Below the pieces are notes generated by a model. That model had not been told where the DNA came from. It was given only the letters and a program-made list of their open reading frames with translations, and ran no database searches. Below are positions 1-44,453 of a stretch of 44,453 nt of DNA, piece by piece. Within the stretch, counting starts at the first letter, position 1. Every line of letters begins with the position of its first letter. Origin of the DNA: an uncultured bacterium (GTDB lineage: Bacteria; JAGOEH01). The stretch spans positions 124,001 to 168,453 of the forward strand of contig CAZWDO010000008.1 in assembly GCA_964632485.1 (NCBI GenBank). The letters run 5' to 3'. The position numbers and the translations under genes were made by a program.

Positions 1-304
1 GATGGTTGATGGTCCATTGCATGGCGGTTTGGCGCCAGGGAGACGGGCTGTGGTTGTCGGGGAAGACAATTTTCCATAACCGGTCCACGATTTCGGATGG
101 CTGGATGAAGCGGAAGTTGAAAAAAATCTCGTTTTGCCTGGCGATCTGTCGGGAGAGCCATTGTCCCATTCCCGGAGTTTGAGTGATAATCCACACCGGT
201 TCAAAAACTTTTCGTTTTTGTCGCCCAATGTTTTCCGCCAGCTTTTCTGCCAGCATTTCCAGTCGATTGCTGGTAAATATTCGTGATATGGGTGATTGTT
301 TCAT
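1..304 (-). CDS. recC: Exodeoxyribonuclease V gamma chain, N-terminal part (runs off the window edge)
   Basis: Not in the ORF track. My translation from ATG at 304 gives MKQSPISRIFTSNRLEMLAEKLAE...PVWIITQTPGMGQWLSRQIARQNEIFFNFRF, matching the RecC N-terminal 'SNRLExL' and 'GMxxWL' motifs. The ATG overlaps the upstream stop (ATGA, 301-304). Confidence 0.85.
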   Translation of the reverse strand, partial: MKQSPISRIFTSNRLEMLAEKLAENIGRQKRKVFEPVWIITQTPGMGQWLSRQIARQNEIFFNFRFIQPSEIVDRLWKIVFPDNHSPSPWRQTAMQWTINH

Positions 305-3300
305 TTTTTTAAATAATCGAGAATCTGTTTCATGAGCATGAAGCGTTGCTTTTTCTCAATGATCGATTCTAAAGGAAATCCGATAGTAATCGAACGGTAT
401 ACACCTTCATAGGCAACTGCGGCGCTGAAGCGATTGTCGCTGTATTGCAGGATAGACCGGCTTTGTTTGGTGGGATAAAGCGCATCCGGGGCTTCAACGC
501 TATAAAAATCCCCGGACAAGCTCTGGTTGAAGCGCAGGGGGTTCTTATCGGAAAAGATAGTAGTATCGATGGGAGAAACGCTGCCGGAATTTGTTGCCCG
601 GGGAGCGTGTTTTTCAATTTGCAAAATTGTCTTAGCGAATTGGTGACGCTCAGCGGCGTCTTCTCCGGCGCGAAAAAGCTCCGTTCCTGGAAAAGCTCCG
701 TTGATTAATAAGCTTTTATTGCTTTTACAGAATTGAGTTAGTTTCGTGATCAAGGGAGTTGGAAAGGCCTGATAATCAAATTCTCGTGATTTAGGTATAA
801 TGGTTTTATTTTGAGTGGATGGAAATGTCGTCAATTTTTCTTCTCCGAGAATCAGATCGATGATTTTATATTCATTAAGGTTGATGACGGAATCCCAAAC
901 CGCTTCATCACTGGCTGTTACGAAGGAGTAACCGGCTTCGAGAATGGCTTCGCCATGGATAATGGAATGATCGTGAGTATTACCTTTGATCGGTTGGGCT
1001 TCATAATTGCCGTAGCTATTGCCCCATCCGGGCGCATCATTGAAAATAAAAGGAGATAAGGGATCGAAATCGAATTGTTCTCCCGTAAAATTTAACGTAT
1101 AATTATCGGGCACTCCCTGATCGCGGTTCAGCAAAAGTCCTTTGAAGTTATTGTTTTCGACTAATCCAGGGATCGAAACCCGGTCAAAGGCCTGAACTAC
1201 CAATACAGTCGGAAGTTTACGCCCGCTGTTCGCAAAGGCGATCGTTTCGGAGGGCATACTTTCCCCCCCGCTGTTCCAGGCAGTGATATAAAGGCAATAA
1301 AGGGTATTTTTTTTAAGTTTTTCCAGTGTAAACTCGGCATGTGGCGTATAGGTTCCCGCATCAAAATTGCCTTGTGCGCCTTCCCGCAGATACACGACAT
1401 AACCGCTGGGAACCGCTAATGGCTCTGTGGGGTCTTGCGTGGGGCGCCAGGTAATTTGAATTTGATTGGCGCGCTGGAAATGCGCTTCCAGGTGGGAGAC
1501 TGGTAAGGGTTGTACCATCGATTCCTGGCTATAGTTTCCGGCAATATAGCGCAGCATGGCTTTGTAAATTGCCCGGCAGACAGTGAATTGAAAATGGGGG
1601 TCCAAGCCGTATTTCATATCAGCAAAGTTTTGATGAGAAAGCAGTTCCAATAAGCAGGAGGGAACATTGGGCCGTGAGGCCTCACTGTAGCCGGCATTTC
1701 GCAGGTCCCGTCGTTGCCAATCCACGTCGAAACTGGCGCGAATATCGTCAACGATCTGAGTCTGGATCAGGTCCGAAAAATCACGATTGGCAAAGCGCGA
1801 GGTGGAATCGGGGAATTGGATATTATCGTTGAAATCTTTCAGAGAATAAATGGAGAGAGTGCCGACAATTCCATCCAAGGAATCGATTCCCGCATCAGTA
1901 TGAAATCCAAAGCTGAGATCGATCGGAATCCCTAATCCGCGGGAATCCCGTTTTTTATTTGGGCCGTAGGGGGCGCCTATCAGGTAGTTCACCCATTCCC
2001 CGCGACATTGATAATCATCGTTATAATTATTTTCCCCTTTATTGAGGTTGTAAACCAGAGTGTCCGGAATGCCGGCATACTGGAGGTACGTACGCGCTCC
2101 CTCGGCGAATCGCGGTTTCCCGCTGGTTTGGCCATTAAATGCGATATTGCCCATCCCGCCTCCAAAGCGGACGGCATCGGCCGTTACAATTTTCCCGGGT
2201 GTCTGGCTGATATTAGTTAAACTGATCTTCCCGATTTTCGCATTCATTCCTTTATCGAACCAGAACCGTCCCAAATAAATCCAGGTTTTACCCCCCATGG
2301 TCTGGTTGACGAGAAACTGCGTGGAGCCATTTGTATGATAGACCGTATAAAGAGCGTCATTAACTGAATTGCTGTCGCTATAATAGGAAATATAAACGGC
2401 ATAATAACCCATTTCCGGAATGTCCGGAATCCAGTCGATTCGCGCCGTGGCTTTATCCTGGCTGGCGCAATAGCGGTAAGTTCCTTTTAAAAATGGGTTT
2501 TCATTGGGCTGATAGGGCAGTTTGCCGGTGGCAAACCCTTTCTCCCTGCCATTCGACCAGTAACCCCTGCCTTCTTCTTGATATTCTCCCCCGGTATTTG
2601 GCGAGTCATTGTCCACAACGGTTTCGCGGCTTTGCCAGTCCCGCTCGCGGGGAATGAATACGTATGCCCCGGCATTTTCAAGCATAGGAACCAGGTAGTT
2701 ATAGATAAAATTCAAGGGATAAAGGTCCTCGACATTAGTAAAAAGACGGGGACGCTGCCATTCCCAGCGCTTCTCTAATAAGGAATAGTACCACCCATGG
2801 CTGGGCCATAGCGCGATATGGCGATTGAACAATCCCCGCGCCGCCTGTCGATCATTTTTGTCCAGATTTTGAACTTGGGGATGCAGGGTATGAGCTCGTA
2901 AGTATTTGGGGATCCTCGATGAATCAATATCGCATCTATCTCTGAAATAGTTTGGCACCAGTTGTTCGACTGGCAATTTGAGCGTGATCAGATTTAACTG
3001 ATAATTGTGGAACCCATTGCCTAAATATCTCTTGAGCAGCCGTTTTATTGACAAGATGGTATCGGCTCGAAAGGGACGCTGCGCGAACTGTTCGGAAAAG
3101 TAGATTGACATTGTTTTTTTAGTTGTGTCAATTTCCACTTTATGTAGTTGCGTATGAAAGGGAATGATACTGCGGTAAGGCACTTGTGAATTTTCCTGAA
3201 TACACCATTGAATCATCAATGCGGCAACGTTTTGCATAGTTTCTATATCTTTGAAGATAATCGGTTCCTGACTGTCGGGTGCATATTGTTCCACTCTTTC

Positions 3301-3405
3301 GATCATTTCACCCGGTTTTTCCCCGGGCTTTTTTGTGAAGAGTGTCGAGCAATGGATGATGAACAAGCTCAAAGAGATAATGAAAACCAATACGTAACGT
3401 GGCAT
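301..3405 (-). CDS. Large lipoprotein: Zn-dependent N-acetylmuramoyl-L-alanine amidase-like domain with a golvesin-like insert and FN3 domain (often annotated 'xanthan lyase' in Bacteroidota)
   Basis: Hydrophobic N-terminus ending in IIHC. Amidase-like motifs HIALWPSHG, ED, FHTDAG and LLELLSHQN. Golvesin-like YAVYISY...ADAVRFGGG. FN3-like WRP...GYVVY...ITAWNSGGES. Confidence 0.7.
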   Translation of the reverse strand: MPRYVLVFIISLSLFIIHCSTLFTKKPGEKPGEMIERVEQYAPDSQEPIIFKDIETMQNVAALMIQWCIQENSQVPYRSIIPFHTQLHKVEIDTTKKTMSIYFSEQFAQRPFRADTILSIKRLLKRYLGNGFHNYQLNLITLKLPVEQLVPNYFRDRCDIDSSRIPKYLRAHTLHPQVQNLDKNDRQAARGLFNRHIALWPSHGWYYSLLEKRWEWQRPRLFTNVEDLYPLNFIYNYLVPMLENAGAYVFIPRERDWQSRETVVDNDSPNTGGEYQEEGRGYWSNGREKGFATGKLPYQPNENPFLKGTYRYCASQDKATARIDWIPDIPEMGYYAVYISYYSDSNSVNDALYTVYHTNGSTQFLVNQTMGGKTWIYLGRFWFDKGMNAKIGKISLTNISQTPGKIVTADAVRFGGGMGNIAFNGQTSGKPRFAEGARTYLQYAGIPDTLVYNLNKGENNYNDDYQCRGEWVNYLIGAPYGPNKKRDSRGLGIPIDLSFGFHTDAGIDSLDGIVGTLSIYSLKDFNDNIQFPDSTSRFANRDFSDLIQTQIVDDIRASFDVDWQRRDLRNAGYSEASRPNVPSCLLELLSHQNFADMKYGLDPHFQFTVCRAIYKAMLRYIAGNYSQESMVQPLPVSHLEAHFQRANQIQITWRPTQDPTEPLAVPSGYVVYLREGAQGNFDAGTYTPHAEFTLEKLKKNTLYCLYITAWNSGGESMPSETIAFANSGRKLPTVLVVQAFDRVSIPGLVENNNFKGLLLNRDQGVPDNYTLNFTGEQFDFDPLSPFIFNDAPGWGNSYGNYEAQPIKGNTHDHSIIHGEAILEAGYSFVTASDEAVWDSVINLNEYKIIDLILGEEKLTTFPSTQNKTIIPKSREFDYQAFPTPLITKLTQFCKSNKSLLINGAFPGTELFRAGEDAAERHQFAKTILQIEKHAPRATNSGSVSPIDTTIFSDKNPLRFNQSLSGDFYSVEAPDALYPTKQSRSILQYSDNRFSAAVAYEGVYRSITIGFPLESIIEKKQRFMLMKQILDYLKK

Positions 3406-3426
3406 GATAACCTTCCTTTACAGATG

Positions 3427-3855
3427 CTACAATGTGTAGATTTGTCGATCTTCCAGAATATCGATCTTGTTTTGAAGCAAAATGTTTTCAGCTTCCGGGA
3501 ATTTTTGAACTTCCAAAACAACAGCGGCATGTTTGGAATTTTCAAGAATAAAACCGTAGCAATCTTCAATATTGATTTGGTTGTTGGAGAGTAACGCAAG
3601 CAGCCGATGAAGGGAACCGGGACGATCATCAATTTTAGCCACAATAATGAAGCGTTTAGAGACAATCATGTGGTTCTCTTTTAGGACGTCGTATCCTTTA
3701 TCGGGATCATCGACTAAAACTTTAAGAACTCCAAACTCGCCTCCGCTGGCAAGTGTCATGGCGCGGATGTTGATATGATGTTCACCCAGGATCGCTGTAA
3801 TTTTATTCAGTTTGCCGGGATGGTTTTCCACAAAAATTGAAAGATGATGAGCCAT
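3427..3855 (-). CDS. Tandem ACT-domain protein (PaaK-associated type)
   Basis: Two ACT repeats (LSIFVENHPGKL...NINI; DDRPGSL...NQINI), directly downstream of a paaK-like gene. Confidence 0.9.
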   Translation of the reverse strand: MAHHLSIFVENHPGKLNKITAILGEHHINIRAMTLASGGEFGVLKVLVDDPDKGYDVLKENHMIVSKRFIIVAKIDDRPGSLHRLLALLSNNQINIEDCYGFILENSKHAAVVLEVQKFPEAENILLQNKIDILEDRQIYTL

Positions 3856-3866
3856 ATTGGGTCTCC

Positions 3867-5171
3867 TTATATGGACAGTTCATTGTTGCGGTAATCATAC
3901 ACGCGTTTGGCTTTGCCTTCGCTTACCGGTAATGAACCGGGTTCGACCAGTTTAACGATGGGTGTAACGACCAGTTCGGTCCGCATCTGTTCTATCAGTT
4001 GATGCTGTAAGTGTTCCAGGTCCGGGAGAGAACCGCTGAAAAACTGTTCACTTAATTCAACTTTGACGACCAGTTTATCCATGAAATTCTGTTTATGAAT
4101 TTCGATGATATAATGAGCGCCGACCTCAGGTATTCCCATCAGGGCTTTTTCGATCTGCATGGGGAAGATATTAACCCCATTGATGATAAGCATATCATCG
4201 GTTCGCCCTTTAATACGGGCGATACGGGCATGGGTCCGGCCGCAGGAACAGGGTTCGGTCGTAAGCGTGGTTAAATCGCGGGTGCGATAGCGCAAAAGCG
4301 GCATTCCTTCTTTTTGCAGGGTTGTAATAACCAGTTCCCCTTCCTCCCCATCGGATCGGATGGCGCCGGTATGAGGATCGATAATTTCGACCAGGAAATG
4401 GTCTTCCCAGATATGCATTCCCTGTTGGGCGGGGCATTCAAAAGCCACACCAGGGCCGCATATTTCCGAAAGGCCATAGGAATTGTAGGCTTTGATCTGG
4501 TAAAAATCTTCGATTTTTTGTCGGGTTTCCGCGGTATGGGGTTCGGCGCCGATAAAAGCGACTTTCACCTGAGTATCCACCCCGGGCTTAATATCCAGTT
4601 CCCGGAAATAGGCCATCAAATGGAGGGCATAACTGGGTAGAATATGAATGACCGTTGTTTTGAAGGTTTGCATAAACCATATCTGGCGTTTGCTGTTGCC
4701 GGGACCTGAAGGAATGGTCAGCATGCCGAGTTTTTCCGCGCCATAGTGGAATCCGAGTCCACCGGTAAAAAGGCCATACCCCATCATGTTTTGAAACACA
4801 TCCCCGGGGCGTACCCCGGTCATGTACATAGAACGTGCCAATAAATCGCTCCATTGCTCAATATCGTTGCGGGTGTAAAATACCACAGTCGGGGTTCCGG
4901 TTGTGCCGGACGAAGAGTGGAGACGAACCAATTCTGTCAATGGAACCGTTAAAAACCCATAAGGGAAATAATCCCGCAGGTTCTGTTTTTCGGTAAAGGG
5001 GATATCGCTGAGTAGCGCGAGGGGGTCGGTGGTTTCCAAATCTATTTTTTTTAAAATTGCGCCATAATAGGGGGATTGAGCGGCGCGTTTCAGGGTCTGT
5101 CGCAACATTTCCCGTTGATGCGTGGTTCGTTCCGCGCGGGGACGGGTCTCTTCCTGTTTGTCCCAGTACAT
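3867..5171 (-). CDS. paaK: Phenylacetate--CoA ligase family protein
   Basis: RLHSSSGTTGTP, YGLFTGGLG, YGLSEICGPGV, PLLRYRTRD, GRTDDMLII and terminal GKAKRV motifs. Confidence 0.9.
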   Translation of the reverse strand: MYWDKQEETRPRAERTTHQREMLRQTLKRAAQSPYYGAILKKIDLETTDPLALLSDIPFTEKQNLRDYFPYGFLTVPLTELVRLHSSSGTTGTPTVVFYTRNDIEQWSDLLARSMYMTGVRPGDVFQNMMGYGLFTGGLGFHYGAEKLGMLTIPSGPGNSKRQIWFMQTFKTTVIHILPSYALHLMAYFRELDIKPGVDTQVKVAFIGAEPHTAETRQKIEDFYQIKAYNSYGLSEICGPGVAFECPAQQGMHIWEDHFLVEIIDPHTGAIRSDGEEGELVITTLQKEGMPLLRYRTRDLTTLTTEPCSCGRTHARIARIKGRTDDMLIINGVNIFPMQIEKALMGIPEVGAHYIIEIHKQNFMDKLVVKVELSEQFFSGSLPDLEHLQHQLIEQMRTELVVTPIVKLVEPGSLPVSEGKAKRVYDYRNNELSI

Positions 5172-5179
5172 TCTATCTC

Positions 5180-6352
5180 CTATTCTGAAAATTTTCGAAC
5201 ATCACCTTTGATGATGGTCATTAAAACTTTGAATTCCTGGTCGAAAACGACCACATCGCCATCTTTGCCCGGTAGCAAGGAACCAATGCGGTCCTGCAGA
5301 TTGAGAACTGTGGCAGGATTAAGGTTGGCCATACGAACCGCCGCTTCCATGGGAATGCCGATTTCATGAAGTTTTTCTATCCCGCGTATCATCGTCAGCG
5401 CGGAACCGGCTATTGTATGGTCCTGAGAGCGTTTGAAAACACCCTCATCGAAATAGACTTCTTCATGGTTGGCGATTAGTTTTCCACTGCGTTGTTCAGT
5501 GGGTTTCAAGGCATCGGTAACCATTACGATTTTATCGATCGGTTTGACGCGCATCAACAGTTTGAGGATGGCCGGATGCAGATGGTATCCATCGGCGATT
5601 ACTTCACATGAAACCTCCGGATGGATCAAGATAGCGCCGACCACACCGGGATCACGATGATGCTGACGACGCATGGCATTGAAAAAATGGGTGGAATGAG
5701 TGATTCCTGCCTGAAATCCTTCGAGCATATTTTCATAGGTCGCATTGGTATGGCCGGCGGATAGTTTAATTTTGTGTTTAATGCAGAACAAGGCCAGGTC
5801 GCGCATGTTCTTGAGTTCAGGGGCGACAGTCATGATGGCGATATGACCTTGGGCAGCTTCGAGATAGGAGGTCATTAGATCAAGATCGACCTCGCGCATG
5901 TGGGTCGGGTCGAGAACTCCCTGCTTGTCGCGGGAGACAAACGGCCCTTCCAGGTGCAGCCCCAGTATCTTCGCTCCCGGTTCCTTGCCGATGGCGGATA
6001 CCACCGTGCGGATGCAGTGCAGAAAATGTTCTTGATCCTGGGGGTATAATGTAGGGCAAAAGCCGGTGACCCCATATTCGAGTAACGACTGAGACATGCC
6101 GAGCACAGCTTCTTCCGTGCCATCAGACGTATCGAAGCCGTTAATGCCATGAATATGAGTATCTAAAAACCCCGCTGCGATATTGGCGCCATGTAAATAA
6201 TAAATTTTAGTGTCTGCGGGTAACTGTCGCTGTTTCAGCCGCGCATTGCTGATCACATCCTCGATCAGCCCGTCGCGAATGATCACCGTGCTCTTGGGCA
6301 AAACGGTAATACCGGTATAAACGGTTCCATCATATAAACATATTGCGCTCAT
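5180..6352 (-). CDS. nagA: N-acetylglucosamine-6-phosphate deacetylase
   Basis: GFLDTHIHG, GLHLEGPF, TVAPE, GHTNAT, THFFNAM, ADGYH, VTDA and IAGSALTM motifs. Confidence 0.93.
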   Translation of the reverse strand: MSAICLYDGTVYTGITVLPKSTVIIRDGLIEDVISNARLKQRQLPADTKIYYLHGANIAAGFLDTHIHGINGFDTSDGTEEAVLGMSQSLLEYGVTGFCPTLYPQDQEHFLHCIRTVVSAIGKEPGAKILGLHLEGPFVSRDKQGVLDPTHMREVDLDLMTSYLEAAQGHIAIMTVAPELKNMRDLALFCIKHKIKLSAGHTNATYENMLEGFQAGITHSTHFFNAMRRQHHRDPGVVGAILIHPEVSCEVIADGYHLHPAILKLLMRVKPIDKIVMVTDALKPTEQRSGKLIANHEEVYFDEGVFKRSQDHTIAGSALTMIRGIEKLHEIGIPMEAAVRMANLNPATVLNLQDRIGSLLPGKDGDVVVFDQEFKVLMTIIKGDVRKFSE

Positions 6353-6394
6353 AGTGTTCCTTTTTTATGTGTCATATTTGCCTGATGTTCGTTC

Positions 6395-6423
6395 ATTTTA
6401 ATACTGTTTTTAGGATAAATCAA
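6395..6423 (-). promoter_or_regulatory. Putative sigma70 promoter for the nagA-paaK-ACT-amidase-recC run
   Basis: Minus strand TTGATT-17 bp-TAAAAT, about 40 nt upstream of the nagA ATG. Confidence 0.55.
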
Positions 6424-6553
6424 GAAAAAAAAATAACTTTATGAAATATATCCTCCAGATAAATATCGGGTTAGTTTTTAAGCTCCAAAAAAAGAGCCCT
6501 CGTTTTGACGAGTTTATTGAGGTCAGACTGCCGATTTTTTTACTGTCAAGCGC

Positions 6554-7891
6554 TCATTTCTGTTTTAATTGATCCAATATTCCGGCAAGCAAAGCGACTT
6601 CCAGGGGCGGAATGCTCTGGTAGCTTTGCATTATAGAGGTCGCTTCAGTGGAGAGTTGATTCCTTTTTGATGGAGAAGTGATCAATAAACACATTACATC
6701 AAACAACTCCCTTGGAGTGTGAACCACAATAATTCCATTTTTTTGCAATAATGGGTTGATAATGTCGTTAAAATTTGAGAATGAGGGTCCGATGACTGTC
6801 GGAATCTGTTGAAATATGGGTTCAATTACGTTATGACCATTCCAGTTGGGTTCAAAACTTCCGCCAACAAATGCGATATCAGCCTGGCTGTAAAGAGAGT
6901 TAAGATCCCCGAATGCATCTATTAATAAAATCTCGTATTCAGGATTCAATTCGGCGCCTCTATCTTTCCATAAACAAAATGGCGTATTCAAATGCGTGAA
7001 TAAAGCGATATAGTTATCCAGATTTCGATAGCTATGTCGTGGAACCATAATTAACTTCAGTCGATATCTTTTTTTAAGTCTTAAAAAAACATGAGTGATT
7101 AATTTTAATTCCACTTGGGGGTGAATACTTCCCGCAATCCATATTAATTCATCTTCGGAGAGATGCCAAACTTGACGAATGTTATCATACGCTGTTGAGC
7201 TGTGAATCAAGGAGATTGGATACCATTTCATAGAATTGCCGATTGCGATTCGATTGGGTTCAACACCCAATTCAACCAACTGATTAGCATGAGTTTCGCT
7301 TTCGGTAACTGCAAAAGAGATTGCTTTGAAAGATCTGATGGCCTCTATTTGAATAGAAGAAGGCAGGGAATCAATATAATTTTTTGTCAACAAACATTTA
7401 GCAGAGAGCATAAAAACCGGTATTTTTTTCCATCCCGCGGCCATGCGGACGATTCGTGTCATCGATAAACCCGAATGTTCAATCAGGAAAAGCGCATCCG
7501 GGCATAAAGTACTAAACATGGAAAGGATATAAGCGCTGTTATCAGAGAATTTTAATATATGCGCCGGATCAATTTGCTGAGATAAGATAATGTCAAAATC
7601 TCTGGCAAAGCTGGTGATCCACCATATAAACCGAAATCCTTGTTGCTCTAACCAATGGATGATCAATTGGGAAATAATGAATTCACCATACCCGGAACAG
7701 CAAAAAACAATGCTAAGAGTTTTGGTTTGCTGAAATCCGTGTAACTGCATATTGGGGGTGAAATCAAGCATCATTTTTTGGGGATTGGATAGATGGGATT
7801 GAATCTCAAATAGATCATTCCTGGTGAGAAACTGCCCTCCAGTTGCATACGCCGGCATTTCCGGAATATCATTTAAGAATGATAGTTTCAT
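6554..7891 (-). CDS. Divergent Kdo transferase-like (WaaA/KdtA, GT30) glycosyltransferase
   Basis: SGYGE (cf. SVGE), WIAGSIHP, LIMVPRH, IDAFGDLNSLYSQADIAFVGGSF, GHNVIEP and GPSFSNF match the WaaA motif series. The N-terminus is atypical. Confidence 0.75.
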   Translation of the reverse strand: MKLSFLNDIPEMPAYATGGQFLTRNDLFEIQSHLSNPQKMMLDFTPNMQLHGFQQTKTLSIVFCCSGYGEFIISQLIIHWLEQQGFRFIWWITSFARDFDIILSQQIDPAHILKFSDNSAYILSMFSTLCPDALFLIEHSGLSMTRIVRMAAGWKKIPVFMLSAKCLLTKNYIDSLPSSIQIEAIRSFKAISFAVTESETHANQLVELGVEPNRIAIGNSMKWYPISLIHSSTAYDNIRQVWHLSEDELIWIAGSIHPQVELKLITHVFLRLKKRYRLKLIMVPRHSYRNLDNYIALFTHLNTPFCLWKDRGAELNPEYEILLIDAFGDLNSLYSQADIAFVGGSFEPNWNGHNVIEPIFQQIPTVIGPSFSNFNDIINPLLQKNGIIVVHTPRELFDVMCLLITSPSKRNQLSTEATSIMQSYQSIPPLEVALLAGILDQLKQK

Positions 7892-7970
7892 TTTTTCCCC
7901 ATTATTGAAAGATGATTTTTATCGTCTGACCAGGAAATTAAATTAAAAACCAACAAAGACAAAAAAATCA

Positions 7971-7999
7971 TTGACAAATATAGCTTCATCGATTACCAT
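7971..7999 (+). promoter_or_regulatory. Putative sigma70 promoter of ltaE
   Basis: TTGACA (7971-7976)-17 bp-TACCAT (7994-7999), followed by SD AAGGAG and ATG at 8022. Confidence 0.6.
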
Positions 8000-8021
8000 A
8001 CAAAGGAAAAAAGGAGCTATT

Positions 8022-9068
8022 ATGAAGATAATTTTCGATTTTCGTTCCGATACGGTTACGCGACCTACCCTGGCGATGAGGCAAGCAATGGCCGAAGCGC
8101 CGGTAGGAGATGATGTTTTACGGGAGGATCCAACGGTGAATGAATTGGAATCGTTGGCCGCCAATATGATGTGCAAGGAATCGGCCTTGTTTGTACCTTC
8201 CGGTACATTTGGCAATCAGGTGTGTCTGATGACGCATTGTCAACGGGGAAATGAAGTGATTATCTCCGAGCAGGCGCATATAATCGCGCATGAAGTAGGA
8301 GCGGCATCGGTTTTGGCTGGTGTGCAGTTACGCGCTATTAATCCGGCGCGCGGCTGGCTGGAATGGGGGGAAATAGAGCCGCGGATTCGTCGGGGAGAGG
8401 ATATCCATTATCCCTGTACCGGATTGATTTGTTTGGAGAATGCGCTATCCAATGGAGATGTTCAGCCACTGTCAGTGATGCGAGAGATATATTTAAGTGC
8501 TGGAATGCTGAAAGTGCCGGTCCATTTGGATGGCGCGCGGATATTCAATGCTGCGTTGGCATTGGGAGCATCGGCTGCGGATATCGCTTCCTGCGCCGAT
8601 TCAGTGATGTTTTGTCTGTCCAAGGGATTGTCCGCGCCTGTAGGATCCCTGGTCGTCGGAACGCGCGAATTTGTGGAGAAGGCGCGAAAAATGCGTAAAT
8701 TGATGGGTGGCGGAATGCGTCAGGCTGGCATTATTGCTGCCGCTGGCATCATCGCGCTGCGTGAAATGACCCGCCGTCTGGGTGAAGATCATCGCCATGC
8801 TCGTATTCTGGCTGAAATTTTTGCTCGAAATTCTCTATTTGAAATCGATTTGGATCGGGTAAAAATCAATATGTTTTTTGTCCGTTTTCGGGATACTGCT
8901 TTTCGCGGTCGGGAAGATGAATTGGTCGAACGCCTGGCCCGGGTGAATATTCTGACATACCCGCCGGAAAACGGTTGGATTCGGTTTGTCACTCATGCGG
9001 ACATTCCGGCGAATGCTATTGAATATTTTGAGGAACATTTAAGTCAGATTTTGTCGTCAATGGCATAA
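8022..9068 (+). CDS. ltaE: Low-specificity L-threonine aldolase (PLP-dependent)
   Basis: DFRSDTVTRPT, VGDDV, FVPSGTFGN, HLDGARIFNA, CLSKGL and GGGMRQAG motifs. Start moved to the ATG at 8022 behind AAGGAG. Confidence 0.93.
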   Translation: MKIIFDFRSDTVTRPTLAMRQAMAEAPVGDDVLREDPTVNELESLAANMMCKESALFVPSGTFGNQVCLMTHCQRGNEVIISEQAHIIAHEVGAASVLAGVQLRAINPARGWLEWGEIEPRIRRGEDIHYPCTGLICLENALSNGDVQPLSVMREIYLSAGMLKVPVHLDGARIFNAALALGASAADIASCADSVMFCLSKGLSAPVGSLVVGTREFVEKARKMRKLMGGGMRQAGIIAAAGIIALREMTRRLGEDHRHARILAEIFARNSLFEIDLDRVKINMFFVRFRDTAFRGREDELVERLARVNILTYPPENGWIRFVTHADIPANAIEYFEEHLSQILSSMA

Positions 9069-10295
9069 ATTTTACCGTTTTTCATAACGTATTCAGCCAG
9101 ATTGACTCCCATCAGATAAGGAACCATTTCGGGTGACGGGTTGCGCCAGATAATCAGATCGGCCTGATATCCGGGAGCGATACAACCGATGCGTTCATGG
9201 CAGCGCAGGGCATAAGCCGCCTGGATCGTTACGCTGTTCAGCAGTTCGGCAAATGAGCAGTGATAGCGGAGAGCGGCCAGATGCAGCATCAGTGGGATAC
9301 TCAGACAGGGCGCGGATCCGGGGTTGAAATCAGTGGCCAAGGCGGCGATCCCGCCGGAATCGAGAAACTGCCGCCAGGGAGCCGGGTATTCATGGCCCAG
9401 AACAAGTTCGGCTACCGGCAGGAATAGCGCGCAGATATCACTCTGCGCCAGACGGGATATTTTATCTTCTGCAATGAGTTCCAGATGGTCCAGGGAATCA
9501 AGCTGAAATTCCAGGGCGAGTTCAACAGCGCCTATATCATGCAACTGGTTGGCATGAGCGCATAAATGGTAGCCTAATTCATGGGCTGTTTTAAAAATTA
9601 TCCGCGCATCTTCAACTGAATACGCGTTTTCTTCAATAAAAATATCGCACCGTTGACAATATTTCCGAAATGCCGGGAGCATCTCCTTGATCAGCTCATG
9701 GAAATATTCATCTTTTGATTTGGTTTTTGGATAAACATGAGCCCCCAGAAAAGTGGGAATCAATTCTACCGGCTGTATTCGGTTCAATTCGGCAATCACC
9801 TGCAATATTTTTTCTTCCTGAAAAAAATCGAGTCCATACCCGGTCTTGACTTCCATCGTGGTCGTACCCTGACGCAGCGCCTGCCGAAGAAAGAAAAGTC
9901 CCTGACGGATCAACTGTTCTTTTGAACTTTGATGCAGCGCTTGGACTGTGGCGTGAATACCGCCTCCCTGCCGTTGAATCTCAAGATATGTTGCGCCCTG
10001 CAAGCGGGCATAGAATTCTCCGGATCGTTCTCCGGCAAAAATCAAATGGGTATGAGCGTCAATAAATCCCGGAGTTACACTCCGTTCCTGTCCGACAATA
10101 ATCAACGCGTTTGGATTCTGAGGTGAAANNNNNNNNNNGATTGGGTCCGACTGCCTGGATCAGATTATCCCTAATAAGGATATCAACGTTTTCCAATATG
10201 TCTAATTTTTGTATTGCGTTTCCGCGTAATGGAAACGGCGCCGGAGGCGTGAGCGCCCGACGGATATCCTTGATCAAAATTTCGTTGGGGCTCAA
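9044..10295 (-). CDS. hutI: Imidazolonepropionase (one gene spanning the N gap at 10129-10138)
   Basis: ORFs 10059..10295 (N-terminal beta-sandwich) and 9044..10105 (PGFIDAHTH, GGGIHATV, EVKTGYGL, TFLGAH, ATDFNPGSAP) join across the gap. The TTG start abuts the hutU stop. Confidence 0.9.
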
Positions 10296-11984
10296 TTACG
10301 GAATCCGATTGATTTGAATCTGATGGTTGTTTACAGTTTCCAGCGCTTCAGGGTATCCGGCATCGAAATGTCGGGCCACACCAATTCCTGGATCAGTTGT
10401 TAAAACGCGCTCCAGTCGGCGAGCTTTTTGTTCCGTGCCGTCGGCGACGATCACCATGCCGGCATGGGAAGAGTACCCGATACCGACTCCGCCGCCGTTG
10501 TGGAAACTGACCCAACTGGCGCCATTAACTGAATTAAGAGCGAAGTTAAGTAACGGCCAGTCGGCGACGGCGTCACTTCCATCCAGCATCGCTTCGGTTT
10601 CGCGGTTGGGTGATGCGACTGAACCGGTATCCAGGTGATCCCGTCCGATGACGATTGGCGCCTGAATTTCTCCGTTGGCAATTAATTTATTCATTTCCAG
10701 AGCAAAACGAGCCCGTTCGCCATATCCCAACCAGCAAACCCGATTGGGTAGTCCCAACTGGGGAACCATTTTTTGCGCTTTTAGTATCCATCGCCGTAAG
10801 GGTAGGTTTTCCGGAAACATTTCCAGCGCCAATTGATCGAGCCGCTGAATATCCTTAATATCCCCCGATAAGGCTGCCCAGCGAAATGGACCGCGGCCCT
10901 GGCAAAACAGTGGGCGTATATACGCTGGAACGAACCCCGGATAGAGGTATTGACCTTGAGTATCGCGTACGGCCAGTCCTCCGATTTCCGCTTGCGCCCG
11001 TAAGTTGTTGCCATAGTCAAAACAGATGGACCCTTGCTTCTGAAAATCCAGAACAGCCTGAGTGTGCGCTACCATGGCGCTATATGAACGACGGCGGTAT
11101 TCATCGGGATTTTTTTCAAGTAACCGCAGATTGTCTTCCAAATCTCCGGTAGGTATATAGGCTTTCCAGTCGTGAGCGGAAGTTTGATCGGTAACGATAT
11201 CAGGAATAAATCCGGTTTTTATAAGATAGGGATGGATTTGCGCGGCATTTCCAACTAATCCGATTGATAGGGGTTTTTTGAGTTTTCTATATTCTTCAAC
11301 CCATTTCAAGGCTTCTTCGACCTTATCGGTCATTCGATCGCAATATCCTTCGTTGACTTTACGGGCAACACGGTCCGGCCGGACTTCCACATTAAGAATG
11401 ATCGCATCGTTCATGGTGGCGGCCAGAGGCTGGGCGCCCGACATTCCTCCCAGACCGGCGGTCAAAATTACTTTCCCGGCCAAAGAATCTACCCCCCATT
11501 CTTTTTGGCCCAGAGCGGCGAAGGTTTCATAAGTACCCTGAAGTATCCCTTGGGTGCCGATATATATCCAACTGCCGGCGGTCATTTGCCCGTACATCAT
11601 CAGTCCGGCCCTGTCCAACTGGTCAAAATGATCCTGGTTCGACCAATGGGGCACTAGATTGGAATTCGCGATAATCACTCGTGGAGCTTCGGGATGGGAG
11701 GGAGCAATATAAACGGGTTTGCCGGACTGGACGCATAAGGTATGACGATCGTCCAGTTTTTTCAAAATTTCAACAATTTGATGATATGCTTGCCAATTTC
11801 GGGCCGCGCGGCCAGAACCCCCGTAAACAATCAGGTTTTGCCAATCAATAGCCACATCCGGGTCTAAGTTATTCATCAGCATCCTCAATGCCCCTTCAGC
11901 ATCCCAGTTGGGACAACGGCGCTGGTTTCCCCTCGGCGCGCGTATCGGGGCTGTGGGACGAAATTCTTCGAACATGGGTCTCAT
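10296..11984 (-). CDS. hutU: Urocanate hydratase
   Basis: [81 protein letters not shown] motifs. Confidence 0.97.
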
Positions 11985-12035
11985 TCCATCCTCCTTTTAA
12001 TAATAATTCCCGCTAGAAATTGTGTTCACCCATCA

Positions 12036-14135
12036 TCAAGCCGAGGGTGATTCGCAAACCCTGACCTGGTTGCGGCCATTACGTTTTGCCTGGTAAAGGG
12101 CATCATCAGCGCAGCGGATGAAAGTATCCATTGTATCCGCCCGGGACCCAAGCAAATCGGAAATCCCCATACTGAAAGTAATTTTTAAATTGTGGGAATG
12201 ATATTTAAATGTTTGGTTTTCGATAATTGAGCGGATTTTTTCGGCGACAATGAGCCCCTGCACTAAATCGGTATCAGGGAGTATGATCATAAATTCTTCC
12301 CCGCCATACCGGCCGAAAACATCCTCATTGCGCAAATGCTCGCGGATTAGTTTTGAGCTTTGGTGAAGAACCAGATCACCGGCCAGGTGTCCATATTTAT
12401 CGTTGAGGGTTTTAAAATGATCGATATCCAGCATCATGCAGATAAGGTTTAATTGGTGTCGCTGAGCGCGGCTAAATTCCCGCATGAGGACGGTAAAAAG
12501 AAAACTTCGGTTATAAACCTGGGTCAGTTCATCCGTAATGCTGTTAATATATAGAATTTGATTTTTTTCTTCCAATTTTTGATTTACTTCCTCAAGAGTC
12601 AAGTTTTGTTGGCTAATTTTTATCTGTTTCTCCTCAATTTCCTTATTTTTAAACGTTAATTCAGAGTTAACGCTTTTTAATCGGCGTCTGCTTTTCAGAA
12701 TAATAACTGCCAGAACAGCAAATCCCAGCAACATAAACAAAGTGGTTACGATGAGCATCTGCTGGCGTTGCACGACTTGATATTGAATATCCAGATTTTT
12801 TTTTAGAAGTAAGTTTTCCTGCTCTTTTTTTTCAACGTCATAGCGAAATTTCAAACCTGCTATTTTTTGCTCTAAATCGACATTAGTGATACTGTCCTGG
12901 AGTTCAACATGTTGTATATAATACATGTAAGCATTTTTAAAATCGCCTTGAGCGCTGGCTAATTCAGCGTATGTTTTATAAATATCTCGCATATAGATGC
13001 GAAAATTATTTCCCACGGCCAGTTTTTTAGCAGCTTCCAGATAATGCTGGGCGATGATGTAGCTGCCGGAAGCGATATGACACCGCGCCAGATCGATATT
13101 TGTTGAGCAAAGTCCCAATTGATCGCCGATGGTTTCCTTGGTTTTAATCGATCGTTCCAGATAAAAAATAGCCTCCGGGTATTTTTTTTGTTTTAAATTG
13201 ATACGGCCGATAACACTCAACGCATCGGCTACCCCCGTTTTTATATTGCCCTGTTCACTCTCTTCAAGGCAGCGCTCGCTGTAAAACAAGGCGCTGTCTA
13301 TATTATTCGCATTGAGATGAATCGTGTTAATCACAGATAAAACCATGACCACACCCACCCTTATGCCATCAATTTCAGCCATTTTTTCATAAATACCTAA
13401 TGAGATGTTCGCTTGGATTAAGGCTTCCTCATAACGTTCCATGGTATTATAGTATTTAGCCAGATTGAAAGCGGTCCATGCGTATCCTTCTTCGTAATCA
13501 ATTGCTTTGAAAATTTCAGATGCTTCAATCAGCGCTTCCAACGCCCGTTCATGATCTCCCAACAAGCGGAGAATATTACTGATACTATTTAAAGCGGACC
13601 CAACGGTTTTTTTGTTGTCAACTTTTTTAGAAAGATTAAGGGCTTTTTGATATTCCTTGTACGCTAATGGATATTGCATAGAATATTGATAAGCCTGGCC
13701 GATGCGGTTGTGGATAATTCCCTGATAGAGAACATCATCGTTTGCTTCAAAAATCTCTAACGCTATATTAAAATAAACTAAAGCCGAATCATACGCCCGA
13801 ATATTGAGAAACGCATACCCATACAAATAAGTCAGTTGAGCGAAACATGAATCGCTTTTATTTGCCTCAGGCATAGCCAGCCCCATCCGTGCATAATGGA
13901 TAGCCGAATCCGGCAGCCGCAGGCTCAAGGAATCAGTTAACTCGCATATAAAGCGTAGTTTAGCAACCCCGTTTGCCTGGTTAATTTGTGCGCGCAATGA
14001 ATCAATGAAAGGTTGGGCGTGAAGTGTCGGGGCAACGACGAGCGTATAGGCAATATAAATGATTATGCCCCCAATGAATATCGATTTATAGCAGGTTTTA
14101 ATGCGCGCAATACGGCATAAAAAAATATGACTCAT
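12036..14135 (-). CDS. Membrane-anchored TPR-sensor diguanylate cyclase
   Basis: Signal/TM segment, TPR-like helical repeats, TM helix, coiled coil, then a GGDEF domain (DIDHFK, GHLAGD, RYGGEEF, with RxxD I-site RNED). Confidence 0.92.
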   Translation of the reverse strand: MSHIFLCRIARIKTCYKSIFIGGIIIYIAYTLVVAPTLHAQPFIDSLRAQINQANGVAKLRFICELTDSLSLRLPDSAIHYARMGLAMPEANKSDSCFAQLTYLYGYAFLNIRAYDSALVYFNIALEIFEANDDVLYQGIIHNRIGQAYQYSMQYPLAYKEYQKALNLSKKVDNKKTVGSALNSISNILRLLGDHERALEALIEASEIFKAIDYEEGYAWTAFNLAKYYNTMERYEEALIQANISLGIYEKMAEIDGIRVGVVMVLSVINTIHLNANNIDSALFYSERCLEESEQGNIKTGVADALSVIGRINLKQKKYPEAIFYLERSIKTKETIGDQLGLCSTNIDLARCHIASGSYIIAQHYLEAAKKLAVGNNFRIYMRDIYKTYAELASAQGDFKNAYMYYIQHVELQDSITNVDLEQKIAGLKFRYDVEKKEQENLLLKKNLDIQYQVVQRQQMLIVTTLFMLLGFAVLAVIILKSRRRLKSVNSELTFKNKEIEEKQIKISQQNLTLEEVNQKLEEKNQILYINSITDELTQVYNRSFLFTVLMREFSRAQRHQLNLICMMLDIDHFKTLNDKYGHLAGDLVLHQSSKLIREHLRNEDVFGRYGGEEFMIILPDTDLVQGLIVAEKIRSIIENQTFKYHSHNLKITFSMGISDLLGSRADTMDTFIRCADDALYQAKRNGRNQVRVCESPSA

Positions 14136-14411
14136 GAATCTCCTTGTAGTTGAATATTTAACGCTGTTGATAGGGTTAATCGGTTTTTTATCCGCTTTGT
14201 TTGATTGTTTTATTTTTGTTTTCGTGGGATCGGACTGATTGTCGCTTTTATGACTGATGGATGCTTCGGTTGCCTTTCATTCCATTGCTGGGAATCTGGA
14301 ACGATAATCATACACGGTAGCGTTAACTTTACTGTATATCACGGATATAGTCCCTGAGGAATTTTCCGGGGGCATTCCAAAATTGATAATACTTCTGGTA
14401 TCCATAATTCT

Positions 14412-14440
14412 ATAGTAATGATTACTGAGTAAAAAATCAA
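14412..14440 (-). promoter_or_regulatory. Putative sigma70 promoter upstream of the diguanylate cyclase
   Basis: Minus strand TTGATT (14440-14435)-17 bp-TACTAT (14417-14412). Confidence 0.5.
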
Positions 14441-14491
14441 GAAAAATTTGAAAATAAAAATTTTAATGCCGATTGTTATTTTGATAGCATA

Positions 14492-15451
14492 TTATTGGAT
14501 TAATCCGTTGGATAGTAGATTTTTTATCAATAAAAATGCTTTGCTTTTTTCCTGGGCACTGGTATTAAGAAAAACTTGATTGGTTAAATCCTTCAACAAA
14601 CCTGTTTTTTTTAAGCATTGATTAAATAAATCCGGATATAGAAAGTAAAAATGGAACTCCCTGTTCATTCGGTCTTTATTCATATGAAAATAGTGAACCC
14701 CCGCAATTTTTTCTTTTACTTTCCTTTTAGTATATAAAATTTTGTTTTCGGCTATTGCATCAGACAACACGCAATTCCATTTATAGGCATCAGCCTGATC
14801 GGTTGATTCATTATATAAATAATTCATTGCGAATTGATCGCTTCCCCATTCCTGATCGGAAATAAAACCGGATTGAACTAATTTTTGAAATTGGTAGAGT
14901 TTGTTTAGAAAAGATAAAGCATTGCCGCCCATGAATCCACCGTTTATATGCCCTCCGAATTGATCCAAAAGAAAATCATATTTTTTCATCATTATCGTCC
15001 ATTCAGTAGGGTATTGTTTAATTTTGCCTCTCAACGGCCGATTTCGGCTAATTTCAGTAGAGTAAACGCAACCGTGACAATGCTCGATTTTTTGGAAAAG
15101 ATGTTGAATATCATCTTGAAACCAGATATCCGCATCAAAATGAACAAATGTAGTATCCGTTGGATATTCCTCGATTATAGGTATCACATCGAGCAATCTT
15201 CGATTGACAATCAGTTTCTCTTTATATCCGTTGGGAAGAACGCGGCGGATGAATCTAATGTTCAGCGATTCTAAAGCCCTTTTAATCGGATGATCGATTC
15301 CATAGTCCAGAATGAATATTTCATTTTGATAATGGCCCAAGGTACGTAAACTGATTGCCCATTCCAATAAATAAATACCAGAATAGTAGCTTGCGCTGGT
15401 AAAAATGACCTGCTTATTAGTCAAATAAGGGCCCATTCGCATCGTTTGCAA
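14492..15451 (-). CDS. GT-A fold nucleotide-diphospho-sugar transferase-like protein
   Basis: SLRTLGHY...ILDYG, DxD motif HFDADIWF, INGGFMGG, SDQFAMNY, KWNC and VHYFH. The true start may be the TTG at 15424 (TTGA overlap with the upstream stop). Confidence 0.65.
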   Translation of the reverse strand: MQTMRMGPYLTNKQVIFTSASYYSGIYLLEWAISLRTLGHYQNEIFILDYGIDHPIKRALESLNIRFIRRVLPNGYKEKLIVNRRLLDVIPIIEEYPTDTTFVHFDADIWFQDDIQHLFQKIEHCHGCVYSTEISRNRPLRGKIKQYPTEWTIMMKKYDFLLDQFGGHINGGFMGGNALSFLNKLYQFQKLVQSGFISDQEWGSDQFAMNYLYNESTDQADAYKWNCVLSDAIAENKILYTKRKVKEKIAGVHYFHMNKDRMNREFHFYFLYPDLFNQCLKKTGLLKDLTNQVFLNTSAQEKSKAFLLIKNLLSNGLIQ

Positions 15452-16227
15452 ATATAGTAAAATTCGGATTTAATTTTACCAGTTGTTTTTAATAGCATTT
15501 CCCGATAGGTAGGTGAATTAAATATATTATTAAGTGTTTGCTCGCAAATATTACCAATAATTACTTCCTTTTTCCAATCCATGCAACAAATAATCATGTC
15601 TCCGTTAATATGGAAATTAATCCATTCGTTGTTTCTTTTCCGTTTACAACCCCGAATTGTATGATGGTAGATGGTATTGGTATAAAAACCTGCCCTTGAT
15701 GAATATTCAAAGAGGGTCCATTCCCCATTCTTTTTTTTCCATGAGGGAGAAACCTTAACAACCAAATTAGAATTAAGTTTAATATACGTAATGGATTGAA
15801 TCATATATTGATAATCTTCCGGGGAGATATTGGATTGAGTAATATAATTGTATGAATTGCTGTCATAACCATAAAGTGAAATATATATCTGAGTGAAATT
15901 GGATGCAATTATATCTGGGGCATATTTTGGAACAAGAAGGCCATTGGTTGAGAAAATTGTATATGCATGGGGGAGTATTTTTTTGACATATTGAACGCGT
16001 TCAAATAATAATGGATCTAATAATGGTTCATTTTGAAAATATAAATGAATATTTAGATTAGGAGTAATTATTTCATTATCAATTTCTTTTTTTAATTCAT
16101 GGATGATTCTTTTAAACAATTTCATATCCATGATTTTCCCGGAATGGGAAATACTCTTATAGGGGCACATACGACAAGCTGCATTGCATGCGTCGATAGT
16201 TTGAATCTGGACAAAACAAATTTTCAT
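15421..16227 (-). CDS. Radical SAM protein with SPASM/Twitch domain
   Basis: CNAACRMC, NEPLLDP, STNG; C-terminal GC...NGDMIICCMDW...IGNI...CKRC. Confidence 0.9.
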   Translation of the reverse strand: MKICFVQIQTIDACNAACRMCPYKSISHSGKIMDMKLFKRIIHELKKEIDNEIITPNLNIHLYFQNEPLLDPLLFERVQYVKKILPHAYTIFSTNGLLVPKYAPDIIASNFTQIYISLYGYDSNSYNYITQSNISPEDYQYMIQSITYIKLNSNLVVKVSPSWKKKNGEWTLFEYSSRAGFYTNTIYHHTIRGCKRKRNNEWINFHINGDMIICCMDWKKEVIIGNICEQTLNNIFNSPTYREMLLKTTGKIKSEFYYICKRCEWALI

Positions 16228-16255
16228 TCAGTTCCGGCCTGAAATCCATATCACG

Positions 16256-17161
16256 CTATTTTACCCAGTCGCAATGATGGCAAATATTGTAATTTTTATA
16301 ATCCAATCGCATAAATTCTTTGCGTATATCCTTAAAAGAGGAGTTGTTCCAGATATCCTTAATTGATTGGGTGTTTGTGTCGCCTAATATTATATCGCCG
16401 TTGAAATCCATGCAGCAGGGAACGACTTCTCCAGTATATAGAACGACCATGGTGTTCCATGGGAATTCACATGTGAATTTCTTTTCACCCGCTATATTGA
16501 ATTCTTTACCGCGTCCATAATTATGTAATTGAGTAATGTTCAATTTATCATTCCAAACTGGATTGATTTGAGATTTGAAAAGATGGACAAATTGTTGTAT
16601 CTGGCGGTTATTCGTTTCCATTGGGATATACTGAATGACGATACTGGGTTTGGTTTTATTCAATTTTCTTCTGACATTGAAAAAATTGAGCGTATTGGAT
16701 AAGGTTTGCTCGAAATCTAAACCTCGCATGGTATTATTATATGTTGGAGCATCTGTACCGTAGAAGCTGATTTTTATCCGGTCCAGTCCATTTTGGATTA
16801 ATGTATGCGCCAATGAATCGTTTAATAACGACCCATTGGTTACTATATAGGTGAATTTGATTTTATAATCTTTGGCAAATTTGATTTTTGCAGGCAGATC
16901 CGGGTCTATAAGCGGTTCGCCATAATTATGCAGATGAATTCGATTCACTTGTGAGTATCGCGAAATTTCCCGAATCAGTTTTTCAAAGAGAAGGAAATCC
17001 ATGATACCAGTAGGTCGCGTCATTTTATCCCGTGGACACATCACACAATGGGCGTTGCATAGATTAGTGTTTTCTATCCAAACTTGATTGGGGAATTCTG
17101 ATTTTTTGAGTCGTTGGAGTCTGACTACGCTTTCCATACATATGGAGGAAAATCGATCCAT
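16256..17161 (-). CDS. Radical SAM protein with SPASM/Twitch domain
   Basis: CNAHCVMC, GEPLIDP, TNGSLL; CEFPW...GEVVPCCMD...CHHC. Confidence 0.93.
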   Translation of the reverse strand: MDRFSSICMESVVRLQRLKKSEFPNQVWIENTNLCNAHCVMCPRDKMTRPTGIMDFLLFEKLIREISRYSQVNRIHLHNYGEPLIDPDLPAKIKFAKDYKIKFTYIVTNGSLLNDSLAHTLIQNGLDRIKISFYGTDAPTYNNTMRGLDFEQTLSNTLNFFNVRRKLNKTKPSIVIQYIPMETNNRQIQQFVHLFKSQINPVWNDKLNITQLHNYGRGKEFNIAGEKKFTCEFPWNTMVVLYTGEVVPCCMDFNGDIILGDTNTQSIKDIWNNSSFKDIRKEFMRLDYKNYNICHHCDWVK

Positions 17162-17175
17162 AACGCTTCCTTAGG

Positions 17176-18087
17176 TCAATAAATCTCTTCACATTGCAGG
17201 CAAACCGGATAGGTTTGATATTGGATTGCCATAAAATCATGTCGTATTTGATTCATCCGTTCACCCTTCCATATATTTTCGATTGTATCGTCATGCAAAT
17301 TTCCAATAATCTGCTCCCCATTGAAATCCTTGCAACACGTCGAGACTCGCCCATCTTGTAAAATCATCAGAGTCCACCAGGGCCGTTCACAGGTAGAGTA
17401 AATTTTTTTTAAAGAAATGTAATCTCTACCGCCACCGTAATTGTGTAATCTACCAAAATTAAAACTGTCGCCCAAAGCCGGAGTAATCAACGAGGAAAAC
17501 TGATGATAGAATTTTTTGACTGAATCCTGCTTTTCTAAGATGGGAATATAGCGCAGGGTAATTGATGGTTTATGCATTCCGATTTGCTTTCTAAACCAAA
17601 ACAGATTAAAGATATTATTTAAAGTTGAATGGTAATCCAATCCGCGCATTGTTTTTTCATAGGTATTCTGACGTGTCCCATAAAAGCTGATGATAATTTT
17701 ATCAATACCGGCACTTAATATCGATTGGGTTAACTCCGGAGTCAATAATGAAGCATTTGTCCAAAATAAGACACACGAGATTTTTAATTTTTTTGCGATT
17801 TGAATACGTAGTGGGAATTCTTTATCGATCAGTGGTTCGCCATATCCCTGAAGATGTACCGATTGAATCGGATGCTGAGCAATTTCTTTAATTATTTTTT
17901 CAAATAAATTGATCGACATGATCCCGCTAGGGCGTGTCATCTTTTCCCGCGGGCATATTATGCAAGCGGCATTGCACAAATTGGTGTTTTCGATACGCAC
18001 TTCTTGCGGGAAATTGCCGACTTTCAGCTTTCTTAACTGTAAAACACTTTGAAGGGTTTTTGTTTCGAATTCTATTTTATTATTCAT
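17176..18087 (-). CDS. Radical SAM protein with SPASM/Twitch domain
   Basis: CNAACIIC, GEPLID, TNASLL; CERPW...GRVSTCCKD...CLQC. Confidence 0.93.
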   Translation of the reverse strand: MNNKIEFETKTLQSVLQLRKLKVGNFPQEVRIENTNLCNAACIICPREKMTRPSGIMSINLFEKIIKEIAQHPIQSVHLQGYGEPLIDKEFPLRIQIAKKLKISCVLFWTNASLLTPELTQSILSAGIDKIIISFYGTRQNTYEKTMRGLDYHSTLNNIFNLFWFRKQIGMHKPSITLRYIPILEKQDSVKKFYHQFSSLITPALGDSFNFGRLHNYGGGRDYISLKKIYSTCERPWWTLMILQDGRVSTCCKDFNGEQIIGNLHDDTIENIWKGERMNQIRHDFMAIQYQTYPVCLQCEEIY

Positions 18088-18190
18088 TAACTGATAGTTG
18101 TCCTCAATAATGATTTGATTGAGAATCGTATGAAAATGTAAGTAAAATATTAAACTGTGAGAACTCCAGTATATATTCTTCCCAACAAGA

Positions 18191-19111
18191 CTATGATTTA
18201 GGTCGCCGGCCTGAGAGAAAATTATTTATAACTTCGAGAATTTTAAATTCCCGATTAGAAAAATGAAGAACATAACAAGGAATTTGCTGAATAAATGAAT
18301 GGAGTGAATTTTTAATTCTTTCTCCAAAAATAGGTTGAAAAAAGGGTACGAAATGGAAAAAAAATTCTAGCTGAGATATCAATACCCAATCTGGAATGGG
18401 CATTACTTCTAAAAAAGTTTTCGTATCTTGCTGAAGTAATAAACAAAGTTTCATCGGTACGGGTGGATAAGATGGCAAATCAGAATTTATATCATATTGG
18501 TAGAACGGTGAGGGTACCAGCATAAAAGAATCATTGAGTTTCTGGATGAATATTCCGTCATCGCCGTAGAAGGTAACACGGTCTTTCAGCATTTGATAAA
18601 TAGTGCTTTTTCCGACGCCGCTCGAACCCAGACATACAATCCCCCGGTTCAGATAATCGAATCCAACTCCATGTAACGCAAGGCCATCGTTTAGCAGATG
18701 GATTAGGGAAAAGATGAAAAAAAAACCATTCGTATCGAGGTACTGCCACTCTTGACATAAATCCTCAGCTATCCAGTGTCCCGTTCGCGTATTGGGTTCT
18801 AATTCAAGCGATTGGGCACAGTAATTCATCCGTAGTCTGATTTTTTTGTCAGAACCTATGGATTTCCGATTAAAATAGAGTGGCATGTAATCGATTTTAA
18901 AATCATCTTCATGGATCAAAGGGAGTTCTTTATACTCTTTGCGATAGATAAGATTAAATCCATCAAAGGGAGTTAAATCATCCTTAATACTTTTATTAAT
19001 AAAGGGTTGAACTTTATCTGGGATGCCAAAAGGAATCGAGGAATCCGAGTGGACCCTGAATCGGTTCTTAAGGATTCCGCATTCAACCGAATTGATGTAG
19101 GAACTACTCAT
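18191..19111 (-). CDS. HprK-related P-loop kinase (ScmC/PadeK-like, RiPP-associated type)
   Basis: LHGVG (cf. LHAS), Walker A GSSGVGKST and the downstream GDD acidic pair, in the HPr-kinase order. Confidence 0.75.
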   Translation of the reverse strand: MSSSYINSVECGILKNRFRVHSDSSIPFGIPDKVQPFINKSIKDDLTPFDGFNLIYRKEYKELPLIHEDDFKIDYMPLYFNRKSIGSDKKIRLRMNYCAQSLELEPNTRTGHWIAEDLCQEWQYLDTNGFFFIFSLIHLLNDGLALHGVGFDYLNRGIVCLGSSGVGKSTIYQMLKDRVTFYGDDGIFIQKLNDSFMLVPSPFYQYDINSDLPSYPPVPMKLCLLLQQDTKTFLEVMPIPDWVLISQLEFFFHFVPFFQPIFGERIKNSLHSFIQQIPCYVLHFSNREFKILEVINNFLSGRRPKS

Positions 19112-20001
19112 TTATGACGTGTGGTTGGATCCTGGTTTTGATAAACATCTTCATTGAAAAAATTGATAGTGGTTTGATTTTCAGCGCCGGAAAGACTGAA
19201 TGTATCGGCGTCACATCCGTTAGCGCAACGGGAGGACGGAGTGGCGCCAACAGTGCAGGAACCGCCGGCGCGCAGGCCGATTGAGCACTGGGTGTTATCT
19301 CCCGGCGAACCGTTTACGCAGTTTCCGTCGCCGTTGTTGCAAAAATCATTGGCATTGTTGCCCAGAATGCAATCCCCTCCGTAATTTCCAGCGATGTTTC
19401 CCATCAGGCAGCTATTCTGCGGCCAGTTGCCGTTATTGCAATCTCCCCAGTTATAATCATCATCACACCCGGCGCCGCAAGCCTGAGTGGCCTGTTCCCC
19501 GCCCCAACAGGTTCCGTAAGCATTATCTCCCCCTTCATTACAGGCAATCTCCGCATCGCTGCCAACCAAACAGCTCCCCCCATAAGTACAGGTTCCTGAG
19601 CTATAAGTATCACAACCACTTGCGCATCCCAAAATGGCATCGCAACCATAACGACAATCAGCATCCACATCATCGTTGCCGCTATTGCAATTATAAGTAA
19701 TTGTGTCTGTGTCGCTTCCGTTGTAACAAAAAGCTGAATCGGTTGAAGAGCCTGAATTGCAGACATCCGCATTATCGGCATTTCCGCCGCTGACGCAACT
19801 GCCAGCCGCATTGGCGCCTATATCGCAGGCCCAGCCGGCTACTGCTCCTTGCCGGCATTCCTCGGTAGCTACCGATCCCGCCAGACAATCAATCGAAGCG
19901 TTCGATCCCAATTCACAACTGGTAACCGAAGTTTGACCCACGGCCTGGCTTGTTAATGACATAAAATCGTAAATTTCCGGCTTGACATAGTTCTTTTTCA
20001 T
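19108..20001 (-). CDS. Cys/Gly-rich repeat protein with YxxP leader; candidate very large RiPP precursor
   Basis: ATG at 20001 behind AAGGG gives MKKNYVKPEIYDF..., followed by 23 CxxG repeats (27 Cys in total). The stop overlaps the kinase start (ATGA, 19108-19111). Confidence 0.75.
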   Translation of the reverse strand: MKKNYVKPEIYDFMSLTSQAVGQTSVTSCELGSNASIDCLAGSVATEECRQGAVAGWACDIGANAAGSCVSGGNADNADVCNSGSSTDSAFCYNGSDTDTITYNCNSGNDDVDADCRYGCDAILGCASGCDTYSSGTCTYGGSCLVGSDAEIACNEGGDNAYGTCWGGEQATQACGAGCDDDYNWGDCNNGNWPQNSCLMGNIAGNYGGDCILGNNANDFCNNGDGNCVNGSPGDNTQCSIGLRAGGSCTVGATPSSRCANGCDADTFSLSGAENQTTINFFNEDVYQNQDPTTRHK

Positions 20002-20184
20002 AAGATTATTCCCTTTGAATTTCTTATTAAACTTATCATAATTTATTTTTTGAATCAATCAGTAAGCAATACTATAAATAAAATATATAACTTTTTTAAA
20101 AAGTCAATAAAAAAATTATTATAAATCTTTTAAATATTTATCAGGATCAGTTCGTTTTTATTTGAGCGAAACTATAATAATTGG

Positions 20185-22044
20185 CTACAATTGGCCGTTC
20201 CACCAGTAATAGATGATGGAAGCGTATTCGTGGAGAATTCCCTCAATCTGGTGAAGTTGGATTTTCTGTTGAAAGAGGGGAAGCCATGATTCGCGATGGG
20301 CATAATACCCCCCATGGGAGGGAGGTGTCCACGTGATTTCCCATTCGGGAGCATGCCTGAGGGCGACTAACTCCACCCGTTTCATGTGATAGGGGGAACT
20401 AATCAGAATGATCTGCCGCCACCCGAATTTTTGTGTGAGTTTATATGAATTTTGTACATTTTGGATAGTATTGCTGGCCTTGTCATCTAATAAAATCAGT
20501 GAATCGGGCACACCCAATGCGATGGCCAGACTTTTCATTACCAATGGTTCCTTGAACACATACATGAAACCGGATGAAAAAATCAGATGCCGGGCGTATC
20601 CCTGGTGAAAAAGCTGAACAGCCGTTTGCACGCGTTCCTCATACCCCTGACCGGCTTCCCCCGATTCGCCCACACCGCCGGCGAAAACAACAATGACGTC
20701 GGCCGGTTTCGGCAAATCACCTTTTTTCAGAGGCCGGGCCAGATACCAGAATAAGGGGGTGAAAAACACTAAATAAATGAAAAAGACAATCCAGGCGGCA
20801 AGTATCAGGGTTTTATAGCGAAACTGATAATAGTTTTTGGCAAAATAACGCAACCAATTGGTTTCCAGTTCCGAGTTCTTGCGATTGAGCGCCGTTTCAA
20901 TTTTGTCGTTCATAAATTCGATTTTGTTTTCCCAACTATTGGCGGTGGCTATCGAGCGACGGTGAGCGAATTGCGTGTCAGTTTGCGGAGCAGAGATAGT
21001 TTGGGAAAGCGCCTGGGCGAATTTTTCCGGATTGTCGGCAATTGTTACAACTCCCGGATAGTCGCGCTCAAAATACCGAATTTCGGCTAAATCCGTTGCT
21101 ACCACCGGTTTTCCCCAATAGAGATATTCATTGAGTTTCGTAGGATAAACATTTTCCGTATAATCGGTTTTCAAATAGGGAATGATGCAGGTATCAAACT
21201 GGGAGATATAATGAGGTAAATCAGTATGGTCCTTTTTTCCAAGTAAATATACATTGGGGTGATTTTCGATTTCACTAATATCGGTTTGGCGGGGGCCGAT
21301 AAAGACAAATGAATATTCGGGGAGCGAACGAATAACCTTCCGCAGTAAATCGAAATCAATCCATTTATGGATTCCCCCCACATACCCGATTCTCGGCTGG
21401 GGTATCGCTTCAATGTCCTTGAAAGAGAGCGGTTCAACCTTAAAGTTTTTTAGCGAAACGCCGAAGGGCACTAAATAGCATTCTGCGTTCCATTGCTGGG
21501 CTTTATCCATGAGTTTATGCGATGTAACAAAGACAATATCCGCCATGGAAAAAATTTTCTGTTCACTGCGCAGAATTTTCGACGCTTTGGCTGAACTGTT
21601 TTCAAAACTGTCGATGCAATAGTAGATAAAAAGCTGCGGATTGATTGTGGGAACTAACGTTGCCACTAATGGAGTAGGCAGATAGGTGATAACGATAGGA
21701 TTTTCGAAACGCATCAATTTGTTCCAGCGACGCAAGGTTTGACGCAGGATGAACGCATTGAGCCAGGTTATCGGACGGCTGTAGGGAAACGGCAATAGGA
21801 CCGGTGAATATAAGTAGAGGTGTTCGTTTACTTTACGAAATCCCCGAAAGGAGTGGAACCAATTGAACAGGCGTTTCTTCAATCGGCCGAAATCATGGAT
21901 GCCAGGGGAGCGGACTCCCGTATTTTCGATAAACAGGATGCGATTACCGGCCGATGCTAATTGAGAGGCTATTTCCTGATGGCCTTGCCAGATGAAATCC
22001 CAATCGATAGTCGAAATGTAGATAATATCTTGTTTTTGTATCAT
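20185..22044 (-). CDS. GT-B glycosyltransferase (TuaH/GT4-like) fused via a TM helix to a YdcF/ElyC (DUF218) domain
   Basis: N-terminal WDFIWQGHQ, IGYVGGI, PTKLNEYL...GKPVV; TM segment ILAAWIVFFIYLVFF; C-terminal ADVIVVFAGG, ERV, FSSG, SNTIQN, SSPYHMKR and LHEY. Confidence 0.85.
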   Translation of the reverse strand: MIQKQDIIYISTIDWDFIWQGHQEIASQLASAGNRILFIENTGVRSPGIHDFGRLKKRLFNWFHSFRGFRKVNEHLYLYSPVLLPFPYSRPITWLNAFILRQTLRRWNKLMRFENPIVITYLPTPLVATLVPTINPQLFIYYCIDSFENSSAKASKILRSEQKIFSMADIVFVTSHKLMDKAQQWNAECYLVPFGVSLKNFKVEPLSFKDIEAIPQPRIGYVGGIHKWIDFDLLRKVIRSLPEYSFVFIGPRQTDISEIENHPNVYLLGKKDHTDLPHYISQFDTCIIPYLKTDYTENVYPTKLNEYLYWGKPVVATDLAEIRYFERDYPGVVTIADNPEKFAQALSQTISAPQTDTQFAHRRSIATANSWENKIEFMNDKIETALNRKNSELETNWLRYFAKNYYQFRYKTLILAAWIVFFIYLVFFTPLFWYLARPLKKGDLPKPADVIVVFAGGVGESGEAGQGYEERVQTAVQLFHQGYARHLIFSSGFMYVFKEPLVMKSLAIALGVPDSLILLDDKASNTIQNVQNSYKLTQKFGWRQIILISSPYHMKRVELVALRHAPEWEITWTPPSHGGYYAHRESWLPLFQQKIQLHQIEGILHEYASIIYYWWNGQL

Positions 22045-22234
22045 AGTTTGGGTAGTTTATGATTATATCATTTTCGAGCTAAATACGGGGTTTGGCAGCC
22101 GCTTCGGATAGATTTAAAAGCACATTCTTTTTTAAATATGAAACAGATGCCAAATCAAACCGGGCCAGTCAGTAGTGTTTTGCTTCGAGTGAGTTTAAAA
22201 TTTTTATTGGCGTTACAGTATAAAAAGGGGTTAA

Positions 22235-24821
22235 TTAATGTATCACCAGGAATCGATGAATGATCGGCCGGATACCGATTCCGGACATGCTGATAAAATA
22301 GACCCCGGAAGGATAATTGGACACATCGATTTTTAAAATTTTTTCGTTTCGCGCCCATGCCCCCTCATCAATTTTCCGTCCAGCCATATCGAAAATATAA
22401 AATTTTCCATGCGTCGATAGCGGATTATTAAATGAAACATTTAGCTTTAACCGGCATGGATTGGGGAAGAGGGTTAGACTATTCTCTAATGGGTGTTCTG
22501 TGTTAAGTTCTTCAATTCCTGTTGGCGATTGAGTATGAACTTGCCATACTAATTGGCGGAGATAAAACCCTTTTTTCATCAAATGGACACGTAACGTGTG
22601 TGCGCCGTTAGAGACATTTTCCAGTTTGGCGCGGATATAGGTGCGGCTGATCGAACAATCCCCGGTAATTTCGGTGGAATCGAGCCAGCAATGCGCGCTG
22701 TCGGTTATTAGACTGTCAGCGGAAAGCAGTTTGATCTTCAGGGAGATTGTTGAATCGTAAATGATGGTATCGGGCGGGGGAGTCAGGCTGGTAATGGTGA
22801 TGCTGTCTTTTTTGAGTGAGAGGGTTTTACTGATCTGATTGTTGGTCGTATATATCTCGTTGAAAGCCGTGTCGGGAGTCAGCGTCATTTTAATTTTCGC
22901 GCGGTAATAAGCGCCGAAAGAATCGATAGGGAATGCGAAGCTTTCGCGAATCGTTTCCAGGGGGGCCAGCGGTGGGACTTGGAACGCGCTTTGCGCCAGA
23001 GTGTCTCCGCTGGCATAGTCGCTGATCGAGAAATTATACTGAGCGGAGGTGGGAGTGGCGATAACCCCCGCATTTTTAACGAAACAGGTCAGCCATAGTG
23101 AATCATCCGAATATTTATAATCGTAAAATGTAACCAGGTCGGTAGCAGGTCGCATGTAATTGAAGCAATGGACTATGTTGAGGTTGGCATAACCGTTGCT
23201 TTCTCCGGGCCAGTCGTAGTGGATTTTAATACCGTAGTAAGACGGATATGACTCGTTATTAGCGTTTCCGTAGGGATCGTTGAAAATCGCGATGCGTCTT
23301 TCTGGTACATAACCGGTGGCGACTATGTAATGTCCCGAACTGGTGATGGAATTGAGTACCACCATAGGTTGTTGTTGATCAATTTCGCTTTTCAGTTTAT
23401 CAAAATAGGGACTCCAATCGGTTTCAGAATAGATACCGTGTTTTTTGATCAGGTCCCGCATATAGCCTTTAGTATCCTGCAGACTGTTCCAGTAGATGTA
23501 CCCGTATATACCCCAGCCGGTACTTCCATTGCTGCGGGTATTCCAACGGTCATAGGTGACCCCGTTAAGGCTGTAGATTTCCGAAATATAGAGACCGTAA
23601 GTACTTTGGTGCGAAAAGGGGGTATAGCAGTTGACGGGCCAGGGTTTGAGTACGTTGTAATAGATCAACCCCATGATGGTGGATGCCGCGCCGCAGCAGC
23701 CGCCGCCCAATCCTGAACGTGATGGGCTGATATCATAGACCTGGTTAAAATAGATTGTATCGAAAGCAGCAATGGTAACATCTTCAGCCGGGTGTTGAAA
23801 AGGTGGTTGGATTAGAGATATCTTGGCGGGAATATTCGCTTGGGCAGATTGGGCTGGACTGGCTTTTATTCTCTTTTTAATTATGGGGGTGTCGATTAAG
23901 CGCAGCCCGCCATGGGGAAGATATCGATATGATTTTTGTCCCGTATCAATTAAGATGGCTTGGTGGCCGGGATTGATCATCTGGCGATATAATAGTGGGG
24001 AGGTTGACCAGGATTCGGGTTGGAAGTGGTTTTCCCGGGCATGGAATACGTTTTTGCGGCTGCGGGCGGGACGGGTTTCATTGTCATACTCGATTTCAAG
24101 GTAATGAATTTGATCACTGTTCAGCCATAATGGATCATGGCCTTTAAAGCGAGCAATTCGGGTATTGGCTTCCAAATCATGGATGTAGCACCCGCTCGAG
24201 GCGGTTAGCCCCAGGATATAACGGCCGGAAGGAGACCATTGGACTTGAACAAACTGCTCGCCAGGTTCGTGGTATGATGGTAGATCCGTTTCCAGCCGCC
24301 AGTTGNNNNNNNNNNCCCCGGGGATCGGACCAGCAGAGAATTTCTTCGTTTTGAGGAGAGAATATGGGTAAATTGGAAAACCCGATGCCGGGCATTTTTT
24401 TTACGGGCTGGAATTGAGAGTCGAGAATGATGAGCGTATCCCCGCAAAAAAAAGCGATCCATTGCGAACCGATGGCAGGAACGCTAAGGGTTGACTGCTT
24501 TTGCGCGATGAAAATGGTTTGCTGAGAGCGCCAATCATATATCCCGGCGCTTTGGAGTGGGTGGTAAGGATGAATCTGCTCATTGAAATCCTTGAATCCA
24601 ATCAGGCAACGATCATTGTTGATAGAATAATAACCGCCGGAGAAGGGATGCTGGGTAATAGCGTGGATGGCGCCATCCGGGTTAACGATAATCAATCGCT
24701 CCTGAGAATCGCGATACAATGTTTGCGCATTCATTGGGTATTTATTGTTGGGAAACAGCAGAAAACCGGCGATTAGGACCAGCCATGCCAGCTTATTCCG
24801 GAGAGAAACTCTAATGGTCAA
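22235..24821 (-). CDS. Secreted protein: propeller-like N-terminus, C39-like (papain-fold) peptidase, CARDB/Ig-like domains, Por/T9SS-type CTD; one gene spanning the N gap at 24306-24315
   Basis: After the gap, the frame NWRLETD...QWSPSGRYILG...HDLEANT is open into ORF 22235..24175. Motifs: Q...GCCGAAS, GHYIV, NDPYG; tail LFPNP...IFDMAGR...PSGVYF. Confidence 0.7.
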
Positions 24822-24841
24822 TTGTTACTCCTTCGTTTTTT

Positions 24842-24914
24842 CCCCTCGTCCATTTGGGGGAGAGGGTTTTATCTTCTACCCTCGCACCTTTAGGGGAGAG
24901 GGCAGGGTGAGGGG
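24842..24914. repeat. Two copies of a REP-like GC-rich palindromic element
   Basis: CCCCTCGTCCATTTGGGGGAGAGGG and CCCTCGCACCTTTAGGGGAGAGGGCAGGGTGAGGGG, both intergenic imperfect hairpins. Confidence 0.65.
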
Positions 24915-24934
24915 ATTTTATCATTGGGAGGGGC

Positions 24935-26722
24935 TTACTTTACTAATGTCATTTTTTTCGTCAGGACCTTTCCCTCAGGAGTGCAGAGCATATAGAGATA
25001 AATCCCTGTGGGTAATTGGTAGGCTTGATATTCTACATGATGCGATCCTGATTCCAGCCATGAATCGAGAATCGTTTCCACTTCACGTCCTGTTAGATCG
25101 TAGATTTTTAAAACTGTATGCCCGGCCTGGGCCAGCTCGAAGCTGAAGCGAGTGGTGGCATTGAATGGATTGGGATAGTTTTGCATGAGAATCGATTTAG
25201 ATATGGGAGCTTGGGGGCTGGAACTGATATCGCTGTAGATGACGCCCAAAACATTACTGGGTTCACTTTCATTGTGGTTATGATCAAGCGCAGTCGCTAC
25301 CAGATAATAGGGTTCACTGGAGTGAGCGATATTAGTAATCAATGTATCAGTCTTGCCGGTAAGAGCATAAATATATTGAACAGAATCCAAATCAGCGGGA
25401 AGATTGGGCTCGCGGGTAAAGAGATAGAGCGCGTAACGAGATGCAGTTTCGCCATCATCGGCCGCGACGGGTTGGTTCCATCGGACTTGAATCCCGTTGA
25501 CAGCATAAGGATCCAGCGCCAGATTTTGTGGAGGATTGGGCGGGATTGAATCTTTCCAACTCATTACCGGTACTAATGCTGGATATTTATAGTAATTGTT
25601 GCGTAAAGAATCATTGATTCCCTGGGAATTAGAATAGATAAAACTGGCGCGGAAAAGGCATGATCCATCCACAGACCCATTTTCACGGTCTAATTTGATT
25701 TGGTTGGGAAGTTCGGCGGGCGAATAACTGCTGTTAAAGATTTTCCCAGGATAGAAGTGGCGCCCATTTTTGACCGAGGCCCACCAGGGCATCAGCAGGC
25801 TGTATTGTTGTCCGTTTTTATTAATCGCCCAATAGAGTTGCGGCATGATGTAATCGACTGTCTTGGCATCCAACCAGGCTCGGGCATCACAGTAAATATC
25901 GCTGTACGCAGAAAGGCCGACAATGCCTGAAGGCGTGCCGCTCTTCCAGATGCCAAACGGGCTTACTCCCAGGCGGACATAGGGCTTTATTACTTGAATA
26001 GTGTCATAAATCTGGGCGATAAACATATTGACATTGTCGCGCCGCCAATTGGATTTATTAGTAAATCCCCGGTTATGAACGCGCCACGAAGCGCTGTCCT
26101 GGGTACTAAAACTATATTCCGGATAGGGATAAAAATAATCATCAAAATGAATACCGTCGATTTCGTAACGGGTGAGCACATCGACAATAACATGGGTAAC
26201 CCAATTTCGTACTTCCGGCAAGCCAGGGTCCAAAATTTTTAACGTGTTGCAAGTTAAAGTCCATTCAGGATGAAGAACGGATACATGATTAGCGGCCGCG
26301 CTGTAGCCGCTGATAGTTTTTACGGCGCGGTAGGGATTGAACCAGGCATGGAGTTCCATACCCAACTTATGAGTTTCCTCAATAGCCGTTTCCAGGGGGT
26401 CCCAGTCTGGATTGGGCGCTTTGCCTTGTACGCCAGTCAGCCAATAGGACCAGGGTTCCAAGTCCGAATGGTACAATGCGTCGCATTCGGGTCGGATTTG
26501 AAAAATAACGGCATTCATGCCCACCGATTTCAATTTGCGGATCAGGTTGATTAATTGAGTGCGCTGGGTATTAGTAGAAGCGCCGCGAGAAGTGGGAAAA
26601 TCAAGGTTAGCGACCGAAGCGACCCAAGCCGCGCGAAATTCGCGTTTAGCCGTGGATTGCGCTGGTATCGCGCTGATCATTGCTAAATAATAAATTATAG
26701 CGGCGAATAAAAATCGTGACAC
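24935..26722 (-). CDS. Glycoside hydrolase-like family 10 (YddW/DigH type) with FN3 and Por/T9SS-type CTD
   Basis: REFRAAWVASV, FQIRPECDALY, HAWFNPYR, DGIHFDDYFYP, GVSPFGIW, DYIMPQLYW; tail QNYPNPFN...IYDLTGREV...KKMTLVK. Likely GTG start at 26722 behind AAGGAG. Confidence 0.88.
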   Translation of the reverse strand: MSRFLFAAIIYYLAMISAIPAQSTAKREFRAAWVASVANLDFPTSRGASTNTQRTQLINLIRKLKSVGMNAVIFQIRPECDALYHSDLEPWSYWLTGVQGKAPNPDWDPLETAIEETHKLGMELHAWFNPYRAVKTISGYSAAANHVSVLHPEWTLTCNTLKILDPGLPEVRNWVTHVIVDVLTRYEIDGIHFDDYFYPYPEYSFSTQDSASWRVHNRGFTNKSNWRRDNVNMFIAQIYDTIQVIKPYVRLGVSPFGIWKSGTPSGIVGLSAYSDIYCDARAWLDAKTVDYIMPQLYWAINKNGQQYSLLMPWWASVKNGRHFYPGKIFNSSYSPAELPNQIKLDRENGSVDGSCLFRASFIYSNSQGINDSLRNNYYKYPALVPVMSWKDSIPPNPPQNLALDPYAVNGIQVRWNQPVAADDGETASRYALYLFTREPNLPADLDSVQYIYALTGKTDTLITNIAHSSEPYYLVATALDHNHNESEPSNVLGVIYSDISSSPQAPISKSILMQNYPNPFNATTRFSFELAQAGHTVLKIYDLTGREVETILDSWLESGSHHVEYQAYQLPTGIYLYMLCTPEGKVLTKKMTLVK

Positions 26723-27049
26723 TGACTCTCCTTTGGTTAATTGAATACTCTTGATATACTTACATCTTTTGATTATGATCCAACGTGTTTCAGCCAATCT
26801 AATCCGATCGGGCTAAAATACACGTTTATAATAACGATAACATTTATGACTGGAGCAGAATACAAGATTGCAACGTTCAATAACATTACAATTAGTTATC
26901 GAAATATGCGCCTGAGTGATTTCATTCCTCAATCCACTCAATTTCAACCATTTATTATTTTACGATAGAGTGAATGGCCACGATGTTAACTCCGATTAAT
27001 TGCAGACATGAATAGTCCCCTTAAGTATAAATGAATCCTCAATGATGTG

Positions 27050-27591
27050 TCATCGCTGACAGTTAATTTTCTTGAAGATTTTTAAGCAGGGGTTGGATAT
27101 ATTTGGCCAGGGTATTTATAATTGAACGTGAGATTTTCAGGGCTTGTTTCAACTCTTCGTCGGATATATCCTCGCAGGTTGATGAAGGGTCGATCGTTGC
27201 CACGTCCGCGGCAATTGTCACCTGGGCACTGGTGACCGCAATCGTTTCGACGACCGAGTTGTCGGACGACTTCTTAATGNNNNNNNNNNGTTTGAATAAA
27301 ATAACGGTCCAGGACCAATAAATCTTGAAACGGAAGGTTGAGGGGAGGATTAAAATGAGTAAATTCCATTGAGATATCCACCAGATAATGAGAATCAGGT
27401 AAGTCCCTGTTGTTGAGCAGATAATACGCCTTGAAGGTTTTTTCCAGCGCTTGATGACAGTTGAACGACGCCAATTGGATCAAGCATTGGTGGCGTGAGA
27501 GTTCGGCCACTCTTAAGTCTTGACCTGCAAAATAGAGCCATTGCCTGACCTGTTCAATATGTGTTAATTCTTGCGGATTATTTTGATCCAT
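27050..27591 (-). CDS. HEPN domain protein spanning the N gap at 27280-27289
   Basis: WLYFAGQDL, FNCHQALEKTFKAY, SHYL and LDRYFI motifs. After the gap a frame continues to ...EDISDEELKQALKISRSI...CQR* (stop at 27050-27052). Confidence 0.7.
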
Positions 27592-27633
27592 TTATGACTT
27601 CTGAGTTGGAGATTTTAGTATTTATATTCTTTC

Positions 27634-28215
27634 TCATTCAGCTTGAATTGATAAAATTTCCGGGTAGCGGAAACAGGAAAGAAGGTGGTCATTGACCATG
27701 CCGACAGCCTGAATATGCGCGTATATCGTGGTGGAACCTAAAAATTTGAAACCTGTCTGTTTGAATTCGCGACTGATAATATCCGATAGGGGAGAAGTGG
27801 GCGGTATCTGGGATTGATCCGTCCATTGGTTATTAATAGGCGACCCATTGGAAAAAGACCAGAAATAGTGATTGAACGTCCCATGTCTGGCTTGAAGTTC
27901 CAGAAAAAGGTTCGCATTATGGACAATAGCTTGTAATTTAGCGCGGTTGCGGATAATCCCCGGGTTAGTGAGCATCCGATCGATTTCCTCCGTTTGAATG
28001 GCGGCGACCCGTTGGGGATCGAATCCGTGAAACGCGGCGTGCAGGTTTTCCCGTTTGTTCAGCACTACCGCCCAGGAGAGACCTGCCTGCAGCGCCTCCA
28101 GGCACAGGAACTCGAAGTGAAGGCGGTCGTCATGCACCGGCGTTCCCCATTCCGTGTCGTGATAAGTGATCATTCGGGGAGAACTTTCGCACCACGGGCA
28201 TCTGATTTTTTGCAT
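27634..28215 (-). CDS. tag: DNA-3-methyladenine glycosylase I
   Basis: RCPWC, YHDTEWG, LFE-like HFEFLCLEALQAGLSW, IIRNRAK, GFKFLG and GMVNDHLLSC motifs. Confidence 0.95.
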   Translation of the reverse strand: MQKIRCPWCESSPRMITYHDTEWGTPVHDDRLHFEFLCLEALQAGLSWAVVLNKRENLHAAFHGFDPQRVAAIQTEEIDRMLTNPGIIRNRAKLQAIVHNANLFLELQARHGTFNHYFWSFSNGSPINNQWTDQSQIPPTSPLSDIISREFKQTGFKFLGSTTIYAHIQAVGMVNDHLLSCFRYPEILSIQAE

Positions 28216-29418
28216 TTATAATCCTTTTTGGTTTGAGGTATCTTCCGCAGGCTCGATTGTCTTGAAACAGTGATTATAAATCATTTCCGCGCAGAGTTTT
28301 TGTCCGAATGCATTCAAATGCATATCGTAAGTATAATAAGTCGTTGTAATGGGATATAATTTTAAAGTATCCCGCAAATCTATAAAATTGATAGAATTAA
28401 AACTACAGAATTCTTCTATTGTATTATAGATGTAATTTTTATCGATAGATAAGGAATCAATTTGATGGTGTTTTAAATATTGTTTGAATAGTATATCATC
28501 TATTTCTTCACGGGGTGGTATCATCATGATTATGAGCTGAGCGTTGAATTCACGGGTAATTCGGTTTAATTCGGCAAGATGTCTAATACTTTCCTCAAGT
28601 CCTTGTTTCATGATAATATTGGTAGTATCATAAACACACTGCTGCTTGTCGGGTTGACTGGAATACAGGATACCGGTTTTGGAAAGCAAAGATTGCGGTA
28701 GTATTTGTTTCAGTTTAATATCTAAAAAAGAAATCAATGCGGATTTTGAACGCAATTTTAGCAAGAAACGTCGAAAAGACATTTTTTCATACTCTATATT
28801 TTTTTTGTTCAGCTCTTCGAGAGTAAGAATTCTAACATTTCCCAAATTGTCCTTATTTAGGGTGTTGACCAGATTGCCATTGATCACTGTCATTGGAGAA
28901 AAACGGGTTGAATAGAAATCATCAATAGGATCATTGACGACCGAAAAACCAACAACGATTGCGCTGAGTCGTGTCGGCCTAATTTTGTCCAATATCCGTT
29001 TGACGAAACGACAATACTGATACGGTGCCCAACCTGGCACGCCGCCCTTGAGTACTCGAATGCCGGAAAGCTTTTCAAGTAGAGTTCCAAAACGGGACTG
29101 ATAATCGACGTATCCAAACAAATAGCTATCACCAATTGTAAAAATGAGGGAATTAGTTGCAAGTGAATCGATTGAAACATATTGATCGAACATGTTAAGT
29201 TGGTTGGTAAATAGCTTATATTCAAATTCACTTTTTTTGTGAATAGCAGAAAAATTAGCATTGAGCTGATATCCCAATGTATCGTCATAAATGAACAGAT
29301 GTGGTGGATAATACTCTGTAGATATTGTAGTATAATTTACAAAAATCCGAAATACTAATTCAATAACAATAAAAAAAAATAATGTGATAACTGATATAAA
29401 AATAATAATTTTTTTCAA
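28216..29418 (-). CDS. SGNH/GDSL hydrolase-like membrane-anchored protein (polysaccharide O-acyl modification)
   Basis: N-terminal TM, LGY, IGDSY block I, GVPGW, ND and the DMHLN (DxH) block V. Confidence 0.8.
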   Translation of the reverse strand: MKKIIIFISVITLFFFIVIELVFRIFVNYTTISTEYYPPHLFIYDDTLGYQLNANFSAIHKKSEFEYKLFTNQLNMFDQYVSIDSLATNSLIFTIGDSYLFGYVDYQSRFGTLLEKLSGIRVLKGGVPGWAPYQYCRFVKRILDKIRPTRLSAIVVGFSVVNDPIDDFYSTRFSPMTVINGNLVNTLNKDNLGNVRILTLEELNKKNIEYEKMSFRRFLLKLRSKSALISFLDIKLKQILPQSLLSKTGILYSSQPDKQQCVYDTTNIIMKQGLEESIRHLAELNRITREFNAQLIIMMIPPREEIDDILFKQYLKHHQIDSLSIDKNYIYNTIEEFCSFNSINFIDLRDTLKLYPITTTYYTYDMHLNAFGQKLCAEMIYNHCFKTIEPAEDTSNQKGL

Positions 29419-30663
29419 TTATAAAACCCTAATAATATTTAAGCTTAATATAAAATATAAACCGCTCCAAATAACATTAGTTAGGAAGGTTAACCAGGCA
29501 GAAGCAAGTATTCCATATACAGGTATCAGATAAAAGTTTAATATTAAATTAATACATCCAGTAAATAATGATATAGTTAGAAAATAATTTGGATGTTTAA
29601 ATGTAACAATACGTTGAAAAGGTACACCCAATGAAAAAATAAAAAGTCCAGAAACTAATGGAAAAATTAAATTCTTTGAACTAAGGTATGATTTATTTGT
29701 AATCGTGGCAATAAAAAAATCTTTAAAACTGAATATAATAAGCAGTATCACTAATCCAAAAAAAAATTCATATTTGAGAGTCTTTTTTACTAATTTGACA
29801 ATATCAATAAGCATATTTTTATTCCATAAATGAGCAATTTTAGGGTATAGTACGAACTCTAAAGGTTGCAGTAAAACAAGAATCAAATTAGCAACGGAAT
29901 AGACGGCTGCGTATTCTCCCAATTTTTTGGCATCGAGTAAATGAATGATAATGAAACGGTCTCCGGAATTTAGAATAAAACCGAAACTTGAACCGATTAA
30001 AATTGGAATACTATATTGTAACATTCGTTTAAGATCGATAATTGCCAATGAACTCATTTTAGTATTTAATAATTGAAAAAGCAATGTCCCTATTGTTGAA
30101 ATAATTAAAAATATTATAACCGGTCTAAGGGAACCAAAAATTTTAATTATTAGATAGCAACCGATTAATTCAATAAAAAAATTGCATAGTTTGATATACA
30201 AAAGGCAGGAGAATTTTCTTTTACCAAGTAAAAAATTAAAGAGCAATTGATCAAAAGTAAAAGAAATTAACCAAATAATTATCAGCCAATTAAACTCCTT
30301 GATAGTTGTTCCAAAGATTAAATATGAAAAATCAAATACCCATGGCAAAATCAAAAGTGGTATGGATGTACAAGCTATGATTACAGAAGTTGTAACAAGT
30401 CTTTCAAAATCATGTTTTTCATCCATAAAGCGAATAATCGATAAAGAGAGACCCAGTGATAAATATGGAGCAAATAGAGTCAGGATTAGTTTAAATTGAT
30501 TGTAAATTCCAAATTCCCATTTACTCAATAGGGTGAGTATTGGGATAAGCAGGAAACTTTTAGAACTTATAATAAAATTTATTGCATACGATAAAAAAAT
30601 ATCGTTGCTAAATTTTAATTGCAAACCATTAAATAGGAATGTTTTGTTCATAATAGAAAACAA
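29419..30663 (-). CDS. Wzx-type oligosaccharide flippase
   Basis: About 12 hydrophobic segments; LLIPILT...EFGIY, GDRFII, LGEYAAVY and NLILNFYLIPVYGILASA motifs. Confidence 0.85.
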   Translation of the reverse strand: MFSIMNKTFLFNGLQLKFSNDIFLSYAINFIISSKSFLLIPILTLLSKWEFGIYNQFKLILTLFAPYLSLGLSLSIIRFMDEKHDFERLVTTSVIIACTSIPLLILPWVFDFSYLIFGTTIKEFNWLIIIWLISFTFDQLLFNFLLGKRKFSCLLYIKLCNFFIELIGCYLIIKIFGSLRPVIIFLIISTIGTLLFQLLNTKMSSLAIIDLKRMLQYSIPILIGSSFGFILNSGDRFIIIHLLDAKKLGEYAAVYSVANLILVLLQPLEFVLYPKIAHLWNKNMLIDIVKLVKKTLKYEFFFGLVILLIIFSFKDFFIATITNKSYLSSKNLIFPLVSGLFIFSLGVPFQRIVTFKHPNYFLTISLFTGCINLILNFYLIPVYGILASAWLTFLTNVIWSGLYFILSLNIIRVL

Positions 30664-30747
30664 TTCATGATTATATCTTTAGATATTTATTGTCTAAAAT
30701 ATTGTTTAAAAACATAAAATTTAAAATAATATTTAGAAATTACGACT

Positions 30748-31425
30748 CTAATCAGATGACGCTTTGTTTGCTTCAATAAAAAAAGCAATAGAATTATTAA
30801 AGAAATATTTATTATTGGCAAGAAAGAATAAAATATTCCAGATGAAAGGAATTTTATCAACAATACAATTTGGAACAAAAAATGGGAATTTTGGTAACGG
30901 ATTATATCCAATAATATTATATTTATAATATGGTTTTAAAGCTTCCTCTATTTCTGATAATCCTAAAAATCCAAGTTTTACTTTAAAATTAGAATGATGC
31001 TTATTAAAAAACATAATAAAAAGTTTTCCATCCGGCTTTAGAAGTTGATTGACTTTTGATAAAAAAACTTTATAGTTAGGAGTGATATTAATGATACCAA
31101 TAATAAAGATAATATCAAAGGAATTATTAATAAATGGTAGCTCATTAAAATCTGCTTTAATTGCTTTAAAATCGGGATTTAGTTTTGATGCAATTTTTAA
31201 GTCAGTCTCATCAATATCAATACCGAATTTAGTATTAGAGGGTGATAAAAAAGATATAATTGCTCCGGGACCACATCCGATATCCAAAATTTTTTTTCCT
31301 GTAATTTGTAATAACTTAGTAATAATAAAATATCGGATATCAATATTGTCACCCCAATAATGATAAAAGTCAATTGATTTCCAGTATGTTTTGATAGCTT
31401 TAATGGTTTTTTTTTGGGAATTCAT
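30748..31425 (-). CDS. Class I SAM-dependent methyltransferase
   Basis: ILDIGCGPG, GIDID, LPFINNSFD and LKPDG motifs. Confidence 0.88.
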   Translation of the reverse strand: MNSQKKTIKAIKTYWKSIDFYHYWGDNIDIRYFIITKLLQITGKKILDIGCGPGAIISFLSPSNTKFGIDIDETDLKIASKLNPDFKAIKADFNELPFINNSFDIIFIIGIINITPNYKVFLSKVNQLLKPDGKLFIMFFNKHHSNFKVKLGFLGLSEIEEALKPYYKYNIIGYNPLPKFPFFVPNCIVDKIPFIWNILFFLANNKYFFNNSIAFFIEANKASSD

Positions 31426-31440
31426 ATATAATCTTTAGAC

Positions 31441-32937
31441 TTAAAATTGTTTATTAAATTGTTTAGTGTAAATTTTTCGTATATCGTATGAGAAATATTT
31501 TTTATATCTGTTTAGTATAATAAATAAATATTTGTAAAAAAGTGAAAAAATTTTATTATCAAAAATAGTAACAAATACGCGCATAAGAAGAATTTTGCTT
31601 ATCCATGTTGGCAATCTAGAAATGGCCAAACAAATAAGTTTCAAATATGTAACATTTTTTATTGAAAATTCATTTGATTTTTTTTCAAATATTTCCTTTA
31701 TTTCATCATGTATGAATCCATCTCGCATTGCCCAATCATAGAGTTGAGTCCCCTGATAAAAAGTTAATGAAAATGATTGCATTATGTAAGGTTTCTGCAA
31801 TTGTAAAATCAGGCGAGCTGTTTGTAATAAATCATCTTTTGTTTCATAGGGGTTATCAAAAATAAAATCATATCTTTTTCGTAAATTAAATTTCGATAGA
31901 AAATGATCGACTTCAATTACTTTTTGGTTGCTAATATTCCGTCTGTAAATTTCTCTCTTTACACGTTCACTACCGGTTTGTATACCCATGTGGACTTCTC
32001 GTAAGCCAGCATATAGTAACGATTCAATTTTTTCTTGTGTAATAACTGCTGGAGATCCAAGCACTTTAAAAGGTAAATCTATTTTTGCCTTATATAATTT
32101 TGAAAACTCATCAATAATTTGAAAGCCATTTGCGAGAAAATTATCATCATTTATATAAATAAATTTAATAAATGGAAATTTATGGGTAATGTATGTTAAT
32201 TCATCGATCATCCCTTGGGGTGTTTTAGATCGAAAAACATTTTTTTCACCGCTATATATTGAGTTTATCCGATTATTACAACAATAGGTACAACCATGCA
32301 TGCATCCTCGTGTGAAAATAACTGTAAAAGCCTTTGCATTAATTTCAAAATCAGTATGAAGTTGGTTTTTGATTATCTCAAAAGTAACCGGTACTAATTG
32401 GTTTTGATGTCTAATATAGTGGTTCTCAAAATCGAAATCTTGGAAATGATCAAGTTCATTATCACGCATTAGAGGCAGCAAAGGATTATGAAAAACCTGG
32501 TTATTTTTAAAATATGATATATTTTTGCATAATTTTAGATCTGTATTATTTATAATACTTTGAATAAATTCTAAGAAACCATGTTCTCCTTCACCACGAT
32601 AAATATAATCGACATTATGCGGAATATTTTCTGGAAAAACAGTAGGATGAATTCCACCCCATATTACAATGGCCTGGGTGTTTATTTTTAAGTAATTGGT
32701 CAATTGTTTTGCTCGAAAAAAATCATTAGACATTACCGAAATGCCAATAACTCTTGACATTGAACTAACTGATTTCAGAGAATTTAATATTTGATCAGTG
32801 AACAATTCATTCGAATCATACATGTTATCAGGCAACATAAATATTAATTCAGTATGAATTCCATGATTTTTTAAATATGATGAAAGGAAGCGAATACCAG
32901 GATTTGAAAAATAAAAACTTATTAGCGTGATTCTCAT
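31441..32937 (-). CDS. Cobalamin-binding radical SAM protein
   Basis: B12-binding N-terminus (IGISVMS, WGGIHPT, GEGE), TRGCMHGCTYC, DDNF, GIQTGS and PYET motifs. Confidence 0.9.
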   Translation of the reverse strand: MRITLISFYFSNPGIRFLSSYLKNHGIHTELIFMLPDNMYDSNELFTDQILNSLKSVSSMSRVIGISVMSNDFFRAKQLTNYLKINTQAIVIWGGIHPTVFPENIPHNVDYIYRGEGEHGFLEFIQSIINNTDLKLCKNISYFKNNQVFHNPLLPLMRDNELDHFQDFDFENHYIRHQNQLVPVTFEIIKNQLHTDFEINAKAFTVIFTRGCMHGCTYCCNNRINSIYSGEKNVFRSKTPQGMIDELTYITHKFPFIKFIYINDDNFLANGFQIIDEFSKLYKAKIDLPFKVLGSPAVITQEKIESLLYAGLREVHMGIQTGSERVKREIYRRNISNQKVIEVDHFLSKFNLRKRYDFIFDNPYETKDDLLQTARLILQLQKPYIMQSFSLTFYQGTQLYDWAMRDGFIHDEIKEIFEKKSNEFSIKNVTYLKLICLAISRLPTWISKILLMRVFVTIFDNKIFSLFYKYLFIILNRYKKYFSYDIRKIYTKQFNKQF

Positions 32938-32947
32938 GATACCCTAG

Positions 32948-34069
32948 CTATTGTATATTAGTTCTTTTAGTTAAATAAACTGATTGTCGATTTTTGTTGT
33001 ACATATTTTTAATTAAATTTAAAAAATAAAAAAAAGTTTTGTTAAAATGCTTTGTGTATGTAAAATAATCGATTCGATTATCAGACCATTTTTTTTTATA
33101 TCGCAACAATCCCTCTTCCTTTTTGGTTGTTGGATAAACTGGTATCCCAGTTAGATCATAGATTTTAATTTGATTCTTTATAGCCCAATTAATAGCTCCC
33201 CAAACTAGCAAATCATTAACATTCCATTTTTCATAATAAGATTGGTTAGATTGGCATGAGGCAATTTGATAAGAAATTCCATTAAAACAGAAAAGTGACA
33301 TTGCCGCGATAATTTTATTATTTTTAATAATTTTAAAAGAAATTATTCCTTTGATTAATGCAAGATTCTGTAACATTACTTTTGTAGGCATGTGAATGAT
33401 ATACTCAGATTTAATGCGTTGACGGTTTTCATTGATTAATCTGTGGTATTGATCTAATTCGTTAAGTTTTAATATAGAGAAAGAGAGATTCTGTCGAATA
33501 GATTTATTAATATCTTTACGGGTTGAACTTTTAAATATTGACATAAAATTTGATTCATCTAACCCTGATAATTCAAGAATTAGCGTACTGCATTGTTTAG
33601 ATTGAAAATTCTGATCAATAAAATTTTGCTCTGGTTGTATGCAATTTTTATAACAGTTTAAGGCTAAATCAGATAGTATAGTCATGCTAATAATTCTATA
33701 TCTATGAGCAATTTTATCAACTTGTTTAAAAAGACTTTTAAAAATTTGGTTTTTAAATCTATTGTCTAAAATTATTGGACCATTGTTTAAATAACCAAAT
33801 TTCAAATTGTATTCTCTAAAGACTGAAATTAATGAACCAATAAGCGGAAATCGATTTATAATATGATGATGAAGATATTCATACCACATTAACATCATAC
33901 CAACAACTTTTTCTTTATAAGTACATGTAATGTAAATTGGTATCCCAATCTTGCTTGAATAAATGTAATTTCCCCATGCTTCTGTTTGATATAATGTAGC
34001 ATGTGGAGATACTGCCAATATTTGATACCAATTATGAGGTGGAGTTTTAATATAAATTTGTGTTTTCAT
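32948..34069 (-). CDS. FemAB/GNAT-fold (aminoacyl- or acyl-transferase-like) protein
   Basis: LYQTEAW, NGPI, RKDINKS, LLVWGAINWA, YDLTG and GLLRYKKKW motifs. Confidence 0.75.
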   Translation of the reverse strand: MKTQIYIKTPPHNWYQILAVSPHATLYQTEAWGNYIYSSKIGIPIYITCTYKEKVVGMMLMWYEYLHHHIINRFPLIGSLISVFREYNLKFGYLNNGPIILDNRFKNQIFKSLFKQVDKIAHRYRIISMTILSDLALNCYKNCIQPEQNFIDQNFQSKQCSTLILELSGLDESNFMSIFKSSTRKDINKSIRQNLSFSILKLNELDQYHRLINENRQRIKSEYIIHMPTKVMLQNLALIKGIISFKIIKNNKIIAAMSLFCFNGISYQIASCQSNQSYYEKWNVNDLLVWGAINWAIKNQIKIYDLTGIPVYPTTKKEEGLLRYKKKWSDNRIDYFTYTKHFNKTFFYFLNLIKNMYNKNRQSVYLTKRTNIQ

Positions 34070-34744
34070 TTAAATATTATTATCAATTTTATTTAATTTT
34101 TCCATTATATAAAAGTAATGATAATGATTTAGAATTGGAGATATTTCCTTAATAATTTGAAAATATTTTAATAAATGAATTTGCAATTTTCTTTTTGAAT
34201 AATTTTTTCGACCCATTTCCCAATAGTGTTCTCCCTTAAATTCAATTTTTTTAAAAAAATAAGGGATTCTTATTAAAAAACTAAAATATAGTTTACGTAA
34301 TAAAATATCGAATAATGGTACTTTTATTATTATTTCAAAAGCAGCAGAAGAGTAAGGAATAGAAATGACTAAGTTTTTTTTTGAAATTCGATGTAATTCT
34401 TGAAGTGCTTTTTCAAGGTCTTCCCATGGAATATGCTCAAGTACTTCACTTACTAATATTAAATCATAAGAATTGTCATCAAAAGGTAACTTTCTGATAT
34501 CTGCCAAATAATCTGGCAATAAATTTTTGTCAAAATCACATGTATCAATATTAAATCCATTTTGTCTTAAATAATTTGATACGGTTTTATTACCAATTCC
34601 AATTTCAAGGATACGACTTGGATTCAATGATTTAACTATGTCAATTTGATAATAATATGAGATAAACCTTAACAAATCATCGTAATTTTTATAATAATGA
34701 TCACTTGGTACTTGTATCTGATAATCGTTCATTTGCAATGGCAA
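34070..34744 (-). CDS. Class I SAM-dependent methyltransferase
   Basis: ILEIGIG, LPFDDNSYD, SEVLEHIP and EHYWEMG motifs. Confidence 0.85.
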   Translation of the reverse strand: MPLQMNDYQIQVPSDHYYKNYDDLLRFISYYYQIDIVKSLNPSRILEIGIGNKTVSNYLRQNGFNIDTCDFDKNLLPDYLADIRKLPFDDNSYDLILVSEVLEHIPWEDLEKALQELHRISKKNLVISIPYSSAAFEIIIKVPLFDILLRKLYFSFLIRIPYFFKKIEFKGEHYWEMGRKNYSKRKLQIHLLKYFQIIKEISPILNHYHYFYIMEKLNKIDNNI

Positions 34745-34763
34745 TAATAATTTTTAAAATTTT

Positions 34764-35564
34764 TTATAGTGTATTTAATTCTGGATAAAACATTTTAATA
34801 TACTGTTTAGATTGCAAAGGAAGTTCAATCGATACATCTTTTTTGCAGTATTCTTTAAATAGTTGATAGATTTTATTATATTCGAAATTGTCAGCTCTAA
34901 AACCACTTCTTAACAGATTTACTTTATGATCTAAGAATTCACTAATAATATCCTGTAAAATTTTATCTTCCTCTTCAATTTTAATTATTAATATATTTAA
35001 ATTATTATATTTGATGATTAAATGGTTTTTTAAAAATTCATAATTATAAATGTTAATATTTGTCGATTTATAAAATTCTATTCTGAACCAGTCAATATAA
35101 TTATCATCAATATATCGTTTGAATACATTGCTTAATAAGCAGTTTTTGTGTGAAATTTTTCTAAATTTAGTAAAATCTTTGAAAAAAAAGGAGGATATTA
35201 ATCTATCGATTGGATTTCTTACAATGCTAATAATTTTTATAGGTTGCTTGTTAATAAAGAATTGTTTGTACAGTGCATCACAATAGTATTTAGGGAATAC
35301 ATTATATAAGTGTCCATTAGGTGGATAAAGATAATGATGATGAAATACTTGTAATGAGGTAGATTCTTTTATTGATCTATAAAATGAAGAGGAACCAGTC
35401 TTTTCTTGCGAATATATCAAAATAGGTAATTGAGTATTAATAGCAAGTTTAATATTTATAAAATAATTATACAATATGGGATATAAATCAAAAATTTTAA
35501 GAGCAAAATATTTGGTCTTGGTGATTTTATGGGAACTTGTTCGATTAATTTGTAGATAGCTCAT
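34764..35564 (-). CDS. Sulfotransferase-like capsular polysaccharide synthesis protein
   Basis: 5'-PSB-like EKTGSSS and 3'-PB-like SIVRNPIDRLISSFF motifs; WFRIEF...INIY. Confidence 0.65.
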   Translation of the reverse strand: MSYLQINRTSSHKITKTKYFALKIFDLYPILYNYFINIKLAINTQLPILIYSQEKTGSSSFYRSIKESTSLQVFHHHYLYPPNGHLYNVFPKYYCDALYKQFFINKQPIKIISIVRNPIDRLISSFFFKDFTKFRKISHKNCLLSNVFKRYIDDNYIDWFRIEFYKSTNINIYNYEFLKNHLIIKYNNLNILIIKIEEEDKILQDIISEFLDHKVNLLRSGFRADNFEYNKIYQLFKEYCKKDVSIELPLQSKQYIKMFYPELNTL

Positions 35565-35622
35565 AATAATTTTTCATTGTAATAAGTATTTTGTAACACG
35601 TCAGGTATAACGTAAATTTTTT

Positions 35623-36628
35623 TTGATTAGTCATTTTTATCTGGACTCCGTGTGGAAAATTGATTATATTATCCATATAAACAAACCGATAGACGTCCAA
35701 ACCCAATCTTTAAGCTCCGTCGACAGAGTATTCATCCTGAGTTTGATCGCCGATAATTATAATTGGAACCGTACACGATTGTCGCAAACATTTTGCCGGA
35801 TATGGGTTTGGAAGATCTCCCGAAGTTAATGGAAAAATTTAGCTAGTTGGGAGATGTTGCATAAGCTGGAGATGAATGGACTGCTACAATTGCTGCCATT
35901 GGCGCGCATCATTCGCCTGCATCGTCGGAACGCGCCGGTAGATTCATCGCAATTCCTTTTCGAGATGATGGAGGTTATGCCGACATCTCCGCCGATACTA
36001 TGTTTGCTTAATGAACTTTAAGCACTGAGTTTCGAGCGAGTAGAAGACCGGGTGCATACCGCACTGTTCGTAGGCTTGTTAAAGCGATACCATTAAATTG
36101 TATAGAGTTCAGCATGTGGGCGATCGCATGAAGTATCTGGTCTATTATTGCTATGGAGAGGCGGTATTATGTCTGCTGTTCGGATCGGTGGCCTGGTAAT
36201 GCGCGGATCGTGATCGATATATTAGGTGGGATAGGCAGACGTGGATTCGACATTTGCTTCTGATGACGAACAACATGCGATTTTTGATTATGCTGTGGCT
36301 TCAGGCGCTGAACCTTGCAAGCCACATTTTCTCGCGGATCGCCCGGCGGATTGGCTCGGACTGGCAATGTAAGTATCGTCATCCGGTGCCAATGCTGGAA
36401 ATGTTCAAGGAAACCAATCGATTTCGGGGCGTTTACTACCAGGCGGCTAACTATATTTATGTAGGGCGTACCCAGAGACGCAGCCGTAACGATCGCTGCA
36501 ATCGGCTCGAAGTTCCCGGGAAGGATATTTATTTGTTGCCCCTGATTAAGGATGCCGGGGAGAAGCTCTCCATGGGATTTAAGGGGATCGTTTCGCGCTG
36601 GACTGCAAAAATTCGCGAGGAATATTGA
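35623..36628 (+). pseudogene. Degraded DUF4338 (DruA-like, IS-associated) gene
   Basis: Fragments NRTRLSQTFCRIWVW and NNMRFLIMLW...NLASHIFSRIARRIGSDWQCKYRHPV...RFRGVYYQAANYIYVGRT...RNDR are separated by stops and frameshifts. GC is higher than in the flanks. Confidence 0.75.
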
Positions 36629-36945
36629 CCTGCGATTCGACGGGCTCCATCAGGACTGCATGGCGATGAACGAGAAGCTCGGTGCCTTGAGCGATGAACT
36701 TGAGGCGTTGATGAAGGAGATAGAGGAACTCAAGGCGGAACGGAATATTCGTATGGTCTTTGTATGATCAAAGTAAAATAAAAAAATTCCGGCTACTTTC
36801 GAACTGAAGCCGGAGCCAATAACTTCTGCTGAATTCGCAGCTATATCTCAACGGCTATGAAAAATAATATCAGCGCGTTTCAAGCCCTACACGGCGTCTT
36901 CTCTAATAATCCAATTATCCCCCAACATATTAATCACCTTACCTG
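36600..36945 (+). mobile_element. IS66-family transposase relic with large internal deletion
   Basis: A coiled-coil piece (ELEALMKEIEELK) runs directly into AERNIRMV. From 36764 my translation reads MIKVK*KNSGYFRTEAGANNFC*IRSYISTAMKNNISAFQAL, the IS66 C-terminal motif with two stops. Confidence 0.8.
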
Positions 36946-37944
36946 TTATAGTATTTTTTCAATTCCTGTCTTAATATCATGAGCTTTATTTTTTTTATAT
37001 ATAATTGTTAGCCGTGATAATTCATGAAAAACTTGAATATCACTACAAACAGATGGGATACCACATGCTGCTGCTTCTATGATTGGTATTCCAAAACCTT
37101 CGTAATCAGATAATTGAACATTTATTCTTGATTGGTTGTAGAATTTTACAAGTTCATTGTTTGGAATGGATTCAATAATTGTAAGTGAGATTTGATGTTT
37201 TTTAGCATATTTTTCCAATTTACCTTTTTCAATTCCGTTACCAATAAACAGAATCTTAATTTTTTGAGGAATTTCTGTAATTGCTTCAAGCAATAAGTCC
37301 TGTCTTTTAGGTTTTTCTAAACGACCTACCATAATTATATCATATTTTTTTTCAAGATCTGGTATATGAAAAAAATAATTAGTATTAATTGTATTATGCT
37401 TGACGATTGTTTTTTTTTTAAACTTATTCGGAACTGTTGATAAACTTTTCTTTGATACACCAATAATTTGATCATAAAGCTTATAGCACTTAAACTCATA
37501 AAGATACAATAGCCAATATTTGATGGCTCTTAAGGATGATCGTATATCAATGAAATAGCACCTTAAGGATTTAAAGTCGCTATGTATTGATACAGTTGAG
37601 TTGGTTTTAGTTTTTTTAGCTACCATAGCTGCAATATAGCCTGCTAAAAAGGGAGCGTAGGACCTAACTAAATCGAATTTCAAATCCTCTATTTTTAAAA
37701 TTATTAGACTAACTCGTTTGTAAGGGAATATATAGTCCCATAACGTGAATGGCTTAAAAGCATGGATATATCCCTTTGCTTTACCAATAGTAACTTGAAT
37801 ATCTTCAACTGAACATTCGTGGGCAGTAAACGTGATAAAGTGTATTTCATCAAATACATTGTTCGGATTAAAATAATTTTCCTTTATTTCCCCTTTTTTA
37901 ACATATTCAATTAAGGGATCATTGGGAAAGATGAGTGCCTTCAT
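36946..37944 (-). CDS. GT4 glycosyltransferase, possibly C-terminally truncated
   Basis: VGRLEKPK, IGNG and SDYEGFGIPIIEAAACGIP motifs. Start at 37944 (ATGA overlap). The stop abuts the IS66 relic. Confidence 0.85.
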   Translation of the reverse strand: MKALIFPNDPLIEYVKKGEIKENYFNPNNVFDEIHFITFTAHECSVEDIQVTIGKAKGYIHAFKPFTLWDYIFPYKRVSLIILKIEDLKFDLVRSYAPFLAGYIAAMVAKKTKTNSTVSIHSDFKSLRCYFIDIRSSLRAIKYWLLYLYEFKCYKLYDQIIGVSKKSLSTVPNKFKKKTIVKHNTINTNYFFHIPDLEKKYDIIMVGRLEKPKRQDLLLEAITEIPQKIKILFIGNGIEKGKLEKYAKKHQISLTIIESIPNNELVKFYNQSRINVQLSDYEGFGIPIIEAAACGIPSVCSDIQVFHELSRLTIIYKKNKAHDIKTGIEKIL

Positions 37945-38756
37945 TTTTTTCCGATAATAATCCATCCACGATAATTGTGGATAGATACGATTTGGAAATT
38001 TGTTTGAAGTAGTAAATCAACTGCTTGCTGCTTTGTGTATCTTTTTTCGATAGGGGGTGAAAACCGGTCAAAAAGATCGGAAACTATGGTTTGTATGTTC
38101 ATTGTATGATAATACGGTATTGATTGTGATAAATTTTTCAATCCCATAAATTTGAGTATATTGGCTGGTAATGTAAGAAAAATATAAACAGGGATAGATA
38201 TGATAATACAATACCAGTAAATTATTCTGGCTGGAAACAGTTTTATCACTTTCCGAATTTGATTGATTATGAGTAGACACAAGTGCTTGATTATAGATTT
38301 TTCTTTTATATTTTCATATAAATAAATTACTAGATACCCATTTGGTTTCAATACATTGAAAAGTTCCTGCAAAGCTCTGTTTGTATCGTTTATATGGTGT
38401 ATGACTCCAAAGCTGCAAACAAGATCAAAACTTGATTTTTTAAATGGAAGCCAGCATAGATTGCTTTTAACAAAACCGGCTTTATTGTTATCCTTTAAGT
38501 TGTTTTTAGCTGTTATGACTGCATCTGAGATATCCGCACCAATAATGAATTTACTGCTATCAATCCATTTTTTAATATCGGCGCCACTACCACAACCTGC
38601 ATCAAGCACAGTCTTATCAGAAATGCCAATTAAATTTTCAAACCATTGATAATAATGATAGGAATCTTTTTCCCAGTTATTACTAATTTCTTTTTTTCCA
38701 AAATGATTCCAGGCAAATGAAAAAACTTCTTGTGTCTTTTTTTCTTTGTTATCCAT
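37941..38756 (-). CDS. Class I SAM-dependent methyltransferase
   Basis: VLDAGCGSG, GADIS, LPFKKSSFD, GVIHH, LKPNG and FDRFSP motifs. Confidence 0.88.
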   Translation of the reverse strand: MDNKEKKTQEVFSFAWNHFGKKEISNNWEKDSYHYYQWFENLIGISDKTVLDAGCGSGADIKKWIDSSKFIIGADISDAVITAKNNLKDNNKAGFVKSNLCWLPFKKSSFDLVCSFGVIHHINDTNRALQELFNVLKPNGYLVIYLYENIKEKSIIKHLCLLIINQIRKVIKLFPARIIYWYCIIISIPVYIFLTLPANILKFMGLKNLSQSIPYYHTMNIQTIVSDLFDRFSPPIEKRYTKQQAVDLLLQTNFQIVSIHNYRGWIIIGKK

Positions 38757-38766
38757 GTTGTAATCT

Positions 38767-39519
38767 TTATAGAAATTTATTTTTAATTTCGATTAACGAG
38801 CTGTAAAAGCTGATTTCCTGGCGGGGAATTCTAAATTTATCGCTATTTGCTGTATAGAAGCCTTTATTGCTGCAAGCCGCAAATTTTATTCCCAATTGAG
38901 GTAGCAATTCTTCAATTTTAATAGGTATCGCTCCATGTGGATATGAAAAACTCTGAATATCTATGCCGGTTTCCCTAAAATTTTCGATTCCCTTTCTTAG
39001 ATCAGCTATTGTTGATGAATCAAGCCTTTCTGGGAATGGCTGATGATAATAGGCGTGCATGCCAATTTCCACATATTCTGATTGGGCCATTTTTTTTAAA
39101 GAATCCATACTCATTAAAGGATAAATCTCTTTTTGTGTGTTTTTAATGATTTCGCCAATAGCCATAAAAAACGTTGCTTTTACTTTGTACTGTTCTAAAA
39201 GGGGTAGAACTTCTGTATAATTATCTTCGTATCCATCGTCAAATGTTAGTACAACCCGATTTGGTTCATTGGAATTTCCAATTTCTCTCAAAAAAATGGA
39301 ATTGAATTTGTGTTCGGTTATAAAATCCAATATTGATAAGAATTTATTTTTGGTTATTCGAATTCCAATAGCATCTTTTTTATGTATATAATCACCAACA
39401 GAATGCAACAGGAGAACCGGAATGCCGGAGTTGTATCGGTTAGTGTATCTATTTGGAATGAGAGCTCTCAAATAGTAATATAAGTGCTTTAGATAAAAGT
39501 AGAGTTTGGGAAGTTTCAC
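38767..39519 (-). CDS. Polysaccharide deacetylase (CE4/NodB-like)
   Basis: PVLLLH, VLTFDDGYED, ATFF, IGMHAYYH, FSYPHG and IPR motifs. Likely GTG start at 39519 (GTGA overlap). Confidence 0.88.
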   Translation of the reverse strand: MKLPKLYFYLKHLYYYLRALIPNRYTNRYNSGIPVLLLHSVGDYIHKKDAIGIRITKNKFLSILDFITEHKFNSIFLREIGNSNEPNRVVLTFDDGYEDNYTEVLPLLEQYKVKATFFMAIGEIIKNTQKEIYPLMSMDSLKKMAQSEYVEIGMHAYYHQPFPERLDSSTIADLRKGIENFRETGIDIQSFSYPHGAIPIKIEELLPQLGIKFAACSNKGFYTANSDKFRIPRQEISFYSSLIEIKNKFL

Positions 39520-40583
39520 AATCTGATTGGTTTGTAATAAGAAGGGCAATCCCGGCAAATATCGGGTGGATTGGGGGATTTTAATTGTCTTCTGAATTCC
39601 TGATAGGAGTGATTATTCCAAATAGTCGTAAAACTTTCTTGTAGTATATTTCCAAAATTAATTGTATCAGGATTTGCCCCGTGCATACAACAGGGAGTAA
39701 CATAACCCTCTGCAGTAATGTAGGCACTCTTCCAAGGCCATTTACAGAATCTGGGACAAGCTGTATCCGGTGTATTTTCAAGTATGAATTTTAGTCCCAG
39801 TTGATTAGCTTTTTGTTTCGCGTTTCTGAGTTGATATTTAAACTGATGTGCATTTTGGACCAGAGATTGGTCTGTCCATTCATTTTTGAATTTATTATTA
39901 CCCCAGAAATGAATAGTCTGCAGGAAAAGTTTATCGACTTCAAGCTCAGCGGCGAGTTCAATAATGGATTCGAGGCAATTCAGATTATGAGTACCGATAA
40001 CAGTCGCTATACCTGTTTCAACTTTATATCCTGATTCTCTTTTCAGACTTAGGAAAGTTTTAAATTGCTGTATAATAAGCTTAATATCTGCTCCAGGTCG
40101 TAATTTTTGAAATTGTATCTCATCCGATGAATCAATCGAAATATTTATCCAACTGATTCCTGCTTCCAGAAGCTTCCGACTTTTTTCTTCGGTCAAAAAC
40201 ATTCCGTTACTGGCAATCCCTACCGCTATATTTTTGTCCCTTAGCATGTTAATCATTTTAGTAAGTTCCGGATTCAGAAGAGGTTCTCCCATCCCTACCA
40301 GATTTATTTTCCTTATAAAAGGAAACTGTTCGATAATTTTTATGAAGTTTTCAAAAGATAAATGGGATTTATTGTTGCGGTTGGGATTCCAACATGTTTG
40401 ACATGTAAGATTGCAGTGGGTTGTCGGTTCGATTTGCAAGAATAATGGTTGGCTTTTAAGATATGCGGGTTCAAAATAATGATCCATAATAGCGGATATT
40501 GCATTTTTTTTGCAGGCCCATGACGAATTTGTCAGTATATCCACTAATATTTGATATTTTGATATTTTAATTTTTTTATTCAT
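39516..40583 (-). CDS. Radical SAM protein with SPASM/Twitch domain
   Basis: IEPTTHCNLTCQTC, GMGEPLLNP; CKWPW...GYVTPCC...FGNI...CRDC. Confidence 0.92.
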   Translation of the reverse strand: MNKKIKISKYQILVDILTNSSWACKKNAISAIMDHYFEPAYLKSQPLFLQIEPTTHCNLTCQTCWNPNRNNKSHLSFENFIKIIEQFPFIRKINLVGMGEPLLNPELTKMINMLRDKNIAVGIASNGMFLTEEKSRKLLEAGISWINISIDSSDEIQFQKLRPGADIKLIIQQFKTFLSLKRESGYKVETGIATVIGTHNLNCLESIIELAAELEVDKLFLQTIHFWGNNKFKNEWTDQSLVQNAHQFKYQLRNAKQKANQLGLKFILENTPDTACPRFCKWPWKSAYITAEGYVTPCCMHGANPDTINFGNILQESFTTIWNNHSYQEFRRQLKSPNPPDICRDCPSYYKPIRL

Positions 40584-40609
40584 TTGTCGATCAATATATC
40601 AAATTAATT

Positions 40610-40822
40610 TTAATGTTTAATTCCTTCAATAAAAGGAATCTCAAATACTTTTCTATGAATAATCGGGCCATTGTCGAGGTAATCCTGGAGGGGCGGTTCT
40701 ATCGTTTCTTTTATTTTTAATTCAAGCTTGTTGTCGCGAAATTCCAAAGAGCCAATATAAATGGTTTTATGTTTTAACCAATAGAGTTCGCCGATTAATT
40801 TGCTCAATCGCTTGATTGTCAA
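40610..40822 (-). CDS. Hypothetical protein, possibly the C-terminal remnant of a disrupted gene
   Basis: Co-oriented and ends 26 bp before the radical SAM start. TTG start with no clear SD and no recognised motif. Confidence 0.3.
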   Translation of the reverse strand: MTIKRLSKLIGELYWLKHKTIYIGSLEFRDNKLELKIKETIEPPLQDYLDNGPIIHRKVFEIPFIEGIKH

Positions 40823-41059
40823 ATATAGATTATTAATAATAGTACGAAAGCCTTCTTAAATGTCTTCGTGACTTAATATTATATATTTGTGAGTGTTTAG
40901 GTGGTCATAGTTTTATAGGTAATTATCTATTTGAATTTTATTATTATATTCCTTAGTTAGACCTTTTCATTCATTTCCCTTTTGTAGGATGATATTAGAT
41001 AATACCTGTGCGGCATATTTATGAACAGCTAAATTTCTATGATAGTTATATTGTAACAA

Positions 41060-41480
41060 GCCATGTGATTAAGATTGGGGGATAAACAGATTATTAATGA
41101 AGACTCCTTTAAGGGCTTGAAAAGCGCAAACATTATTTTTCATGACGTGGTGATATTGCCACGAATTTGATAGAAATAATCGGCCCCTTGTGAGGTGCGA
41201 AAACAACCGGATATTTTCTGCTTGAACCAGATCGTGAGAATGCTCCAGTCCCCAAAGTTATTGTCTAATGGAACGCTCCAATCATTCTTTGAACGCAGGA
41301 TTTCCGATCGGAAGTTAAAGAACCGGTTGAGTAGATTTTGGGATTTGGATTGTTTGGTTCGACCCCGTTTTGTCACATGAACAACCGGGGAGGCAAAAAT
41401 AGTGTTTATAATTGTCGTTTTGACGGCGGTCAATATTTGGTGGCAGGTTCAATTAAATTGGATGATCAAGGCCTTGCTGA
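41060..41480 (-). mobile_element. Second IS66-family transposase C-terminal relic
   Basis: KRGRTKQSKSQNLLNR, VPLDNN and KQKISGCFRTSQGADYFYQIRG motifs. The 3' nucleotide sequence visibly aligns with 36860-36940. Confidence 0.82.
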
Positions 41481-41696
41481 TCAGCATATTGAACAAATTA
41501 TGAAATAAGTGGACGATCCATATAACTCATTGAACTCAAATGGGGAAGTCTGCAATATTTGAGCGCCATTGTGAAATATTTGGAGCTGGTCATAATTCGA
41601 TAATCTAAAGTTTGGTAAAGGTAAGCGAAGAGCTATAGAAATTATAAATAATAAAAATATGAGGAAAAATTTTTGTTTAGACATTTTTTGAAGCAA
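41481..41696 (-). pseudogene. N-terminal fragment of a membrane protein (GT-C/ArnT-like start) ending at the IS66 relic
   Basis: TM helix ending IALRL followed by a YD loop. The frame ends where the IS66-like sequence begins. Confidence 0.4.
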
Positions 41697-41849
41697 GTCT
41701 GCTTTGATTTTGCATTTTTAAAATTAACAGTTTAAAAAACTTCATTTCTGTTTGATGACTTAGAAAGTTTAATCAAATTACTCAGAAAATATAAATAAAT
41801 TTTGCTCCTGGTCGCAAATGCAATCATATTGGGAGGAAGCAAATGGGTT

Positions 41850-42180
41850 CTGAATTCCTCCATGCCGGTTGATCGATTTTATCACCTGCTGAATATATCC
41901 ATTCAGATTGGTTTGAATATCGTCAGTAGTATAGCATAAAACGCCCCAGCCATGGCTATCGAGTGTATTGGCGCGTTTTTATCGCGCTGAATGTCGTTTG
42001 GCCGTGTATGGAACATATTGCCATCGCACTCTACATCAAAATTACGATTTTTACAAAACTACGCGAAATCCATGTAGAATGTCTGATGATCTGCATTGAA
42101 GCAATACTGTCGTTCCCCCCACTGATTTTTGGGAAATTCGATACTACTTCTGCTCAAATGCCAAATCAAAATCCCGAGTA
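41850..42180 (-). pseudogene. DUF559/Vsr-like PD-(D/E)XK endonuclease pseudogene
   Basis: My translation: ERQYCF...FYMDFA*FCKNRNFDVECDGNMFH...QRDK, then a frameshift to RANTLDSHGWGVLCYTTDDI. In-frame TAG at 42059-42061. Boundaries are approximate. Confidence 0.65.
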
Positions 42181-42255
42181 TTTGGTAGAAGGGTTACTGA
42201 TCTATCATGGACTGAATTTTGATGGGTCATCTTTTATAGACAATAGACTATTGTC

Positions 42256-42960
42256 TTAGATCGGGATATTATCGGTACCGGTTATTATGTTATTGATGAT
42301 TTTATCAAGGTCTCTTTTAACTGCAGTTTTAATACTGGGATTAATCCATTTGATCGTTTCTAAACTTTCTTCCGGAAATGAACTCAGAATATCTGTAACT
42401 ATAATAGGATCTATGGGCGATTCTTTTTGCGCAGCTTCGGCAATTATTTCAGGCCAATTGAAATTGAATTTTTTTGATAGCCCCCATATATCAACGATAT
42501 CCTTGGGTTCATAGCGATAGAGCGCGGTGATTTTGTTTGATAGCATATTCCGCCACGAATCGATTTTTCCAAGTATCGGATTATATTCAAAATCACCAAA
42601 ATGGGGGGTAGTATCGTTCACCAGGTCGATTTTTAATTGGATATCCGGTTCATGGGTATGATAAATAAAAAACTGGGTATAATCTGAAGTCCGGATAATA
42701 TGCTGCAAATCGATCCGCAGTCGTTGGTTATTTTTTTTATCGGAGAATAAATGAAAAAATTGATCAATGTAGTGAGGATAGTTGGGGTCCCGGTTGAGAA
42801 AAAAATTCAGATCATCGGAAAATCTATGCTGGCAATACTGGCGGGAGATGGCGGTACCACCGGTCAGATAGAAGGGTAGATTGCATTCTCTGACGAGCTT
42901 CAGCGCCCCATTCTGCAGGGGGTAAAGCTTCTCCGTGTAGTAGGCAGCGTACGCGTTCAT
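42256..42960 (-). CDS. AbiEii/AbiGii-family nucleotidyltransferase toxin (type IV TA-like)
   Basis: FYLTGGTAISRQY, HRFSDDLNFF, LKIDLV, NKITAL and RYEPKDIVD motifs. Confidence 0.88.
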   Translation of the reverse strand: MNAYAAYYTEKLYPLQNGALKLVRECNLPFYLTGGTAISRQYCQHRFSDDLNFFLNRDPNYPHYIDQFFHLFSDKKNNQRLRIDLQHIIRTSDYTQFFIYHTHEPDIQLKIDLVNDTTPHFGDFEYNPILGKIDSWRNMLSNKITALYRYEPKDIVDIWGLSKKFNFNWPEIIAEAAQKESPIDPIIVTDILSSFPEESLETIKWINPSIKTAVKRDLDKIINNIITGTDNIPI

Positions 42961-43228
42961 ATCGTTCTCTTAATTCGGGTATGCGGATTTTTTGAATATG
43001 TTCCCGGGTTAAATTGACTTTGACGGTTTCGATTCCATATAGTTTCAGCAAATCATACCACCCTAGCCGCTCGAACATCCGCTGCCATACCCAAAACTCG
43101 TTGAACGGACCTATGGCTTCTTTTTGTCGGCTGGCTATCAAATAGAGATCGTACGGATCGAGATTGTAATCCCATACGATCCGCTTGATGATGGAACGAA
43201 TGGCGTCGGGTGATTGTTCTTGTTTCAT
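42824..43228 (-). CDS. Putative cognate antitoxin of the AbiEii-like toxin
   Basis: Small helical protein (IVWDYN...RMFERLGWYDLL) immediately upstream of, and overlapping, the toxin gene. Confidence 0.65.
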   Translation of the reverse strand: MKQEQSPDAIRSIIKRIVWDYNLDPYDLYLIASRQKEAIGPFNEFWVWQRMFERLGWYDLLKLYGIETVKVNLTREHIQKIRIPELRERYERVRCLLHGEALPPAEWGAEARQRMQSTLLSDRWYRHLPPVLPA

Positions 43229-43370
43229 ACTTTATCATTTGGGTTGACTGTTATATGGGTTAAAATTTACTCAACAGTCGATGGAAATGCTGAATATACA
43301 ACCCTAAGTAGTTGTAAATGTAGATGATGGAATTGTTTTACTCATGATTGTATCTTCGGAAATGAGTGTT

Positions 43371-44201
43371 TCAGAACCAGGTTTTATACAGGGTCCACCC
43401 GCCGAGAACTATGATGGCGATACCCAGGATATAATGCAAGTATTCTTTTTTCAGGATGCGGGTTACCAGCGGGCCAAAAGGCGCTACCATGACCGAACCG
43501 AGGATCAAAGCGATAGTTAGCGGCCAGTTGAGGATGGTGTTGGAAAACAGGGTGGCGGTAAATTGTGTTACCGGCATGGAGAAAATCGATTCCGAGGATT
43601 CGGCTGCCATCTTAGCAAATACGTAGGTCAGAAACGACATGATGCAGATGGGCGCCTCTGCCAGTGTGGTCACGCCGATGGCGCGCTTGTGTTCCTGTCC
43701 GGCCAGAATTTGTCCGGCAGTTACCACCGGGCCGAAACCACCTCCGGAAAGCCCTTTGTTGAAGGCGCTTAATATGCCGATACCCATCATTTTTTTCCAT
43801 GAAAAACTAAACGACTGATTGCGTAAAATGATTACTCCCATGGTCAGTACCAGCAGTCCAATATAGGTATTCAAAGCGGTTTTAGGAATTTTAATGGCGA
43901 TCAGCGCGGCCAGAATAGTCGCGAACATGCCAAACAGGGTAATCACCGAGGCAATTTTGAAATCCTGTGAAGCGGGATGAAAAGAGACGTTTTCAAACCG
44001 GTGATGAAACAGTGAGGCGATCAGACCGCCAAAAGCTTGCGACAACAATACAGCCGGTACACAAATCAGGGGTTCAAAACCCATGATCAGCAGAGTAGGG
44101 GTGAGCAGGGTGCCATACCCCATGCCGATTGACGAATCGATCATTTCATACAAAAAGGCCAGCGCGAAAATTAGTAAAAACATACCGACGGTCAGTTCCA
44201 T
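43371..44201 (-). CDS. TauE/SafE (sulfite exporter) family membrane protein
   Basis: IDSSIGMGYGTLLTPTL and NKGLSGGGFGPVVT internal repeat motifs; about 8 TM segments. Confidence 0.9.
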   Translation of the reverse strand: MELTVGMFLLIFALAFLYEMIDSSIGMGYGTLLTPTLLIMGFEPLICVPAVLLSQAFGGLIASLFHHRFENVSFHPASQDFKIASVITLFGMFATILAALIAIKIPKTALNTYIGLLVLTMGVIILRNQSFSFSWKKMMGIGILSAFNKGLSGGGFGPVVTAGQILAGQEHKRAIGVTTLAEAPICIMSFLTYVFAKMAAESSESIFSMPVTQFTATLFSNTILNWPLTIALILGSVMVAPFGPLVTRILKKEYLHYILGIAIIVLGGWTLYKTWF

Positions 44202-44453
44202 TTTTGTTCCTTTTATATTGTGATTTTAAAAAAATGCGAAGGTTGTAATTGTGAATAGCAACTACGTTTTGGTTTGCATACGGTCGGAATTACGGGTTTG
44301 GGCGCCGCATCGCCCTGCAAGTGTACTTTTGGGACATTTTGGTTTTCAGTCCAGCCGCGTTGAAATCTTCCCGGTTTTTGACAATGGTTGTTGATTTTGA
44401 ACGGATCTTCCAAGCTCGAAATGGGGTCAACTTGTTTTAAGTCAATTTATTAA

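Follow-up and report, generated by a model that had tools for sequence, protein, structure and literature searches.

A giant Cys-repeat precursor and its ScmC-like kinase next to a probably separable radical SAM-glycosyltransferase module: a candidate SynChlorMet-like variant in an uncultured bacterium

Six co-oriented genes, all on the minus strand, occupy positions 14492-20001 of the window, the 44,453-nucleotide stretch of an uncultured bacterial genome that was analysed here. We read them, with a probability of roughly 0.6, as two modules that are probably separable: a precursor-kinase variant of an uncharacterised kind and, beside it, an independent sugar module. The first module (18191-20001) would consist of a giant ScmA-like precursor translationally coupled to its cognate ScmC/HprK-like kinase. 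The second (14492-18087) would be a portable sugar-tailoring and transfer module of the sort known from polysaccharide loci and viral contigs. The first-pass annotation had proposed a single SynChlorMet-like cassette; this holds for the precursor and the kinase, but the three radical SAM enzymes (rSAM1-3) do not appear to be its maturases. The features are as follows.

20002-20184, minus strand: AT-rich region 5' of the precursor (18% GC), with a sigma-70-like TTGACT-16-TATTTT at 20107-20080
19108-20058, minus strand: precursor ORF read from a TTG; the ATG at 20001, which agrees with the N-termini of all paralogs, gives 297 aa
19918-20001, minus strand: precursor leader, residues 1-28, MKKNYVKPEIYDFMSLTSQAVGQTSVTS, the presumed PqqD/RRE-binding part
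19204-19917, minus strand: precursor core, 27 Cys; 23 CxxG units, each some 10-11 residues long, of the form C-x-x-G-x-x-A/P-x-x-x
19108-19203, minus strand: Cys-free C-terminal tail and stop; the tail varies among paralogs
18191-19111, minus strand: ScmC-like P-loop kinase of predicted HprK/PEPCK fold, 306 aa; variable N-terminal domain, conserved C-terminal kinase domain with GSSGVGKST
18088-18190, minus strand: gap between kinase and rSAM1, 103 nt, 29% GC
17176-18087, minus strand: rSAM1, 303 aa; CX3CX2C at residue 38, abbreviated SPASM/twitch-type C-terminus with 5 Cys
16256-17161, minus strand: rSAM2, 301 aa; paralog of rSAM1 (44% identity) with like architecture
15421-16227, minus strand: rSAM3, 268 aa; shorter radical SAM/SPASM, forming a conserved gene pair with the following glycosyltransferase (GT)
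14492-15451, minus strand: GT, a retaining GT-A enzyme of predicted GT8-like fold; 319 aa from a TTG, 314 aa from the ATG at 15436 (likelier start); DxD within HFDADIWF

The packing and the AT-rich borders described at first pass are confirmed by the ORF coordinates. The stop of the precursor gene and the start of the kinase gene share an ATGA; downstream of the kinase come gaps of 103, 14 and 28 nt and then the rSAM3/GT overlap, and the flanking intergenic regions measure 183 nt (18% GC) upstream and 356 nt (34% GC) downstream. The promoter-like site at 20107-20080 is called from its resemblance to the consensus alone; precursors C and F, kinase F and the maturase operon described below are likewise preceded by sites of TTGACA-17-TATAAT-like form. 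Terminator-like sites are absent from 14000-20400 (0 found, 5.2 expected from shuffles), and the 103-nt gap holds neither such a site nor a usable sigma-70-like promoter. Because of this tight same-strand packing without terminator or internal promoter, co-transcription of both modules is likely. The same features favour a reading that we consider less likely, in which the six genes make up a single pathway: the radical SAM enzymes would cross-link the 297-aa precursor or alter it in some other way, the kinase would phosphorylate it and the GT would glycosylate it, maybe with a radical-SAM-tailored sugar.

The first gene had been described as a leader-bearing, protein-sized (CxxG)23 precursor, and both the counts and the paralogs bear this out. 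Its Cys-Cys spacing is mostly 10-13 residues. The window's genome (G000) encodes exactly six leader-bearing CxxG proteins according to tblastn, HMM and regular-expression searches; they are dispersed, and each stands beside a kinase paralog. All six have the leader MKKxYxxPEIFxF in common, along with the repeat C-x-x-G-x-x-A/P-x-x-x, with leader positions K2, Y5, P8, I10, F13, L16, G22 and T24 invariant in 6/6. Of 71 repeats with ten-residue spacing, drawn from nine precursors, 100% have G at +3 and 91% have A/P at +6. The window precursor has no Pfam match.

Being acidic, of low complexity, 9% Cys and devoid of a signal peptide, and disordered in its Atlas model (pLDDT 0.41, pTM 0.19), this protein could also be seen as a non-cross-linked cytoplasmic metal or redox buffer of metallothionein type, or as a structural repeat protein, with the P-loop proteins acting as regulators. 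Metal-binding proteins, however, typically carry CxC or CxxC, and the repeat here is CxxG. Moreover, the conserved YxxP-type leader also occurs on short peptides encoded in canonical PqqD/rSAM cassettes, and in the sister genome G001 as well as in G103 and G261 the precursors are directly syntenic with a PqqD gene and two genes for rSAM/SPASM enzymes. Although possible metal binding is discussed for the Cys-repeat protein CrpA in the consulted part of PMC13692751, we regard the buffer reading as improbable here.

The second gene had been taken for the HprK/ScmC-like kinase of a SynChlorMet-like system, and P-loop, profile and fold all agree with it. GSSGVGKST, a Walker A motif (GxSGxGKS/T), is invariant in the six kinase paralogs. 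Pfam Hpr_kinase_C (PF07475) reaches 19.5 bits (E 7e-4), under its 33.3-bit cut-off; the family profile compared with the PDB retrieves PEPCK (1.7e-5) and HprK (5e-4); and the AF2 model (pLDDT 87.9) has HprK/P 1ko7 (E 2.2e-6) and PEPCK as top Foldseek matches. By these models, the protein is an HprK/PEPCK-fold P-loop kinase. It gives no match at E <= 0.01 to the ScmC model TIGR04249 (cut-off 125 bits), to which its paralogs and orthologs score 19.7-37.5 bits, against 304 bits for a canonical ScmC; 48 of 60 kinase-family relatives match weakly (best E 5.3e-13). The G000 kinases are mutually very divergent (25-34% identity), each paired with its own precursor.

Ser/Thr and Cys are abundant in the precursors. 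Class III/IV lanthipeptides are known to be dehydrated in a kinase-dependent manner, and a lanthionine-type route might be imagined in which the kinase drives Ser/Thr phosphorylation, elimination and Cys addition while the radical SAM enzymes serve another function. We hold this to be the least probable of the alternatives: no lyase or cyclase domain was found beside any pair, the conserved repeat positions are C, G and A/P rather than S/T, and the conserved partners are PqqD and two rSAM/SPASM enzymes.

These partners place the precursor-kinase pairs in a SynChlorMet-like setting. Pair D of G000 has its ortholog in the pair of G001, kinase and precursor together (52% and 53% identity, respectively), and in G001 the gene order is PqqD, ScmE-like, ScmF-like, precursor, kinase. 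Orthologs of the G001 ScmE-like and ScmF-like enzymes (75% and 68% identity) lie in G000 on another contig, C2, away from the pairs, in an operon for a membrane-anchored PqqD, a soluble PqqD and the ScmE-like and ScmF-like rSAM/SPASM proteins; a PqqD remnant persists upstream of pair D. The best NCBIfam matches of the C2 enzymes are ScmE TIGR04250 (219.4 bits) and ScmF TIGR04251 (316.6 bits), each with a cut-off of 400, and a tree groups them with canonical ScmE and ScmF (supports 98/94 and 97/94). The G001 PqqD scores 22.8 bits with ScmD TIGR04248 (cut-off 100), and the G000 PqqDs match Pfam PqqD and, in NCBIfam, lasso-type PqqD models only. The maturase set is linked to the pairs in G001 and also in G103 and G261, where the cassette is complete and the precursors measure 95-99 aa; it is unlinked in G000 and likewise in the second sister genome, G002. 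The ScmE/F-like, ScmC-like and ScmA-like proteins of this candidate system all fall under the curated NCBIfam cut-offs, which counts against the placement.

The predicted complex of PqqD and leader scored 0.50 (best of 3 controls, 0.00) and passed a mark reached by 116/157 solved complexes and 2/215 mismatched pairs, in a range, up to 0.60, that held 18 of the 157 solved complexes and both mismatches that passed. The runs agreed on at least 96% of contacts, with partner pLDDT of at least 51. Because solved RRE-leader complexes exist, the pass may mirror likeness to known structures, and the prediction lends weak support to leader binding.

The three middle genes had been assigned to radical SAM/Twitch-type enzymes, rightly: all have CX3CX2C and match Radical_SAM (PF04055) and SPASM (PF13186) above the Pfam cut-offs. 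Their C-terminal domains contain 5-6 Cys, compared with 7 in a full SPASM domain as described in the consulted part of PMC13692751. Their role as maturases of the cassette, also proposed at first pass, did not stand. We discarded rSAM1-3 as SCM-type maturases: ScmE/F-like enzymes and two PqqDs are encoded elsewhere in the genome, rSAM1-3 score at most 40.6 bits with the ScmE and ScmF models (cut-off 400), and the tree leaves them outside the ScmE/F clade. They contain no RRE/PqqD domain, the rSAM core beginning at residues 14-38 with no N-terminal domain before it, and a Pfam search found no PqqD partner within 14492-20001. The earlier statement that the locus lacks a PqqD, a peptidase and an exporter is valid for 14492-20001 itself; beyond it, PqqD genes lie on C2, and a peptidase resembling C39, with a T9SS tail, is encoded at 22235-24175, two genes upstream.

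What rSAM1-3 resemble instead are enzymes of glycan loci. They are 31-37% identical to proteins flanked by epimerase, methyltransferase and GT1/2/4/9 genes. Among 401 sampled genomes, 90 contain relatives of rSAM2, and in most of the 13 loci scanned the neighbours are glycan genes. The first-pass annotation had named a confinement of these enzymes to polysaccharide loci as evidence against its own proposal, and this is largely what was found: the closest relatives of rSAM1 and rSAM2 are mostly in glycan loci. For the one-pathway reading, the lack of an RRE in these proteins of 268-303 aa and their clustering with glycan-locus enzymes are adverse, as are the SCM-type maturases encoded elsewhere in G000.

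The assignment of the last gene to GT-A enzymes drew no support from sequence models and was borne out by the fold. The family lacks a Pfam or NCBIfam model; for Glyco_transf_8 (PF01501), the window protein gives no match and one of 31 relatives E 0.0087, and hhalign with a GT8 protein aligns the DxD region only (E 0.071). D101 and D103 are nevertheless invariant in 31 sequences, and the AF2 model (pLDDT 89.4, pTM 0.88) retrieves in Foldseek XXYLT1, WbbM, LgtC, LARGE1, alpha-1,3-GalT and glycogenin (E 2e-9 to 2e-7, TM 0.42-0.57), the top matches being GT8/GT6 retaining transferases (E 2e-9 to 1e-7). On this modelled structure, it is a retaining GT-A glycosyltransferase, GT8-like. Its structural neighbours include the protein-glycosylating GT8 enzymes XXYLT1, glycogenin, UGGT and LARGE1, a point in favour of one pathway.

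The distribution of the genes speaks for two modules. The expectation that precursor and kinase would co-occur with the rSAM and GT genes was largely not borne out: the latter stand beside one of the nine precursor-kinase pairs in the order, the other five pairs of G000 and the three of G001 and G002 being without them, and neither kinase nor precursor appears at any of 54 metagenome GT loci or 15 rSAM2 loci. The GT was not found in either sister genome (0/2), where rSAM1 has only matches of at most 49 bits. On the other hand, the GT keeps company with radical SAM enzymes, an rSAM homolog being present within two ORFs in 33 of the 54 metagenome loci, and it is found on six IMG/VR contigs. A run of three rSAMs beside a RiPP-like pair is seen in the window only, among the loci compared.

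An argument for connecting the modules comes from the nearest relatives of rSAM3 and GT. Orthologs of rSAM3 (E 1e-69 to 1e-96) occur with the GT in loci L041, L043 and L045, those of L043 and L045 being 51% identical to rSAM3 in a clade supported at 100/100. These loci belong to a nine-contig synteny group in which the module is next to a CXXX-repeat peptide cluster, with the CXXX maturase TIGR04115 (418.7 and 399.8 bits, cut-off 350), a Tat-signal CXXX target and a CXXX_matur-GT61 fusion. Because the nearest relatives sit in this cluster, a second, unrelated Cys-repeat system keeps the rSAM3-GT module adjacent. One could then suppose that rSAM3-GT is a dedicated glycosylation device for Cys-repeat polypeptides, recruited independently by the SCM-like pair and by the CXXX system of L040 and L045. 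We find this unlikely. If true, the device would place a sugar tailored by radical SAM chemistry on Cys, on Ser/Thr or on a phosphorylated residue, and the window would encode a cross-linked, phosphorylated and glycosylated RiPP protein of 30 kDa. Against one pathway, the CXXX components occur in only 4 of the 9 synteny-group contigs, which are of one lineage, and in none of the other 45 loci. A precedent favouring one pathway is that, as reported in the consulted part of PMC8498205, HPr-kinase homologs phosphorylate lasso precursors ahead of later maturation steps and in one case a sugar is joined to the phosphate.

Returning to two separable modules, the analysis shows which genes are present, their paralogy, their synteny in related genomes and their predicted folds; the chemistry as a whole is inferred. 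The shared C2 maturase operon would read the common YxxP leader through PqqD, and its ScmE/ScmF-like enzymes would install Cys-derived cross-links, likeliest thioethers, repeat by repeat. Each kinase would phosphorylate its own precursor, its variable N-terminal domain conferring specificity; by analogy with the lasso-cluster homologs (PMC8498205, part consulted), the target would be Ser/Thr of a protein or peptide substrate. The acceptor of the second module would most likely be a glycan.

Of known systems, SynChlorMet (TIGR04248-TIGR04252) is the one to which the pairs can best be related, by a YxKPxL-type leader with CxxGxxA units, a ScmC-type kinase, PqqD and two paralogous rSAM/SPASM enzymes, in an order (PqqD, rSAM, rSAM, precursor, kinase) that G001 has kept. 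We found no paper on SynChlorMet, which, as far as found, is defined computationally only. A canonical cassette, with all four NCBIfam models above cut-off, encodes a 55-aa peptide with a KxYxKPxL leader and two repeats. The G000 precursors have 198-377 aa and 15-30 repeats, against 49-55 aa and 2 repeats in canonical ones; the window precursor does not match ScmA TIGR04252 (cut-off 35 bits) at E <= 1, and related precursors of 93 and 105 aa score 29.2 and 16.8 bits. In G000, moreover, the six pairs are dispersed, the maturase set is unlinked and includes an extra membrane-anchored PqqD, and the S24/S26-like peptidase seen beside the canonical cassette is missing beside the pairs.

In size, the substrate resembles CrpA of Methanococcus voltae, a precedent for the proposed cross-linking: a Cys-repeat protein of about 29 kDa cross-linked by the rSAM/SPASM enzyme CrpC through an RRE (PMC13692751, part consulted, as for what follows on CrpA/CrpC). 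Both proteins have an N-terminal leader-like part, a C-terminal Cys-repeat region and a low-confidence fold. The CrpA repeat has 17 residues with C-X-X-Q/D, whereas that of the window has 10-11 with C-x-x-G-x-x-A/P; an RRE is part of CrpC (TIGR04463) itself, whereas the system described here has a separate PqqD and two rSAMs; and CrpA/CrpC, as presented there, is archaeal and comes without a kinase, in contrast to the bacterial window genome. Lasso clusters with kinases (paeninodin PadeK; pseudomycoidin) likewise associate an HprK-fold kinase with a YxxP-leader precursor and a PqqD-type RRE (PMC8498205, part consulted), but there is neither lasso cyclase nor protease here, the substrate is a Cys-repeat protein, the kinases diverge strongly from precursor to precursor, and some precursors end in a residue other than Ser. 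The CXXX system (TIGR04115/TIGR04119/TIGR04117), beside the rSAM3-GT relatives in L040 and L045, also matures a Cys-repeat target with a radical SAM enzyme; it differs in maturase family, C-x-x-x repeat and Tat-signal leader, and is absent from the window. The second module finds its counterparts in the short rSAM/SPASM enzymes of LPS, CPS and O-antigen loci and in GT8 enzymes (LgtC, glycogenin, XXYLT1), with which the GT would share the GT8/GT6 fold and the DxD motif.

A scan of the window for ORFs recovers the six-gene block, opened by a Cys-repeat gene, just as the first-pass annotation described it:

14492-20058, minus strand: six ORFs, in the order precursor A, kinase A, rSAM1, rSAM2, rSAM3 and GT
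18191-20001, minus strand: module 1, precursor A and kinase A
18088-18190: gap between kinase A and rSAM1
14492-18087, minus strand: module 2, three short radical SAM genes (rSAM1-3) and a glycosyltransferase gene (GT)

The best start of precursor A is the ATG at 20001, giving a protein of 297 aa whose N-terminus, MKKNYVKPEIYDF, is that of all its relatives; it carries 27 Cys and 23 CxxG motifs, with a Cys-to-Cys spacing mostly of 10-13 residues. Its stop overlaps the kinase A start (ATGA), the gaps following kinase A are of 103, 14 and 28 nt, rSAM3 and GT overlap, and the intergenic stretches bordering the block measure 183 nt (18% GC) upstream and 356 nt (34% GC) downstream. Against Pfam and NCBIfam, the three middle genes score above cut-off for Radical_SAM and SPASM, kinase A obtains weak HprK-type matches only (19.5 bits vs a cut-off of 33.3), and the first and last genes match nothing. 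Rfam families and tRNAs are absent from the window.

Other genes surround the block. Immediately downstream of GT is a TPR-GGDEF diguanylate cyclase (12036-14135), and immediately upstream of precursor A a GT1 (TuaH-like) fused to DUF218 (20185-22044). Two genes upstream, at 22235-24175, is a 646-aa protein with a C39-like peptidase, CARDB and a T9SS sorting tail; in the sister genome G002, one precursor-kinase pair is followed by an S8 peptidase that has a T9SS tail (L025:5561-9307). A urocanase with an adjoining amidohydrolase (9044-11984, the latter at 9044-10105) looks like a histidine-utilisation cluster, and an AbiEii-type nucleotidyltransferase toxin gene stands at 42256-42960.

Precursor A belongs to a family within its own genome. 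Querying the 4.45-Mb assembly returned five further proteins that share both the N-terminus and the repeats of precursor A, and tblastn with the kinase places a kinase paralog beside all five; the leader, searched as a regular expression, matches exactly six ORFs genome-wide, the six precursors of pairs A-F. These giant precursors are of 214-377 aa with 16-30 CxxG, and K2, Y5, P8, I10, F13, L16, G22 and T24 are invariant over the six. The repeat unit reads C-x-x-G-x-x-A/P-x-x-x: in a set of 71 repeats with ten-residue spacing, drawn from nine precursors, every unit has G at +3 and 91% have A or P at +6. The Atlas model of precursor A is disordered (pLDDT 0.41), as expected for a substrate and not a folded protein. 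Precursor A alone matched none of 5.8 billion proteins, itself included, and the six-precursor profile retrieved one 265-aa match, of the length of paralogs D and E, from the large protein database, which says little on precursor distribution because composition and gene calling interfere. An Atlas search with the precursor (best score 0.76) gave leads only. N-glycosylation of the precursors was considered and dropped, each having 1-8 N-x-S/T in inconsistent register.

In all six kinases the C-terminal half, with GxSGxGKST, is conserved and the N-terminal half varies widely; since they are just 25-34% identical to one another, the precursor-kinase pairs must be old. The top structural matches of the kinase model (pLDDT 87.9) are HPr kinase/phosphatase and PEP carboxykinase, and a 60-sequence profile of the family finds PEPCK and HprK in the PDB by sequence. 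The family is large (2605 cluster representatives at E <= 1e-10), and only nine representatives stand at or below ~1e-39, the six own kinases and three others. More distant kinases of the same superfamily (E ~1e-20) occur in G009 (L027:3306-10064), G003 (L028:7500-9876) and G024 (L026:9837-17587), with PqqD and an S24-like peptidase in the G009 and G003 loci, an rSAM gene and a giant C25 peptidase in those of G009 and G024, and a nucleotidyltransferase in G003.

Which enzymes, then, would modify these precursors? The lineage is thinly sampled: among the first 40 relatives, one (G001) is of the same family and one (G002) of the same order, the remainder being related only at domain level. Pair D has its ortholog in G001 (52% identity for the kinase, 53% for the precursor), where it closes the gene order PqqD, rSAM/SPASM, rSAM, precursor, kinase. 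In NCBIfam the two rSAMs score best against ScmE (225 bits) and ScmF (287 bits), and the kinase matches ScmC; these are components of the SynChlorMet cassette, which comprises the precursor ScmA, HprK-like ScmC, PqqD-like ScmD and the rSAM/SPASM enzymes ScmE and ScmF. The orthologs of the G001 PqqD and rSAMs in the genome under study (53%, 75% and 68% identity) are on another contig, C2, far from any precursor:

G000:C2:172017-174964 (L030:7972-10964), minus strand: maturase operon with a membrane-anchored PqqD, a second PqqD, an ScmE-like and an ScmF-like enzyme

The enzymes score 219 bits (ScmE-like) and 317 bits (ScmF-like) in NCBIfam, and the PqqDs are of 138 aa, with an N-terminal hydrophobic segment, and 99 aa. 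G002 also has the two-PqqD arrangement (L113:6891-7622) and the same stand-alone maturase set, with two pairs and one orphan precursor. In the tree, the enzymes of G001 and of our genome group with canonical ScmE and ScmF (support 98/94 and 97/94). Just upstream of precursor D, 48 residues of a PqqD (G000:C3:78921-79064, 46% identity to the G001 PqqD) are apparently the trace of a rearrangement that parted the maturases from pair D. The complex predicted for the soluble PqqD with precursor residues 1-45 scores 0.50 (best of three controls 0.00), a value that may reflect likeness to known complexes, RRE-leader complexes having already been solved. Of 157 solved complexes, 116 attain the mark for such predictions, as do 2 of 215 mismatched pairs, and scores of 0.60 or less comprise just 18 of the 157 together with both passing mismatches. 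Runs agree in at least 96% of contacts, with a partner pLDDT of at least 51; the prediction lends the pairing slight support.

The short rSAMs of the block had been read as the modifying enzymes of a SynChlorMet-like cassette, a role for which the C2 genes are the better candidates. rSAM1-3 each carry the CX3CX2C motif and, in the C-terminal domain, 5-6 Cys; they lack an N-terminal RRE, score at most 40.6 bits on the ScmE/ScmF models, and they fall outside the ScmE/F clade. rSAM1 and rSAM2 are paralogs (44% identical). Relatives of rSAM2 occur in 90 of 401 sampled genomes (E <= 1e-25), and in most of the 13 neighbourhoods scanned, taken from the 15 best loci after leaving out two near-duplicates, they sit among polysaccharide genes: epimerase/dehydratase, methyltransferases, GT1, GT2, GT4, GT9, glycerophosphotransferase, B12-radical SAM enzymes, ABC-2 transporter and lipid A acyltransferase. 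Similar rSAMs are found in two polysaccharide loci of our genome, one of them in the window at 39516-40583. This rSAM/SPASM gene lies in a polysaccharide biosynthesis locus (29419-40583) that is mostly at 23-36% GC, with one kb at 46% (36001-37000), and that also encodes a Polysacc_synt flippase, three methyltransferases, a B12-radical SAM enzyme, a FemAB-like protein, an NKWYS capsular protein, a GT1, a polysaccharide deacetylase and, at 36254-36628, a 124-aa ORF with a partial DruA (Druantia) match.

The last gene was proposed to be a GT-A enzyme, and its predicted fold bears this out. Its model (pLDDT 89.4, pTM 0.88) matches GT8/GT6 retaining transferases, among them XXYLT1, LgtC, LARGE1 and glycogenin, and a DxD inside HFDADIWF is invariant in an alignment of 31 sequences. 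The protein has no family model, one of 31 relatives matches Pfam at E <= 1, the PDB gives no match by sequence, and hhalign against a GT8 and a GT34-like protein is not significant, so that the family is settled solely by the fold search. A contig search added three distant relatives, without adjacent rSAM, and the window GT has no counterpart among GenBank phages.

The first-pass annotation further joined all six genes into a single system, and co-occurrence, by the criteria set there, speaks against it. Within the order, module 2 is beside only one of nine precursor-kinase pairs, and it is widespread without such pairs. None of 54 metagenome loci with GT relatives has the kinase or the precursor, while at least 33 have a homolog of the window rSAMs within two ORFs of GT, a lower bound because a 339-aa rSAM adjoining GT in several loci fell short of the threshold. 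Kinase, precursor and this GT are likewise absent from all 15 best rSAM2 loci. GT was found in neither sister genome (completeness 92% and 98%), where the rSAM1 search gives matches of at most 49 bits. Some observations keep the link between the modules alive: no terminator-like site was found in 14000-20400, against 5.2 expected, and the 103-nt gap has no usable sigma-70-like promoter. TTGACA-17-TATAAT-like sites stand upstream of precursors A, C and F, kinase F and the maturase operon; in the regions upstream of the six precursors, no motif of at least 9 nt is common to four or more, the shared words being A/T-rich 7-8-mers. Base composition, tried as a sign of a foreign island, is not decisive, since rSAM3 and GT (31-35% GC vs 43.8% for the genome) are accompanied by a kinase A that is also low, at 37.6%.

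For rSAM3 (51% identity, clade support 100/100) as for GT, the closest relatives make up a synteny group of nine contigs. On four of these, the module accompanies a CXXX-repeat radical SAM peptide system, with the CXXX maturase above cut-off (418.7 and 399.8 bits vs 350), a maturase partner protein, a Tat-signal CXXX target, a CXXX_matur-GT61 fusion and KDO-type sugar genes. This second, unrelated Cys-repeat system flanked by the module comes from one lineage and is suggestive only. At L045, the CXXX target (11424-11834) precedes a 704-aa CXXX_matur-like/GT61 fusion (12105-14219), as also seen at L035:2020-3750 and L040:1489-3510, an arrangement that suggests glycosylation of a CXXX-repeat peptide.

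Many contigs with GT relatives have a viral appearance (PhoH, dUTPase, homing-endonuclease motifs, 2OG-Fe oxygenases), and GT is also present on six contigs of IMG/VR. A GT8-like transferase with one or two short rSAM/SPASM enzymes is present on viral or virus-like contigs (L046-L052, L055, L070, L072, L075, L078, L087 and L143-L148), surrounded by PhoH, dUTPase, 2OG-Fe(II) oxygenase, phosphomannomutase, GT25 and homing-endonuclease genes; the set is apparently an auxiliary sugar module in uncultivated phages. Sugar genes also accompany a second pair, pair D: convergent with it are a 922-928-aa GT2/B12-radical SAM/methyltransferase fusion, a 287-294-aa protein and two GT1 (G000:C3:81027-87006), an arrangement conserved in G001 (L023:4781-10886).

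We propose that the soluble PqqD would bind the shared leader, and that the ScmE-like and ScmF-like enzymes would each remove a hydrogen atom and link the sulfur of a Cys to a carbon inside or beside every repeat, so that precursor A could acquire as many as ~23-27 small rings. The membrane anchor of the other PqqD is a hint that one step may take place at the membrane. The kinases would each phosphorylate their own precursor, recognised via the variable N-terminal domain. As precedents, CrpC is reported to cross-link the 28.8-kDa repeat protein CrpA through ranthionine bonds (PMC13692751); in lasso precursors, the C-terminal Ser is phosphorylated by HPr-kinase homologs and, for pseudomycoidin, a sugar is added after phosphorylation (PMC8498205). 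Module 2 would most likely tailor a nucleotide sugar and transfer it to a glycan; that its acceptor is precursor A seems doubtful, with about one chance in four. If the rSAM-GT module, found also on viral contigs, did act on the precursor, it would represent a new kind of protein glycosylation.

One maturase set for many precursors, each with a private kinase, is an unusual layout and a tractable test bed. The 23 identical-register sites per molecule offer a handle on ScmE/ScmF chemistry, and the shared leader with private kinases is a natural experiment on the division of recognition. The system could also be a bacterial counterpart to the 2026 CrpA/CrpC result, in which whole proteins are cross-linked by radical SAM enzymes. 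Literature searches on the SynChlorMet cassette, its TIGR accessions and ScmE/ScmF, or combining HPr kinase, radical SAM, PqqD and precursor, gave no relevant paper, and within their reach the curated cassette appears never to have been studied by experiment; the supplements of PMC13692751, on bacterial RS-associated Cys-rich proteins, might include relatives.

The system is not categorically new, since its components are those of a cassette already known and curated. What is new are the protein-sized ScmA-like precursors, the six dispersed precursor-kinase pairs with one unlinked maturase operon serving them, the second, membrane-anchored PqqD and, possibly, the coupling to a glycosylation module. 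The six-precursor profile finds matches in 6 of 401 sampled genomes, among which G103 and G261 have a full cassette (ScmE-like, ScmF-like, PqqD protein, precursor, kinase, second precursor) with precursors of 95-99 aa, the same leader and ~5-7 repeats. The curated ScmC model matches in 5 of 401. One of these genomes has ScmD, ScmE, ScmF and ScmC all above cut-off, hence the canonical cassette, and its ScmF-ScmC interval holds a 55-aa ORF, MKYEKPEL...CTEGGNAGTCNIG, with the same leader and two repeat units. Two others encode peptides of 93 and 105 aa with seven CxxG, one of which reaches 29.2 bits on the ScmA model vs a cut-off of 35; precursor A gives no match to this model at E <= 1. All proteins of the window system being below curated cut-offs, we do not file it as a member; it is, to judge by leader, repeat and gene content, a divergent relative of the SynChlorMet cassette. 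Whereas the repeat is present there in two copies, it has apparently been amplified to 15-30 in this genome, leading to protein-sized substrates of 198-377 aa.

Follow-up and report, generated by a model that had tools for sequence, protein, structure and literature searches.

The 44,453-nucleotide stretch of DNA from an uncultured bacterium that was analysed here (the window) encodes a Cys-repeat protein of 297 aa which, judged by its sequence, belongs, as a giant form, to the family of ScmA-type precursors known from the SynChlorMet (SCM) cassette of NCBIfam. This protein is likely a protein-sized ScmA-type precursor that is modified by SCM-type enzymes. The SCM system is catalogued in NCBIfam, where it was defined by comparative genomics alone, and no publication on the system or its chemistry was found in the literature. 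Its models cover the precursor ScmA (TIGR04252) as well as ScmC (TIGR04249), ScmD (TIGR04248), ScmE (TIGR04250) and ScmF (TIGR04251). What is new here is the number of repeats (15–30), the presence of six paralogues that each have their own ScmC-like gene, and the location of the ScmE/F/PqqD genes on a separate contig. The precursor gene and its same-strand neighbours are listed in Table 1.

Table 1. Precursor gene and neighbouring genes in the window.
Feature	Coordinates	Strand	Remarks
Giant ScmA-like precursor	19108..20001	-	leader residues 1-28; 23 CxxG units 29-262; 34-residue tail
ScmC-like HprK/PEPCK-fold P-loop protein	18191..19111	-	306 aa; ATG overlaps precursor TGA (ATGA)
Small radical SAM/SPASM protein 1	17176..18087	-	303 aa; Radical_SAM 43.4 bits, SPASM 49.4 bits
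Small radical SAM/SPASM protein 2	16256..17161	-	301 aa; 44% identity to protein 1
Small radical SAM/SPASM protein 3	15421..16227	-	268 aa; 29% identity to protein 2
GT-A (GT8-like) glycosyltransferase, probable	14492..15451	-	319 aa; last gene of same-strand string
GT1 glycosyltransferase fused to DUF218	20185..22044	-	Glyco_trans_1_4 49.8 bits, DUF218 81.7 bits

The precursor is encoded on the minus strand, and the plus-strand frame over the same positions (19108–20001) is broken by stops. Its ATG at 20001 agrees with the M-K-K-x-Y start found family-wide; an alternative TTG upstream at 20058 would place 19 further residues ahead of this start. A scan of the precursor against Pfam and NCBIfam gave no match. 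When the whole precursor was used as query in a word-indexed protein search, none of the 559 candidates reached E ≤ 1e-3, and its exact sequence is absent from that collection, probably because the gene was called at another start or left uncalled.

Direct counting bore out the original prediction of a Cys-rich protein composed of leader, repeats and tail. The leader is free of Cys over 28 residues, with the first Cys at residue 29, and is followed by 23 CxxG units. The remaining four of the 27 Cys in total (residues 120, 130, 179 and 263) all lie within CxxGCD, and the last of them precedes a Cys-free tail whose length, given before as about 34 residues, is exactly that. Lys is missing from the core, as had been claimed, and so is His; Cys makes up 9% of the residues, and Asp and Asn are abundant. 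In 10,000 composition-preserving shuffles, CxxG occurred 3.9 times on average and 11 times at most. Twelve of the units are 10 aa long, while the others measure 11 (4 units), 12 (2), 13 (3), 6 (1) or 7 aa (1). Tandem Repeats Finder returned 0 rows at the DNA level, from which it follows that the units have diverged, as was also put forward for the spacers, which were regarded as free of recent slippage. Similarly, the N-terminus contains no hydrophobic stretch by Kyte-Doolittle hydropathy (maximum 9-residue mean of 0.97 vs 2.27 in the signal peptide of a neighbouring secreted protein), in agreement with the suggested lack of a Sec signal peptide.

The repeat unit of the core can be described as C-x-x-G-x-x-[A/P]-x-x-x, present in 23 copies. 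Its position +6, which the original prediction did not include, is occupied by Ala (54%) or Pro (23%) in 246 units from 12 giants. No unit position harbours an invariant Ser or Thr, and phosphorylation of Ser or Thr in every unit is therefore not implied. The leader displays the motif K-x-Y-x-x-P-x-[I/L]-x-x-[F/L] and, in the lineage of the window, G-Q-T directly before the first Cys. The formerly proposed Y-x-[KR]-P proved too narrow, the conserved form being Y-x-x-P. Leader residues G22 and T24, which immediately follow AVG (a possible leader cleavage site according to the original prediction), are invariant across the six paralogues.

A profile of the N-terminal region (A3) matched 189 proteins at E ≤ 1e-3 among 1.84 billion representatives. 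The 150 matches listed comprise 127 short leader-bearing proteins (65–160 aa with at least three CxxG), four giants and 19 unrelated proteins; the latter were rejected as long proteins made of perfect recent tandem repeats (P0003, P0007, P0009), for want of a leader, or for too few units. By this profile, the precursor leader (residues 1–28) is common to at least 127 short Cys-repeat peptides. The expected YxxP leader is retained in the homologues: Y-x-x-P lies within the first 50 residues in 126 of the 131 listed matches that have at most 160 aa and at least three CxxG. The unit is likewise the same in giants and short forms, with Ala or Pro at +6 in 77% of 246 and 76% of 772 units, respectively. 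What varies is the repeat number: the giants have 15–30 units and the 127 short relatives up to 12 (median 6), so that the family spans 3 to 30 under its common leader. Six giant paralogues are encoded in this genome, and giants are present in all three genomes of the phylum that were examined (10 in total). The four CxxGCD sites are peculiar to the window paralogue, as none of 12 other giants has such a site and CxxGC occurs in 2 of 127 short forms.

At E ≤ 0.01, the precursor itself did not match the curated ScmA model (TIGR04252, cut-off 35 bits). Among 28 relatives scanned (26 short, two giant), 16 touched this model at E ≤ 1 and P0021 was the only one above the cut-off (36.5 bits); the giant P0008 obtained 14.6 bits (E 0.028). 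The A3 profile matches Syntrophales-type short precursors (P0017, P0025, P0036, P0042 and others) with E values of 1e-8 to 1e-6. In further searches, alignment A7 gave 57 pattern matches in metagenome contigs with 0 relatives among them, and alignment A8 gave a single locus, L047, which has the same sequence as locus L014 of genome G002.

In Syntrophales MAGs, the short forms occur in cassettes with ScmE, ScmF, ScmC-like and PqqD genes. A scan of genome contigs returned 13 short-form loci, nine of which were ORF-listed, and 32 ORFs from seven loci were scanned. ScmE reached 553–578 bits in three of them, above its cut-off of 400, and ScmF 558 bits in one and 317–333 bits in three; ScmC-like proteins scored 26–37 bits in six loci, under the TIGR04249 cut-off, and a PqqD/ScmD-like gene was present in two. 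Loci in which ScmE and ScmF exceed their cut-offs contain relatives of P0017, P0025, P0036 and P0042. A PapB model gave just 57–96 bits with the ScmE/ScmF proteins of these cassettes.

In the genome of the window, adjacent ScmE-like (219 bits) and ScmF-like (317 bits) genes are located on another contig (C2), where they are unlinked to any precursor; both score under the 400-bit cut-offs. The search for PqqD proteins that had been recommended was successful on the same contig, which encodes two PqqD-domain ORFs (PF05402, 37.2 and 43.7 bits, cut-off 23.4) upstream of the ScmE-like gene. Neither matched TIGR04248 (ScmD) at E ≤ 0.01. In a sister genus, ScmE, ScmF, a giant precursor and ScmC follow one another in this order on a single contig. 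As points that speak against SCM-type processing, the ScmE/F-like genes of this genome are both sub-threshold and unlinked to the precursor, and SCM members have so far been without any observed modification.

The most constant partner of the precursors is the ScmC-like enzyme, with a separate copy for every one of the six paralogues. The gene adjoins 6/6 paralogues in this genome and 9/10 giants across the three genomes of the phylum, and is placed directly 3' of the precursor in seven of nine pairs with a spacing of −25 to +15 nt. Its product has a conserved P-loop GxSGxGKS(T) with H-G before and D-D after it, and residues H147, S164, G167, K168, T170, D184, P202 and F203 are invariant over 15 ScmC-like sequences. 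Matches to known kinase families are weak, including Hpr_kinase_C (PF07475; 19.5 bits, cut-off 33.3), TIGR00679 (21 bits, cut-off 240) and, within NCBIfam, hpr-ser and HprK_rel_B. The AlphaFold2 model (pLDDT 84) found HprK/P and PEPCK as top matches in Foldseek (E 1e-6, TM 0.2–0.55). A PDB sequence search with the ScmC-like profile was dominated by generic Walker-A matches, with HprK/P at E about 0.012. In hhalign, the ScmC-like proteins scored 99.6% against those of the Syntrophales SCM cassettes. TIGR04249 (cut-off 125 bits) was touched by five of the six paralogous partners (best E 1.7e-7), the window's own copy being alone among the six in giving no match. A co-divergence of precursor N-terminus and ScmC-like enzyme was considered and discarded, since the correlation (Mantel r=0.50, p about 0.02, 9 pairs) is driven by the orthologous pair L010/L013; for the leader alone against ScmC-like identity, r was 0.22 (p=0.06).

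For the precursor, AlphaFold2 predicted no folded structure (mean pLDDT 36, pTM 0.15, 0 DSSP elements) from an alignment of 12 rows; the core reached a pLDDT of 36 and the leader alone 55–76. Such predicted disorder of the core fits an enzyme substrate. The original prediction had left three options, i. e. a long, multiply cross-linked RiPP core, a Cys-laddered β-solenoid or a polynuclear metal-binding protein. A long, multiply modified RiPP-type core is favoured by family membership and gene context, namely the short ScmA-type precursors and the SPASM/PqqD/ScmC cassettes, while the β-solenoid finds no support in the AlphaFold2 model, whose weight is limited by the shallow alignment.

Based on these data, the following route can be proposed. 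The leader would be bound by PqqD-type recognition proteins, which hand the core, predicted to be disordered, to the radical SAM/SPASM pair (ScmE-like and ScmF-like) acting in trans. This pair may then modify every unit once, most plausibly by forming an intramolecular Cys thioether of the sactionine or ranthionine type, and the outcome would be a polymacrocyclic protein of about 27 kDa. The ScmC-like P-loop enzyme, which retains HprK/P-type motifs and is predicted to be translationally coupled to the precursor, most likely transfers a phosphate from ATP onto its cognate precursor. Conceivably, the three small radical SAM/SPASM proteins and the GT-like protein add tailoring particular to the window paralogue, as their adjacency, the sole basis for this step, would suggest.

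A possible but rather unlikely alternative, implied by the original prediction, is that this trio (15421–18087) represents the dedicated maturases of a self-contained six-gene RiPP cluster, in which the GT-like protein glycosylates the product. The genes indeed form a string on one strand with gaps of 103, 14 and 28 nt followed by an overlap, no minus-strand terminator-like sites were found between them, and the window paralogue, which alone has four CxxGCD sites, is also alone in having the trio as neighbours. Yet this arrangement is a single case, and orthologous trios are absent from two sister genomes, where the best match shows 34% identity over the N-terminal part. The proteins also lack an RRE-sized N-terminal extension, as their Radical_SAM matches begin at residues 9–35, and the string contains no recognisable PqqD gene. 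Their nearest paralogues in this genome (24–28% identity) reside among GT2, GT4/GT1, Wzy_C, methyltransferase and AlgX-like genes, i. e. in a polysaccharide-type cluster, and their nearest match in another genome adjoins a UbiA prenyltransferase. The absent orthologues and this glycan context equally count against tailoring by the trio. The best NCBIfam matches are to families other than peptide maturases; protein 1 obtained 110 bits with TIGR04317 (cut-off 380), 21 with ScmE and 33 with ScmF. The trio may supply extra tailoring enzymes or be part of the adjoining glycan cluster, and we infer its membership of the precursor system from same-strand adjacency alone.

The neighbouring glycosyltransferases are similarly ambiguous. 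The 319-aa protein gave no match in Pfam and NCBIfam, and was related by the ESM Atlas to a GT8 cluster (feature score 0.96) and to GT2/GT8-type clusters (structure TM 0.62–0.72); it is probably a GT-A (GT8-like) glycosyltransferase, an assignment to be taken as a lead. It is unrelated to a 294-aa protein, the two being neighbours of two different paralogues. A link of the upstream GT1-DUF218 gene to the precursor is uncertain. The genes scanned at window positions 10296–26797 include no recognisable leader peptidase or exporter, and a sigma-70 promoter scan was uninformative (28 sites vs 28.5 expected). It is a doubtful, more far-reaching extension that the phylum makes polymacrocyclised proteins of 15–30 units, each with a kinase-fold enzyme and all served by one SPASM pair in trans, and that the window copy is in addition modified by the trio, as dedicated enzymes, at its four CxxGCD sites and glycosylated by the flanking glycosyltransferases. 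If true, its product would form a crosslinked glycoprotein material in the envelope or matrix of the cell instead of being a diffusible peptide.

It is improbable that the protein stays uncrosslinked and serves as a thiolate-rich protein for binding or storage of metal or iron-sulfur, with the ScmC-like ATPase as loader or chaperone. Its composition (the Cys content, the many Asp and Asn residues and the Lys-free core) would be compatible with this role, as would the absence of a predicted fold, which is also a property of apo-metallothioneins. Metallothioneins, however, typically contain CxC or CxxC clusters, which the precursor lacks, its Cys being spaced at one in 10 residues. Metal binding would leave unexplained both the invariant Gly at +3 and the A/P at +6, and a conserved leader together with the family's recurrent association with radical SAM/SPASM and PqqD genes is characteristic of substrates for modification. 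In Methanococcus voltae, the crp genes are upregulated on pyrite, and a metal function has been discussed for them (PMC13692751). A self-folding Cys-laddered solenoid or other structural repeat, i. e. a structural or surface protein rather than a RiPP-type substrate, is more improbable still: the regular period of 10–13 residues, the invariant Cys and Gly and the low-confidence AlphaFold3 β-helix proposed for CrpA (PMC13692751) would suit it, but the AlphaFold2 result, albeit from a shallow alignment, shows no secondary structure, the N-terminus is not signal peptide-like by hydropathy, and 3–30 repeats within one leader-sharing family are more in keeping with modular substrates than with a defined fold.

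The reading of the protein as an SCM-type substrate would have implications beyond this locus, given the wide distribution of the SCM cassette among uncultured anaerobes. With 23 sites on a single chain, any shift in mass would be amplified and processivity could be studied, and the six precursor/ScmC pairs that occur naturally in this genome make the precursor specificity and the role of the kinase-fold enzyme testable. Should the products be crosslinked proteins, the boundary between RiPP natural products and crosslinked structural proteins would shift further, as it was only in 2026, with CrpA, that whole proteins were shown to be crosslinked by enzymatic thioether formation (PMC13692751).

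Compared with the SCM system, the precursor shares with ScmA the Y-x-x-P leader and the unit C-x-x-G-x-x-A/P, and its genome provides the HprK-like ScmC-type neighbour as well as an ScmE/F-like pair and PqqD genes. It is larger than the SCM short forms, with 297 aa and 23 units compared with at most 12 units (median 6). It further differs in its four CxxGCD sites, its 34-residue tail and the lack of a match to the curated ScmA model. The genetic organisation deviates as well, with six dispersed precursor+ScmC modules, the ScmE/F/PqqD genes on another contig, and three additional small radical SAM/SPASM genes downstream of the window precursor. The ScmC-like protein resembles HPr kinase/phosphorylase in its P-loop with the flanking H-G and D-D and in its HprK/P and PEPCK fold matches, but scores under every curated cut-off, and its N-terminal ~120 residues are unrelated. 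HprK-like kinases are also known from lasso-peptide clusters of the paeninodin type, where they phosphorylate a precursor Ser.

Ranthipeptides and sactipeptides, such as freyrasin (PapA/PapB, with repeated C-x3-D) and SCIFF, consist of a leader followed by Cys motifs that are crosslinked once each by radical SAM/SPASM enzymes. They are short and depend on one RRE-fused maturase and a defined acceptor (Asp, Asn, Thr and others). The precursor is akin to them in its leader and repeated Cys motifs, presumably also in a single crosslink per motif, and differs in that its units show no obvious acceptor position.

The closest parallel in size is CrpA of M. voltae, a 28.8 kDa protein on which the radical SAM/SPASM enzyme CrpC installs ranthionine thioethers (PMC13692751). 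Both proteins are protein-sized and combine an N-terminal leader-like region with a C-terminal Cys-repeat array, a low-confidence structure prediction and a radical SAM/SPASM partner (PMC13692751). Supplemental Data set 1 of that study lists CrpA-like proteins from bacteria, which may include relatives of the present family (PMC13692751). No relationship in sequence came to light here, and the following distinctions are drawn from the published description of CrpA (PMC13692751). CrpC belongs to TIGR04463 and has its own RRE (PMC13692751), and is probably of another enzyme family than those found here. For small radical SAM proteins 1 and 2, TIGR04463 does not appear among the best 25 of 34 matching families, and for protein 3 it is absent from the 14 families listed. 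The published description of the three-gene crp cluster, which is archaeal, names no kinase-like partner (PMC13692751). Finally, the repeats themselves are distinct, with 17-residue units containing C-x-x-Q/D in CrpA (PMC13692751) and 10-residue units containing C-x-x-G in the window precursor.

The precursor gene is open on the minus strand and encodes a 297-residue protein, while the plus-strand frame at the same coordinates is interrupted by stops. As originally counted in the sequence, a 28-residue Cys-free leader precedes the first Cys (residue 29), and a Cys-free tail of 34 residues follows the last one (residue 263). Between them lie the 23 CxxG units that had been counted, compared to a mean of 3.9 and a maximum of 11 in 10,000 shuffled sequences of the same composition. 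The remaining four of the 27 Cys all belong to CxxGCD motifs. Unit lengths mostly fall into the proposed 10–13 aa range (10 aa, n=12; 11 aa, n=4; 12 aa, n=2; 13 aa, n=3), with single units of 6 and 7 aa as exceptions. The core contains 23 Asp, no His and, in line with the original observation, no Lys. Tandem Repeats Finder detected no repeats at the DNA level in the precursor gene; hence, the units are old and diverged, as their divergent spacers had indicated. A Sec signal peptide, also thought to be absent, is not apparent from hydropathy, as the N-terminus lacks a hydrophobic core (9-residue maximum of 0.97 vs 2.27 in a secreted neighbor protein). A preference for A or P at unit position +6 had been overlooked.

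Pfam and NCBIfam scans of the precursor gave no match. The source genome encodes five paralogues (214–377 aa, 16–30 CxxG units, 30 in the largest), each adjoining its own ScmC-like gene and sharing the leader M-K-K-x-Y-x-x-P-E-I-F-x-F-x-x-L-S-S-Q-x-x-G-Q-T; such protein-sized precursors (giants) occur in all three genomes of the phylum in the genome collection. When 1.84 billion representative proteins were searched with a profile built from the N-termini of the precursor and its five paralogues, 189 matched at E≤1e-3. Among the 150 matches listed, 127 are peptides of 65–160 aa with a Y-x-x-P leader and 3–12 CxxG units, and four are giants, two of them from the source genome. Another 19 are unrelated, those inspected being perfect recent tandem repeats or leader-less. 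Homologues without the Y-x-x-P leader, named beforehand as counter-evidence, were not found as a rule among the short forms: the motif occurs in the first 50 residues of 126 of the 131 listed matches with ≤160 aa and ≥3 CxxG units, for which the leader was not a selection criterion. The leader Tyr is 16–32 residues from the first CxxG in these relatives and 24 in the precursor. Moreover, giants (246 units from 12 proteins) and short forms (772 units) have the same unit profile: C, x, x, G, mostly S/N/G/T, then S/N/T, then A (54–55%) or P (21–23%). A weak match, P0121 (405 aa), is Cys/Asp-rich with a twin-arginine-like N-terminus and irregular C-x-x-G/D-x-C repeats, lacks the Y-x-x-P leader and may represent a secreted look-alike family.

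Coordinates of the precursors and associated genes (window positions unless a locus or contig of the source genome, G000, is named)
Feature	Location	Strand	Remarks
Precursor	19108–20001	−	
ScmC-like partner	18191–19111	−	
Small radical SAM/SPASM trio	within 15421–18087	−	
Giant paralogue	G000 C11 54253–55236	+	CxxG repeats; among loci L008–L011
Giant paralogue	G000 C8 3954–5084	−	CxxG repeats; among loci L008–L011
Giant paralogue	G000 C8 1060–1701	−	CxxG repeats; among loci L008–L011
Giant paralogue	G000 C3 79164–79952	+	CxxG repeats; among loci L008–L011
Giant paralogue	G000 C3 93292–94086	−	CxxG repeats; among loci L008–L011
PqqD/ScmE/ScmF-like operon	L036 (G000 C2 163000–182999) 8976–11965	−	PqqD ORFs (138 and 99 aa), ScmE-like and ScmF-like radical SAM/SPASM
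Fusion protein gene	L010 (G000 C3) 11528–14296	−	922 aa; GT2, B12-binding radical SAM, methyltransferase
Radical SAM/SPASM gene	39516–40583	−	355 aa; Radical_SAM 77 bits, SPASM 68 bits
Secreted protein gene	22235–24175	−	Peptidase_C39_2-like, CARDB, T9SS C-terminal sorting domain
XrtA/PEP-CTERM-system-associated ATPase homologue	L030 3981–4814		240 bits (cut-off 324.5)
XrtA/PEP-CTERM-system-associated ATPase homologue	L031 4440–5273		253 bits (cut-off 324.5)

A scan of genome contigs with 12 short precursors as queries yielded 13 loci, each in a MAG of Syntrophales or Desulfobacterales type; ORFs were listed for nine, and 32 ORFs from seven were scanned. ScmE adjoins the short precursors with 553 (L027), 578 (L030) and 558 bits (L031; cut-off 400), and with 221 bits, under the cut-off, in L028. 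ScmF, likewise next to the precursors, scores 558 bits in L030 and 317–333 bits in L027, L028 and L031. Six loci encode a ScmC-like protein of 303–372 aa (26–37 bits, under the cut-off of 125), and PqqD/ScmD-like ORFs occur in L026 and L030. This neighborhood identifies the precursors, on sequence grounds, as ScmA of the SynChlorMet (SCM) cassette in an extended sense. The NCBIfam model of the cassette precursor, ScmA (TIGR04252), was matched at E≤1 by 16 of 28 relatives scanned (26 short, two giant), one of them above the cut-off. In two Syntrophales-type MAGs, the cassette adjoins a below-cut-off homologue of the XrtA/PEP-CTERM-system-associated ATPase, a family whose name refers to exopolysaccharide-linked sorting systems.

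The partner gene lies directly downstream of the precursor with an ATGA overlap. ScmC-like neighbors accompany all six precursors of the source genome. Across the phylum's three genomes, nine of ten giants have one, and in seven of these nine pairs it lies 3' with a spacing of −25 to +15 nt. The neighbors share only 22–30% identity, with H-G, GxSGxGKST, D-D and P-x-P-F retained. TIGR04249 (ScmC) is touched by five of the six partners, the window copy being the exception; the latter weakly matches HPr-kinase models and aligns with the ScmC-like proteins of Syntrophales cassettes over its C-terminal ~195 residues (hhalign, 99.6%, E 1e-24). Its AlphaFold2 model (pLDDT 84) has HprK/P and PEPCK as top structural matches. 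The partner is thus a predicted HprK/PEPCK-fold P-loop enzyme of ScmC type, which would transfer phosphate from ATP to an acceptor.

Candidate maturases are encoded in trans. The source genome harbors one pair of ScmE-like (219 bits) and ScmF-like (317 bits) genes, both under the cut-off, preceded by two PqqD-domain ORFs and located away from all six precursors, with no precursor or ScmC gene near the operon. The larger PqqD-domain protein has a hydrophobic, twin-arginine-like N-terminus. In a sister family, the ScmE/F pair is again in trans and the precursor–ScmC pair stands alone between unrelated genes, while one contig of a sister genus carries, in order, ScmE-like, ScmF-like, a 236-aa giant precursor and ScmC-like genes.

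Less clear is the role of the three small radical SAM/SPASM genes, which follow the partner in the same orientation and are closely spaced; no terminator is predicted between them. They may belong to an adjoining glycan cluster: the gene upstream of the precursor is a GT1-DUF218 fusion, the last gene of the string is GT-A/GT8-like by ESM Atlas, and the nearest trio paralogues in the source genome sit among GT2, GT4/GT1, Wzy_C, methyltransferase and AlgX-like genes. Alternatively, the trio may tailor the precursor. CxxGCD, present at four sites here, is absent from the other 12 giants (CxxGC occurs in two of 127 short forms), and the trio accompanies only the window paralogue, which we record as a coincidence. 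However, the trio proteins lack an RRE-sized N-terminal extension, none of their top NCBIfam matches is a peptide maturase, and the sister genomes contain no trio orthologues. A second case of glycan-type genes adjoining a precursor–ScmC module is L010, where a fusion protein gene is followed by two GT1 genes. A further radical SAM/SPASM gene lies within a minus-strand gene string of the window.

AlphaFold2 predicted no secondary structure for the precursor (pLDDT 36, pTM 0.15), and pLDDT reached 55–76 only for the first ~20 residues. This model fits a disordered enzyme substrate and lends no support to the suggested β-solenoid, although its alignment was shallow (12 rows). The proposal of a RiPP is strengthened by leader, unit and cassette context; its crosslinking part would follow by analogy. 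Probably, the PqqD proteins recognize the leader and the ScmE/F-like pair modifies each unit once by radical SAM chemistry; by analogy with sactipeptides, ranthipeptides and CrpA, a Cys thioether is the likeliest product. No peptidase or exporter was recognized among the scanned genes of window 10296–26797, and the product may therefore stay protein-sized. The secreted Peptidase_C39_2-like protein encoded two genes upstream of the precursor is unlikely to be the leader peptidase, since it is exported. Scaffold gaps (runs of 10 N) occur at window 10128–10138, 24305–24315 and 27279–27289, and one N run breaks an ORF at 24177–24821.

While the ScmA/SCM family is already catalogued by NCBIfam, our search found no paper on it. 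A protein-sized substrate has a parallel in the 28.8 kDa CrpA, on which CrpC acts (PMC13692751). New with respect to the catalogued family are the protein-sized ScmA-type precursors, six precursor–ScmC modules in one genome, the maturases-in-trans arrangement, and a CxxGCD-bearing variant next to which lie three additional radical SAM/SPASM genes.
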